Source: Eledone cirrhosa
Lineage: Eukaryota
DNA length: 64,000 bases
Direction of reading: 5' to 3'
NCBI GenBank assembly: GCA_964016885.1
Contig: OZ024764.1
Location: forward strand, 4,340,001 to 4,404,000
The notes beneath the pieces are model-generated. The model was not told the origin of the DNA. It did no database searches and saw nothing but the letters and a program-made list of their open reading frames with translations. This document shows positions 1 to 64,000 of this stretch, piece by piece; within the stretch, counting starts at the first letter, position 1; each line of letters opens with the position of its first letter. The position numbers and the translations under genes were made by a program.

Positions 1-20
1 CTGAAACCCCTAAAACTTAC

Positions 21-161
21 CTCAGAAGCCCACTGTATAGTCCCCATCTGTTCACAGAGGAAGGTGTATTCAACATTGGTCAATCCGGCCCCATATTTTG
101 CCTCAACATCGATATGTAGGGGCAGGAATAGATTCCACAGGCCCTGCTCTTTGGCCTTCAC
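21..161 (-). CDS. ACAD10: ACAD10 coding exon 14 (ACAD N-terminal domain); gene continues beyond the window
   Basis: cctag|[47 protein letters not shown]|gtaagt. 141 nt. Confidence 0.95.
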
Positions 162-394
162 CTAGGAACAAACATAAAAACACAGAGATGATAAAATAGG
201 GGTTAGATTTTGTGGCTGGCGTGGGGGTGGTGGGTAGGGACACACAGGTTCTGATCTATGGAGGTTGTGTACCTTTGACAACACAAACTATGAAACTACT
301 AGTTCTTTCTGGTGATAATGACGATGATTGGATAAGAAAGGGGATGAGGATGGTGGTGGAGATAATGTCAGGGAATGAGAGAGACACAGTAATT

Positions 395-1290
395 GTGAGA
401 GAGAGTGTGAACGAAAGAGAGAGACTGTGAAGAAGAGAGAGAGTGAACAAAAGTGAGAGAGAGAGAGAGTGTGAACAACACAGTAAATGGGAGAGGGAGG
501 GTTAACGAGGGAGAAAGAGAGAGTTAACGAGAGACAGAGAGAGACAGTAAACGTGAAAGAGAGAGTTAACGAGAGAGAGAGAGACAGTAAATGTGAAAGA
601 GAGAGTTAATGAGAGAGAGAGAGACAGTAAACGTGAAAGAGAGAGTTAACGAGAGAGAGGGAGAGACAGTAAACGTGAAAGAGAGTTAACGAGAGAGAGA
701 GACAGTAAATGTGAAAGAGAGAGTTAACGAGAGAGAGAGAGAGACAGTAAATGTGAAAGAGAGAGTTAACGAGAGAGAGAGACAGTAAACGTGAAAGAGA
801 GAGTTAACGAGAGAGAGAGAGAGAGTTAACGTGAAAGAGAGTTAACGAGAGAGAGAGACAGTAAACGTGAAAGAGAGAGTTAACGAGAGAGAGAGAGTTA
901 ACAAGAGAGACTGAGAGAGGGAGAGAGAGTTAATGAGAGAGAGGGAGAGAGAGTTAACGAGAGACAGAGAGAGACAGTAAATGAGAGAGAGGGAGAGAGT
1001 TAACGAGGGAGAGAGAGAGTTAACGAGAGGGAGAGAGAGAGACAGTAAACGTGAAAGAGAGAGTTAACGAGAGAGAGAGACAGTAAACGTGAAAGAGAGA
1101 GTTAACAAGAGAGACTGAGAGAGGGAGAGAGAGTTAATGAGAGAGAGGGAGAGAGAGTTAACGAGAGACAGAGAGAGAGGGAGAGAGAGAGTTAACGAGA
1201 CAGAGAGAGACAGTAAATGAGAGAGTTAATGAGAGAGAGGGAGAGAGTTAACGAGTGGGAGAGAGAGAGAGAGAGAGAGTTAACGAGAGG
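395..1290. repeat. GA-rich minisatellite punctuated by GTTAAC and CAGTAAACGTG
   Basis: Directly visible periodic purine tract filling intron 13. Confidence 0.9.
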
Positions 1291-1304
1291 TGTGGCTAAC
1301 TCAC

Positions 1305-1471
1305 CTTCAGTTCCTCGATAGGTTGAAACGGGGTCCACTTTTTGTCCGAGTGAATGTGTTGTAGAAAGGAGGACTCCAGAGGTAGGATGTGGTCAGTGAT
1401 GAATGTCTTCACTTCACCATACAGCTCCTGACAACGGGGAGAAAGGCTGGCCACTGTTAAGGGCATCAGTG
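1305..1471 (-). CDS. ACAD10: ACAD10 coding exon 13 (start of ACAD domain)
   Basis: ttccag|(S)LMPLTVASLSPRCQELYGEVKTFITDHILPLE...WTPFQPIEELK|gtgagt. 167 nt. Confidence 0.92.
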
Positions 1472-1632
1472 CTGGAAATAGGGATCAGAAAACATCCAGA
1501 ACAATCACCACATGGTATCACATCCAACAATCCCGACCAGAGCTGAGTGAACTGGAGCAACGTGAAATAAAGTGTCTTGCTCAAGGACACAATGCATCAC
1601 CTTGTCTGGAAATTCACAACCTTTCGATTGGA

Positions 1633-1971
1633 GGCACATAGCTTAGTGGTTAGAGCATTGGTCTTGCAATCGAAAGGTTGTGAGTTCAATTCTCAGACCG
1701 GGTGATGTGTTGTTTCCTTGAGCAAGGCACTTTATTTCACATTGCTCCAGTTTACTCAGCTGTAGAAATGAGATGATAGGGACTGGGGTCCCTATCATTC
1801 CACTGTAAAGTGGTCGTGGGGGTGCCACAGCAAAAAAGCACCCAGCACTCACTGTAAATGAGGTTGGTGTTAGGAAGGGCATCCAGCTGTAGAAATCAAG
1901 CCAGAATCAGTTCCCATCTCACCCTTGCAAGCAGGGAGAAGCGAACGTAAAATGATGATGATGATGATGAT
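1633..1971 (+). mobile_element. tRNA-derived SINE (family B) with an RTE-like 3' tail; other copies at ~14945-15395 and ~48100-48375 (-), tail pieces at 39900, 48650, 49580, 55330
   Basis: Box A TAGCTTAGTGG and box B GTTCAATTC. The 3' end CCTTGCAAGCAGGG...ACGTAAAA(TGA)n matches the RTE 3' end at 3610-3651. Confidence 0.78.
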
Positions 1972-2789
1972 TGCAGGCCCAATATGGATTTTCCTTTCTG
2001 ATGAATGGTTTCAGACGTCTCTATTGAGCTTGCCTGTCTTCATGAAACCTTTGGTAAATGGATTAATTATATTGTGTTGTTTATTACATAATTAAATAGC
2101 TCTGTATTATGTACAGAGAACTCTCCCTTCCTTTCCCCTTTGTATGGAAATACTTCATATATATATAGAGAGAGAGAGAACGGAAGAAATGTGGTAAGGA
2201 ACCAGGTGGACCATAACGCACCAAAGTACTCAATACTTAGGGTAGTAGAGTGGGTAATAGGAACGAGTAGGACCCCGACGGCTGAGCTTAAGCCGTTTCG
2301 ACGGCTAATTCGTTCCTATATAGAGAGAGAGATAGTGAGATTGGAAATAGCACAGAAAATATATTTTAGGGTATGTTTTTCTTTTTTTTCTTTCCTTTCT
2401 TTGATTCGTCAAAGTGAAATTATTGAAATAATTGTTTCTACTTTAGGCACAAGGCCAGTATTACCCAGTACATTACTGGTACTTTATTTTATCAACCCCG
2501 TAAGGATGAAAGGCAAAGTTATATAATGTATATAAAGTATATAAAATATAACCGGTTTCGATGTATTAGTAAAATCCATCTTGTCAAATGTTGAGTATTT
2601 TTTTAATATATACTCTCACACATATACACACACTTTCTAAAAAAAAATACATATATATACACACCCTCTCTAAAATATCCTGTAAAAGATCCTGTAAAAG
2701 GGAGAAAGCAACGATTCTTTGCTTAAATTTTAATCTGTACATATAATACATATTTGCTCTACGGGCTTTTTTTATATTTAATATAGTTC

Positions 2790-3651
2790 TCCAAGCCATA
2801 ACAGAGGAGTTTAAGACTGGCTATCCATGGGAACTTCTCTATGCTGATGATCTGGTTCTTATAGCAGAATCAGTAGAGGAGCTAGAGAATAAATTCTGGC
2901 TATAGAAACAGCAGTTGGAAGCAAGAGGACTGAGAGTGAACCTAACAAAGACTAAAGTGTTGATAAGTATGAAAGAGGAAAGACTCTGATTTCATCAGGG
3001 AAATGGCCATGTTCGATATGTAGGAAAGGAGTTGGCATAAATTCTATAAAATGTACACAATGCAGATCCTGGGTAAACAAGAGATATAGTGGGATAGGTA
3101 GGAAAAAATACGTATGCAGTAGATGTATAGGGAAATTTGACAGTAGAAGTTGCACTGATAGACACATTTTTCCAATGCAGGTGGGTTCTATAGAAGTGGT
3201 GGATAGCTTCCGGTACCTAGGAGATCAGATTAGCATGAGAGGGGGGTGTTTTCTGAGGCCATAGTATCTAGAATAAGGACGGGTTGGAAGAAGTTTAGGG
3301 AGCTGCTTCCTCTGCTGACAAAGAAGGGTTTCTCCCTGTGTACGAAAGGACGGTTATATGATGCCTGTGTGAGATATGCAACGGCTGGAGAGAAGACTGA
3401 GATGGTATGGACATGTGATGCGCATGGAGGATGACCGCTGGGTAAAGAAGTGCCAAGAAATCGCAGTAGAAGGAAGACGCACTAGAGGAAGACCACGAAA
3501 AACATGAGCAGAGGTGGTGAGAGCAGACCTCAGATCGCTGAAGCTCATGGAGGAATGACGAAGGACCGTGACAAATGGAGAGATACTGTGCTGAACAGGA
3601 CCCATCCTACCCTTGCAAGCAGGGAAAAGCGGACGTAAAATGATGATGATG
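2790..3651 (+). mobile_element. Degenerate RTE LINE 3' fragment
   Basis: Motifs PWELLYADDL, GKWPCSICRKGVG, RRLRWYGHVMRM, GRPRKT; (ATG)n tail. Confidence 0.85.
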
Positions 3652-3948
3652 ATATAATCCTTATCGTCGAGTCCTCTTCGGATTTTAGTCTTCACATTTA
3701 TTATTACTATATATATATATATGAATGTATGTATAGTATATTTGGCAATATACCGTATGTTTAATTACAAACATTTAGAAGACCATTTGCTATCAGTTTT
3801 AAAGTAGTGACTATGTCACTTACTTAATTTGGGTGAAAGAAGGGAGAGAGGCTGACAGTCTGTTTCTTGCTGTTTGGCGTTTATCAGAACCACACACTCC
3901 CCTGCTTCTGCCGAAAATTATAGAAATTGGATTCTTATAGAATTCCAA

Positions 3949-6900
3949 TCATCATCATCATTTTATGTCCGCTTTTCCCTGCTTTCAAGGGTGGAACGGG
4001 TCCTATTCAGCACAGCATCTCTCCACTTGTCACGGTCCTTCGTCATCTCCACCGTGAGCTTCAGTGATCTGAGGTCTGCTCTCACCACCTCCACCCATGT
4101 TTTTCGTGGTCTTCCTCTACTGTGTCTTCCTTCTACTGGGATTTCTTGGCAGTTCTTTACCCAGCGGTCATTATCCATGCACATCACATGTCCATACCAT
4201 CTCAGTCTTCTCTCCCACACACCACAACTTATCCCTCTTATCCACAGTTTCTCTCTCAACACATCACATGTCCATACCATCTCAGTCTTCTCTCCCACAC
4301 ACCACAACTTATCCCTCTTATCCACAGTTTCTCTCTCAACACATCACATGTCCATACCATCTCAGTCTTCTCTCCCACACCACAACTTATCCCTCTTATC
4401 CACAGTTTCTCTCTCAACACATCACATGTCCATACCATCTCAGCCTTCTCTCCCACACACCACAACTTATCCCTCTTATACACAGTTTCTCTCTCAACTC
4501 ATCACATGTCCATACCATCTCAGTCTTCTCTCCCACACACTACAACTTATTCCTCTTATACCTAGTTTCTCTCTCAACACATCACATGTCCATACCATCT
4601 CAGTCTTCTCTCCCGCACACCACAACTTATCCCTCTTATACACAGTTTCTCTCTCAACACATCACATGTCCATACCATCTCAGCCTTCTCTCCCACACAC
4701 TACAACTTATTCCTCTTATACACCTTTTCTCTCTCAACACATCACATGTCCATACCATCTCAGCCTTCTCTCCCACACACTACAACTTATTCCTCTTATA
4801 CACCTTTTCTCTCTCAACACATCACATGTCCATACCATCTCAGCCTTCTCTCCCATACCCTACAACTTATCCCTCTTATACACAGTTTCTCTCTCAACAC
4901 ATCACATGTCCATACCATCTCAGTCTTCTCTCCCACACACCACAACTTATCCCTCTTATCCACAGTTTCTCTCTCAACACATCACATGTCCATACCATCT
5001 CAGTCTTCTCTCCCACATACTACAGTTTATCCCTCTTATCCACAGTTTCTCTCTCAACTCATCACATGTCCATACCATCTCAGTCTTCTCTCCCACACAC
5101 CACAACTTATCCCTCTTATACACAGTTTCTCTCTCAACTCATCACATGTCCATACCATCTCAGTCTTCTCTCCCACACACTACAACTTATTCCTCTTATA
5201 CCTAGTTTCTCTCTCAACACATCACATGTCCATACCATCTCAGTCTTCTCTCCCGCACACCACAACTTATCCCTCTTATACACAGTTTCTCTCTCAACAC
5301 ATCACATGTCCATACCATCTCAGCCTTCTCTCCCACACACTACAACTTATTCCTCTTATACACCTTTTCTCTCTCAACACATCACATGTCCATACCATCT
5401 CAGCCTTCTCTCCCACACACTACAACTTATTCCTCTTATACACCTTTTCTCTCTCAACACATCACATGTCCATACCATCTCAGTCTTCTCTCCCACACAC
5501 CACAACTTATCCCTCTTATCCACAGTTTCTCTCTCAACACATCACATGTCCATACCATCTCAGTCTTCTCTCCCACATACTACAGTTTATCCCTCTTATA
5601 CACAGTTTCTCTCTCAACTCATCACATGTCCATACCATCTCAGTCTTCTCTCCCACACACCACAACTTATCCCTCTTATACCCAGTTTCTCTCTCAACAC
5701 ATCACATGTCCATACCATCTCAGCCTTTTCTCCCACACACCACAACTTATCCCTCTTATACACAGTTTCTCTCTCAACACATCACATGCCCATACCATCT
5801 CAGTCTTCTCTCCCACACACCACAACTTATCCCTCTTATACACAGTTTCTCTCTCAACACATCACATGCCCATACCATCTCAGTCTTCTCTCCCACACAC
5901 CACAACTTATCCCTCTTATACACAGTTTCTCTCTCAACTCATCACATGTCCATACCATCTCAGTCTTCTCTCCCACACACTACAACTTATCCCTCTTATA
6001 CACAGTTTCTCTCTCAACTCATCACATGTCCATACCATCTCAGTCTTCTCTCCCACACACTACAACTTATTCCTCTTATACCCAGTTTCTCTCTCAACAC
6101 ATCACATGTCCATACCATCTCAGTCTTCTCTCCCACACACCACAACTTATCCCTCTTATACACAGTTTCTCTCTCAACTCATCACATGTCCATACCATCT
6201 CAGTCTTCTCTCCCACACACTACAACTTATTCCTCTTATACCCAGTTTCTCTCTCAACACATCACATGCCCATACCATCTCAGTCTTCTCTCCCACACAC
6301 CACAACTTATCCCTCTTATACACAGTTTCTCTCTCAACTCATCACATGTCCATACCATCTCAGTCTTCTCTCCCACACACTACAACTTATTCCTCTTATA
6401 CCCAGTTTCTCTCTCAACACATCACATGCCCATACCATCTCAGTCTTCTCTCCCACACACCACAACTTATCCCTCTTATACACAGTTTCTCTCTCAACTC
6501 ATCACATGTCCATACCATCTCAGTCTTCTCTCCCACACACTACAACTTATCCCTCTTATACACAGTTTCTCTCTCAACTCATCACATGTCCATACCATCT
6601 CAGTCTTCTCTCCCACACACTACAACTTATCCCTCTTATACACAGTTTCTCTCTCAACTCATCACATGTCCATACCATCTCAGTCTTCTCTCCCACACAC
6701 TACAACTTATTCCTCTTATACCCAGTTTCTCTCTCAACACATCACATGCCCATACCATCTCAGTCTTCTCTCCCACACACCACAACTTATCCCTCTTATA
6801 CACAGTTTCTCTCTCAACTCATCACATGTCCATACCATCTCAGTCTTCTCTCCCACACACTACAACTTATTCCTCTTATACCCAGTTTCTCTCTCAACAC

Positions 6901-7720
6901 ATCACATGCCCATACCATCTCAGTCTTCTCTCCCACACACCACAACTTATCCCTCTTATACACAGTTTCTCTCTCAACACATCACATGCCCATACCATCT
7001 CAGTCTTCTCTCCCACACACCACAACTTATCCCTCTTATACACAGTTTCTCTCTCAACTCATCACATGTCCATACCATCTCAGTCTTCTCTCCCACACAC
7101 CACAACTTATCCCTCTTATACACAGTTTCTCTCTCAACACATCACATGTCCATACCATCTCAGCCTTCTCTCCCACACACTACAGCTTATCCCTCTTATA
7201 CACAGTTTCTCTCTCAACACATCACATGTCCATACCATCTCAGTCTTCTCTCCCACACACTACAGCTTATCCCTCTTATACCCAGTTTCTCTCTCAACAC
7301 ATCACATGTCCATACCATCTCAGCCTTCTCTCCCACACACTACAGCTTATCCCTCTTATACACAGTTTCTCTCTCAACACATCACATGTCCATACCATCT
7401 CAGTCTTCTCTCCCACACACTACAGCTTATCCCTCTTATACACAGTTTCTCTCTCAACACATCACATGTCCATACCATCTCAGCCTTCTCTCCCACACAC
7501 TACAGCTTATCCCTCTTATACCCAGTTTCTCTCTCAACTCATCACATGTCCATACCATCTCAGCCTTCTCTCCCACACACTACAGCTTATCCCTCTTATA
7601 CCCAGTTTCTCTCTCAATTCAGCCATGCTTGGTTGTTCACGCACATTGACAATACACATCCAACAGATCATGCTTGCTTCATTTCTCTCCAGTCGTCGCA
7701 TATCCTCTGCAGTTGCTGCC
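3949..7720 (-). mobile_element. RTE LINE 3' fragment with an internal 80-bp tandem expansion
   Basis: RRLERNEASM...LREKLGIRGI..RRLRWYGHVM...GRPRKTW; (ATG)n tail at 3949-3961. Confidence 0.87.
4181..7617. repeat. 80-bp minisatellite, about 43 copies, RTE-derived
   Basis: Unit acatcacatgtccataccatctcagtcttctctcccacacaccacaacttatccctcttatacacagtttctctctcaac. Confidence 0.95.
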
Positions 7721-8062
7721 CAATATATACACATATATATATCCGATCTATATAACAGTCCCATACGAGCAAGACAACCAATCTTGCCTCAAGTGGGAAA
7801 ACTCCCGTCTAAACCCATGCAAGCGTGGAAGATGGACGTTAAACGATGATGATGGTGATGATGATGATGATCTCCCACAATGCCAAAGTTGGCCTCTGTA
7901 AGATTTGAACTCAGAATGCAGAGAACTAGAATCCGAATCACACACCATGCTGTATCTGTTTCGACGAATGACTCAGCAAATTTACTGATGGCTTTTTCAC
8001 CCAGCGTACTCTGTAATAGCTCTCCACCTTACTAAACTTTTGAAAATCCAGCCTGCTTTACA

Positions 8063-9712
8063 ATATTACAGTAAAGACTTTAATATTTAATGTGATGTAG
8101 TCATAGTGTTGTTTTGTACTAAATGTTTATAGTATCTTTACTGGTGGACAGATTGTTGTGAAAATTTACAGTATTACAGTAAAGACTTTAATATTTAATG
8201 TGATGTAGTCATAGTGTTGTTTTGTACTAAATGTTTATAGTATCTTTACTGGTGGACAGATTGTTGTGAAAATTTACAGTATTACAGTAAAGACTAGTAT
8301 TTAATGTGATGTAGTCATAGTGTTGTTTTGTACTAAATGTCTATAGTATCTTTACTGGTGGACAGATTGTTGTGAAAATTTACAGTATTACAGTAAAGAC
8401 TTTAGTATTTAATGTGATGTAGTCATAGTGTTGTTTTGTACTAAATGTTTATAGTATCTTTACTGGGGGACAGATTGTTGTGAAAATTTACAGTATTACA
8501 GTAAAGACTTTAGTATTTAATGTGATGTAGTCATAGTGTTGTTTTGTACTAAATGTTTATAGTATCTTTACTGGTGGACAGATTGTTGTGAAAATTTACA
8601 GTATTACAGTAAAGACTTTAGTATTTAATGTGATGTAGTCATAGTGTTGTTTTGTACTAAATGTTTATAGTATCTTTACTGGTGGACAGATTGTTGTGAA
8701 AATTTACAGTATTACAGTAAAGACTTTAGTATTTAATGTGATGTAGTCATAGTGTTGTTTTGTACTAAATGTTTATAGTATCTTTACTGGGGGACAGATT
8801 GTTGTGAACATTTACAGTATTACAGTAAAGACTAGTATTTAATGTGATGTAGTCATAGTGTTGTTTTGTACTAAATGTTTATAGTATCTTTACTGGGGGA
8901 CAGATTGTTGTGAAAATTTACAGTATTACAGTAAAGACTTTAATATTTAATGTGATGTAGTCATAGTGTTGTTTTGTACTAAATGTTTATAGTATCTTTA
9001 CTGGTGGACAGATTGTTGTGAAAATTTACAGTATTACAGTAAAGACTTTAGTATTTAATGTGATGTAGTCATAGTGTTGTTTTGTACTAAATGTTTATAG
9101 TATCTTTACTGGTGGATAGATTGTTGTGAAAATTTACAGTATTACAGTAAAGACTTTAGTATTTAATGTGATGTAGTCATAGTGTTGTTTTGTACTAAAT
9201 GTTTATAGTATCTTTACTGGTGGACAGATTGTTGTGAAAATTTACAGTATTACAGTAAAGAGTTTAGTATTTAATGTGATGTAGTCATAGTGTTGTTTTG
9301 TACTAAATGTTTATAGTATCTTTACTGGGGGACAGATTGTTGTGAATATTTACAGTATTACAGTAAAGACTAGTATTTAATGTGATGTAGTCATAGTGTT
9401 GTTTTGTACTAAATGTTTATAGTATCTTTACTGGGGGACAGATTGTTGTGAACATTTACAGTATTACAGTAAAGACTTTAATATTTAATGTGATGTAGTC
9501 ATAGTGTTGTTTTGTACTAAATGTTTATAGTATCTTTACTGGTGGACAGATTGTTGTGAAAATTTACAGTATTACAGTAAAGACTAGTAATATTTAATGT
9601 GATGTAGTCATAGTGTTGTTTTGTAGTAAATGTTTATAGTATCTTTACTGGTGGACAGACTGTTGTGAAAATTTACTGTATTACAGTAAAGACTAGTAAT
9701 ATTTAATGTGAT
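8063..9712. repeat. About 108-bp AT-rich tandem repeat, about 15 copies
   Basis: Unit attacagtaaagactttagtatttaatgtgatgtagtc...gtgaaaatttacagt. Confidence 0.95.
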
Positions 9713-10257
9713 ACAGTCATCATCTTTTGTAGTTTTAAAGAATGTCTTGCTGATATGGTACAGGATATTAAAAGTTGGCATTCGTGGTCCCGAAATTTGC
9801 GAAAATTTCCTAGAAATCACCAAATATTCGCAGAATTGTAAATATCTTCCGCCATCTTTTTATGGCTTTTTTCATGGCAATATATATATTTTAACACTAA
9901 CTTATCAACAACAATATACCGTATTTGCTGGCCTATTGGACGCCCCTTCACATAAGACTCCCTCTTTTTTAATTATATTTTATGTTATATTCTGACGTTT
10001 ATAGGCATTTTTATGGACCACGTCAAATATTTGTGGTTTTTCACTCTTTGTAGGTGATCTAGGAACATAACCATCACAAATACTGAGGGACAACTGTATA
10101 TGTGTGTGTGTGTATTGAACAATGAAAATAAAACAAAAGTTGAAGATAGGTTCTTAACCAGCTTGTTGTTTTACGATCATTTCATACAAATGAAACAGTT
10201 CTAGTCCTGTAGAAACCATTTCTATATATATAGGTATATAGATATTAATTTAATAAT

Positions 10258-10441
10258 TGTTTCTACTTTAGGCACAAGGCCAGCAATTACCCCAGTGCAT
10301 TACTGGTACTTTATTTTATCGACCCCGTAAGGATGAAAGGCAAAGTCAACCTCGGCGGGATTTGAACACAGATCGTAAAGGGAGTAACTATACTGGAAAG
10401 CATGGCGTCCGACCCTCTACCGATACTGCCAATCCACCACC
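10258..10441 (-). mobile_element. tRNA-derived SINE (family A) with a 13-bp TSD; other copies at ~2430, 13351, 15438, 16590, 45333, 45635, 56451, 56845
   Basis: Box A TGGCAGTATCGG and box B GTTCAAATCCC on the minus strand. TSD TTAATTTAATAAT at 10245-10257 and 10442-10454. Confidence 0.85.
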
Positions 10442-10792
10442 TTAATTTAATAATGAAAATAATAACAACAAAGTCAAGTTATTTTACCTATACATATCAT
10501 TGTTTTACAATCGTTTCAGAGGGTTGATCATATTGGGATATTGCCTGATCTATAGCGGTTATTGAACTGTATACTATCAGACCTCATATATAGGTTCGAT
10601 CTGACTGTCTTGTTTCCGAAGAAGACGGTCTAATCGAACCTATATATGAGGTCAGATATTATATAGTTCAATAACTGCTATAGATCAGACAATATGTCAA
10701 TATGATCAACCCTCCGAAACAATTGTAAAACAATGATATTAACAGGTAAAATAACTCGACTTTGTTGTTATTATTTTCATTGTTAAATTAAT
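10442..10792. repeat. Long inverted repeat (about 165-bp arms) whose left end is interrupted by a SINE
   Basis: ttaatttaataatgaaaataataacaacaaagtc ... gactttgttgttattattttcattgttaaattaa. Confidence 0.88.
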
Positions 10793-10932
10793 ACCTAATA
10801 TCTGACTCCGTATCTAAGGAATTAACTCAGTGGAACACAAAACCTTTCTAAGGATTTCACTGGATTCCTTGCTATCAGATTACATTGAGTTCTGTCTACG
10901 GTACGGACCCTAACACCAAGGGTAGACCACAG

Positions 10933-10972
<40 letters not shown>

Positions 10973-11207
10973 TGTATATATATTTATTAAAATAACAGAA
11001 ACTTTAATCTGTTATTTTAATAAATATTTGCTCTAGGGTTCTTATATATTTGATATATATTTATCCTTATCGAGCCCTCTTTGGATTTTAGTCTTCACAT
11101 TTATTATTATTACTATATATATATGCAAAAGTTCTATTTAAATTGTTGGATACAACAAGCAAATATTTTTATAACTGATATAAAGCACTCAACAAGTATT
11201 TGGAGTA

Positions 11208-11627
11208 AATATATGATATTAACAAATGGAAACTATATTTATAAAACCATATTTTATTATACATATTTCAAGGATACCATGTTAAATTATGGTATGCCTT
11301 CATCAGACAAAATACAATATATACCAGTTTTATAAATAAATATTGACATACCCTTTCAAAATGCAACCGTTACTTTTGGACATACCCTTTCAAAATGACA
11401 TACCCTTTCAAAATGCAACCGTTACTTTTGGAAGACATCCCTGATGTTTTCCAAAAGTAACGGTTGCATTTTGAAAGGGTATGTCAATATTTATTTATAA
11501 AACTGGTTATATATTGTATTTTGTCTGATGAAAGCATACCATAATTTAAGATGGTATCCTTGAAATATGTATAATAAAATAGATATGGTTTTATAAATAT
11601 AGTTTCCATTTGTTAATATCGTATATA
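11208..11627. repeat. Long inverted repeat (about 180-bp arms), Penelope-like fold-back
   Basis: The arms are reverse complements around gaagacatccctgatgttttcc; the right end abuts (TA)n. Confidence 0.85.
11517..11581 (+). ncRNA. Putative minimal type I hammerhead ribozyme; mirror copy at 11250-11314 (-)
   Basis: TATTTTGT-CTGATGA-AAGCATACCAT..ATGGTATCCTT-GAAA-TATGTA-TA-ATAAAATA. Confidence 0.55.
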
Positions 11628-11676
<49 letters not shown>

Positions 11677-11775
11677 CGAAGAAATGTGGTAAGGAACCAG
11701 GTGGACCATAACGCACCAAAGTACTCAATACTTAGGGTAGTAGAGTGGGTAATAGGAACAAGTAAGACTTGTTCC

Positions 11776-11807
<32 letters not shown>

Positions 11808-12288
11808 TATTGTTGGCATTAGGAAGGGCATCCAGCTGTAGAAACTAAGCTAGAATCAGTTGTGTGACATGGTCACCTGACCTAGCATTGCCCACAACAG
11901 GACAACTTATCTAACCCATGCTAGTGTGGAAAATGGACGTGAAACGATGATGATGATAATGATATAGGTTAATAGAAAAACAAGGCACATTTGCTGATAT
12001 GCAATTATTAATTTATTGAATACTGGATAGTCTTACACATGTTTCAATACAATAAATAATTGGCCTCTGAAACCTGAATTATCACATGATTTACAACCCC
12101 ATGCATTAACCATGCAGGATTGATTTTGGCAACACAACTGATACCAACTAAATATTAGTGGTAAACTGTTCAATTGACCAAACTGGTAAGTTGCCTTACC
12201 ATTTTTGTACATGCACATCTACCCTACAATATAAAAACTAGAAGCCACCTACAGAAAGCTGGTACCTGAAATTTATTTCCCATATATA

Positions 12289-12325
<37 letters not shown>

Positions 12326-13914
12326 TCATCATCATCGTTTAATGTCCATCTTCCACGCTAAACGATGATGATGATGATGATATATATATATATATATAGG
12401 AAATAAATTCATTTATTTCTATAAATATAAATATATATTTATTTATATATATATAAATATATATTTATTTATATATATATATAAATATATATTTTATTTA
12501 TATATATATAAATATATATTTATTTATATATATATAAATATATATTTATTTATATATATATATATATTTATTTATATATATATAAATATATATTTATTTA
12601 TATATATATAAATATATATTTATTTATTTATATATATATTTATATATATATACACACAGCAAGGATAATTTCTAAAGTCAGATGTAGATGTTCAAAGTTT
12701 TTCATCATCATCATCATCGTCATTTTAATATCCATATTCCCTGGCCACCCCTTCCTTCTTGTAATTTTTTTATAGAAAATGTCCTGGGGCCTCCATTTCA
12801 AAACTACATTCCTGAAAGATAAAGAAAATTAGGGTTAGGTTCTAGGATTAAGGTTACAGTTGAGGGTGAAGTTAAGGTTAGGGTTTAGGGATTTAGGTTA
12901 AAGTTATGTTTAAGGTTAGACTTAGATGTAGAGTTGAGGTTAAACACCAAGTTGTACTTAAATCCTTAACCCTTACCCAAACACCAATGAACACTAACTC
13001 AACCCTAAACCAACCGTGACCCTAAATTAATCTAACCATAATCCTGATGAAACTTAAACCAACCCTAAACATTGACCCAACCTTTAACCCAGACCTTAAT
13101 CCTTACACCTAGCCCTAACAACAGACCCTAAATCCTAATCCATGACTAAACCACAACACTAAACCCCCAACACTAACTCTAAACTCTAAGCCAAACCTTA
13201 ACTTTTACCCCCCAAACCAAAACAAACCCCAACTTCTAAAACCAAACTGTAACCCCCAAGTTAGATTACTTTCAATAAATAATCAATGAATATTACATAA
13301 TTTATCTACTAAATTTTGTAGCTGTTGATTAAATATAAATATTCTTATATATAATTGTTTCTACTTTTGGCACAAGGCCAGCAATTACCCCAGTGCATTA
13401 CTGGTACTTTATTTTATCGACCCCGTAAGGATGAAAGGCAAAGTTAACCTTGGTGGGATTTGAACTCAGATTGGAAAGGGACGTAACTCTTTGCTGCAAA
13501 GCATGGCGTCTGACCCTCTACCGATACTGCCAATCCACCACCTTAAAATAAGCAATCATTCTTATATATAATGATTGCTTATTTTAAGATTCACTTTTAA
13601 AATTTCTACACTTCTGGTTAGCATCTGTTACCTATATCACATCACTTATATAAACATTCATATATTTACATCATTATATAAGGTTTATATTTCTGTCATT
13701 AATTTTCTCCTTTTTCGTTTTTATAACATTTCACCGTAATCCAGTTTATATATAATATCGTCTGTTTTAAATGTTTCATGGATTACTTTACTGATTACAT
13801 AAGACAGTGTAACACAGTCTCTCTTCAATTTCTGTGTATATTGTCAATTACGATTGTATTTGATCTTATTATATCTACATGTATGTATATTTACATATAA
13901 TATCAATATGCGCA

Positions 13915-14342
13915 CTAGGCTTTTCCCTCAAAATGAAAGGCAGACTATATGATGCGTGTATACAAACAGCAATGTTACATGGTAGTGAGACCTGGGCACT
14001 GTCTGTAGAAGACTTGCATAGATTAGAAAGAAACGAAGCCTGCATGCTCCGATGGATGTGTAATAGTAATATACGCGAATGGCAAAGCATAAATGAATTG
14101 AGAGAGAGACTGAGCATAAGAGGAATCAAATGCTGTGTGCAGGAGAGCAGGATGCGTTGGTATGGACATGTGATGCGTATGAAGGATGACAGCTGCATAA
14201 AAGGGTGCAGAGCACTAGAAGTCGATGGAAACCGCGGAGTAGGGAGACCCAAGAAGACCTGGGATGAGGTGATAAAAACTGACCTTGCCTAATTGCACCT
14301 CTCAAGGGCGATGACACAGGACCGTGACCTCTGGCGTCACAC
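13915..14342 (+). mobile_element. RTE LINE fragment
   Basis: KGRLYDAC, MLHGSETW, RMRWYGHVMRM, GRPKKTW. Confidence 0.85.
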
Positions 14343-14834
14343 AGTAATACCCACGGGTACAAGCCGAGTTTAATTTCCAGACCAGATAATGTGTTGTTTC
14401 CTTGAGCAAGACACTCTATTTCACATTGGTCCAGTTTACTCAACTGTAGAAATTAGTTGTGATGTCACTGATACCAAGCTGTATCAGCCATTGCCTTTCC
14501 CTTGGACAACATATATAGTGTAGTGTATATATGGTGTGTATTGTATATTTATAGTAGTGTATATATAGTGTAGTGTATATATATGGTGTGATGTCACTGG
14601 TACCAAGCTGTATCAACCATTGCCTTTCCCTTGGACAACATATATAGTGTAGTGTATATATGGTGTATAAACTGTCTATATATATGTATATAATGTATAT
14701 ATATATATATATATATATATTGCGATGTTACTGGTGCCAAGCTGTGTCAGCCATTGCCTTTCTCTTGGACAACATATATAGTTATATAGTGTAGTGTATA
14801 TATGGTGTATAAACTGTCTATATATATGGACATA

Positions 14835-14876
<42 letters not shown>

Positions 14877-15164
14877 CGATGTTACTGGTGCCTAGCTGTA
14901 TCAGCCATTACCTTTCCCTTGGACAACATCAGTGGTGTGGGGAGGTTAGAGCATTGGCCTTGCAATCGAAAGGTTGTGAGTTCAATTCTCAGACCGGGTG
15001 ATGTGTTGTTTCCTTGAGCAAGACACTTTATTTCACGTTGCTCCAGTTTACTCAGCTGCAGAAATGAGATGATAGGGACTGAGGTCCCTATCATTAAATC
15101 ACCGAAGACACCTCCGAGATATACCTTGGAGGAGGCCAGCTAAACCTGCATAAGTGTGAGCTGT

Positions 15165-15213
<49 letters not shown>

Positions 15214-15584
15214 TGTAAATGAGGTTGGTGTTAGGAAGGGCATCCAGCTGTAGAAATCAAGCCAGAATCTGTTCCCGTATGAGCAAGACATGGTCACCTG
15301 ACTTGGCATTGCCCACAACAGGACAACCTGTCTAACCCATGCTAGCGTGGAGACATTGACATAAAACGGTGATGATAATGATGATGATGATGATGATACT
15401 ACACATGAGGGGTGGTTTTTTCTGCTAATATATATAATTAATTGTTTCTACTTTAGGCACAAGGCCAGCAATTACCCAGTACATTACTGGTACTTTATTT
15501 TATCGACCCCATAAGGATGAAAGGCAAAGTTAACCTCGGCAGGATTTGAACTCAGAATGACAAGGGCATATAATTAATTCTTAC

Positions 15585-15812
15585 ATTTCATAATTGTTGA
15601 TTCATTAGTTCCCTGATGTTGTTGGGGTGCAGGGGTTTTCTCGTAGCTAGAAGATGAGGTGGAGAATGCCCTTCGTCCAGTCGGGAATTCTAATGACGAC
15701 AGAGGAGCTTGGGCCTGCTTTTTTCTCTGCTTCTCAACCAACTTAACCCCTAACTGGGCCAATGTCTTCACAAATTTCCCCGTAGATTCAGCCTGGGTGT
15801 TGGTGCTTTGAC
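15585..15812 (-). CDS. ACAD10: ACAD10 coding exon 12 (kinase-ACAD linker)
   Basis: cacag|(G)QSTNTQAESTGKFV...GRRAFSTSSS...STIMK T|gtaaga. 228 nt, phase 1 to 1. Confidence 0.85.
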
Positions 15813-15832
15813 CTGTGAAAGAGAGAAAGGTA

Positions 15833-16655
15833 ACAATTGTTTCTACTTTAGGCACAAGGCCAGCAAAATCCAGTACATTACTGGTACTTTATTTTATCTC
15901 ATAATTGTTTCTACTTCAGGCACAAGGCCAGCAATACCCAGTACATTACTGGTACTTTATTTTATCTCATAATTGTTTATACTTTTGGCACAAGTCCAGC
16001 AATTACCCAGTGTATTACTGGTACTTTATTTTATCTCATAATTGTTTCTACTTTTGGCACAAGGCCAGCAATTACCCCAGTGTATTACTGGTACTTTATT
16101 TTATCTCATAATTGTTTCTACTTTTGGCACAAGGCCAGCAATTACCCCAGTGTATTACTGGTACTTTATTTTATCTCATAATTGGTTCTGCTTCAGGCAC
16201 AAGGCCAGCAATTACCCAGTGTATTACTGGTACTTTATTTTATCTCATAATTGTTTCTACTTCAGGCACAAGGCCAGCAATACCCAGTACATTACTGGTA
16301 CTTTATTTTATCTCATAATTGTTTCTACTTTTGGCACAAGGCCAGCCATTACCCAGTGTATTACTGGTACTTTATTTTATCTCATAATTGTTTCTACTTC
16401 AGGCACAAGGCCAGCAATACCCAGTACATTACTGGTACTTTATTGTATCTCATAATTGTTTCTACTTTTGGCACAAGGCCAGCAATTACCCAGTGTATTA
16501 CTGGTACTTTATTTTATCTCATAATTGTTTCTACTTCAGGCACAAGGCCAGCAATACCCAGTACATTACTGGTACTTTATTTTATCTCATAATTGTTTCT
16601 ACTTTTGGCACAAGGCCAGCAATTACCCAGTGTATTACTGGTACTTTATTTTATC
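15833..16655. repeat. About 68-70-bp tandem of the SINE-A 3' part, about 12 copies
   Basis: Unit ataattgtttctacttttggcacaaggccagcaattacccagtgtattactggtactttattttatctc, continuing into the SINE body. Confidence 0.92.
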
Positions 16656-16849
16656 GACCCCCCGTAAGGATGAAAGGCAAAGTTAACCTCGGCGGGATTT
16701 GAACTCAGACCGTAAAGGGACGTAACTCTATGCGTCAAAGCATGACGTCCGACCCTCTACCGATACTGCCAATCCACCAATGATGATCTATATTATAAGA
16801 GCACTGTCTCTCTGTCTCTCTGTGTGTCTGTCTGTCTGACTGACTGAAA

Positions 16850-17285
16850 CCAGTGCCCTAGCATGACCCTAGTCAAATGACTGAAGGCCGTGCCCCAGCA
16901 TGGCCACAGTCTAATGATGGAAACCAGTACAAGAAGGCAGTGCCCCAGCATGGCCACAGTCTAATGACTGAAACCAATAAAAGAAGGCAGTGCTCCAGCA
17001 TAGCCACAGTTTAATGACTGAAACCAATAAAAGAAGGCAGTGCCCCAGCATGGCCACAGTCTAATGACTGAAACCAATAAAAGAAGGCAGTGCCCCAGCA
17101 TGGCCACAGTCTAATGACTGAAACCAGTAACAGAAGGCAGTGCCCCAGCATGGCCACAGTCTAATGACTGAAACCAATAAAAGAAGGCAGTGCCCCAGCA
17201 TGGCCACAGTCTAATGACTGAAACCAATAAAAGAAGGCAGTGCCCCAGCATGGCCACAGTCTAATGACTGAAACCAATAAAAGAA
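16850..17285. repeat. 50-bp tandem repeat, about 8 copies (SINE-tail-like)
   Basis: Unit ggcagtgccccagcatggccacagtctaatgactgaaaccaataaaagaa. Confidence 0.9.
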
Positions 17286-17356
17286 TACAAAAACCCCGAA
17301 AGAACACAGAGAGCAGAGGAATCAGGGTGTTACTCCCTCCCAGGGGTCTGGTAACT

Positions 17357-18515
17357 CCATAACCTGATACCCTGGTAGACCAAACCCCAGCAGTTTGGTA
17401 CCAATTGTGGTCCTCTCTGTAACCTGATACCCTGGTAGACCAAACCGCAGGAGCTTCTTACCAATTGTGGCCCTCTTGTGACGCCCTGGTAGACCAAACC
17501 TCAAGAGCTTCTTACCAATTGTGGCCCTCTTGTGACGCCCTGGTAGACCAAACCTCAAGAGCTTCTTACCAATTGTGGCCCTCTTGTGACGCCCTGGTAG
17601 AACAAACCTCAAGAGCTTCTTACCAATTGTGGCCCTTTCCATAACCCAAACCTCAAGAGCTTCTTACCAATTGTTGCCGTCTTGTAGACCAAACCTCAAG
17701 AGCTTCTTACCAATTGTGGCCCTCTCCATAACCCAAACCTCAAGAGCTTCTTACCAATTGTGGCCCTCTCCATAACCCAAACCTCAAGAGCTTCTTACCA
17801 ATTGTGGCCCTCTCCATAACCCAAACCTCAAGAGCTTCTTACCAATTGTGGCCCTCTCCATAACCCAAACCTCAAGAGCTTCTTACCAATTGTGGCCCTC
17901 TCCATAACCCAAACCTCAAGAGCTTCTTACCAATTGTGGCCCTCTCCATAACCCAAACCTCAAGAGCTTCTTACCAATTGTGGCCCTCTCCATAACCCAA
18001 ACCTCAAGAGCTTCTTACCAATTGTGGCCCTCTCCATAACCCAAATCTCAAGAGCTTCTTACCAATTGTGGCCCTCTCCATAACCCAAACCTCAAGAGCT
18101 TCTTACCAATTGTGGCCCTCTCCATAACCCAAACCTCAAGAGCTTCTTACCAATTGTGGCCCTCTCCATAACCCAAACCTCAAGAGCTTCTTACCAATTG
18201 TGGCCCTCTCCATAACCCAAACCTCAAGAGCTTCTTACCAATTGTGGCCCTCTCCATAACCCAAACCTCAAGAGCTTCTTACCAATTGTGGCCCTCTCCA
18301 TAACCCAAACCTCAAGAGCTTCTTACCAATTGTGGCCCCCTCCATAACCCAAACCTCAAGAGCTTCTTACCAATTGTGGCCCTCTCCATAACCCAAATCT
18401 CAAGAGCTTCTTACCAATTGTGGCCCTCTCCATAACCCAAACCTCAAGAGCTTCTTACCAATTGTGGCCCTCTCCATAACCCAAACCTCAAGAGCTTCTT
18501 ACCAATTGTGGCCCT
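17357..18515. repeat. 44-bp (distally 54-60-bp) tandem repeat of the exon-11 3' end plus splice donor
   Basis: Minus-strand unit GAGGGCCACAATTG|GTAAGAAGCTCTTGAGGTTTGGGTTATGGA. Confidence 0.95.
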
Positions 18516-18676
18516 CTTGTAGACGCCCTGCAGTATGGCGGCAAATCTGAAGAATGTGTAGATCACGTAGAAGTTCCAGTTTTCTATGGCGGGTATATTC
18601 CTGGTGGTGCAGTACTGGTGTAGGATCTGTTTAATGGTGGGGATGCCATACTGGGAGAGGGCAACATCACTGAAAC
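18503..18676 (-). CDS. ACAD10: ACAD10 coding exon 11 (end of APH domain)
   Basis: ttccag|(G)FSDVALSQYGIPT...ENWNFYVIYTFFRFAAILQGVYKRATI G|gtaaga. 174 nt. Confidence 0.94.
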
Positions 18677-18856
18677 CTGGAATGGTAAAAATAGAGAATG
18701 GTATTATTTAAACCGGCCATATCTGGCCAGAATTCTCTCACCTCTTTCTGTTTAAACTGGCCATAACTGGCCACTCATACTGATGTTAAGGTATTGTTCT
18801 CAAAATAAATAATGTCATAATCTCATAGATTTGATGTTAAATGAGGTAATTATGTA

Positions 18857-20274
18857 ACATACACATATATACACAGGTATTACATACATACACATACACA
18901 CACATATACATACATACACATATATACACAGGTATTACATACATACACATACACACACATATACATACATACACATTCACATATATACACAGGTATTACA
19001 TACATACACATACATACATACATACACACAGAGGTATTACATACATACACATACACATATACATACAGAGGTATTACATACACACACATACATACACATA
19101 CACATACAGGTATTACATACATACACATAGAGATATTACATACATACACATACACACACACACATACATACACACAGGTATTACATACATACACACACAG
19201 ACATACACAGATATTGCATACACACATATACACACAGGTATTACATACATACATATACACACACATACACACACAGATATTACATACATACATATACACA
19301 CATACATATTACATACACAAACATACACACAGGTATTACATACATATACACATACACATGTACACATATAGGTATTACATACATACATACGTACACATAC
19401 ACACACACACTGACACATAGGTATTATAAACATACATACGCACACATACACAGACACACACATAAATATTACATACACACACACAGATACACATACGCAC
19501 ACAAACACACACACATACACATACACACACACATAAATATTACATACACACACACAGATACACATACACACACAAACACACACATACACAGACACACACA
19601 CACATAAATATTACATACACACACACATATACACATACACAGACACACACATAAATATTACATACACACACATAAAAATTACATACACACACACAGATAC
19701 ACATACACACACAAACACACACATACACAGACACACACACACATAAATATTACATACACACACATACACACAGACACACATACACACACAAACACACATA
19801 CACAGACACACACACATAAATATTACATACACACACACACACACAAACACACACACATACACAGACACACACACACATAAATATTACATACACACACACA
19901 CACATACACACAAACACACATACACACACACACATAAATATTACATACACACACAAACACACATACACACACATAAATATTACACACACACACACACACA
20001 CACATAAATATTACATACACACACAAACACATACATACAGTCACAGGCACATAGTTATTATATACATACACACAAAGAAGCATAGTTATATACATACAGA
20101 CACACACACACACACAACAAACAGTTATATACATACACACACATACAACAAACATAGTTATTATATACATACACACACATACAACAAACAGTTATTATAT
20201 ATATACACACACATACACACACATACAACAAACATAGTTATTATATACATACACACACATACAACAAACATAGT

Positions 20275-20314
<40 letters not shown>

Positions 20315-23300
20315 ACAAACATAGTTATATATACACACACACACATACAACAAACATAGTTATTATATACACACACACACACATACACACACACATACAA
20401 CAATCAGTTATTATATACATACACACACATACAACAAACAGTTATTATATACATACACACACATATACACACACATACAACAAACATAGTTATTATATAC
20501 ATACACACATATACACACACATACAACAAACATAGTTATTATATACATACACACACATACAACAAACATAGTTATTATATACATACACACATATACACAC
20601 ATATACAACAAACAGTTATTATATACATACACACACATACAACAAACATAGTTATTATATACATACACACACATATACACACACACATACAACAATCAGT
20701 TATATACATACACACACATACAACAAACATAGTTATTATATACATACACACACATATACACGCATACAACAAACATAGTTATTATATACATACACACATA
20801 TACAACGAACATAGTTATTATATACATACACACACATATACACACACATACAACAATCAGTTATTATATACACACACACACATATACACACATACAACAA
20901 ACAGTTATTATATACACACACACACATATACACACATACAACAATCAGTTATTATATACATACACACACACATACACACACATACAACAAACATAGTTAT
21001 TATATACATACACACACATACAACAAACATAGTTATTATATACATACACACACACATACACACATACAACAAACATAGTTATTATATACATACACACACA
21101 CATACACACATACAACAAACAGTTATTATATACATACACACACATACAACAAACATAGTTATTATATACACACACACACATACACACATACAACAATCAG
21201 TTATTATATACATACACACACATACAACAAACATAGTTATTATATACACACACACACATATACACACATACACACACATAGTTATTATATACACACACAC
21301 ATACAACAAACATAGTTATTATATACACACACACACATACACACACATACAACAATCAGTTATTATATACATACACACACATACAACAAACAGTTATTAT
21401 ATACATACACACACATATACACACATACACACACATAGTTATTATATACACACACACATACAACAAACATAGTTATTATATACATACACACACACACATA
21501 TACACACATACAACAAACAGTTATTATATACACACACACACATATACACACATACAACAAACAGTTATTATATACACACACACACATATACACACATACA
21601 ACAATCAGTTATTATATACATACACACACACATACACACACATACAACAAACATAGTTATTATATACACACACACACACATACACACACATACAACAAAC
21701 AGGTATTATATACATACACACACACATACAACAAACAGTTATTATATACATACACACACACATACACACACATACAACAAACATAGTTATTATATACATA
21801 CACACACATACAACAAACAGTTATTATATACATACACACACACATACACACACATACAACAAACATAGTTATTATATACACACACACACATACACACACA
21901 TACAACAAACATAGTTATTATATACATATACACACATACAACAAACATAGTTATTATATACATACACACACATACACACACACATACAACAATCAGTTAT
22001 ATACATACACACACATACAACAAACATAGTTATTATATACATACACACACACATACAACAAACATAGTTATTATATACATACACACATACACACACATAG
22101 TTATTATATACATACACACACACATACAACAATCAGTTATTATATACATACACACACACATACAACAAACAGGTATTATATACATACACACACACATACA
22201 ACAAACAGGTATTATATACATACACACACACATACAACAAACAGTTATTATATACATACACACACACTACATACACACACACATACACACACATACAACA
22301 AACAGTTATTATATACATACACACACACATACACACATACAACAAACATAGTTATTAGAAACACACATACACACACATACAACAAACAGTTATTATATAT
22401 ATACACATACACATACACACATACAACAAACAGTTATTATATATATACACATACACATACACACATACAACAAACATAGTTATATATATACACACATACA
22501 CACACATACAACAAACAGTTATTATATATATACACATACACACACATACACACATACAACAAACATAGTTATTATATACACACATACACACACATACAAC
22601 AAACATAGTTATTATATACATATACACACACATACAACAATCAGTTATTATATACATACACACATATACACACACACACATACACACATACAACAAACAT
22701 AGTTATTATATACATACACACACACATACAACAATCAGTTATTATATACATACACACATATACACACACACACATACACACATACAACAAACAGTTATTA
22801 TATACATACACACACACATACACACACATACAACAAACATGTATTATATACATACACACACACATACACACACATACAACAATCAGTTATTATATACATA
22901 CACACACACATACAACAATCAGTTATTATATACATACACACATACACACATACAACAAACAGTTATTATATACATACATACACACATACACACATACAAC
23001 AAACAGTTATTATATACATACACACACACATACACACATACAACAAACAGTTATTATATACATACACACACACATACACACACATACAACAAACATAGTT
23101 ATTATATACATACACACACACATATACACACACATACAACAAACATAGTTATTATATACATACACACACACATACACACACATACAACAAACAGTTATTA
23201 TATATACACACACATACATACACACACACATACAACAAACATAGTTATTATATACATACACACACACATACATACAACAAACATAGTTATTATATACATA

Positions 23301-24669
23301 CACACACATACAACAAACAGTTATTATATACATACACACACATACACACACACACATACACACATACAACAAACATAGTTATTATATACATACACACACA
23401 CACACACACACATACACACACATACAACAAACATAGTTATTATATACATACACACACATACACACACATACAACAAACATAGTTATTATATACATACACA
23501 CACATACAACAAGCATAGTTATTATATACATACACACACACACACACACACATACAACAAACATAGTTATTATATACATACACACACATAGTTATTATAT
23601 ACATACACACACACATACACACACATACAAGAAACATAGTTATTATATACATACACACACACACATACAACAAACATAGTTATTATATACATACACACAC
23701 ACATACACACACATACAAGAAACATAGTTATTATATACATACACACACACACATACAACAAACATAGTTATTACATACACACACACACACACATACAACA
23801 AACATAGTTATTATATACATACACACACACACACACATACAACAAACATAGTTATTATATACATACACACATACACACACATAGTTATTATATACATACA
23901 CACACACATACAACAATCAGTTATTATATACATACACACACACATACAACAATCAGTTATTATATACATACACACACACATACACACACATACAACAAAC
24001 AGTTATTATATACATACACACACACACACACATACACACACATACAACAAACATAGTTATTATATACATACACACACACATACAACAAACAGGTATTATA
24101 TACATACACACACACATACAACAAACAGTTATTATATACATACACACACATACACACACATACAACAAACATAGTTATTATATACATACACACACACATA
24201 CACACACATACAAGAAACATAGTTGTTATATACATACACACATATACACACACATACACACACATACAACAAACATAGTTATTATATACATACACACACA
24301 CATACACACACATACAAGAAACATAGTTGTTATATATACACACACACACACACATACACACACATACAAGAAACATAGTTATTATATACATACACACACA
24401 CACACATATACACACATACAACAAACATAGTTATTATATACACACATACAACAATCAGTTATTATATACATACACACACACATACAACAAACATAGTTAT
24501 TATATACATACACACATACACACACATAGTTATTATATACATACACACACACATACAACAAACAGGTATTATATACATACATACACACATACAACAATCA
24601 GTTATTATATACATACACACACACATACACACACATACAAGAAACATAGTTATTATATACACACACACA
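18857..24669. repeat. 5.8-kb compound CA/TA micro/minisatellite
   Basis: (CA/TA)n punctuated in turn by aggtattac, aaatattac and acaacaaacatagttattatat. Confidence 0.95.
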
Positions 24670-24867
24670 GAACCACCGAGACCCTCGCCCACCCCATCAT
24701 CTCCAAGGTCACCCGTTAGGAGTGTGTCAGTTCACTTGATCTGATAGAGAGATTTATATTTATCTAAAAACATTCCAACCCAGTTTTATGTAAGAACCTT
24801 TGTTAATTCTTTTCTAGCAACCCTGCCTGGAGCCACCTCGGGGCCTGTCATACAAAACCTGTTTGTT

Positions 24868-26010
24868 TTAAAGTGTTTATATTTATCCAAAAACCTTCCT
24901 TCATAATTTTATGTGAGAACCTTTGTTAAGTTATGTTCCAAACACCAACAGTGTCTTTCAGTAGAAATATGGTAATGAAAGGGTTAAAGTGTTTATACTT
25001 ATCCAAAAACCTTCCTTCATAATTTTATGTAAGAACCTTTGTTAAGTTATGTTCCAAACACCAACAGTGTCTTTCAGTAGAAATATGGTAATGAAAGGGT
25101 TAAAGTGTTTATACTTATCCAAAAACCTTCCTTCATAATTTTATGTGAGAACCTTTGTTAAGTTATGTTCCAAACACCAACAGTGTCTTTCAGTAGAAAT
25201 ATGGTAATGAAAGGGTTAAAGTGTTTATATTTATCTAAAAACGTTCCATCATAATTTTATGTAAGAATCTTTGTTAAGTTATGTTCCAAACACCAACAGT
25301 GTCTTTCAGTAGAAATATGGTAATGAAAGGGTTAAAGTGTTTATATTTATCCAAAAACCTTCCTTCATAATTTTATGTAAGAACCTTTGTTAAGTTATGT
25401 TCCAAACATTAACAGTGTCTTTCATTAGAAATATGGTAATGAAAGGGTTAAAGTGTTTATGTAAGAACCTTTGTTAAGTTATGTTCCAAACACCAACAGT
25501 GTCTTTCAGCAGAAATATGGTAATGAAAGGCTTAAAGTGTTTATATTTATCTAAAATCCTTCCATCATAATTTTATGTAAGAACCTTTGTTAAGTTATGT
25601 TCCAAACATTAACAGTGTCTTTCATTAGAAATATGGTAATGAAAGGGTTAAAGTGTTTATGTAAGAACCTTTGTTAAGTTATGTTCCAAACACCAACAGT
25701 GTCTTTCAGCAGAAATATGGTAATGAAAGGCTTAAAGTGTTTATATTTATCTAAAATCCTTCCATCATAATTTTATGTAAGAACCTTTGTTAAGTTATGT
25801 TCCAAACACCAACAGTGTCTTTCAGCAGAAATATGGTAATGAAAGGGTTAAAGTATTTATGTAAGAACCTTTGTTAAGTTATGTTCCAAACACCAACAGT
25901 GTCTTTCATTAGAAATATGGTAATGAAAGGGTTAAAGTGTTTATATTTATCTAAAATCCTTCCCTCATAATTTTATGTAAGAACCTTTAAGTTATGTTCC
26001 AAACATCATA
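24868..26010. repeat. 116-bp tandem (with shorter deletion variants) of a MITE terminus ending AAAGGGTTAA
   Basis: Period 116 (24871, 24987, 25103...). The unit ends gtaatgaaagggttaa. Confidence 0.88.
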
Positions 26011-26723
26011 TCAACCCCTGGTGTTTATTTATCTAAAAACCTTCCTTTGTAATTGAAGAAAGAGAGAAAAAGAGGCGAATTAATCCTTTAGCATTTAAAC
26101 TGGCCATATCCGGCCAGAATTCTCTCACCTTTTTCTGTTCAAACCGGCCATAACTGACTGCTCATACTTATGTTAAGGTATTCTCAAAATAAATAATATC
26201 AAAATCTCATAGATTTGATATTATGTGAGATAAAGCCTTAACTGTGAAAATACAATAGTATATATAGAGTAATGTAAATGTTATGTGAGATATTATGTGA
26301 GGTAAAGCCTTTACTGTGACAATACAATAGTATATATAGAGTAATGTAAATGTTTTATGAGATATTATGTGAAGTAAAGCCTTTACTGTGAAAATACAAT
26401 AGTATATATAGAGTAATGTAAATGTTATGTGAGATATTATGTGAGGTAAAGCCTTTAATGTGAAAATACAATAGTATATATAGAGTGGTTTCTTTATTTG
26501 CCACTAGGGCACAAAAGGTAGGGACAGATACAAGGGGGGAAGTTGACATATAATTAACGAGTACAAAAATATAACAATGAAATAACAACAACAAACGAAG
26601 TCCTCAATAGGGAGGGGGCATTAACATGGGTCGCACACACCCCGGAAAAAATGTGTAACCCTTCTCCTCAGGAGCACAAAGAGTAGGTGCTTCCCTCGTC
26701 TCCGCTTTTTCCTCTTCTTTCAC

Positions 26724-29700
26724 CTACAGGCTGATATAGAGAGAAGACCCATTCACTCTGGCCATTCTCCCTACTTTCACCCACCTTTCATAAAACTTGC
26801 TGGGGTAGAGCACCTCTCTCTCCATTCTGATCCTTCTTTTAAAATGGTATTTGAAAAAGGGGACCAGTTGTTGGCCGGAGAGAAAGGTGTCTGACCTCAG
26901 CCCTTTCAGCCTCGTCCACCATACAACTTCTTTAGCCATGGCTACCACACAGAGAAAAACCGCCTCTCCTTCGTTTTTGAAAGGGGGAGGCGGTTTGATC
27001 GTGACAATGGACTCGGTGGTCAACCGGATTGGTCCCACCCTCGACAGTAGTCGTTCCACATAGCCCCACAGGTCAGCAATGCCTGGGCAGTGTACGAATG
27101 CGTGCGCAACGGTTTCGTCATCATGCACGCATCTCGGACAGATCTTATTCAAAGGATCTCTACCCAGGCTCCCATGCCTGTGGAGCTTGTCTCGAACGGG
27201 TAGAGCCCCTCGGTAGCACTGCCAAGCCAGGGACTTTTGGAAGTTGTCCATCGGTCCAGGGCCAAACGTCCTACCGAACAGACTGGCCAGTTCATCTTCC
27301 TCCATGCCTAGAGCTTCTCCGAGAGCATCGTCGCACCTGCTGCGTACCAACCCTCTATAGAATGTCGAGGTGGAGTCTCCACTGATTGCCGGGTCCGCTT
27401 TCCAGAGGGCCGTGAGCGCCTGGGCACATTCAATGTGCCAGTCGCCCACTTTTCTCGGTCTTTGCTTGACCCAGGATTGCAGCTCGGTGAGCGAGACGAG
27501 TCTGGGAAAGGCTCGCCTCACAAACGGGGCCCACACCGGTTGACCGGTGAGGAATACCTGGAGGTGCCGTAGCCTTAATGCGTGTTTACGCATCTGTAGC
27601 CACGGCATCCCCAGCCCTCCTTTCGAAGGGTGTTGACAGCAGATGGATCTCCTCACCAAAGGGGTCCGCTTGTTCCAAAGAAATTGGAACAGCGCGCACT
27701 CCATTTTGGCGAGTCTTTTCACTGGGCAAGGCACGACGGTCAAGCGGTAGTAGATGACGGATGCTATATAAGTATTCGCCACCTCCGCTCGACCTTTCAG
27801 GGATAGTTTGCACTGGGCCCACTTCTGGGTGAGTGCAAACACCCTGGCCGTTACCTCGTTCCAGTTTTTCTCCACCTGGAGGTCTGGTCCGAACCAGACC
27901 CCAAGCAGCTTCACCGGGCCCTCCGTCCAGCGTCCGACGACGTCGTTGGAGGGCATCGGTTTGCCTCTCCATGTTCCGAGTTGCAAACCGACGGACTTGT
28001 CCCGGTTCAGCTTGGCTCCTGTAAACCTTTCATATTCCTCCAGTAAGGTGCCGATCTCACCGATTTGCGAGGTTTTCGACACCATTACTGTCACGTCATC
28101 GGCGTAGGCCGACGCCGCTTTCTGCAATCCCGGTTCCAAAGGGATGCCCTGCAACCGCTCCAACTTCCGCAGTAGTGGCTCAAGAGCCAGCACATACAGT
28201 AGGGAGGAGAGAGGGCATCCCTGTCGGATGGATCACATGATTTGGAACGGCTCCGAGAGGTGGCCGTTCACCTTGACCCTTGAGCAGACGTTGCTGCTGT
28301 GCATCGCAGCAATCCAACCCCTGAAAACGGGTCCGAAGCCTGCCGCCGCGAGCACCGCATCCAGGTAACGATGGTCAACCCTATCGAAAGCTTTAGATTG
28401 ATCCAAGTTGATCAGGGCCCCACCAAAGCCGGGTTCATTCCCTACCCTCTCTATGATGTATCGCATAAGGTGGAGATTGTCGTGAATGGACCTGGACGGG
28501 ATTGCGCATGTCTGCGCTTCTCCCACCAGGTTTCCAACGACAAGCGCCAACCTCTTCGCTAACACCTTGGCCAAAATCTTTAACTCTGTATTTAGCAGAG
28601 TTATGGGCCTGAAGTTACTTATGTCATCCCCCTTGTTCTCATCCTTCCTCACCAGCGTAACTACGCCCTTGGTCACAGAACTGGGAATTCTCCCGTTCTG
28701 CTGCCAGTTGCAGTAGACAGCTTCGAGGATATCGGAGAACAAGTCCGGCATCGCTACATATAGCTCGTATGGTAGACCATCGAGACCCGGGGATTTGCGT
28801 TTGCCGCATTGGCTCAGCGCCGCCCCTATCTCAGCAGCTGAAATCGTCCTTTCGCAGGACTTCGCCTCCGCGTCCGAGAGGCGCGGCAGACCGTCGAGGT
28901 ATGGATTGAAATCCATAGTCTCACCCGGCGCGCCGCCCCTCTCGAACAGTCGTGCAAAGTGCCGCTGAAAGGCCGCACACATCTGCCCAGGTTCAAGGAT
29001 CACACGCCCATCCTGGTCCTTCAAAGACCGAATCGTGGACTTGTTCCCACTTTTTGCCTCTGTCACTCGGGCCCAGCTTACAGCTTTGGCTCCCTCATTA
29101 CCCAGAGCACGTATTTTACTCCTGACAACGCAGCCTTCATGCTTCACCTCAAAGAACTGGTCTAAGGCCATTCTTGATGCCAGCACGCCGGCTACATTGC
29201 CACTCCTAATCGCCTCTTCTACTCTATCTACTAATTCCCTTTCCGTCTTGTTCCTATCCCTTGCTAATTCCTGACTAAAACCTATCGATTCTATTCTAAT
29301 TGCTCTCTTAAGAGAGCTCCACCACCTGTTGTTGACAATTGCCCCTGTCAAATTCTGCTTAACTAACGTGCTAATCCGTTTACTGTAAGCTTTGCTTCTC
29401 GGTAAGGACAAGTTCAGCTTCCAGTAACCGGGTCCCTGTCTATGGGTTCTATCAAGGTTGGCTATGCAGGTCACTAACTTGTGATCCGAATAGTCAACCA
29501 TGAACATTTTTGGACAGCTAAATGTGTCCCTATCGTTCTCTCTAACTAGGACCCTATCTAGGTACGACCTAGATGTTCCACTGCGATTGGTCCACGTCCA
29601 TAGTGGTACAGTCGGAAAATCTAGTCGATATCTATCGGCCAGGTCAAATCGGCCGATTAACCTTTTGAGGCTTTTACACCCCCCTCTATTGGCACATGCC

Positions 29701-30161
29701 CCTACATAGTCCCAACGTGCATCCAGGATACCATTCCAGTCCCCCACTAAAAGCAAGGAGCGGGACGTTCCCAGAAAAGTTTCCAGACGTTGGAAGTATT
29801 CCGGCCGCGCTGCCCAAAAAGGGGCGTACACAGCTATTAGTCTAAGGGCTCCACTTTCACTACTGCCGACGTCTAAAACCACCAGTCGACCCTCCGGGTC
29901 CAGGTGCACCTTCTGTATGGCGAGGCCCAGGTGTTTTCGCAGCAGAACGACAACTCCACCCCCACCCCCCGGTTGACAGAGAGATGCGAAGATCTCAAAG
30001 TCGTCGAAGAGGGGCGCCAGTTGGTGCTCGCTGCTGATCCTGGACTCGCAAATAGCCATTACATCCATTCTATGTGACCTGAGATCGTTTAAAAGTTTGC
30101 CTTGTTTCCAAGACAGTCCCAGGCCACGTACATTCAGAAACCCAACTCTTATATCAGCCAT
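26724..30161 (-). pseudogene. Tx1-like ORF2 (APE endonuclease, reverse transcriptase, C-terminal CCHC) with one in-frame TGA at 28233-28235
   Basis: Motifs LNVRGL, GDWN, YLDR, SDH, SPGLDG, FRPITLLN, DQSKAFD, RQGCPLS, AYADD, CPRC..ETVAHAFVHC. The 642-aa and 489-aa ORFs are in the same frame. Confidence 0.92.
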
Positions 30162-30182
30162 GTTGGTTAAAAGAGGAAGGAC

Positions 30183-31928
30183 CTACCTGTTCGGCTCCTG
30201 AGGAGCAGGTTGCACAATATCCATGGGCGTATTGGAGGGGTTGTTTGGTGGGGTGTTGTTCTGTGGTGGAGTGGGGGTGTTTGGTGAGGTGTGGGTGGGG
30301 AAACGTTTCAAGAGGACGCGGTTATAGGGTCGAGTACATGTTTTCCCCACGTCCTCAGGAAAGTTCTCTCTTAGTTTTGCATAGGTGTCCATTGGGAGTC
30401 TTATCATTTTTAAATGCGGTTTGTTGGCCGCGCTTGCAAAGAATTGCCCTTCAGTTTCCACCAAAGGGTCTTTGTGTATTGTTTTTACTAGTTCTTTGTT
30501 ATTTGTGTTAATGTATGTATACTGTTTTATTTGTGTTGTGTTTGTTTGTTGTTCTTGTGTGTGCTTACGTTTTGTTGTATGTGTTATGTTTTGGGGTGGG
30601 GCGGATTTTGTTTGTTCTGTTTGTTTTGTTTTTGTTGGTGGTTGTGTGTTTGTTTCGTTTATGTTCGAGTGGTGCTTTCTTTTTTTCCTTTTTACAGGTT
30701 GGAAGGGTTCCCCCTCTTCGTCACTAGGTGCCGTTTCCGCTGGGTCCTCGTCCGTGCTGTCGGGTAGTGGTGTATTTTGGGGTTTTGTTGTATTTGTGTG
30801 TGTTTTGGGAGTTGTTTTGGGTGGGGCCGTGTCTTGTGTTATTTTTCCCTGTTGTTTTTGTTGTTGTTGTGGTGGTGGTGGTGGAGGTGGTGGTGGTGGT
30901 GGTGGTGGTGGCGGTGGTGGTGTGTGGGGTGTAGGCAAAAGAGCCTTTTTTTTTGTCAATTGAGGACAAGCAGCCCTTAGATGACCCCTGCTTGAACAGT
31001 AGTAACATATGGGCCTCCTACCCTCGGCTGAAATATATATAAATGTTTCTCCATCGAGGGACACCCTCTGTGGTATTCTAGCGATTCGTTCTGGTCTCAT
31101 TTGGACCAGAACCTCCACGCTCAAACCGCCGAAAACGTCTGTGGTGACTTCTCCTACTGAGAGGATTCCGTCCTCGTCTTCTAAAAATCCTGTTAGTACC
31201 CAGGAAATGCATGCATTTGGCCGGATTCCGGAGACCCTTATCTTCTGCGTTCTTTTCCCTAAATATGTGGGGAAAAATGTATATATCTTGGAAACAATTG
31301 GTGCCACAGAGTATTTCCTGGCCGTCAATTGATCCTTCATTAGGACCGTTATATTCCCATAGAGTGGCCCTTTTTGTATGAACGATATATCACTCCACAC
31401 ATTTTTTAGGACCAGCTCAATCTCTTTTTGGGATAATTGAGTTGGTTTCCTTGTTATGTTGGAAATTGTTCTGAAAGATATCGTTCTTAGCGTCGTGTCT
31501 CTTTTGATTTCTTGTGGGGAGGTGATTGTGAAGTCTCCTCCTTCTTTGAAAGTTACATACTGTTTCGCTTCCTTCATCTTTTCTCTCAGAGTTGTAATGT
31601 CCAGTTGCTTGCAGGTTTGTGTTTTCCGGACCGCCTGTGCAAAGGAGGTACCAGTAGTGGGTTCACTTTGTTTGGTGTTATCGTTATTTTTTCCTTGGTT
31701 GGTGTTGTGACTATTGCTGTTATTGTCGTTGATGTTTTTGTCTGCGTTTATGTGACTTTCTGGGTTTTCACCCATTTCTACAAATTTTTCTTTTAATTCC
31801 GTGTTCCATGTTTCTTTTGCAGAAGTGAGGAGGGAAGACTTAGAGCCTTGTGCTTCTAGCTTCTCTGTATCACCTTTCTTAGGGGGCGTGGCTTTCACGT
31901 TAGGATGAGATGTGAAAATTCCGTCCAT
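30183..31928 (-). CDS. Tx1-like ORF1 (gag-like; CCHC zinc knuckle, poly-Pro, basic NLS-like KRKKRK)
   Basis: Open 581-codon frame from MDGIFTSHP, containing CYYCSSRGHLRAAC. It ends 21 nt before the ORF2 ATG. Confidence 0.88.
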   Translation of the reverse strand: MDGIFTSHPNVKATPPKKGDTEKLEAQGSKSSLLTSAKETWNTELKEKFVEMGENPESHINADKNINDNNSNSHNTNQGKNNDNTKQSEPTTGTSFAQAVRKTQTCKQLDITTLREKMKEAKQYVTFKEGGDFTITSPQEIKRDTTLRTISFRTISNITRKPTQLSQKEIELVLKNVWSDISFIQKGPLYGNITVLMKDQLTARKYSVAPIVSKIYTFFPTYLGKRTQKIRVSGIRPNACISWVLTGFLEDEDGILSVGEVTTDVFGGLSVEVLVQMRPERIARIPQRVSLDGETFIYISAEGRRPICYYCSSRGHLRAACPQLTKKKALLPTPHTPPPPPPPPPPPPPPPPPQQQQKQQGKITQDTAPPKTTPKTHTNTTKPQNTPLPDSTDEDPAETAPSDEEGEPFQPVKRKKRKHHSNINETNTQPPTKTKQTEQTKSAPPQNITHTTKRKHTQEQQTNTTQIKQYTYINTNNKELVKTIHKDPLVETEGQFFASAANKPHLKMIRLPMDTYAKLRENFPEDVGKTCTRPYNRVLLKRFPTHTSPNTPTPPQNNTPPNNPSNTPMDIVQPAPQEPNR

Positions 31929-33514
31929 TTCTATTAGTTTGCCGTAATAAATTTTTAACTGGAAAATTCGCCCCAAAAAGGGGCGAAAATAAATAAACTC
32001 AAAGTTTGACGACCAAGGCAAGGGGTTAACGTATATTACAGTATAAAAAATTAATCAAAACTCACTTTTTGAGTAAGTAAATCCGACTCGGTAGCCGAGC
32101 TTGTTCACACACGTCAACACACGTCTCTCGTATACGAGATGTTATGTGAGGTATTATGTGAGGTAAAGCCTTTACTGTGACAATACAATAGTATATATAG
32201 AGTAATGTAAATGTTATATGAGATATTATGTGAGATAAAGCCTTAACTGTGAAAATACAATAGTATATATAGAGTAATGTAAATGTTATGTGAGATATTA
32301 TGTGAGGTAAAGCCTTTACTGTGACAATACAATAGTATATATAGAGTAATGTAAATGTTATGAGATATTATGTGAGATAAAGCCTTAACTGTGAAAATAC
32401 AATAGTATATATAGAGTAATGTAAATGTTATGTGAGATATTATGTGAGGTAAAGCCTTTACTGTGACAATACAATAGTATATATAGAGTAATGTAAATAT
32501 TATGTGAGATATTATGTGAGGTAAAGCCTTTACTGTGAAAATACAATAGTATATATAGAGTAATGTAAATATTATGTGAGGTAAAGCCTTTACTGTGACA
32601 ATACAATAGTATATATAGAGTAATGTAAATATTATGTGAGGTAAAGCCTTTACTGTGACAATACAATAGTATATATAGAGTAATGTAAATGTTATGTGAG
32701 GTAAAGCCTTTACTGTGAATATACAATAGTATATATAGAGTAATGTAAATATTATGTGAGGTAAAGCCTTTACTGTGACAATACAATAGTATATATAGAG
32801 TAATGTAAATGTTATGTGAGGTAAAGCCTTTACTGTGAAAATACAATAGTATATATAGAGTAATGTAAATATTATGTGAGGTAAAGCCTTTACTGTGACA
32901 ATACAATAGTATATATAGAGTAATGTAAATATTATGTGAGGTAAAGCCTTTACTGTGACAATACAATAGTATATATAGAGTAATGTAAATATTATGTGAG
33001 GTAAAGCCTTTACTGTGACAATACAATAGTATATATAGAGTAATGTAAATGTTATGTGAGATATTATGTGAGGTAAAGCCTTTACTGTGACAATACAATA
33101 GTATATATAGAGTAATGTAAATATTATGTGAGGTAAAGCCTTTACTGTGACAATACAATAGTATATATAGAGTAATGTAAATGTTATGTGAGATATTATG
33201 TGAGGTAAAGCCTTTACTGTGAATATACAATAGTATATATAGAGTAATGTAAATGCTAGAGGGTTAATAAAATAGAAAAATGTGCCAAAAAAATACATTT
33301 GAAAAGTATTCAGTGGGACAGGGTGAGGGAGGAGGGGACAGAGAGAATGAAGGAGAGAAAGAGGGGAATAGAGAGAGAGAGAGACAAGTAGTTGCGGAAA
33401 GAAAAAAAAAGTGAGAGATGAATCTAAAGAAAAGTGGATGGATATTAATAAAGGGGTCACATAATCAGGAGAAGGGAGGTAGGTGTAAAAGACTAACTCG
33501 CTAACCCTAACCCT

Positions 33515-36240
33515 TACCTATGGTCATGAATCTTTGGTAATGACTGAAAGAATACAAGCAGCCGAAATATAGTTTGTCTGAAGGGTCTATGGAGTAATGT
33601 TACTTGGAGATCAGAGAGTCACTCCAGGTAGAGCTGCTACTTCTCTGAATTGAGAGATCACAGCTCTGATACTACAGACATGTGGGAAGAATGTCTCAGG
33701 AAAGAATCTCTGAATTGAGAGATCACAGCTCTGATACTACAGACATGTGGGAAGAATGTCTCAGGAAAGAATCTCTGAATTGAGAGATCACAGCTCTGAT
33801 ACTACAGACATGTGGTTAGAATGTCTCAGGAAAGAATCTCTGAATTGAGAGATCACAGCTCTGATATTACAGACATGTGGTTAGAATGTCTGAGGAAAGA
33901 ATCTCTGAATTGAGAGATCACAGCTCTGATACTACAGACATGTGGTTAGAATGACTCATGAAAGAATCTCTGAATTGAGAGATCACAGCTCAGATACTAC
34001 AGACATGTGGTTAGAATGTCTCGGGAAACAATCTCTGGATTGAGAGATCACAACTCTGATACTACAGACATGTGGTTAGAATGTCTGAGGAAAGAATCTC
34101 TGAATTGAGAGATCACAGCTCTGATACTACAGACATGTGGTTAGAATGTTTGAAGAAAGAATCTCTGAATTGAGAGATCACAGTTCTGATTCTACAGACA
34201 TGTGGTTAGAATGTCTCAGGAAAGAATCTCTGAATTGAGAGATCACAGCTCTGATACTACAGACATGTGGTTAGAATATCTTAGGAGAGAATCTCTGAAT
34301 TGAGAGATCACAGCTCTGATACTACAGACGTGTGGTTAGAATATCTCAGGAAAGAATCTCTGAATTGAGAGATCACAGCTCTGATACTACAGACATGTGG
34401 TTATAATGTCTCAGGAGAGAATCTCTGAATTGAGAGTTCACAGCTCTGATACAACAGACATGTGGTTAGAATGTCTCAGGAAAGAATCTCTGAATTGAGA
34501 GACCACAGCTCTGATATTACAGACATGTGGTTACAATGTCTCAGGAAAGAATCTCTGTATTGAGAGATCACAGCTCTGATACTACAGACATGTGGTTAGA
34601 ATGTCTCAGGAAAGAATCTCTGAATTGAGAGATCACAGCTCTGATACTACAGACATGAGGTTAGGATGTCTCAGGAAAGAATCTCTGAATTGAGAGACCA
34701 CAGCTCTGATATTACAGACATGTGGTTACAATGTCTCAGGAAAGAATCTCCGTATTGAGAGATCACAGCTCTGATACTACACACATGTGGTTAGAATGTC
34801 TGAGGAGAGAATCTCTGAATTGAGAGACCACAGCTCTGATACTACAGACATGTGGTTAGAATGTCTCAGGAAAGAACCTCTGAATTGAGAGATCACAGTT
34901 CTGATACTACAGACATGTGGTTAGAATGTCTGAGGAAAGAATCTCTGAATTGAGAGATCACAGTTCTGATACTACAGACATGTGGTTAGAATGTCTGAGG
35001 AAAGAATCTCTGAATTGAGAGACCACAGCTCTGATACTACAGACATGTGGTTAGAATGACTCATGAAAGAATCTCTGAATTGAGATATCACAGCTCTGAT
35101 ACTACAGACATGTGGTTAGAACATCTCAGGAAAGAATCTCTGAATTGAGAGACCACAGCTCTGATACTACAGACATGTGGTTAGAATGTCTGAGGAAAGA
35201 ATCTCTGAATTGAGAGACCACAGCTCTGATACTACAGACATGTGGTTAGAATGACTCATGAAAGAATCTCTGAATTGAGAGATCACAGCTCTTATACTAC
35301 AGACATGTGGTTAGAATGTCTGAGGAAAGAATCTCTGAATTGAGAGACCACAGCTCTGATACTACAGACATGTGGTTAGAATGACTCAGGAAAGAATCTC
35401 TGTATTGAGAGATCACAGCTCTGATACTACAGACATGTGGTTAGAATGTCTGAGGAGAGAATCTCTGAATTGAGAGACCACAGCTCTGATACTACAGACA
35501 TGTGGTTAGAATGTCTCAGGAAAGAACCTCTGAATTGAGAGATCACAGTTCTGATACTACAGACATGTGGTTAGAATGTCTGAGGAAAGAATCTCTGAAT
35601 TGAGAGATCACAGTTCTGATACTACAGACATGTGGTTAGAATGTCTGAGGAAAGAATCTCTGAATTGAGAGACCACAGCTCTGATACTACAGACATGTGG
35701 TTAGAATGACTCATGAAAGAATCTCTGAATTGAGATATCACAGCTCTGATACTATAGACATGTGGTTAGAACATCTCAGGAAAGAATCTCTGAATTGAGA
35801 GACCACAGCTCTGATACTACAGACATGTGGTTAGAATGTCTCAGGAAAGAATCTCTGAATTGAGAGATCACAGTTCTGATACTACAGACATGTGGTTAGA
35901 ATGTCTCAGGAAAGAATCTCTGAATTGAGAGATCACAGTTCTGATACTACAGACATGTGGTTAGAATGTCTCAGGAAAGAATCTCTGAATTGAGAGACCA
36001 CAGCTCTGATACTACAGACATGGGGTTAGAATGTCTCAGGAAAGAATCTCTGGACAGATTTTACAGGCAAAATCAACAGGTAGGAGACCCAGGGGTAGAG
36101 CCTGAGCAAGATTGTTAGATAACATCCATGAGCTTGGCTGGTCTTGCTTGGGCATCCAGCCAGATCAATTAGAGACCGTTGCTTCTGAGGGGACCTTCTG
36201 GAGGGAGTGTTTGAGGACTCTTCCCCAACGTCGCCTCTCA
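33515..36240 (+). mobile_element. Degenerate RTE-like LINE fragment with an internal 65-bp expansion
   Basis: LTYGHESLV...RIQAAE...LLL*IERSQL*YYRHVVRMSQER...RRPRGR. Confidence 0.7.
33642..36052. repeat. 65-bp minisatellite, about 37 copies, LINE-derived
   Basis: Unit tctctgaattgagagatcacagctctgatactacagacatgtggttagaatgtctcaggaaagaa. Confidence 0.95.
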
Positions 36241-36287
36241 GGAATAAGTGTGCAAAGAAGTAGAAGAGAAAAAGTAGGGTGACATAC

Positions 36288-36433
36288 CATGTAGAATGGG
36301 AAACGTTGATGGTACATAATATATGAAACAACAGGTTGCTAGATCGGAGAGTGGATCACCAAGGGTAGATAACTCCCAGTCTATCACAGCCAACACTTGA
36401 TCACTTTCTTCTCCGTAAATAATATTATCCAAG
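36288..36433 (-). CDS. ACAD10: ACAD10 coding exon 10 (APH DWEL motif)
   Basis: tgcag|(R)LDNIIYGEESDQVLAVIDWELSTLGDPLSDLA...FPILH G|gtatgt. 146 nt. Confidence 0.95.
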
Positions 36434-36596
36434 CTGCAATGAAAAGCAAAGATCGAAAAGAGAATTGTGTGAGATGAAATGCACCCAGTGGACTCTGTAA
36501 TGTGGTTGGTTAGAGGAATGGTGTTCAGCTATAGAAACTAAAGTAAAAGGGAGTTGAGAGGACCATTAAGTGTAGCCAAGGGCACAACAACACCTC

Positions 36597-38065
36597 AAGT
36601 GTTGTTACCATGATAGAATGCACCCAGTACACTATGTAAAGTGTTGTTACCATCATAATATGCACTCAGTACACTTTGTAAAAGGTTGTTACTATCAAAA
36701 TATGCACCCAATACACTCTGTAAAGTGTTACCGTGATAGAATGCACCCAGTACACTATGTAAAGTGTTGTTACCATCATAATATGCACCCAGTACACTTT
36801 GTAAAAGGTTGTTACTATCAAAATATTCACCCAATACACTCTGTAAAGTGTTACCGTGATAAAATGCACCCAGTACACTGTGTAAAGTGTTGTTACCATC
36901 ATAATATGCACCCAGTACACTTTGTAAAAGGTTGTTACTATCATAATATGCACCCAATACACCCTGTAAAGTGTTACCGTGATAGAATGCACCCAGTACA
37001 CTATGTAAAGTGTTGTTACCATCATAATATGCACCCAGTACACTTTGTAAAAGGTTGTTTCTATCATAATATGCACCCAATACACTCTGTAAAGTGTTAC
37101 CATGATAAAATGCACCCAGTACACTGTGTAAAGTGTTGTTACCATTATAAAATACACCCAGTACACTTTGTAAAAGGTTGTTACTATCATAATATGCACC
37201 CAATACACTCTGTAAAGTGTTACCATGATAAAATGCACCCAGTACACTATGTAAAGTGTTGTTACCATCATAATATGCACCCAGTACACTTTGTAAAAGG
37301 TTGTTACTATCATAATATGCACCCAATACACCCTGTAAAGTGTTACCGTGATAGAATGCACCCAGTACACTATGTAAAGTGTTGTTACCATTATAAAATG
37401 CACCCAGTACACTGTGTAAAGTTTTGTTACCATCATAATATGCACCCAGTACACTTTGTAAAAGGTTGTTACTATCATAATATGCACCCAATACACTCTG
37501 TAAAGTGTTACCATGATAAAATGCACCCAGTACACTATGTAAAGTGTTGTTACCATCATAATATGCACCCAGTACACTTTGTAAAAGGTTGTTACTATCA
37601 TAATATGCACCCAATACACTCTGTAAAGTGTTACCATGATAAAATGCACCCAGTACACTATGTAAAGTGTTGTTACCATCATAATATGCACCCAGTACAC
37701 TTTGTAAAAGGTTGTTACTATCATAATATGCACCCAATACACTCTGTAAAGTGTTACCATGATAAAATGCACCCAGTACACTATGTAAAGTGTTGTTACC
37801 ATCATAATATGCACCCAGTACACTTTGTAAAAGGTTGTTACTATCATAATATGCACCCAATACACTCTGTAAAGTGTTACCGTAATAGAATGCACCCAGT
37901 ACACTATGTAAAGTGTTGTTACCATCATAATATGCACCCAATACACTCTGTAAAGTGTTATCGTGATAAAATGCACCCAGTACACTGTGTAAAATATTGT
38001 TACCATCATAAAATACACCCAGTACACTCGTAAAGTGTTGTTAGCAGTACACTCTGTAAAGTGTA
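36597..38065. repeat. 120-bp higher-order repeat of three ~40-bp subunits, about 12 copies
   Basis: All subunits share atgcaccca(g/a)tacact..gtaaa; the ORF track shows 40-aa periodicity. Confidence 0.92.
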
Positions 38066-38411
38066 GCACTACACTTCGCACACATATGTCATTCAGCCGT
38101 CCTTACGTAGGGAGAAACCTTTTGTGGTCAACTGGGTGTAGCTCTCTAAACTTCCATCCAATCCTTATTCTAGCTATTATAGTCTCAGAACACCCTCCTC
38201 CACTGTTAATTAGGTCACCTATATAGCAGAAGCTATCAACCACTTCTATGTTCCAAGTCAGAAGGGATTTGAAAAAGTTGAGGAAGAAATCAAAGACATA
38301 TCTGGGAAACTTCCCCCCTGTCAACTTACGGGAGAGTTGAGGTACACCCCCTACTCCTTCCACTACCACCCACACCACCCTTTGTCTGTGAAGTTATGTT
38401 GGTACCTCAGA

Positions 38412-39920
38412 ATACCCAGTCCAAACTAAAGAGGTCATGTAGGTGTCATGACAAAAAGTACCCAGTCCACACTGTAAAGTGGTCATGTATGTGTCACGAC
38501 AAACAACACCCAGTCCACACTGTAAAGTGGTCATGTAGGAGACATAGTAAAAAGGCTCCCAGTCCACACTGTAAAGTGGTCATGTAGGTGTCACAACAAA
38601 CAACACCCAGTCCACACTGTAAAGTGGTCATGTAGGTGTCACAACAAAAAGCACCCAGTCCACACTGTAAAGTGGTCATGTAGGTGTCACAACAAAAAGC
38701 ACCCAGTCCACACTGTAAAGTGGTCATGTAGGTGTCACAACAAAAAGCACCCAGTCCACACTGTAAAGTGGTCATGTAGGTGTCACAACAAAAAGCACCC
38801 AGTCCACACTGTAAAGTGGTCATGTAGGTGTCACAACAAAAAGCACCCAGTCCACACTGTAAAGTGGTCATGTAGGTGTCACAACAAACAACACCCAGTC
38901 CACACTGTAAAGTGGTTATGTAGGTGTCACAACAAAAAGTACCCAGTCCACACTGTAAAGTGGTCATGTAGGTGTCACAACAAACAACACCCAGTCCACA
39001 CTGTAAAGTGGTCATGTAGGTGTCACAACAAAAAGCACCCAGTCCACACTGTAAAGTGGTTATGTATGTGTCACGACAAACAACACCCAGTCCACACTGT
39101 AAAGTGGTCATGTAGGAGACATAGTAAAAAGGCTCCCAGTCCACACTGTAAAGTGGTCATGTAGGTGTCACAACAAACAACACCCAGTCCACACTGTAAA
39201 GTGGTCATGTAGGTGTCACAACAAAAAGCACCCAGTCCACACTGTAAAGTGGTCATGTAGGTGTCACAACAAAAAGCACCCAGTCCACACTGTAAAGTGG
39301 TCATGTAGGTGTCACAACAAAAAGCACCCAGTCCACACTGTAAAGTGGTCATGTAGGTGTCACAACAAAAAGCACCCAGTCCACACTGTAAAGTGGTCAT
39401 GTAGGTGTCACAACAAAAAGCACCCAGTCCACACTGTAAAGTGGTCATGTAGGTGTCACAACAAAAAGCACCCAGTCCACACTGTAAAGTGGTCATGTAG
39501 GTGTCACAACAAACAACACCCAGTCCACACTGTAAAGTGGTTATGTAGGTGTCACAACAAAAAGTACCCAGTCCACACTGTAAAGTGGTCATGTAGGTGT
39601 CACAACAAACAACACCCAGTCCACACTGTAAAGTGGTCATGTAGGTGTCACAACAAAAAGCACCCAGTCCACACTGTAAAGTGGTCATGTAGGTGTCACA
39701 ACAAACAACACCCAGTCCACACTGTAAAGTGGTCATGTAGGTGTCACAACAAAAAGCACCCAGTCCACTCTGTAAAGTGGTCATGTAGGTGTCTCAACAA
39801 AAAGTACCCAGTCCACACTGTAAAGTGGTCATGTAGGTGTCACAACAAACAACACCCAGTCCACTCTGTAAAGTGGTCATGTAGGTGTCACGACAAAAGG
39901 CACCCAGTCCACTCTGTAAA
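38412..39920. repeat. 48-bp minisatellite, about 31 copies, from an internal SINE-B segment
   Basis: Unit cacccagtccacactgtaaagtggtcatgtaggtgtcacaacaaaaag, running into the SINE tail (39920-40092). Confidence 0.93.
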
Positions 39921-40182
39921 TGTGGTTGGTGTTAGGAAGGACATCCAGCCATAGAAAACCTGCCAGATACAGTCCTATACGTGTGAGACAAGGTCACCCG
40001 ACCAATCTTGCCTCGAGTGGGACAAACCCGTCTAACCCATCCTAGTGTGGAAGATGGACGTTAAACGATGATGATGATGATGATGATGATGATCTGGAAA
40101 ACTTTCCACCCTGTCAACTTACCAGAAAGTTGAGGGAGAAATCAAGGACTTATCCGGGAAAGTTTCCCTCGTGTCAACTTAC

Positions 40183-40333
40183 CGGAAATCTCCATGGACT
40201 ACAGTTGTTTCTCCATTCTCCGGAAGATTCTCCGAAATCCATTGAATTATTTCGTTCATTTCCGGAATCTCTTCCGTTTTACTCTCTTCATATTGTTTCA
40301 TCCAACGAGAGAAGTTTCGTTTCATGTAGTTAT
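40183..40333 (-). CDS. ACAD10: ACAD10 coding exon 9 (APH catalytic HGDFR)
   Basis: actag|(D)NYMKRNFSRWMKQYEESKT...TTVVHGDF CG|gtaagt. 151 nt. Confidence 0.93.
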
Positions 40334-40440
40334 CTAGTCAGACAAAACACAAAAAATAAGGTTTCATACTTTTGGGTCTTGAATTATCGTCCCCACACTT
40401 ATTAAACTTTTTAATCTGTCTCTGGCGAAATATATTTTAA

Positions 40441-40720
40441 ACTAGCAGCAATACCCGGTGTTGTACGGGGTAGGAAACATGAAATAGCAACACACACATG
40501 CAAAGATTGAGGAATGTAGCTGTGTACTTTTTGAATTCCCTTATTCTCATCTTTAAGTTATGCCTCAAAAAAGCCTAAAAAGGCCTAAAAAATGCGGTTT
40601 TTCGCCTAATGCGGGCCATTGCACTTCAAGAAATATCAGTAACATATGTGTAAAGTTTGAAAAGCATCGGTCAGGTACTTCTCGAGTTTTAGCGATTTAC
40701 AGAGACAGACATCCTCTGTT
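40441..40720 (-). mobile_element. Possible non-autonomous Helitron/Helentron-like element; a similar end lies at 43184-43214 (+)
   Basis: On the minus strand a GC hairpin (ccccgtacaacaccggg) is followed by CTAG-T, as at Helitron 3' ends. Confidence 0.4.
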
Positions 40721-40770
40721 TTATATCGATGGTAGCTTTCCTGTGACAGTTAGTTTTCTTTAGACATTAA

Positions 40771-41539
40771 TCCTTCAGCATTTAAACTGGCCGTTTCCGG
40801 CCAGAATTCTCACCTCTTTCTGTTCAAACCGGCTGTAACTGGCCACTCATACTGATGTTATGGTATTGTTCTCAAAATAAATAATATCAAAATCTTATAG
40901 ATTCGATATTATGTGAGATATGTGAGGTAAAGCTTTTACTGTGACAATACAATAGTATATATAGAGTAATGTAAATGTTATGTAAGATATTATGTAAGAT
41001 AAAGCCTTTACTGTGAAATTACAATAGTATATATAGAGTAATGTAAATGTTATGTGAGATAATATGTGAGGTAAAGCCTTTACTGTGAAAATACAATAGT
41101 ATATATAGAGTAATGTAAATGTTATGTGAGATATTATGAGAGGTAAAGCCTTTACTGTGAAAATACAATAGTATATATAGAGTAATGTAAATGTTATGTG
41201 AGATATTATGTGAGGTAAAGCCTTTACTGTGAAAATACAATAGTATATATAGAGTAATGTAAATGTTATGTGAGATATTATGTGAGGTAAAGCCTTTACT
41301 GTGAAAATACAATAGTATATATAGAGTAATGTAAATGTTATGTGAGATATTATGTGAGGTAAAGCCTTTACTGTGAAAATACAATAGTATATATAGAGTA
41401 ATGTAAATGTTATGTGAGATATTATGTGAGGTAAAGCCTTTACTGTGAAAATACAATAGTATATATAGAGTAATGTAAATATTATGTGAGGTAAAGCCTT
41501 TACTGTGACAATACAATAGTATATGTAAAGGCTAAAGGG
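40771..41539. mobile_element. Same MITE family, with a 72-bp internal array
   Basis: TTAA-TCCTTCAGCATTTA ... GCTAAAGGG-TTAA. Confidence 0.75.
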
Positions 41540-41879
41540 TTAAAAAACATTATACAGGACAAAATAAGTACATTACTAGAAACCCCATACGTTATAAAAT
41601 ATATAGAATGGGTTGGGGCCTCAATATGTAAACTAAACAACTAGTCTGTTTTTGTTTTAAAAATCAATGGAGACAGATTCCCCCCTCCCCTCACTTATTC
41701 TAACCACCCTAACCCTCTCCACATTATCTGGGACCTCTGAGAAGTTTGACTGAAGCATTGTGGGATATGAAACAAGGGCAGCCAAGCTCATGGATGTTAT
41801 CCAACCATTCTCTCATGTTCTACTCTTGGGTCTCCTGCTGGTTGGTTTTGCCCAGCAATTCTTTCCTGAGACCTTATAA

Positions 41880-42237
41880 CCACCAGAACCCCACCACTAC
41901 TGCCAGCACTACCACCACACCACTATCATTACTACTACCACCACCACTACCACCACCACCACCACCACCATCACTACCGCCACCACCACCACCATCACCA
42001 TCACTACTACTACCATCACCACCACCACCACCACCATCACTACTACTACCACCACACCACCACCACCACCCCTACTACTACCACCACACCACCACTACCA
42101 CCATCACTACTACTACCACCACCACCACCACCCCTACTACCACCACACCACCACCATCACTACTACTACCAACACAAACACCACCACCACCACCAAAACA
42201 CCACCACAACTACTACCACCACCAACACCACTACTAC
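41880..42237. repeat. (CCA/CTA)n microsatellite; a similar (GGT/AGT)n tract lies at 52822-53235
   Basis: Directly visible trinucleotide tract. Confidence 0.9.
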
Positions 42238-42410
42238 CCTGCTGATATGAAAGGTAATAAAACCAGGTCAATAATGTTTCATAAGAAAAGGTGTGCAAAG
42301 TCCACCAAATTTATCTCCTGCACTTTATCTTCTTCCACCTCACGAACCCTCCCCCCTCCACCTCACGATCCCCCTCTCCGCATCACGACCTCCCCCCCAC
42401 CACCACCACA

Positions 42411-42804
42411 AACTAACAAAGTCAATCTGTAAACGCAGAAGTGGATATTTAAAAAAACGTTGCAACCGGAGGAAGACAGGAAGACGATACTTTGGTTCGT
42501 GGAGACATTCCCTGGCAAAGATATGACGTATTATCTTCGTTTTTTCCGTTCATTGCCAGAGAACGTCTCTATGAACCACCTAAGAGAACATTAGTCTACG
42601 ACTTCTTTTATACCATAAACGTGGTCCTGTCTTTGCGTGTAATTGTTTTTCACCGCTCCTATTAATGACGTATTATATTCGTTTTTTCACGTTCTTTGCC
42701 AGGGAACGTTTCCACGAACCAAAGTATCGTCTTCCTGTCTTCCTCCGGTTGCAACGTTTTTTGAAATATCCACTTCTGCGTTTACAGATTGACTTTGTTA
42801 GTTT
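42411..42804. repeat. Inverted repeat (about 110-bp arms)
   Basis: aactaacaaagtcaatctgtaaacgcagaagtgg ... ccacttctgcgtttacagattgactttgttagtt. Confidence 0.88.
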
Positions 42805-42870
42805 CAGAAGATCCCATTAAGGGTGAAAGCAGCGATTCTTTGCTTAAACTTTAATCTGTTATTTTAATAA

Positions 42871-42915
<45 letters not shown>

Positions 42916-43255
42916 TATATTTGTGTACAGATATTTTTGCATACACAATAACAAAATATAAACAAACGTATTTATTTCATGAGGCTCGATAAGGATAAAT
43001 ATGATAATGATGATGATAATGATAATGAAATTATTGTGTAAAGTGCTCAGGTGCACTACAACTCGTCAATATAGTACATAGAATAATACACAAATGTCAG
43101 GGAAGTACATGTGTGTATGTGTTAGCTCTAGTGTTGGCGGATCTCGGGAAAATATATCAAATATATAAGAACCCTAGAGCAAATCCCGAGCAACGCCAGG
43201 CTGTTCTGCTAGTTGAATATAAAAGAGAGATAAACACAGATATACACATATATAT

Positions 43256-44018
43256 ATCCTTTAAAACCTCCATGGAACAAACTACCTACATCAGTTGTTA
43301 GCTGTCGAGGCACTGCATCCTTTAAAACCTCCATGGAACAAACTACCTGCATCAGTTGTTAGCTGTCGAGGCACTGCATCCTTTAAAACCTCCATGGAAC
43401 AAACTACCTACATCAGTTGTTAACTGTCGAGACACTGCATCCTTTAAAACCTCCATGGAACAAACTACATGCATCAGTTGTTAGCTGTCGAGACACTGCA
43501 TCCTTTAAAACCTCCATGGAACAAACTACCTGCATCAGTTGTTAGCTGTCGAGGCACTGCATCCTTTAAAACCTCCATGGATGGAACAAACTACCTGCAT
43601 CAGTTGTTAGCTGTCGAGACACTGCATCCTTTAAAACCTCCATGGAACAAACTACCTGCATCAGTTGTTAGCTGTCGAGACACTGCATCCTTTAAAACCT
43701 CCATGGAACAAACTACCTGCATCAGTTGTTAGCTGTCGAGACACTGCATCCTTTAAAACCTCCATGGAACAAACTACCTGCATCAGTTGTTAGCTGTCGA
43801 GTCACTGCATCCTTTAAAACCTCCATACTTCCTGAAATTCACCAACACTACACCTAATATTCCCCCTCCATACACACACACACATGTATATCATGACTCA
43901 TACACTTTTCACTTCCCTGACATTTGTACAATATTCTATGTACTATACATGCACCTTTGATGAGTTGTAGTGCACCTGAGCACTGTACACAATAATTTCA
44001 TTATTATTATTATTATTA
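43256..44018 (+). mobile_element. CR1 3' end with a 61-bp tandem (about 9 copies), 3' UTR and (ATT)n tail
   Basis: Repeated WNKLPASVVSCRDTASFKTSM unit; tail ataatttcattattatt. Confidence 0.85.
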
Positions 44019-44290
44019 CACACACATGTGTGTGTATGTGTGTAAACACATACATTTAGTTTGTCTTGTCTCATTGTACAGCTGTCAACTTCACACAGTG
44101 TCCTGTTAGAACAGATAACCAACTCACACACACACACACACACACACATACATATACACACATGCCACACACACACAAGTACATATATGAACACACATAC
44201 ATAGACGCATGCATACCACAAACACAAACAAATATGTTTGTTGGACAACCACCACCACTACCCACCACCTTCCTTCCTTCCTCAGATAGA

Positions 44291-45316
44291 TGGCAACTTA
44301 AAGAAGCCACAGTACTGAAATATGCAGATGACATCAAGCTGTACATTGAAATCAAAAGCACAGATCCTGAAATCTATATCTCTTTCTTACAATCAGACCT
44401 GGACACAATGCAGCAATGGATCACAGACTGGCAACTCAAGCTAGCTGTGGACAAGTGTGCCATCATGCATTTTGGGAGGAAAAACCCAGTGTCCACATAC
44501 TCCCGACACATCACTGATATCAAGAAGTCTTCTTGTGAACGTGACCTGGGTATTACTGTCAGCAGTGATTTGCATTGGACGAAGCACGTTTCTAAAATTG
44601 TCAAGAAGGCCGAGGGTGTCTTAGCATCACTCAGCAAGACCTTTGTTAATCGTTCTCCAGCTATCTATTTAAAGCTGCATCCTTTAAAACCTCCATGGAA
44701 CAAACTACCTGCATCAGTTGTTTAGCTATCAAGACACTGCATCCTTTAAAACCTCCATGGAACAAACTACCTACATCAGTTGTTAGCTATCGAGACACTG
44801 CATCCTTTAAAACCTCCATGGAACAAACTACCTGCATCAGGTGTTAGCTGTCGAGACACTGCATCCTTTAAAACCTCCATGGAACAAACTCCCTGCATCA
44901 GTTGTTAGCTGTCGAGACACTGCATCCTTTAAAACCTCCATGGAACAAACTACCTGCATCAGTTGTTAGCTGTCGAGACACTGCATCCTTTAAAACCTCC
45001 ATGGAACAAACTCCCTGCATCAGTTGTTAGCTGTCAAGACACTGCATCCTTTAAAACCTCCATGGAACAAACTACCTTCATCAGTTGTTAGCTGTCGAGA
45101 CAACGCATCCTTTAAAACACTCATGCTTCCCGAAATTCGCCAAAACAACACCTGATGTACCCCTCCATACACATGCACACGTGTATATCATGACTCATAC
45201 ACTGTTCATTTTCTTGACGTTTGTACATTACCCTATGTACTATACATACACTTTTGATGAGTTGTAGTGCACCTGAGCACTGTACACAATAATTTCATTA
45301 TTATTTCATTATTATT
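44291..45316 (+). mobile_element. CR1 RT fragment with an internal deletion and a 61-bp tandem (about 7 copies)
   Basis: LKYADDIKLY, LQSDLD, ERDLGI; tandem at 44675-45118; (ATT)n tail. Confidence 0.87.
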
Positions 45317-45844
45317 ACAAGCCTATGGTTAATATTGGCAGTATCGGTAGAGGATCGGACGCCATGCTTTGACGCATAGAGTTACGGCCCTTGCCATTCT
45401 GAGCTCAAATCCCACCGAGGTTAACTTTGCCTTTCATCCTTACGGGGGGTCGATAAAATAAAGTACCAGTAATGTACTGGGTAATTGCTGGCCATGTGCC
45501 AAATGTAGAAACAATTATAATATTATGTAAGAACCTTTGTTAAGTTATGTTCCAAACACCAGCTCAATAAGTTGTCTTCAATGGTAGCACCAGCCCTGAA
45601 CAGGATGATCTGCCAGAACACATTATTTGCGGGGGATTGGCAGTATCGGTAGAGGGTTGGACGCCATGCTTTGACGCATAGAGTTACGGCCCTTGCTATT
45701 CTGAGTTCAAATCCCGCCAAGGTTAATTTTGCCTTTCATCCTTACTGGGGTCGATAAAATAAAGTACCAGTAATGCACTGGGTAATTGCTGGCCTTGTGC
45801 CAAAAGTAGAAACAATTATTATTACAAGCCTATCATATATTAGA

Positions 45845-46232
45845 TTATACAGTGGTCTTACTACTGACCTTTCTTGCCAAAGTTATCCAAATCTGCCTGT
45901 CCAATGTCAACAGAGGGCATCTATCATTGCCGTGTAGGTGTTGTGGCGTTCATTCTCTGACCTGTTCAGTAGGAAGGGGTCGATATAGACCCCCCTTTCA
46001 CCAGACCCGTCATATAGAATTATACAGTGGTCTTACAACTTACCTTTCTTGCCAAAGTTATCCAAATCTGCCTGTCCAATGTCAACAGAGTGGATCATAC
46101 AGAGGGCATCTATCATGGCCGTGTAGATCTTGTGGCGTTTATTCTCTGACTTGTTCGGTAGGAGGGGGTCGATATAGACCCCCCTTTCACCAGACCCGTC
46201 ATATAGAATTATACAGTGGTCTTACAACTTAC
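45845..46232 (-). pseudogene. Two degenerate tandem copies of ACAD10 exon 8 (3' part plus donor, no acceptor)
   Basis: Units of 189 and 175 bp; a 2-bp deletion in both, an extra deletion in the distal copy; donors at 46043 (gtaagt) and 45868 (gtcagt). Confidence 0.9.
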
Positions 46233-46414
46233 CTTTCTTGCCAAAGTTATCCAAATCTGCCTGTCCAATGTCAACAGAGTGGATCTTACAGAGGGCATCT
46301 ATCATGGCCGTGTAGATGTTGTGGCGTACATTCTCTGACTTGTTCGGTAGGAGGGGGTCGATATAGACACACCCTTTCACCAGACCCATCATATAGAATT
46401 CTGTCCCCAGTACA
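46233..46414 (-). CDS. ACAD10: ACAD10 coding exon 8 (APH domain)
   Basis: cacag|(S)VLGTEFYMMGLVKG...IYTAMIDALCKIHSVDIGQADLDNFGKK G|gtaagt. 182 nt. Confidence 0.92.
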
Positions 46415-46917
46415 CTGTGAATAGAGAGAGAGAGAGGGAGTGAGTGAGAGAGAAAGGTCTACAACAACAATGACTGAGGGAGCACTTACACAAAATATCT
46501 TTCGTAGTCATTACAACCTTTTAGTAAGATTACCACTTTCAGACCCGTCTAACCCATGCTAGTGTGGAAGATAGATGTTAAACGATGATGATGATGACAT
46601 AGTAGAAGTGTTCCATTGGTTCTAAAAGAGAACTTAGTTTTTTATATAAAAATAATTTATTCCTTTGATTGTTTTGAACAAGTTACAAAATGTATGCAGC
46701 AAAATTTTCTGTGTGAAGATGTCAGTGAAATAAATGGGGTTTTTTCTAGTAGGTCAAAAATGCAGTGAGACAGGCTCTAATTTATCTTTATTTATTGTCA
46801 GGGATTGGAATATTTTGGTAAAACAAAGTTGATGGATAAATGGTAAATCCCTGAAAGACTGTCTAAATAACTACTCTCAATGTTAGAGAGGAAAATAAAA
46901 CTGGGAAAGCTAGTTAA

Positions 46918-48090
46918 CTCTTTAGCATCACATTACTCTATATATACTATTGTATTTTCACAGTAAAGGCTTTACCTCACGTAATATCTCGCATAACATT
47001 TACATTACTCTATATATACTATTGTATTTTCACAGTAAAGGCTTTACCTCATATAATATCTCACATAACATTTACATTACTCTATATATACTATTGTATT
47101 TTCACAGTAAAGGCTTTACTTCACATAATATCTCACATAACATTTACATTACTCTATATATACTATTGTATTTTCACAGTAAAGGCTTTACCTCACATAA
47201 TATCTCACATAACATTTACATTACTCTATATATACTATTGTATTTTCACAGTAAAGGCTTTACCTCACATAATATCTCACATAACATTTACATTACTCTA
47301 TATATACTATTGTATTTTCACAGTAAAGGCTTTACCTCACATAATATCTCACATAACATTTACATTACTCTATATATACTATTGTATTTTCACAGTAAAG
47401 GCTTTACCTCACATAATATCTCACATAACATTTACATTACTCTATATATACTATTGTATTTTCACAGTAAAGGCTTTACCTCACATAATATCTCGCATAA
47501 CATTTACATTACTCTATATATACTATTGTATTTTCACAGTAAAGGCTTTACCTCACATAATATCTCACATAACATTTTCATTACTCTATATATACTATTG
47601 TATTTTCACAGTAAAGGCTTTACCTCACATAATATCTCACATAACATTTACATTACTCTATATATACTATTGTATTTTCACAGTAAATGCTTTACCTCAC
47701 ATAATATCTCACATAACATTTACATTACTCTATATATACTATTGTATTATCACAGTAAAGGCTTTACCTCACATAATATCTCACATAACATTTACATTAC
47801 TCTATATATACTATTGTATTGTCACAGTAAAGGCTTTACCTCACATAATATCTCACATAACATTTACATTACTCTATATATACTATTGTATTGTCACAGT
47901 AAAGGCTTTACCTCACATAATATCTCACATAACATTTACATTACTCTATATATACTATTATATTTTCACAGTAAAGGCTTTACCTCACATAATATCTCAC
48001 ATAACATTTACATTACTCTATATATACTATTGTATTGTCACAGTAAAGGCTTTACCTCACATAACATTTTCATTACTCTATATATACTTT
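46918..48090. mobile_element. Same MITE family, inverted and truncated; about 16 x 72-bp units
   Basis: TTAA-CTCTTTAGCAT terminus followed by the reverse-complement array. Confidence 0.7.
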
Positions 48091-48802
48091 TATATTTTTT
48101 GCCGTGGCACCTACACGTCCACTTTACAGTGAGTGCTGGGTGCTTTTTTGCCATGGCACCTCCATGACCACTTTACAGTGAGTGCTGGGTGCTTTTTTGC
48201 CGTGACACCTCCACGACCACTTTGCAGTGGAATGATAGGGACCCCAGTCCTAACATCTCATTTCTACAGCTGAGTAAACTGGAGCAATGTGAAATAAAGT
48301 GTCTTGCTCAAGGAAACAACACATCACCCGGTCTGAGAATTGAACTCACAACCTTTCGATTGCAAGCCCAATGCTCTAGGTATATTGGTGTTGATAATTT
48401 GTATATATATATATAAATTATCAACAACAATATACCATATTTGCTGGCCTATTGGGCGTCCCTTCGTATAAGACTCTCCCTCTTTTTTTATTATATTTTA
48501 CGTTATATTTTCACATTTATACACATTATTATGGACCACATCTTCGCCGGTGCTCTGGGAACATAACCCCCGCGAATACTGGGGGGGAGGGGACAACTGT
48601 ATAAGTCTGCTGGATACGGCGGAGCTAAACAACAACTACAGTCATCATCATCATCACCGTTTTACGTCCGTTCTTCCACTCTAGCATGGGTTAGACGGGT
48701 TGTCCTGTTGTGGGCAGTGTCTGGTCAGCTGACCTTGTCTTGCTCATGCGGGAACTGATTTGGCTTGATTTCTACAGCTGGATGCCCTTCCTAACACCAA
48801 CC

Positions 48803-49359
48803 TCATTTACAGTGAGTGATGGGTGCTTTTTCGTGGCGCCTACACGTCCACTTTACAGTGTGGGCTGGGTGCTTTTTCGTGGCGTCTACACGTCCACTTT
48901 ACAGTGAGTGCTGGGTGCTTTTTCGTGGCGTCTACACGTCCACTTTACAGTGTGGGCTGGGTGCTTTTTCGTGGCGCCTACACGTCCACTTTACAGTGTG
49001 GGCTGGGTGCTTTTTCCGTGGCGCCTACACGTCCACTTTACAGTGTGGGCTGGGTGCTTTTTTCGTGGCGCCTACACGTCCACTTTACAGTGTGGGCTGG
49101 GTGCTTTTTTCGTGGCGCCTACACATCCACTTTACAGTGTGGGCTGGGTGCTTTTTTCGTGGCGCCTACACGTCCACTTTACAGTGTGGGCTGGGTGCTT
49201 TTTTCGTGGCGCCTACACGTCCACTTTACAGTGTGGGCTGGGTGCTTTTTTCGTGGCGCCTACACGTCCACTTTACAGTGTGGGCTGGGTGCTTTTTCCG
49301 TGGCGCCTACACGTCCACTTTACAGTGTGGGCTGGGTGCTTTTTCGTGGCGTCTACACG
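48803..49359. repeat. 48/49-bp minisatellite, same SINE-B segment, inverted
   Basis: Unit ctttacagtgtgggctgggtgcttttttcgtggcgcctacacgtcca. Confidence 0.92.
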
Positions 49360-49693
49360 TAATAGCTAAAGGGTTAAGTAGTTAATAATAGGAAGTGAAT
49401 CCAACTAAAGGTAACTATCCTACAATCTATTCCTTGCTCCCAATCATGCAAACATGAAAAAATGAAAATAAAACATAAAAGGAAAATGAAGAGAAATTGT
49501 TCAAGTTATAGACTTCATTTTGTAAAATGTAGAACATTAAACTCTTGGAATGAATAAAATTATATATATATATATATTATTTCATCATCATCATCTTCAT
49601 TTTACGTCCACATTTCCCTGCTTGCAAGGGTGGGACGGGAACTGATTTTGGCTTGATTTCTACAGCTGGATGCCCTTCCTAACACCAACCTCA

Positions 49694-50379
49694 TTTACAG
49701 TGAGTGCTGGGTGCTTTTTTGCCGTGGCACCTCCACGTCCACTTTACAGTGTGGGCTGGGTCCTTTTTTGCCGTGGCACCTCCACGACCACTTTACAGTG
49801 TGGGCTGGGTCCTTTTTTGCCGTGGCACCTCCACGTCCACTTTACAGTGAGTGCTGGGTCCTTTTTTGCCGTGGCGCCTCCACGTCCACTTTACAGTGAG
49901 TGCTGGGTCCTTTTTTGCCGTGGCACCTCCACGTCCACTTTACAGTGTGGGCTGGGTCCTTTTTTGCCGTGGCACCTCCACGTCCACTTTACAGTGTGGG
50001 CTGGGTCCTTTTTTGCCGTGGCACTTCCACGTCCACTTTACAGTGTGGGCTGGGTCCTTTTTTGCCGTGGCACCTCCACGTCCACTTTACAGTGAGTGCT
50101 GGGTCCTTTTTTGCCGTGGCACCTACACGTCCACTTTACAGTGTGGGCTGGGTCCTTTTTTGCCGTGGCACCTCCACGTCCACTTTACAGTGTGGGCTGG
50201 GTCCTTTTTTGCCGTGGCACCTCCACGTCCACTTTACAGTGTGGGCTGGGTCCTTTTTTGCCGTGGCACCTCCACGTCCACTTTACAGTGTGGGCTGGGT
50301 CCTTTTTTGCCGTGGCACCTCCACGACCACTTTACAGTGTGGGCTGGGTCCTTTTTTGCCGTGGCACCTCCACGACCAC
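49694..50379. repeat. 49-bp minisatellite, same SINE-B segment, inverted, distinct variant
   Basis: Unit ctttacagtgtgggctgggtccttttttgccgtggcacctccacgtcca. Confidence 0.92.
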
Positions 50380-50538
50380 CTTGCGGTGGGGGGTGTGGGG
50401 GCATATTGTCTATATGCTTCAGCTTGTACCCATGGGAGGTCGGGTACTCTGTATTACTGCGTGACGCCAGAGGTCACGGCCGTGTAGCAACAACAGTAGC
50501 AACAACAACAATAAAAATAAACCCTATGTAGTCCTTAC

Positions 50539-50654
50539 CTCGGGTCGCTACACAAACCCAGCATAGGCGGTACTGGGACTTTGGCTTTCTCCATGGCATT
50601 CATTACCCGATGCTCCCTGTCGACAGCATGGGCTGATGGTAGTAGCTTTCCTGG
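50539..50654 (-). CDS. ACAD10: ACAD10 coding exon 7 (APH domain)
   Basis: tctag|[40 protein letters not shown]|gtaagg. 116 nt, ends in phase 2. Confidence 0.93.
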
Positions 50655-50687
50655 CTAGATAGGGAGATATATTGACAGATAGACATC

Positions 50688-52611
50688 TTTCTTTATTTGC
50701 CACAGGGGCGTACAAAAAGGGGACATTACAAGACGTGACGGCAGGGGTTTTACATAAAATCTTTAACAATGATAAATAACAATAAACTATATATAAAATA
50801 AAACAATTGAAATCCCCATTAGGGACGGGGGTGGGGGGAGGGTAACGCTACTGCGGGGTTGTTTTACACCCCGTGGCTAGAACAACCCTCAACACCAGGA
50901 ACACGTTTTGTAGGTGTTCCCATCTTCCCTCTGTTTATCTTCCTCAACCTAGACAGACAGATAGCTAGACAGACAGACAGACTGACTGACTGACTGAGTG
51001 ATAGATAGATAGACAGTTAGAGGGATAGATAGATACATATATTTCTTTATTTGCCACAAGGGCACACAAGAAAAGGGGACAATACAAAGACATGCCGGGG
51101 ATTTTACATACAGTCGTGTAAAAAATATAAAAACAAACAAATATAACAATTGAAATCCCCAATAGGGGGGAGGCGCCACAAATGGGTTGTTTAATACCCG
51201 TCGATAGAACAACCCTCAACTCCAGGAGCGTGTTGTGCAAGTGCTCCTTTCTTCCTTTTGCTCTCTTCTTCAACCTACAGGTTTATAAACAGAGAAGGCC
51301 CAATCACTCGGGTCATTTTCGCTTCATTCACCCACCTTTCAGTAAATTTACTGGGGTGCAGTGCCTCTCTCTCCACCCTGATTCTCCTTCTAAAGTGATA
51401 CTTAAAGAAGGGAGTGAGTTGTTGTCTGGAGAGAAAAGCATTTGTCCTCAGTCCTCTCAATCTCGTCCACCATATAACACCTTTCAGTATATTTACTGGG
51501 GTGCAGTGCCTCTCTCTCCACTCTGATTCTCCTTCTAAAGTGGTACCATATAACCTCTTTCACCATAGCCACTGTACAGAGGAAAACCGCCCCTCTTTTG
51601 TTTTTAAAAGAGGCTGGCAGTTTGATCCTTACTATGGACTCGGCAGTCAACTGGATTTGTCCCATACGCGACAGCAGTTGTTCCGCCTAGTTCCACAGGT
51701 CGGTTACGCCTGGGCAGTCTACAATTGCGTGCAGGACTGTTTCAATGTCCTGCGCGCATCTTGGACACGTCCTCTTGGAAGGATCACTGCGGAGACGTCC
51801 GTGCCTGTAGATCTTGTCACGAACTGCTAGAGCTCCTCAGTAGCACTGCCAGGCCAGGGACCTATGGAAGTTGTCCCGGGCGGAAAGTCCTACCAAACAG
51901 ACTGGTGAGCTCATCGTCTTCGACGCCCAGAGTCTCTCCGAGCACGTTGTCACCCTTGTAACGTACAATATCCCTCTATAGAATGTCGAAGTGGAGTCTC
52001 CACTGATTGCTGCGCCCGCTTGCCAGAGGACTGTGAGTGCCTGAGCGCATTCAATGTGCCAGGCGCCCATCGTTTTCGGTCTTTTCTTCACCCAGGACTG
52101 CAGCTCCGTCAGCGAGACGAGCTGTGGGAAAGCCTGTCTCACAAATGGTGCCCACACCGGTTGGGGGTAGGTGAGGAATACCTGGAGATGCCGCAGCCTC
52201 AGCGCATGTTTGCGCATCATCAGCCACGGCATTCCCAGCCCTCCGTTGGAAGGGTGCCGACAGCAGACGGATCTCCTCACCAGCGGAGCCTGCTTCTTCC
52301 ACAGAAACTGGAAGAGCATGCGTTCCATCTTGGATAGATAGATAGATAGATAGATATGTTTCTTTCTTAGCCACAGGGTCACAAAAGAAGGGGCCAAATA
52401 CAAAGGGGGAAGTTTACATGCAATAAAAACGTGTAAAATACTATCACAAATGTAATTGAAAAATTAATCGGTTTTCCCCAATAGGGGGAGACATTTCATA
52501 TGGGTAACACATACCCCCGAAAAAATGTGCAACCCTCATCTCCAGGAGTACGAAGAGTGTATACCCCTTTCCTCTCTTCCTCTTTTTCCTCAACCTACAG
52601 GCTGATATAGA
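50688..52611 (-). mobile_element. Three stacked 5'-truncated Tx1-like copies (50688-50951, 51042-52333, 52359-52611)
   Basis: 3' UTR and ORF2 C-terminus are similar to the full-length copy (GGLGMPWL, KHALRLRHLQ). The copies are separated by (GATA/GACA)n. Confidence 0.88.
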
Positions 52612-52721
52612 CATCAGGCCTCAGTCCCAGCAGGGGCTGTGACCCCTAGGGGAGGGGATACTTGTGACATCAGGCCTCAGTCCCAGCAGGGGCTGTGACC
52701 CCTAGGGAGGGGAATACTCAC

Positions 52722-52819
52722 CGGTTTCTTTCTAAGGACCAGCTCTCTCTCTCCATATTTCACATAAAATGTTGGGTTGGACATCCCATGTTTGAACAGA
52801 CGGATGTGTGGTAGTGTAC
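52722..52819 (-). CDS. ACAD10: ACAD10 coding exon 6 (APH domain, ATP-binding loop)
   Basis: cacag|(G)TLPHIRLFKHGMSNPTFYVKYGERELVLRKKP|gtgagt. 98 nt. The acceptor is weak. Confidence 0.88.
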
Positions 52820-53476
52820 CTGTGGTGGTAGAGGTGGTAGTGTAGTGGTAGTATAGTGGTGGTAGTTGTAGAGGTGGTAGTGTAGTGGTGGTAGTGTAGT
52901 AGTTGTAGAGGTGGTAGTATAGTGGTAGTAGTGTAGTGGTAGTTGTAGAGGTGGTTGTATAATGGTAGTGTACCTGTGGTAGTAGTGTAGTGGTGGTGGT
53001 GGTAGAGGTGGTAGTATAGTGGTGGTAGTGTAGTGGTAGTTGTAGAGGTGGTAGTATAATGGTTGTGTACCTGTGGTAGTAGTGTAGTGATGGTGGTGGT
53101 AGAGGTGGTAGTGGTGGTGGTGGTGGTAGTAGCGGTCGTGGTAGTGGTGGTGGTGGTGGTAGTAGCGGTCGTAGTAGTAGTGGTGGTGGTGGTAGTATAG
53201 TTGTAGTGGTAGAGGCAGTAGTAGAAGTGTAGTGGTTTAAACTGATCTTAACAATCACAGTTTTAACTAAATTTTAACAATCACAGTTTTAACTAGACCT
53301 TAACAATCACAGTTTAAATATACCTTAACAATCACAGTTTAAATATACCTTAACTATCTCAGTTTTAAATATACCTTAACAATCACAGTTTTAACTAGAC
53401 CTTAACAATCACAGTTTTAACTAGACCTTAACAATCACAGACCCTAACAAAAGCCAGAGAATCCAAAGTAGTTTAC

Positions 53477-53636
53477 CTGGGTTAGGTATATTAAGCGTAT
53501 CAGTGAGGTAGGTAGCAAGATTTTCTCGGGAAAACCGCAGCTTTTCAGGTACGCTTATTGTCCCTTTTAGGTAACCCTGCAAACTGAGCCCTAATAATTT
53601 CTCCAAGTCCTGTACAGCCTGGTCTGGATCAGTCAC
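53477..53636 (-). CDS. ACAD10: ACAD10 coding exon 5 (end of HAD, start of APH domain)
   Basis: ccag|VTDPDQAVQDLEKLLG...TLNIPNP G|gtaaac. 160 nt, phase 0 to 1. Confidence 0.92.
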
Positions 53637-53792
53637 CTGGAGAGAGCAAAATTATACAATATTAGAGGTGTTTGAAGTGTCGGTGTATGTGTGATTGTTG
53701 ATTGTTAGGGTTATATACAACTATAGAGGGTACAGGCATACCCTAGCCTCACCTAGAATAACAATTTTGTTGTATTATATATATATTTATAT

Positions 53793-54011
53793 ATATAATA
53801 CAAAACGAAAAATCAGTGATGCATCTGAACTCAATTTATTGTGTGTTACAATTGTTTCCCTGGCAGACAGCTCGAGACGCGATCATTGTGTGGATCTGTC
53901 TGATTCTAGACCCACAGGTCGTCGGACACGTCTAATGATTTCGGAGCATATTGTGTAACACATAATAAATTGAGTCCAGATGCATCACTGATTTTTCGTT
54001 TTATATTATAT
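53793..54011. repeat. Inverted repeat (about 58-bp arms)
   Basis: aaaatcagtgatgcatctg..ctcaatttatt ... aataaattgag..cagatgcatcactgatttt. Confidence 0.82.
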
Positions 54012-54173
54012 CATACTCTGCTCTGTAAGAGCATAGAGTGCTCAACCGGCATACCGCCTATGGAAGCATCTTAGCTACCATCACACACCCACACACCCAC
54101 ACACATATATATATAGAGAGAGAGATGAAGATGAGGCCTGATATCCAGCTTGAGAGCCGACTCAGCTACTTAC

Positions 54174-54332
54174 CTTGATTGTCTGTATACCGAGTTGTTT
54201 GGCAGATTTAAGGTTGACCCCTAAATCGTCGAGGAAGACGGTTTGTTGGGGTTTCATTCTCAAAGCTTTCAGACACATTTCATATATTATGGGATCTGGT
54301 TTCCGATACTTCACTACTGCGGACTCTATTAC
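54174..54332 (-). CDS. ACAD10: ACAD10 coding exon 4 (HAD motifs KPDP and FLDD)
   Basis: cccag|VIESAVVKYRKPDPIIYEMCL...VFLDDLGVNLKSAKQLGIQTIK|gtaagt. 159 nt. Not in the ORF track on this strand. Confidence 0.93.
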
Positions 54333-54469
54333 CTGGGATAGGAAACAGAGAGAAATATATATAATAAAATAAATATGGTTTTATAAATATAGTTTCCATT
54401 TATTAATATATTGTATATATATATATATATATATATACTATATTATATTTAGAGATTAAACTCATAGTC

Positions 54470-55033
54470 GTTTAATGGACTTGGTGAATACCCACAAAGT
54501 TTTTAACCATCTCGCCAACTGCAACCCTGAGCGCCTCTTTGATCTCCATGTGTCTAACACACGTGGACATGCCTACAAGATAAGAAAACAGCACAGCTCC
54601 CATGACTTTCGCAGACATTTTTTCACGCTCAGAGTTGCTGAAGCATGGAACAAACTGCCTGCGTCAATTGTTAGCTGCCGAGACACTGCATCCTTTAAGA
54701 CACTCATGCTTCCCGAAATACGCCAAAACTACACCTGATGTACCCTTTCCATACACATGCACACGTGTGTATCATGACTCGTGCACTGTTCATTTTACTG
54801 ATGTTTGTGCATTGCCCTATGTACTGTACATGCACTTTTTTGATGAGTTGTGGTGCACCTGGGCACTGTACATAATATTTCATTATTGTTATTGTTATTA
54901 TATCATGACTCATACACTGTTCATTTTCCTGACATTTGTACATTATTCTATGTACTATACATGCACCTTTGATGAGTTGTAGTGCACCTGAGCACTGTAC
55001 ACAATAATTTCATTATTATTATTATTATTATTA
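54470..55033 (+). mobile_element. CR1 3' fragment without the 61-bp amplification; 3' UTR duplicated
   Basis: TRGHAYK, FFTLRVAEAWNKLP; two (ATT)n-ended UTR copies. Confidence 0.85.
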
Positions 55034-55083
55034 TATACAATTAATCAGCTCAAAGAAAGAGGCATTTCTGAGCAGTGAAATAC

Positions 55084-55271
55084 AAGTTATATATTAATAT
55101 ATATGATAAACACAAACGTGTTTGTATTGTAACAGACAAAGTTAGCTAGCATGAAATAAACTAATTAAAGTGAATACAATTTGTCTGTCTCGATATAAGT
55201 CAATAAAGACAAGCTTATATTGTTACAATACAAACACGTTTGTGTTTATCATATATATTAAGATATAACTT
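55084..55271. repeat. Inverted repeat (about 48-bp arms)
   Basis: atgataaacacaaacgtgtttgtattgtaaca ... tgttacaatacaaacacgtttgtgtttatcat. Confidence 0.85.
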
Positions 55272-55563
55272 ATATATATATATATGTAAAGTTATGTTGG
55301 TGCCACACCATCCAGGCCGAAAGAAATGAGATCGTGTAGGTGTCACGACAAAAAAACACACAGTCCACGCTGTAATGTGGCCGTGTAGGCAACACGGTAA
55401 ACACCTCCCAGACCCACACTGTAAATGTGGTTGGTGTTAGGAAGGGCATCCAACTGTAGAAAACCTGCCAGACAGTCCTATGCGAGCAAGACAATCACTC
55501 TTGCCTCAAGTGGGAAAACCCCCGTCCAAACCCATGCAAGCGTGGAACACGGACGTTAAACGT

Positions 55564-55597
<34 letters not shown>

Positions 55598-55653
55598 ATA
55601 TATATATAGTGACAAAACATAAGTCAATTGCATGAACTCATAATCCTTTATTT

Positions 55654-55709
55654 ACTGCTATATATATTTCGATGATAGCCATTGAATGGCTATGACCTCA
55701 TCAGGCAGT
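55654..55709 (-). ncRNA. Putative minimal type I hammerhead ribozyme (Penelope-like element remnant)
   Basis: ACTGC-CTGATGA-GGTCATAGCCATTCAATGGCTATCATC-GAAA-TATATA-TA-GCAGT: stem I, stem II and a palindromic stem III. Confidence 0.65.
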
Positions 55710-55778
55710 TACTCAGTTCTTAGATATGCCAGCTCTGTGAGTATAGTGTTGATGGTATCAGCCTTGGGACATATATAT

Positions 55779-56307
55779 CTATCTATCTAAGGCGGGTAAA
55801 ATTCCCGAGATCCATGGACGAGTTCTCTCCAGCGGTCTCTGTCCCTCATTATCGCTGCCATGTCCTGCATCTCCAACAGACCAGTGTCTGTCCTTAGGGC
55901 ATCAACATACGTTAACCTTGGTCTTCCTCTTCTAGTGTGTCCATGTAGGGGCTCCCAAAGGAGCACTGAGTGCAATGTCAACTCTGGATGTCGGTGAGCA
56001 TGTCCAGCCAACCTCAGTCTCCTCTGTGTCACTTTTGAGCTGACTTTTGGGATGCTCCCATACAGCTCTGAGTTTTTCATCCTCACTGTATACTGATTAA
56101 TGTTCAGAGCCATCCTCAGCATTCTCGTGTAGCACCCATCCACCATCTGAGTGAGTTTCTTGGTCAGTGTCCAAGTCTCAGACCCATACAGCAGCACAGA
56201 TTCCACTACAGCAATGAAGAGGCGGATTTTCAGGTCTCTACGAAGGTCCGACTTCCACACCGATCTCATTGGGAATACGGAAGATGATGTGGTTGAGAGG
56301 AAGAGCA

Positions 56308-56308
<1 letters not shown>
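55779..56308 (-). mobile_element. RTE-type LINE 3' fragment (same family as 58472) with a short inverted 5' piece
   Basis: Motifs LLYGSETW, RLRLAGH, GRPR; (TAGA)n tail; TSD GGACATATATAT. Confidence 0.82.
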
Positions 56309-56358
<50 letters not shown>

Positions 56359-57059
56359 CTCGGAATAATCTTTCCTAGAGCTATTTAATTGTAAGAGACA
56401 ATTTTGAGTTTCTAACTCAAAATATACCTTTTATATATATGCCTATATATTAATTGTTTCTACTTTTGGCACAAGGCCAGCAATTATCCCAGTGTATTAC
56501 TGGTACTTTATTTTATCAACCCCCGTAATACTTGTTTCTACTTTTGGCACAAGGCCAGCATTTACCCCAGTGTATTACTGGTACTTTATTTTATCAACCC
56601 CCGTAATACTTGTTTCTACTTTTGGCACAAGGCCAGCATTTACCCCAGTGTATTACTGGTACTTTATTTTATCAACCCCCGTAATACTTGTTTCTACTTT
56701 TGGCACAAGGCCAGCATTTACGCCAGTGCATAACTGGTTCTTTATTTTATCGACTCCGTAAGGCAAAGTTAACCTCAGGGGGATTTGAATTCAGAACGCA
56801 AAATATGGTGTCTGACGCTCTACCGATATTGCTGTTCTTCAATAATAATTGTTTCTCCTTTTGGCACAAGGCCAGCAATTATCCCAGTGTATTACTGGTA
56901 CTTTATTTTATCGACCCCGTAAGAATGAAAGGCAAAGGTAACTTCGGCGGGATTTGAACTCAGAGCATAAAGGGCCGTAATAAAATGGACGATTTGTTAT
57001 GTCTTCATTACGTTTATTGAGTAGTGACACGTGTTTCACTGTTGATCGGCTCAAGTGTC

Positions 57060-58070
57060 AAGGGCTACCTCCCTACTCACCACCATAGGCCCTGAGCAGT
57101 AGAGACTTCTGGTGTCCTTGGCCCTAGGGCTACCTCCCTACTTACTACCATAGGCCCTGAGCTGGCTACCTGTAGCAGTGGAGACTTCTGGTGTCCTTGG
57201 CCCTAGGGCTACCTCCCTACTTACCACCATAGGCACAGACCTGGCTACCTGTAGCAGTGGAGACTTCTGGTGTCCTTGACCCTAGGACTACCTCCCTACT
57301 TACCACCATAGGCACAGAGCTGGCTACCTGTAGCAGTGGAGACTTCTGGTGTCCTTGGCCCTAGGGCTACCTCCCTACTCACCACCATAGGTGTAAAGCT
57401 GGCTACCTGTAGCAGTGGAGACCTGGTGTCCTTGACCCTAGGGCTACCTCCCTACTTACCACCATAGGCACAGACCTGGCTACCTGTAGCAGTGGAGACT
57501 TCTGGTGTCCTTGACCCTAGGACTACCTCCCTACTTACCACCATAGGCACAGAGCTGGCTACCTGTAGCAGTGGAGACTTCTGGTGTCCTTGGCCCTAGG
57601 GCTACCTCCCTACTCACCACCATAGGTGTAAAGCTGGCTACCTGTAGCAGTGGAGACCTGGTGTCCTTGACCCTAGGGCTACCTCCCTACTTACCACCAT
57701 AGGCACAGACCTGGCTACCTGTAGCAGTGGAGACTTCTGGTGTCCTTGGCCCTAGGGCTACCTCCCTACTTACCACCATAGGCACAGACCTGGCTACCTG
57801 TAGCAGTGGAGACTTCTGGTGTCCTTGGCCCTAGGGCTACCTCCCATCTCACTACCATAGGTACAGAGCTGGCTACCTGTAGCAGTGGAGACTTCTGGTG
57901 TCCTTGGCCCTAGGGCTACCTCCCTACTCACCACCATAGGCCCTGAGCTGGCCAGCCGCAGGTGTGAGCCTCGCGAGACGGAATGACTCTTCCAGCACAT
58001 CTCCCTTACCATCCTCCGGGGAAACGCCTTCTCCATCCTGTCCGCCGGGGCTGTGGGGAGACCAGCATAT
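57060..58070 (+). mobile_element. CRE-like (restriction-like endonuclease) retrotransposon 3' fragment with a 79-bp tandem expansion (about 11 copies)
   Basis: PVAVETSGVLGPRATSLLTTIGPELASRRCEPRETE*LFQHISLTILRGNAFSILSA resembles the CRE-clade C-terminus (P.AVET.G...FQ.IS....RGNA). Confidence 0.7.
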
Positions 58071-58219
58071 GGGACCCCATTTGCTCACCATACGGATTGA
58101 TAAGCAAAGTCCATATTATCATAGTATATTATCTTCATTGTCAAATGACGCTCATTGTCAAAGTATCGTCTCCCTGTATAAACGAATGTCTAGGTTTTAA
58201 TAGCGTTCATTTTGATTAA

Positions 58220-59353
58220 CCCTTTAATGTTCAAACCAGCCAAAACCGGCCAGAATTCTCTACCTCTTTCTGTTGAAACTGGCTGTAACTGGTCGCTCAA
58301 ACTGATGTTAAGGTATTGTTCTCAAAATAAATACTTTCAAAATCTCATAGATTCGATATTATGTGAGATAAAGGCTTTATCATGAAAATACAATAGTATA
58401 TATAGAGAAATGTGAATGTTATGTGAGATATTATGTGAGGTAAAGCCTTTACTGTGAAAATACAATAGTATTCTAGGGCGGGTAAAATTCCCGAGATCCA
58501 TGGACGAGTTCTCTCCAGCGGTCTCTGTCCATCATTATCTCTGCCATGTCCTGCGTCTCCAACAGACCAGTGTCTGTCCTTAGGGCATCAACATACGTTA
58601 ACCTCGGTCTACCTCTTCCAGTGTGTCAATGCAGGGGCTCCCACAGGAACACTGAGTGCAGTGTCAACTCTGGATGTCGATCTCACTGACCTCACTTGTG
58701 GCAAAGACCCTCAACAGGATGATTCTTAACAGGATCCAGCCTGAGATGGAGAAGAAGCTCAGGGACAACCAGAACGGCTTCAGAGAGAGATCAACCACCA
58801 GTCACATCCTGATGCTGAGGAGGATATTAGAGGGAGCTAGAGCAAAGTGCCTTCCTGCGGTCATGGTTTTCATTGACTTTAGGAAGGCCTTCGATTCTGT
58901 GGACCGTCACTGCCTGATGAAGATCTTACAGGCTTATGGAATCCCCAAGAAGATAGTGGACCTGATATCACTGCTCTACACCAACACCAAAGCCCAAGTC
59001 ATTAAACCTTATGGGATGACAGAGTCCTTTGAGATACTGGCTGGAGTGCTCCAGGGAGATACATTGGCTCCCTACCTTTTTATCATCGTAGTGGACTATT
59101 GTATGCGCCTTGTGCTGGAGAAACACCAGGACTCTGGCTTTACTGTAACACCGGCTCAGAGCAGGAGAGTTAGGGCGAAAAAGGTATCGGATGCTGAATT
59201 TGCCGACGACATAGTTTTGGTGACAAATACAGTGAAGGAGGCAGAGGATTTGATGCGGGAGGTTGAGACTGTGTCGATGAGTGTGGGGCTGAGAATGAAT
59301 GAGACTAAAACAAAATACAATAGTATATATAGAGTAATGTGTATGCTAAAGGG
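58220..59353. mobile_element. Same MITE family, hosting an RTE-type insertion
   Basis: TTAA-CCCTTTA ... ATGCTAAAGGG-TTAA. Confidence 0.72.
58472..59311. mobile_element. RTE-type LINE copy with a 5' inversion and 15-bp TSD
   Basis: The 3' end lies on the minus strand (58472 to ~58680) and the RT segment on the plus strand (FIDFRKAFD, LQGDTLAP, FADD). TSD AAAATACAATAGTAT. Confidence 0.85.
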
Positions 59354-59451
59354 TTAAAGTTATCATTTTTGCAATGTTTACTTTGAAAACTTGCAAGAAG
59401 AAATCTGTATCGATCTGGCCTGACTCTGTAATGAGAAGCTCGTTGGACTTG

Positions 59452-60685
59452 TAGAGAGAGAAAGATGTCTAGAGAGAGGGGGAGATGTCTAGAGAGAGAG
59501 AGGGAGATGTCTAGAGATAGAAAGGGAGGTGTCTAGGGAGAGGGGGAGATGTCTAGAGATAGAAAGGGAGGTGTCTAGGGAGAGGGGGAGATGTCTAGAG
59601 AGAGAGAGAGAGGGGGGAGATGTCTAGAGAGAAAGGGAGGTGTCTAGAGAGAGGGGGAGAGAAAGATGTCTAGAGAGAGGGAGAGAGAGAGAGAGAGAGA
59701 TATGTCTAGAGAGAGGGGGAGAGAGAGAGATATGTCTAGAGAGAGAAAGGGAGGTGTCTAGAGAGAGAGGGGGAGAGGTGTCTAGAGAGAGGGAGAGAGA
59801 GAGTGGGAGATGTCTAGAGAGAGAAAGGGAGATGTCTAGAGAGAGAAAGAGAGATGTCTAGAGAGAGGGGGAGAGAAAGAGAGATGTCTAGAGAGAGGGG
59901 GAGAGAAAGATGTCTAGAGAGAGAGAGAGATAGATGTCTAGAGAGAGGGGGAGAGAGAGATAGATGTCTAGAGAGAGAGAGAGAGAGAGTGTGTACTTAC
60001 GACATCAAAGAGGCTTCTGTCGAGGGGTAAGAAGGAATGTGAGTGGTGGATGAGCCAGTTGTTGGTGAGGAGGGCTGTCAGGTATCCTTCTGCCCTGACA
60101 CACTGGATTAGGTCTACCATCTGGGGGTAGGGAGTCACCTCTGGGGAGTAGTGGAACTTGGGTAGCAGTTCTGACACGTTGATTGGGTGGCCTACCTGGG
60201 TAGATAGAGAAATACAGAGATATATAGAGAGAGTGAGGGAGAGAGAGAGATAGAGAAGGAGATATAGTGGGAGTGAGAGAGAGAGAAAGAAAGAGGAGAT
60301 ATAGTGAAAGAGAGAGAGAGAGAAAGAAAGAGTGTGAGTGAGAGAGAGAGAGAGAGAAAGAAAGAGTGTGAGAGAGAGAGAGAGAGAGAGAGAAAGAAAG
60401 AGTGTGAGTGAGAGAGAGAGAGAGAGAAAGAAAGAGTGTGAGTGAGAGATAAAGAAAGAAAGAGAAAGAGATATAGTGATAGTGTGAGAGAGAGAAAGAA
60501 AGAGGAGATATAGTGAAAGAGAGAGATAGAGAGAGAGAAAGAAAGAGTGTGAGTGAGAGATAAAGAAAGAAAGAGAAGGAGATATAGTGAAAGAGAGAGA
60601 GAGAGAAAGAGTGAGTGAGAGATAAAGAAAGAGAAAGAGATATAGTGATAGTGAGAGAGAGAGAAAGAGAAAGAGGAGATATAGT

Positions 60686-60716
<31 letters not shown>

Positions 60717-61290
60717 TGTGAGTGAGAGATAAAGAGAAAGAGAGAGAGATAAAGAAAGAAAGAGAAAGAGATATAGTGATAGTGAGAGAGAGAGAAAGAA
60801 AGAGGAGATATAGTGAAAGAGAGAGAGAGAGAGAGAAAGAGTGTGAGTGAGAGATAAAGAGAAAGAGAGAGAGATAAAGAAAGAAAGAGAAAGAGATATA
60901 GTGATAGTGAGAGAGAGAGAAAGAAAGAGGAGATATAGTGAAAGAGAGAGAGAGAGAGAGAGAGAAAGAAAGAGTGTGAGTGAGAGATAAAGAAAGAAAG
61001 AGAAAGAGATATAGTGATAGTGAGAGAGAGAGAAAGAAAGAGGAGATATAGTGAAAGAGAGAGAGAGAGAGAGAAAGAAAGAGTGTGAGTGAGAGATAAA
61101 GAAAGAGGAGATATAGTGAAAGAGAGAGAGAGAGATAAAGAGAAAGAGAGAGAGATAAAGAAAGAAAGAGAAAGAGATATAGTGATAGTGAGAGAGAGAG
61201 AGAAAGAAAGAGGAAATATAGTGAAAGAGAGAGAGAGAGATAGAAAGAGATAAAGAGAGACTGAGAGATAAAGAGAGAGTGAGAGAGAGT
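59452..61290. repeat. GA-rich simple repeats flanking exon 3 (59452-59990 and 60200-61290)
   Basis: (GA)n punctuated by TGTCTA or ATATAGTG. Confidence 0.9.
60001..60195 (-). CDS. ACAD10: ACAD10 coding exon 3 (HAD domain)
   Basis: cccag|VGHPINV...CVRAEGYLTALLTNNW...LPLDRSLFDV|gtaagt. 195 nt. Confidence 0.93.
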
Positions 61291-61303
61291 TATGCTATCC
61301 GAC

Positions 61304-61452
61304 CTTTTCCAAACACTCTTGTCCAAAATGTTCCACAAATTCATTCGAGGTAAAAGCCCCTCGCTCCAACATGGCCCATGCCCCCCTGTCACCACCAGCT
61401 TTGATCACACTGACTAGGGTCCCTGCAGGGAGGTCATGCTTGGATTCAAATT
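61304..61452 (-). CDS. ACAD10: ACAD10 coding exon 2 (HAD domain)
   Basis: ttgtag|(E)FESKHDLPAGTL...WAMLERG...FGQECLEK|gtcgga. 149 nt, phase 1 to 0. Confidence 0.9.
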
Positions 61453-61559
61453 CTACAAAGAAACAACAACAACAATAATCACCAAAGTATTTTTTTAACA
61501 ACAAAACAAAAAAAAAAAAAACTCAAAACAAGCAACAAAAATATCCAATAAAAACCACA

Positions 61560-63586
61560 AACTGGTAACTGAAGCTGGTTGTGGACAAGGGTACCATCGC
61601 GTATTTTGTGGGGACAACCCACCGTCCACATACGCCCTCCACAACACTAATATCAAGAAGGCTTCTTGTGAACGTGACCTGGGCATAGGAGTTATGGACC
61701 TGACTCCAGTATCGATCTGCTCCTCAGCCATATGAGATGTCATCTGGTGAACCATATGGATCTGTTCTTGGCCCCCTTCTGTTTGTGGCATATATTAATG
61801 ACATAGATGCCAACTTAAAGAATGCCACAGTACTGAAATATGCAGATGACATCAAGCTGTACCTTGAGATAAAAAGGACAGATCCTGAACACTATAGATC
61901 TTGCCTGCAGTCTGACCTGGACACAATGCAACAATGGATCACAGACTGGCAACTTAAGCTAGCTGTGGACAAGTGTACCACCATGCATTTTGGGAGGAAA
62001 AACCCAGCATCCACATACTAATATCAAGAAGTCTTCTTGTGAACGTGACCTGGGCATTACTGTCAGCAGTGATTTGCGTTGAACGAAGCACGTCTCTAAA
62101 ATTGTCAAGAAGACCGAGGGTGTCTTAGCATCACTCAGCAAGACCTTTGTCAGCCGCTCTCCAGCTATCTATTTAAAGCTGTACATGGCTATGGTGCGGC
62201 CACACTTAGAATTTGTATCACCAGTCTGGAACCCCTATCTTGCTCAGAACATTGACCTCCTGGAAACTGTTCAAAGACGTGCAACCAAGCGAATACCCTC
62301 CATCAGGCATCTACCATACTCTGAACACCTTACTTCCCTGGGCATGGATACATTGAAGCTCTGATGTCTGGCAACTGACTTGGTAAACACCCACAAAATT
62401 ATTAACCATCTTGCCAACAACAACCCTGAGCACCTTTTTGATTTCCATGTGTCTAACACACGTGGACATGCCTACAAAGTCAGAAAACAGCACAGGTCCC
62501 ATAACTTTCAGAAACATTTTTTCACTCTTAGAGTTGCTGAAGCATGGAACAAACTACCTTTATCAGTTGTTAGCTGTCGAGACACTGCATCCTTTAAAAC
62601 CTCCATGGAACAAACTACCTGCGTCAGTTGTTAGCTGTCGAGACACTGCATCCTTTAAAACCTCTATGGAACAAACTACCTGCATCAGTTGTTAGCTGTT
62701 GAGATACTGCATCCTTTAAAACCTCCATGGAACAAACTACCTGCATCAGTTGTTAGCTGTCGAGACACTGCATCCTTTAAAACCTCCATGGAACAAACTA
62801 CCTGCATCAGTTGTTAGCTGTCGAGACACTGCATCCTTTAAAACCTCCATGGAACAAACTCCCTGCATCAGTTGCTAGCTGTCGAGACACTGCATCCTTT
62901 AAAACCTCCATGGAACAAACTAGCTGCATCAGTTGTTAGCTGTCGAGACACTGCATCCTTTAAAACCTCCATGGAACAAACTACCTGCATCAGTTGTTAG
63001 CTGTCGAGACACTGCACCCTTTAAAACCTCCATGGAACAAACTACCTGCATCAGTTGTTAGCTGTCGAGACACTGCATCATTTAAAACCTCCATGGAACA
63101 AACTACCTGCATCAGTTGTAAGCTGTCGAGACACTGCATCCTTTTAAACCTCCATGGAACAAACTACCTGCATCAGTTGTTAGCTGTCGAGACACTGCAT
63201 CACTTAAAACCTCCATGGAACAAACTACCTGCATCAGTTGTTAGCTGTCGAGACACTGCATCCTTTAAAACCTCCATGGAACAAACTCCCTGCATCAGTT
63301 GTTAGTTGTCGAGACACTGCATCCTTTAAAACCTCCATGGAACAAACTACCTGCATCAGTTGTTAGCTGTCGAGACACTGCACCCTTTAAAACCTCCATG
63401 CTTCCTGAAATTCACCAACACTACACCTGATATTCCCCCTCCATACACACACACACATGTATATCATGACTCATACACTGTTCACTTTCCTGACATTTGT
63501 ACATTATTCTATGTACTATACATGCACCTTTGATGAGTTGTAGTGCACCTGAGCACTGTACACAATAATTTCATTATTATTATTAT
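61560..63586 (+). mobile_element. Degenerate CR1 RT plus 3' end with a 61-bp tandem (about 14 copies)
   Basis: GSVLGPLLF, YADD, VRPHLEF, VQRRATK, TRGH; tandem at 62544-63400. Confidence 0.88.
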
Positions 63587-63654
63587 TTTATCAAAATACA
63601 GTGTATTTCTTTGGAAATATTCTCATGAAAAGGGTTAAAGGAATGGTTTCTTAC

Positions 63655-63874
63655 CTTGGAAAACTGTGGTGGGGTTTGGTAGTATGACCCCTCCCATATC
63701 AAAGATCACACACTTGATGTCACCATGCTTGCTTGATGATTGACCCTTAGCACTCAGCATGGCACAGCAGTGGATTGCCCTGGGTTTAACCAGTCCCAGA
63801 TAAGGGCCATGACCTTGAGCCTGACTCTTCAACAGCTGGGCAAGCACCCGCTTCAAGTGGACAGCCCGCAACAT
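63655..63874 (-). CDS. ACAD10: ACAD10 coding exon 1 (putative start; mitochondrial-presequence-like N-terminus + HAD motif I)
   Basis: Reads MLRAVHLKRVLAQLL...IKCVIFDMGGVILPNPTTVFQ. Donor CAAG|gtaag, phase 1. An upstream acceptor ttttag at 63923 puts the exon start at about 63922, so the start ATG is inferred. Confidence 0.85.
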
Positions 63875-64000
63875 GTCGATGTCGAGCAAGGAAGCTGACC
63901 AGAGAAGGGGCACAAGAAAAGCCTAAAAATAGAACAATAAGGGGTTTGATTAGATAAATGAAATAAAATGGAATTAACCCTTTGTATTTAGGACTTACAC

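What the first reader, a model, noticed from the sequence alone, without database searches (positions are those of the whole stretch)
17357..18515. About 24 cloned decoy 5' splice sites directly downstream of a coding exon
Seen: the 44-bp minisatellite is made of the last ~14 nt of ACAD10 exon 11 plus the first ~30 nt of the intron, so ATTG|GTAAGA recurs identically about every 44 nt for 1.1 kb. The distal 54-bp units carry a longer exon piece (CAGGGCGTC.ACAAGAGGGCC). Using the second donor frameshifts, and later donors read through a TGA. Inference: this either forces strict proximal-donor selection or acts as a copy-number-dependent rheostat (mis-splicing to NMD, U1 snRNP loading, or U1 protection of the transcript).
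Basis: partly seen in the sequence, partly recalled or inferred. Interest (0 to 1): 0.75.

Follow-up and report, generated by a model that had tools for sequence, protein, structure and literature searches.

The report
Splice-donor minisatellite in octopod ACAD10
In an octopus-like animal's ACAD10 gene, the end of one exon and its splice signal are repeated 23 more times in the next intron, yet the one spliced transcript found uses the first signal, so this is likely a harmless example of a repeat type already known from human, lancelet and chicken genes.

Summary
Intron 11 of an octopod ACAD10 gene (minus strand) opens with a 1.1-kb tandem array: the real donor TTG|GTAAGA (18502), 23 identical decoys and one decayed copy. 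Use of any decoy would give a premature stop. Public DNA runs hold the 44-bp unit at high depth, so it is not an assembly artefact. One spliced contig joins exon 11 to acceptor 15812 exactly at the first donor. Rare decoy use and NMD could not be tested. The layout is known: human F7 intron 7 (also IFI6, CBS, LMNB2, PDGF), lancelet 'mirages', chicken 'exon stuttering'. Half of this gene is tandem repeat, exon 8's donor is also triplicated, and random seeding predicts 0.5-1.5 such junctions of 40. The scan has noted this layout before in other genomes and elsewhere in this one; I confirmed the ECM29 case. Best reading: a tolerated by-product with first-donor selection. A rheostat or U1-shield role has no support beyond anatomy. 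In passing: the same run splices exon 12 to an unannotated stop-bearing exon (12811), which would give a HAD+kinase-only protein.

The parts
18503..18676 (-). ACAD10 coding exon 11 (174 nt, phase 1-1, end of the kinase/APH domain)
   Evidence: tblastn; spliced contig positions
18497..18505 (-). Authentic donor TTG|GTAAGA (intron starts at 18502)
17624..18517 (-). Young homogeneous block: 19 units of 44 bp and one of 43 bp, each ending in 15 nt (44-bp units) or about 21 nt (43-bp unit) of exon-end sequence before GTAAGA
17462..17623 (-). Three 54-bp units carrying a longer exon piece (CAGGGCGTC-ACAAGAGGGCCACAATTG, one T lost)
17357..17461 (-). Oldest, diverged end: a 60-bp unit, the decayed donor GTACCA at 17401 and the transition to unique intron
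16883..17285 (.). Unrelated 50-bp minisatellite (8 copies) in the same intron
15835..16655 (-). Unrelated 69-bp minisatellite from a dispersed repeat; 12 sense-strand AATAAA (16650-15893)
15585..15812 (-). ACAD10 coding exon 12 (228 nt; kinase end and linker); acceptor at 15812
45868..46400 (-). Second case in the same gene: the 3' part of exon 8 with its donor in a 189-bp tandem triplication (donors 46232 real, 46043 identical, 45868 weakened)

Best explanation
This is a locus-specific minisatellite whose units copy the exon 11/intron 11 junction of ACAD10; the spliced contig found uses the exon-adjacent donor, and the 23 decoys are likely silent, tolerated by-products of repeat expansion rather than a control device. 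Inferred origin: a slippage or microhomology duplication joined the intron's first ~47 nt to the exon's last ~13-15 nt (60-bp unit). A 16-nt deletion would give the 44-bp unit. Two further re-joinings to the exon at the shared words CAGGG and GTCTAC would give the 54- and 43-bp units. The 44-bp unit then expanded next to the exon. Inferred splicing: exon definition or 5'-to-3' priority picks the first donor (exon 174 nt; decoys would give exons of 218-1275 nt). Rare decoy use would make a premature stop and would probably be cleared by NMD, so the array costs little and persists.
For: Shown: run X1 holds one 2265-nt contig whose positions 1863-2039 lie on 18677-18501 and 2037-2265 on 15813-15585, an exact join at donor 1. 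Its loose end carries the exon-only word GGCGTCTAC, not the 44- or 54-bp unit sequence. The contig runs unbroken through this junction but ends at exon 12's donor, where two continuations exist (depth 20.7 and 12.3), so this assembly keeps common alternative junctions. Tandem repeats cover 50% of the 81-kb gene. Random placement of repeat seeds predicts 0.47 (10 local arrays) to 1.49 (all 27) junction-spanning arrays among 40 junctions; 2 clear ones are seen, the exon 8 and exon 11 donors. A 41-bp donor-spanning array with at least 37 copies sits in ECM29 on another contig. The shared words CAGGG, GTCTAC and AGAGG lie at the unit joints. Literature: F7 IVS7 uses only the most upstream of identical donors (PMC1557585); lancelet mirages do not appear to disturb splicing (PMC3087553).
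Against: The RNA evidence is one run, contigs only, of unrecorded library type, without NMD block; contigs drop rare variants. In IFI6 and CBS two further pseudo-donors are used (as cited in PMC1557585), so some leakage is plausible. All 23 decoys keep the donor intact. Only 4 substitutions exist among the 19 44-bp units (about 0.8 expected in the 9 donor positions), so this says nothing about selection. Such arrays are not common genome-wide: 0 of 70 kinase and 0 of 30 HECT exon matches. The chance argument therefore holds only for repeat-dense regions. The random-seed model is crude, and one of the two observed cases was ascertained.
Confidence: 0.8

Rival explanations
1. Leaky, length-dependent rheostat: a minor share of transcripts uses donor 2 or 3, is degraded by NMD, and the share varies with copy number, making the array a small splicing/expression QTL.
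For: Every decoy gives a premature stop well upstream of later junctions. The decoy 9-mers equal the real donor, which matches the recalled consensus CAG|GTAAGT at only 6 of 9 positions. IFI6 and CBS use two extra donors (cited in PMC1557585). Tandem-repeat length often associates with splicing in humans (PMC10078293, passages).
Against: The spliced contig passes unbranched through donor 1. In F7, downstream identical donors do not compete. If only the nearest one or two decoys leak, total copy number should matter little (inference).
Confidence: 0.13
2. U1 shield: the 23 U1-binding sites would suppress premature cleavage and polyadenylation at the 12 AATAAA of the 69-bp array 0.8-1.6 kb further down the same intron, so the array is kept by selection.
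For: Intron 11 has the highest sense AATAAA density of the gene's 20 introns (12; 4.5 per kb) and 23 GGTAAG. In intron 12, with 23 AATAAA and 2 GGTAAG, the RNA run shows a stop-bearing alternative exon. U1 protection acting over about 1 kb is recalled knowledge, from no call.
Against: The AATAAA come from a dispersed repeat also found elsewhere in the region. Introns 3, 17, 19 and 20 carry 5-8 AATAAA without a donor array, apart from 7 GGTAAG in intron 3 that I did not examine. Nothing shows these signals are used. Two adjacent arrays are expected where half the gene is repeat.
Confidence: 0.04
3. Assembly artefact or badly inflated copy number.
For: Runs X2 and X4 may be this DNA's own source (tool remark). 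No read or contig laid here spans the array.
Against: The unit has word depth 93.5, 122.3 and 125.5 in X2, X3 and X4, against 3.7 and 8.3 for the single-copy exon-12 contig in X2 and X4: roughly 25- and 15-fold, a rough guide only. X3 (second sample and study) holds a 74-nt record identical to the array, the length (44+30) expected for a collapsed 44-bp cycle. The ordered variants and diverged end look biological.
Confidence: 0.03

Closest known systems
Human F7 intron 7 37-bp VNTR, with IFI6 (6-16), CBS IVS13, LMNB2 and PDGF cited alongside (Borensztajn et al. 2006, PMC1557585; parts 1 and 4 of 6 and passages read; the other four genes only as cited there)
   Same: The first unit spans the exon-intron boundary; identical pseudo-donors follow; the most upstream donor is the one seen in use. 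IFI6 has a similar number (25 pseudo-sites).
   Different: Mollusc gene; 15-28 nt of exon per unit against 4 in F7; four related unit lengths; every decoy gives a premature stop (in F7 some do not); polymorphism and decoy competence untested here.
Amphioxus 'mirage' minisatellites (Adh3, globins BflGb6/BflGb9; Ebner et al. 2010, PMC3087553, passages read)
   Same: Tandem duplication of an exon-intron boundary in an invertebrate; homogenised inner units with a diverged boundary unit; regular splicing apparently kept.
   Different: Different phylum; length instability between haplotypes was shown there, not here.
'Exon stuttering' on chicken dot chromosomes (PMC12954441, passages read)
   Same: The exon edge plus splice site is copied through the neighbouring intron, in genes whose introns are filled with local tandem repeats (190 of 5,572 dot-chromosome introns there). 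Here a repeat-dense gene on a 29-Mb contig has two cases.
   Different: GC-rich bird microchromosomes against an octopod region of about 40% GC; enrichment on small octopod chromosomes not established by my sample.

Membership tests
Junction-spanning minisatellite (F7 type / mirage / exon stuttering) | First unit spans an authentic exon-intron boundary | tested here: met
Junction-spanning minisatellite (F7 type / mirage / exon stuttering) | Head-to-tail copies in the adjacent intron repeat the splice signal | tested here: met
   23 intact decoys
Junction-spanning minisatellite (F7 type / mirage / exon stuttering) | Local origin, not a dispersed element | tested here: met
   16 of 16 pattern matches and 23 of 23 DNA matches lie at this locus
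Junction-spanning minisatellite (F7 type / mirage / exon stuttering) | Normal mRNA is made from the authentic site | tested here: met
   one spliced contig in one run
Junction-spanning minisatellite (F7 type / mirage / exon stuttering) | Copy number varies between individuals (VNTR) | not testable with these tools
   contig depth gives no allele lengths; no long reads were listed
Splicing-regulatory tandem repeat / NMD rheostat | Decoy sites used at a measurable, length-dependent rate | tested here: inconclusive
   unbranched contig through donor 1, but contigs drop rare forms and NMD was not blocked
ACAD10 | HAD + kinase (APH) + acyl-CoA dehydrogenase domains in one multi-exon gene | tested here: met
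   21 coding exons cover O. sinensis ACAD10 (P0005) end to end; domain lists

The most novel reading that the evidence does not exclude
The donor array is a selected, copy-number-tunable U1 landing strip. It shields intron 11 from the 12 AATAAA of the downstream repeat and leaks a length-dependent share of transcripts to NMD. It thereby sets how much ACAD10 message reaches the exon 12 choice between full-length and HAD+kinase-only forms.
Probability: 0.05. Interest if true: 0.6.

Novelty: new member of a known kind. Interest (0 to 1): 0.17.

Why it matters
As found, it adds a mollusc case to a known repeat class and suggests that first-donor priority also holds in cephalopods. Its units record three separate microhomology joins, a tidy example of how such arrays start. 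It would matter more if allele length changed ACAD10 output, because that would be a natural test of U1 competition or protection in an invertebrate. No evidence for that was found.

Tried and rejected
No RNA holder was listed as such; X1 is taken as RNA only because its contigs are spliced. No X1 contig lay on array units 1-2 (18415-18489); lack of cover is not evidence. X3 gave no cover on exon 12. RNA folding of the exon end plus three units showed no obvious hairpin hiding the decoys; no shuffle control was run, so it is not used. No strong acceptor lies inside the array (best 12 of 18 pyrimidines), so a pseudo-exon or intron-gain reading was dropped. The exon 6 acceptor 'copies' lie in low-complexity repeat and were not counted. 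Which exon 8 donor X1 uses could not be told from contig length. Cluster members of the three octopod ACAD10 proteins (7 sequences) include no clear ~660-aa HAD+kinase-only form; the 543-aa O. bimaculoides entry was not examined. Base-rate sample: 70 of 138 kinase matches (shorter, exon-like ones; the 30 best, mostly long or intronless, and 38 others left out) and the best 30 of 43 HECT matches; HMM ends only approximate exon ends. The NEDD4 case of note e1-9590162 did not appear among the HECT loci and remains unchecked. A paper search for octopus minisatellites in introns listed 3 papers, none on this topic by title or abstract; I did not read them. No supplements were opened.

Full report
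Setting. The window is G000:C25:4340001-4404000 of a 3.0-Gb genome. The exon upstream of the array matches Octopus bimaculoides and O. sinensis ACAD10 at 89% and 86% identity, so this is another octopod. tblastn maps 21 coding exons on the minus strand from 63874 to about 17 kb before the window. Exon 11 is 18676-18503 and exon 12 is 15812-15585.

Observation. Intron 11 begins with 25 ATTG|GTA sites: the real donor at 18502, 23 identical TTG|GTAAGA decoys and a decayed GTACCA at 17401. Units are 44 bp x19 (15 identical), 43 x1, 54 x3 and 60 x1. The unit is found nowhere else in the genome: 16 of 16 exact pattern matches and 23 of 23 DNA matches are at this locus. Donor 2 frameshifts to a stop 42 nt into exon 12; donors 3-25 include the TGA of unit 2.

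Is it real? Three runs hold the unit at word depth 93.5, 122.3 and 125.5 (X2, X3, X4). The single-copy exon-12 contig has depth 3.7 and 8.3 in X2 and X4. X3, from a second sample and study, has a 74-nt record identical to the array, as expected for a collapsed 44-bp cycle. The tool warns that depth is no copy number and that X2/X4 may be the source DNA. This shows multiplicity, not length or polymorphism.

Which donor is used? Run X1 (kind unrecorded; spliced contigs) has a 2265-nt contig at depth 32.6. Its positions 1863-2039 lie on 18677-18501 and 2037-2265 on 15813-15585: a direct join of exon 11 to 15812 at donor 1. The loose end at 15813 carries sequence found only in the exon. The contig is unbroken here but ends at the exon 12 donor, where two joins of depth 20.7 and 12.3 diverge, so common alternatives do survive this assembly. 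Rare or NMD-cleared decoy use cannot be excluded from contigs of one run.

How it arose (inferred from sequence). The far end is the most diverged. The 60-bp unit is the intron start joined to the exon end at AGAGG. Removing 16 nt from it gives the 44-bp unit. The 54-bp and 43-bp units rejoin the exon at CAGGG and GTCTAC, words shared by the exon's last 28 nt and the intron's first 32. This fits slippage or microhomology-driven duplication followed by expansion next to the exon. Four substitutions among the 19 44-bp units, none in the donor, are too few to show selection.

How special? Minisatellites cover 40% of the 144 kb examined, and tandem repeats of all kinds cover 50% of the gene. A crude random-seed model expects 0.47-1.49 of the 40 junctions to be caught; two are, the exon 11 donor and the exon 8 donor (189-bp triplication). 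Elsewhere, 0 of 70 kinase exon matches (4.8% minisatellite around them) and 0 of 30 HECT matches had such an array, so the layout is uncommon genome-wide. A targeted look prompted by note e1-8673685 confirmed a 41-bp donor-spanning array in ECM29, in 1 of 4 exons. These numbers are consistent with, but too few to prove, a link to local repeat density.

Known systems. PMC1557585 (found; parts 1 and 4 of 6 and passages read) describes the human F7 intron 7 VNTR. There only the most upstream of identical donors is used although the others are functional. It cites IFI6 (25 pseudo-sites, two used), CBS (two used), LMNB2 and PDGF. Earlier scan notes led to lancelet 'mirages' (PMC3087553, passages) and chicken 'exon stuttering' (PMC12954441, passages). 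The testable defining features are met; polymorphism is untested. The scan has recorded the same layout in several other genomes (unchecked notes).

Mechanism and rivals. Most likely (0.8): first-donor selection, with rare leakage removed by NMD and the array neutral or nearly so. The join is shown; the selection mechanism, NMD and neutrality are inferred. A leaky length-dependent rheostat (0.13) has precedent in IFI6 and CBS but no local evidence. A U1 shield (0.04) rests on a coincidence: intron 11 has the gene's highest AATAAA density, 12 sites in a 69-bp array 0.8-1.6 kb past the last intact decoy. Those sites come from a dispersed repeat. Artefact: 0.03.

Side finding. The exon 12 to 12811 join creates a stop at the junction and had the higher depth in X1. 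If that exon is terminal it would give a HAD+kinase protein like the fragment mammals make by cleavage (PMC11342911, passages). No clear counterpart was seen among 7 octopod cluster members. It deserves its own check.

Verdict. Real, correctly described, a new member of a known kind; interest 0.17.

Noticed in passing
window 12811-~12709, minus strand (intron 12): Run X1 has two continuations from the exon 12 donor (15585): exon 13 at 1471 (depth 12.3) and an unannotated exon at 12811 behind a TTTCAG acceptor (depth 20.7). The second join makes TGA at the junction, predicting a protein that ends after HAD + kinase + linker. Many A(A/T)TAAA follow (12729-12417). It may be a terminal exon giving by splicing what mammals obtain by cleavage between the kinase and ACAD domains (PMC11342911, passages), or a poison exon. 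One run, 102 nt of contig.
   Followed up: partly
window 45868-46400: The 3' part of ACAD10 exon 8 plus its donor is tandemly triplicated (189-bp unit; copy 2 matches at 162 of 188 positions without gaps). There is no acceptor in the copies, and read-through meets TAA.
   Followed up: partly
L104 (G000:C9, ECM29): 41-bp array spanning a donor (ATAG|GTGAGT), at least 37 copies up to the locus edge; matches note e1-8673685.
   Followed up: partly
L066 (G000:C17 kinase exon): A decayed single copy of the exon end lies 125 nt downstream, near a donor-like AAG|GTAAAT.
   Followed up: no
window 52610-52718: A 56-bp duplication begins about 3 nt after the exon 6 donor and just misses copying it.
   Followed up: no
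window 26727-32054, minus strand: Near full-length LINE-like element (long ORFs with endonuclease and reverse-transcriptase-like motifs, recognised from recall; ORF2 broken by a frameshift near 28235) inside intron 10.
   Followed up: no
window 4180-7617, 43256-45118, 62543-63400: Several minisatellites seem seeded from retroelement fragments (80-bp and 61-bp units, judged from translations); the 80-bp array recurs about 10 kb before the window.
   Followed up: no
window 18702-18840: A very high-copy dispersed element (word depth above a million in DNA runs) ends about 25 nt upstream of the exon 11 acceptor.
   Followed up: no
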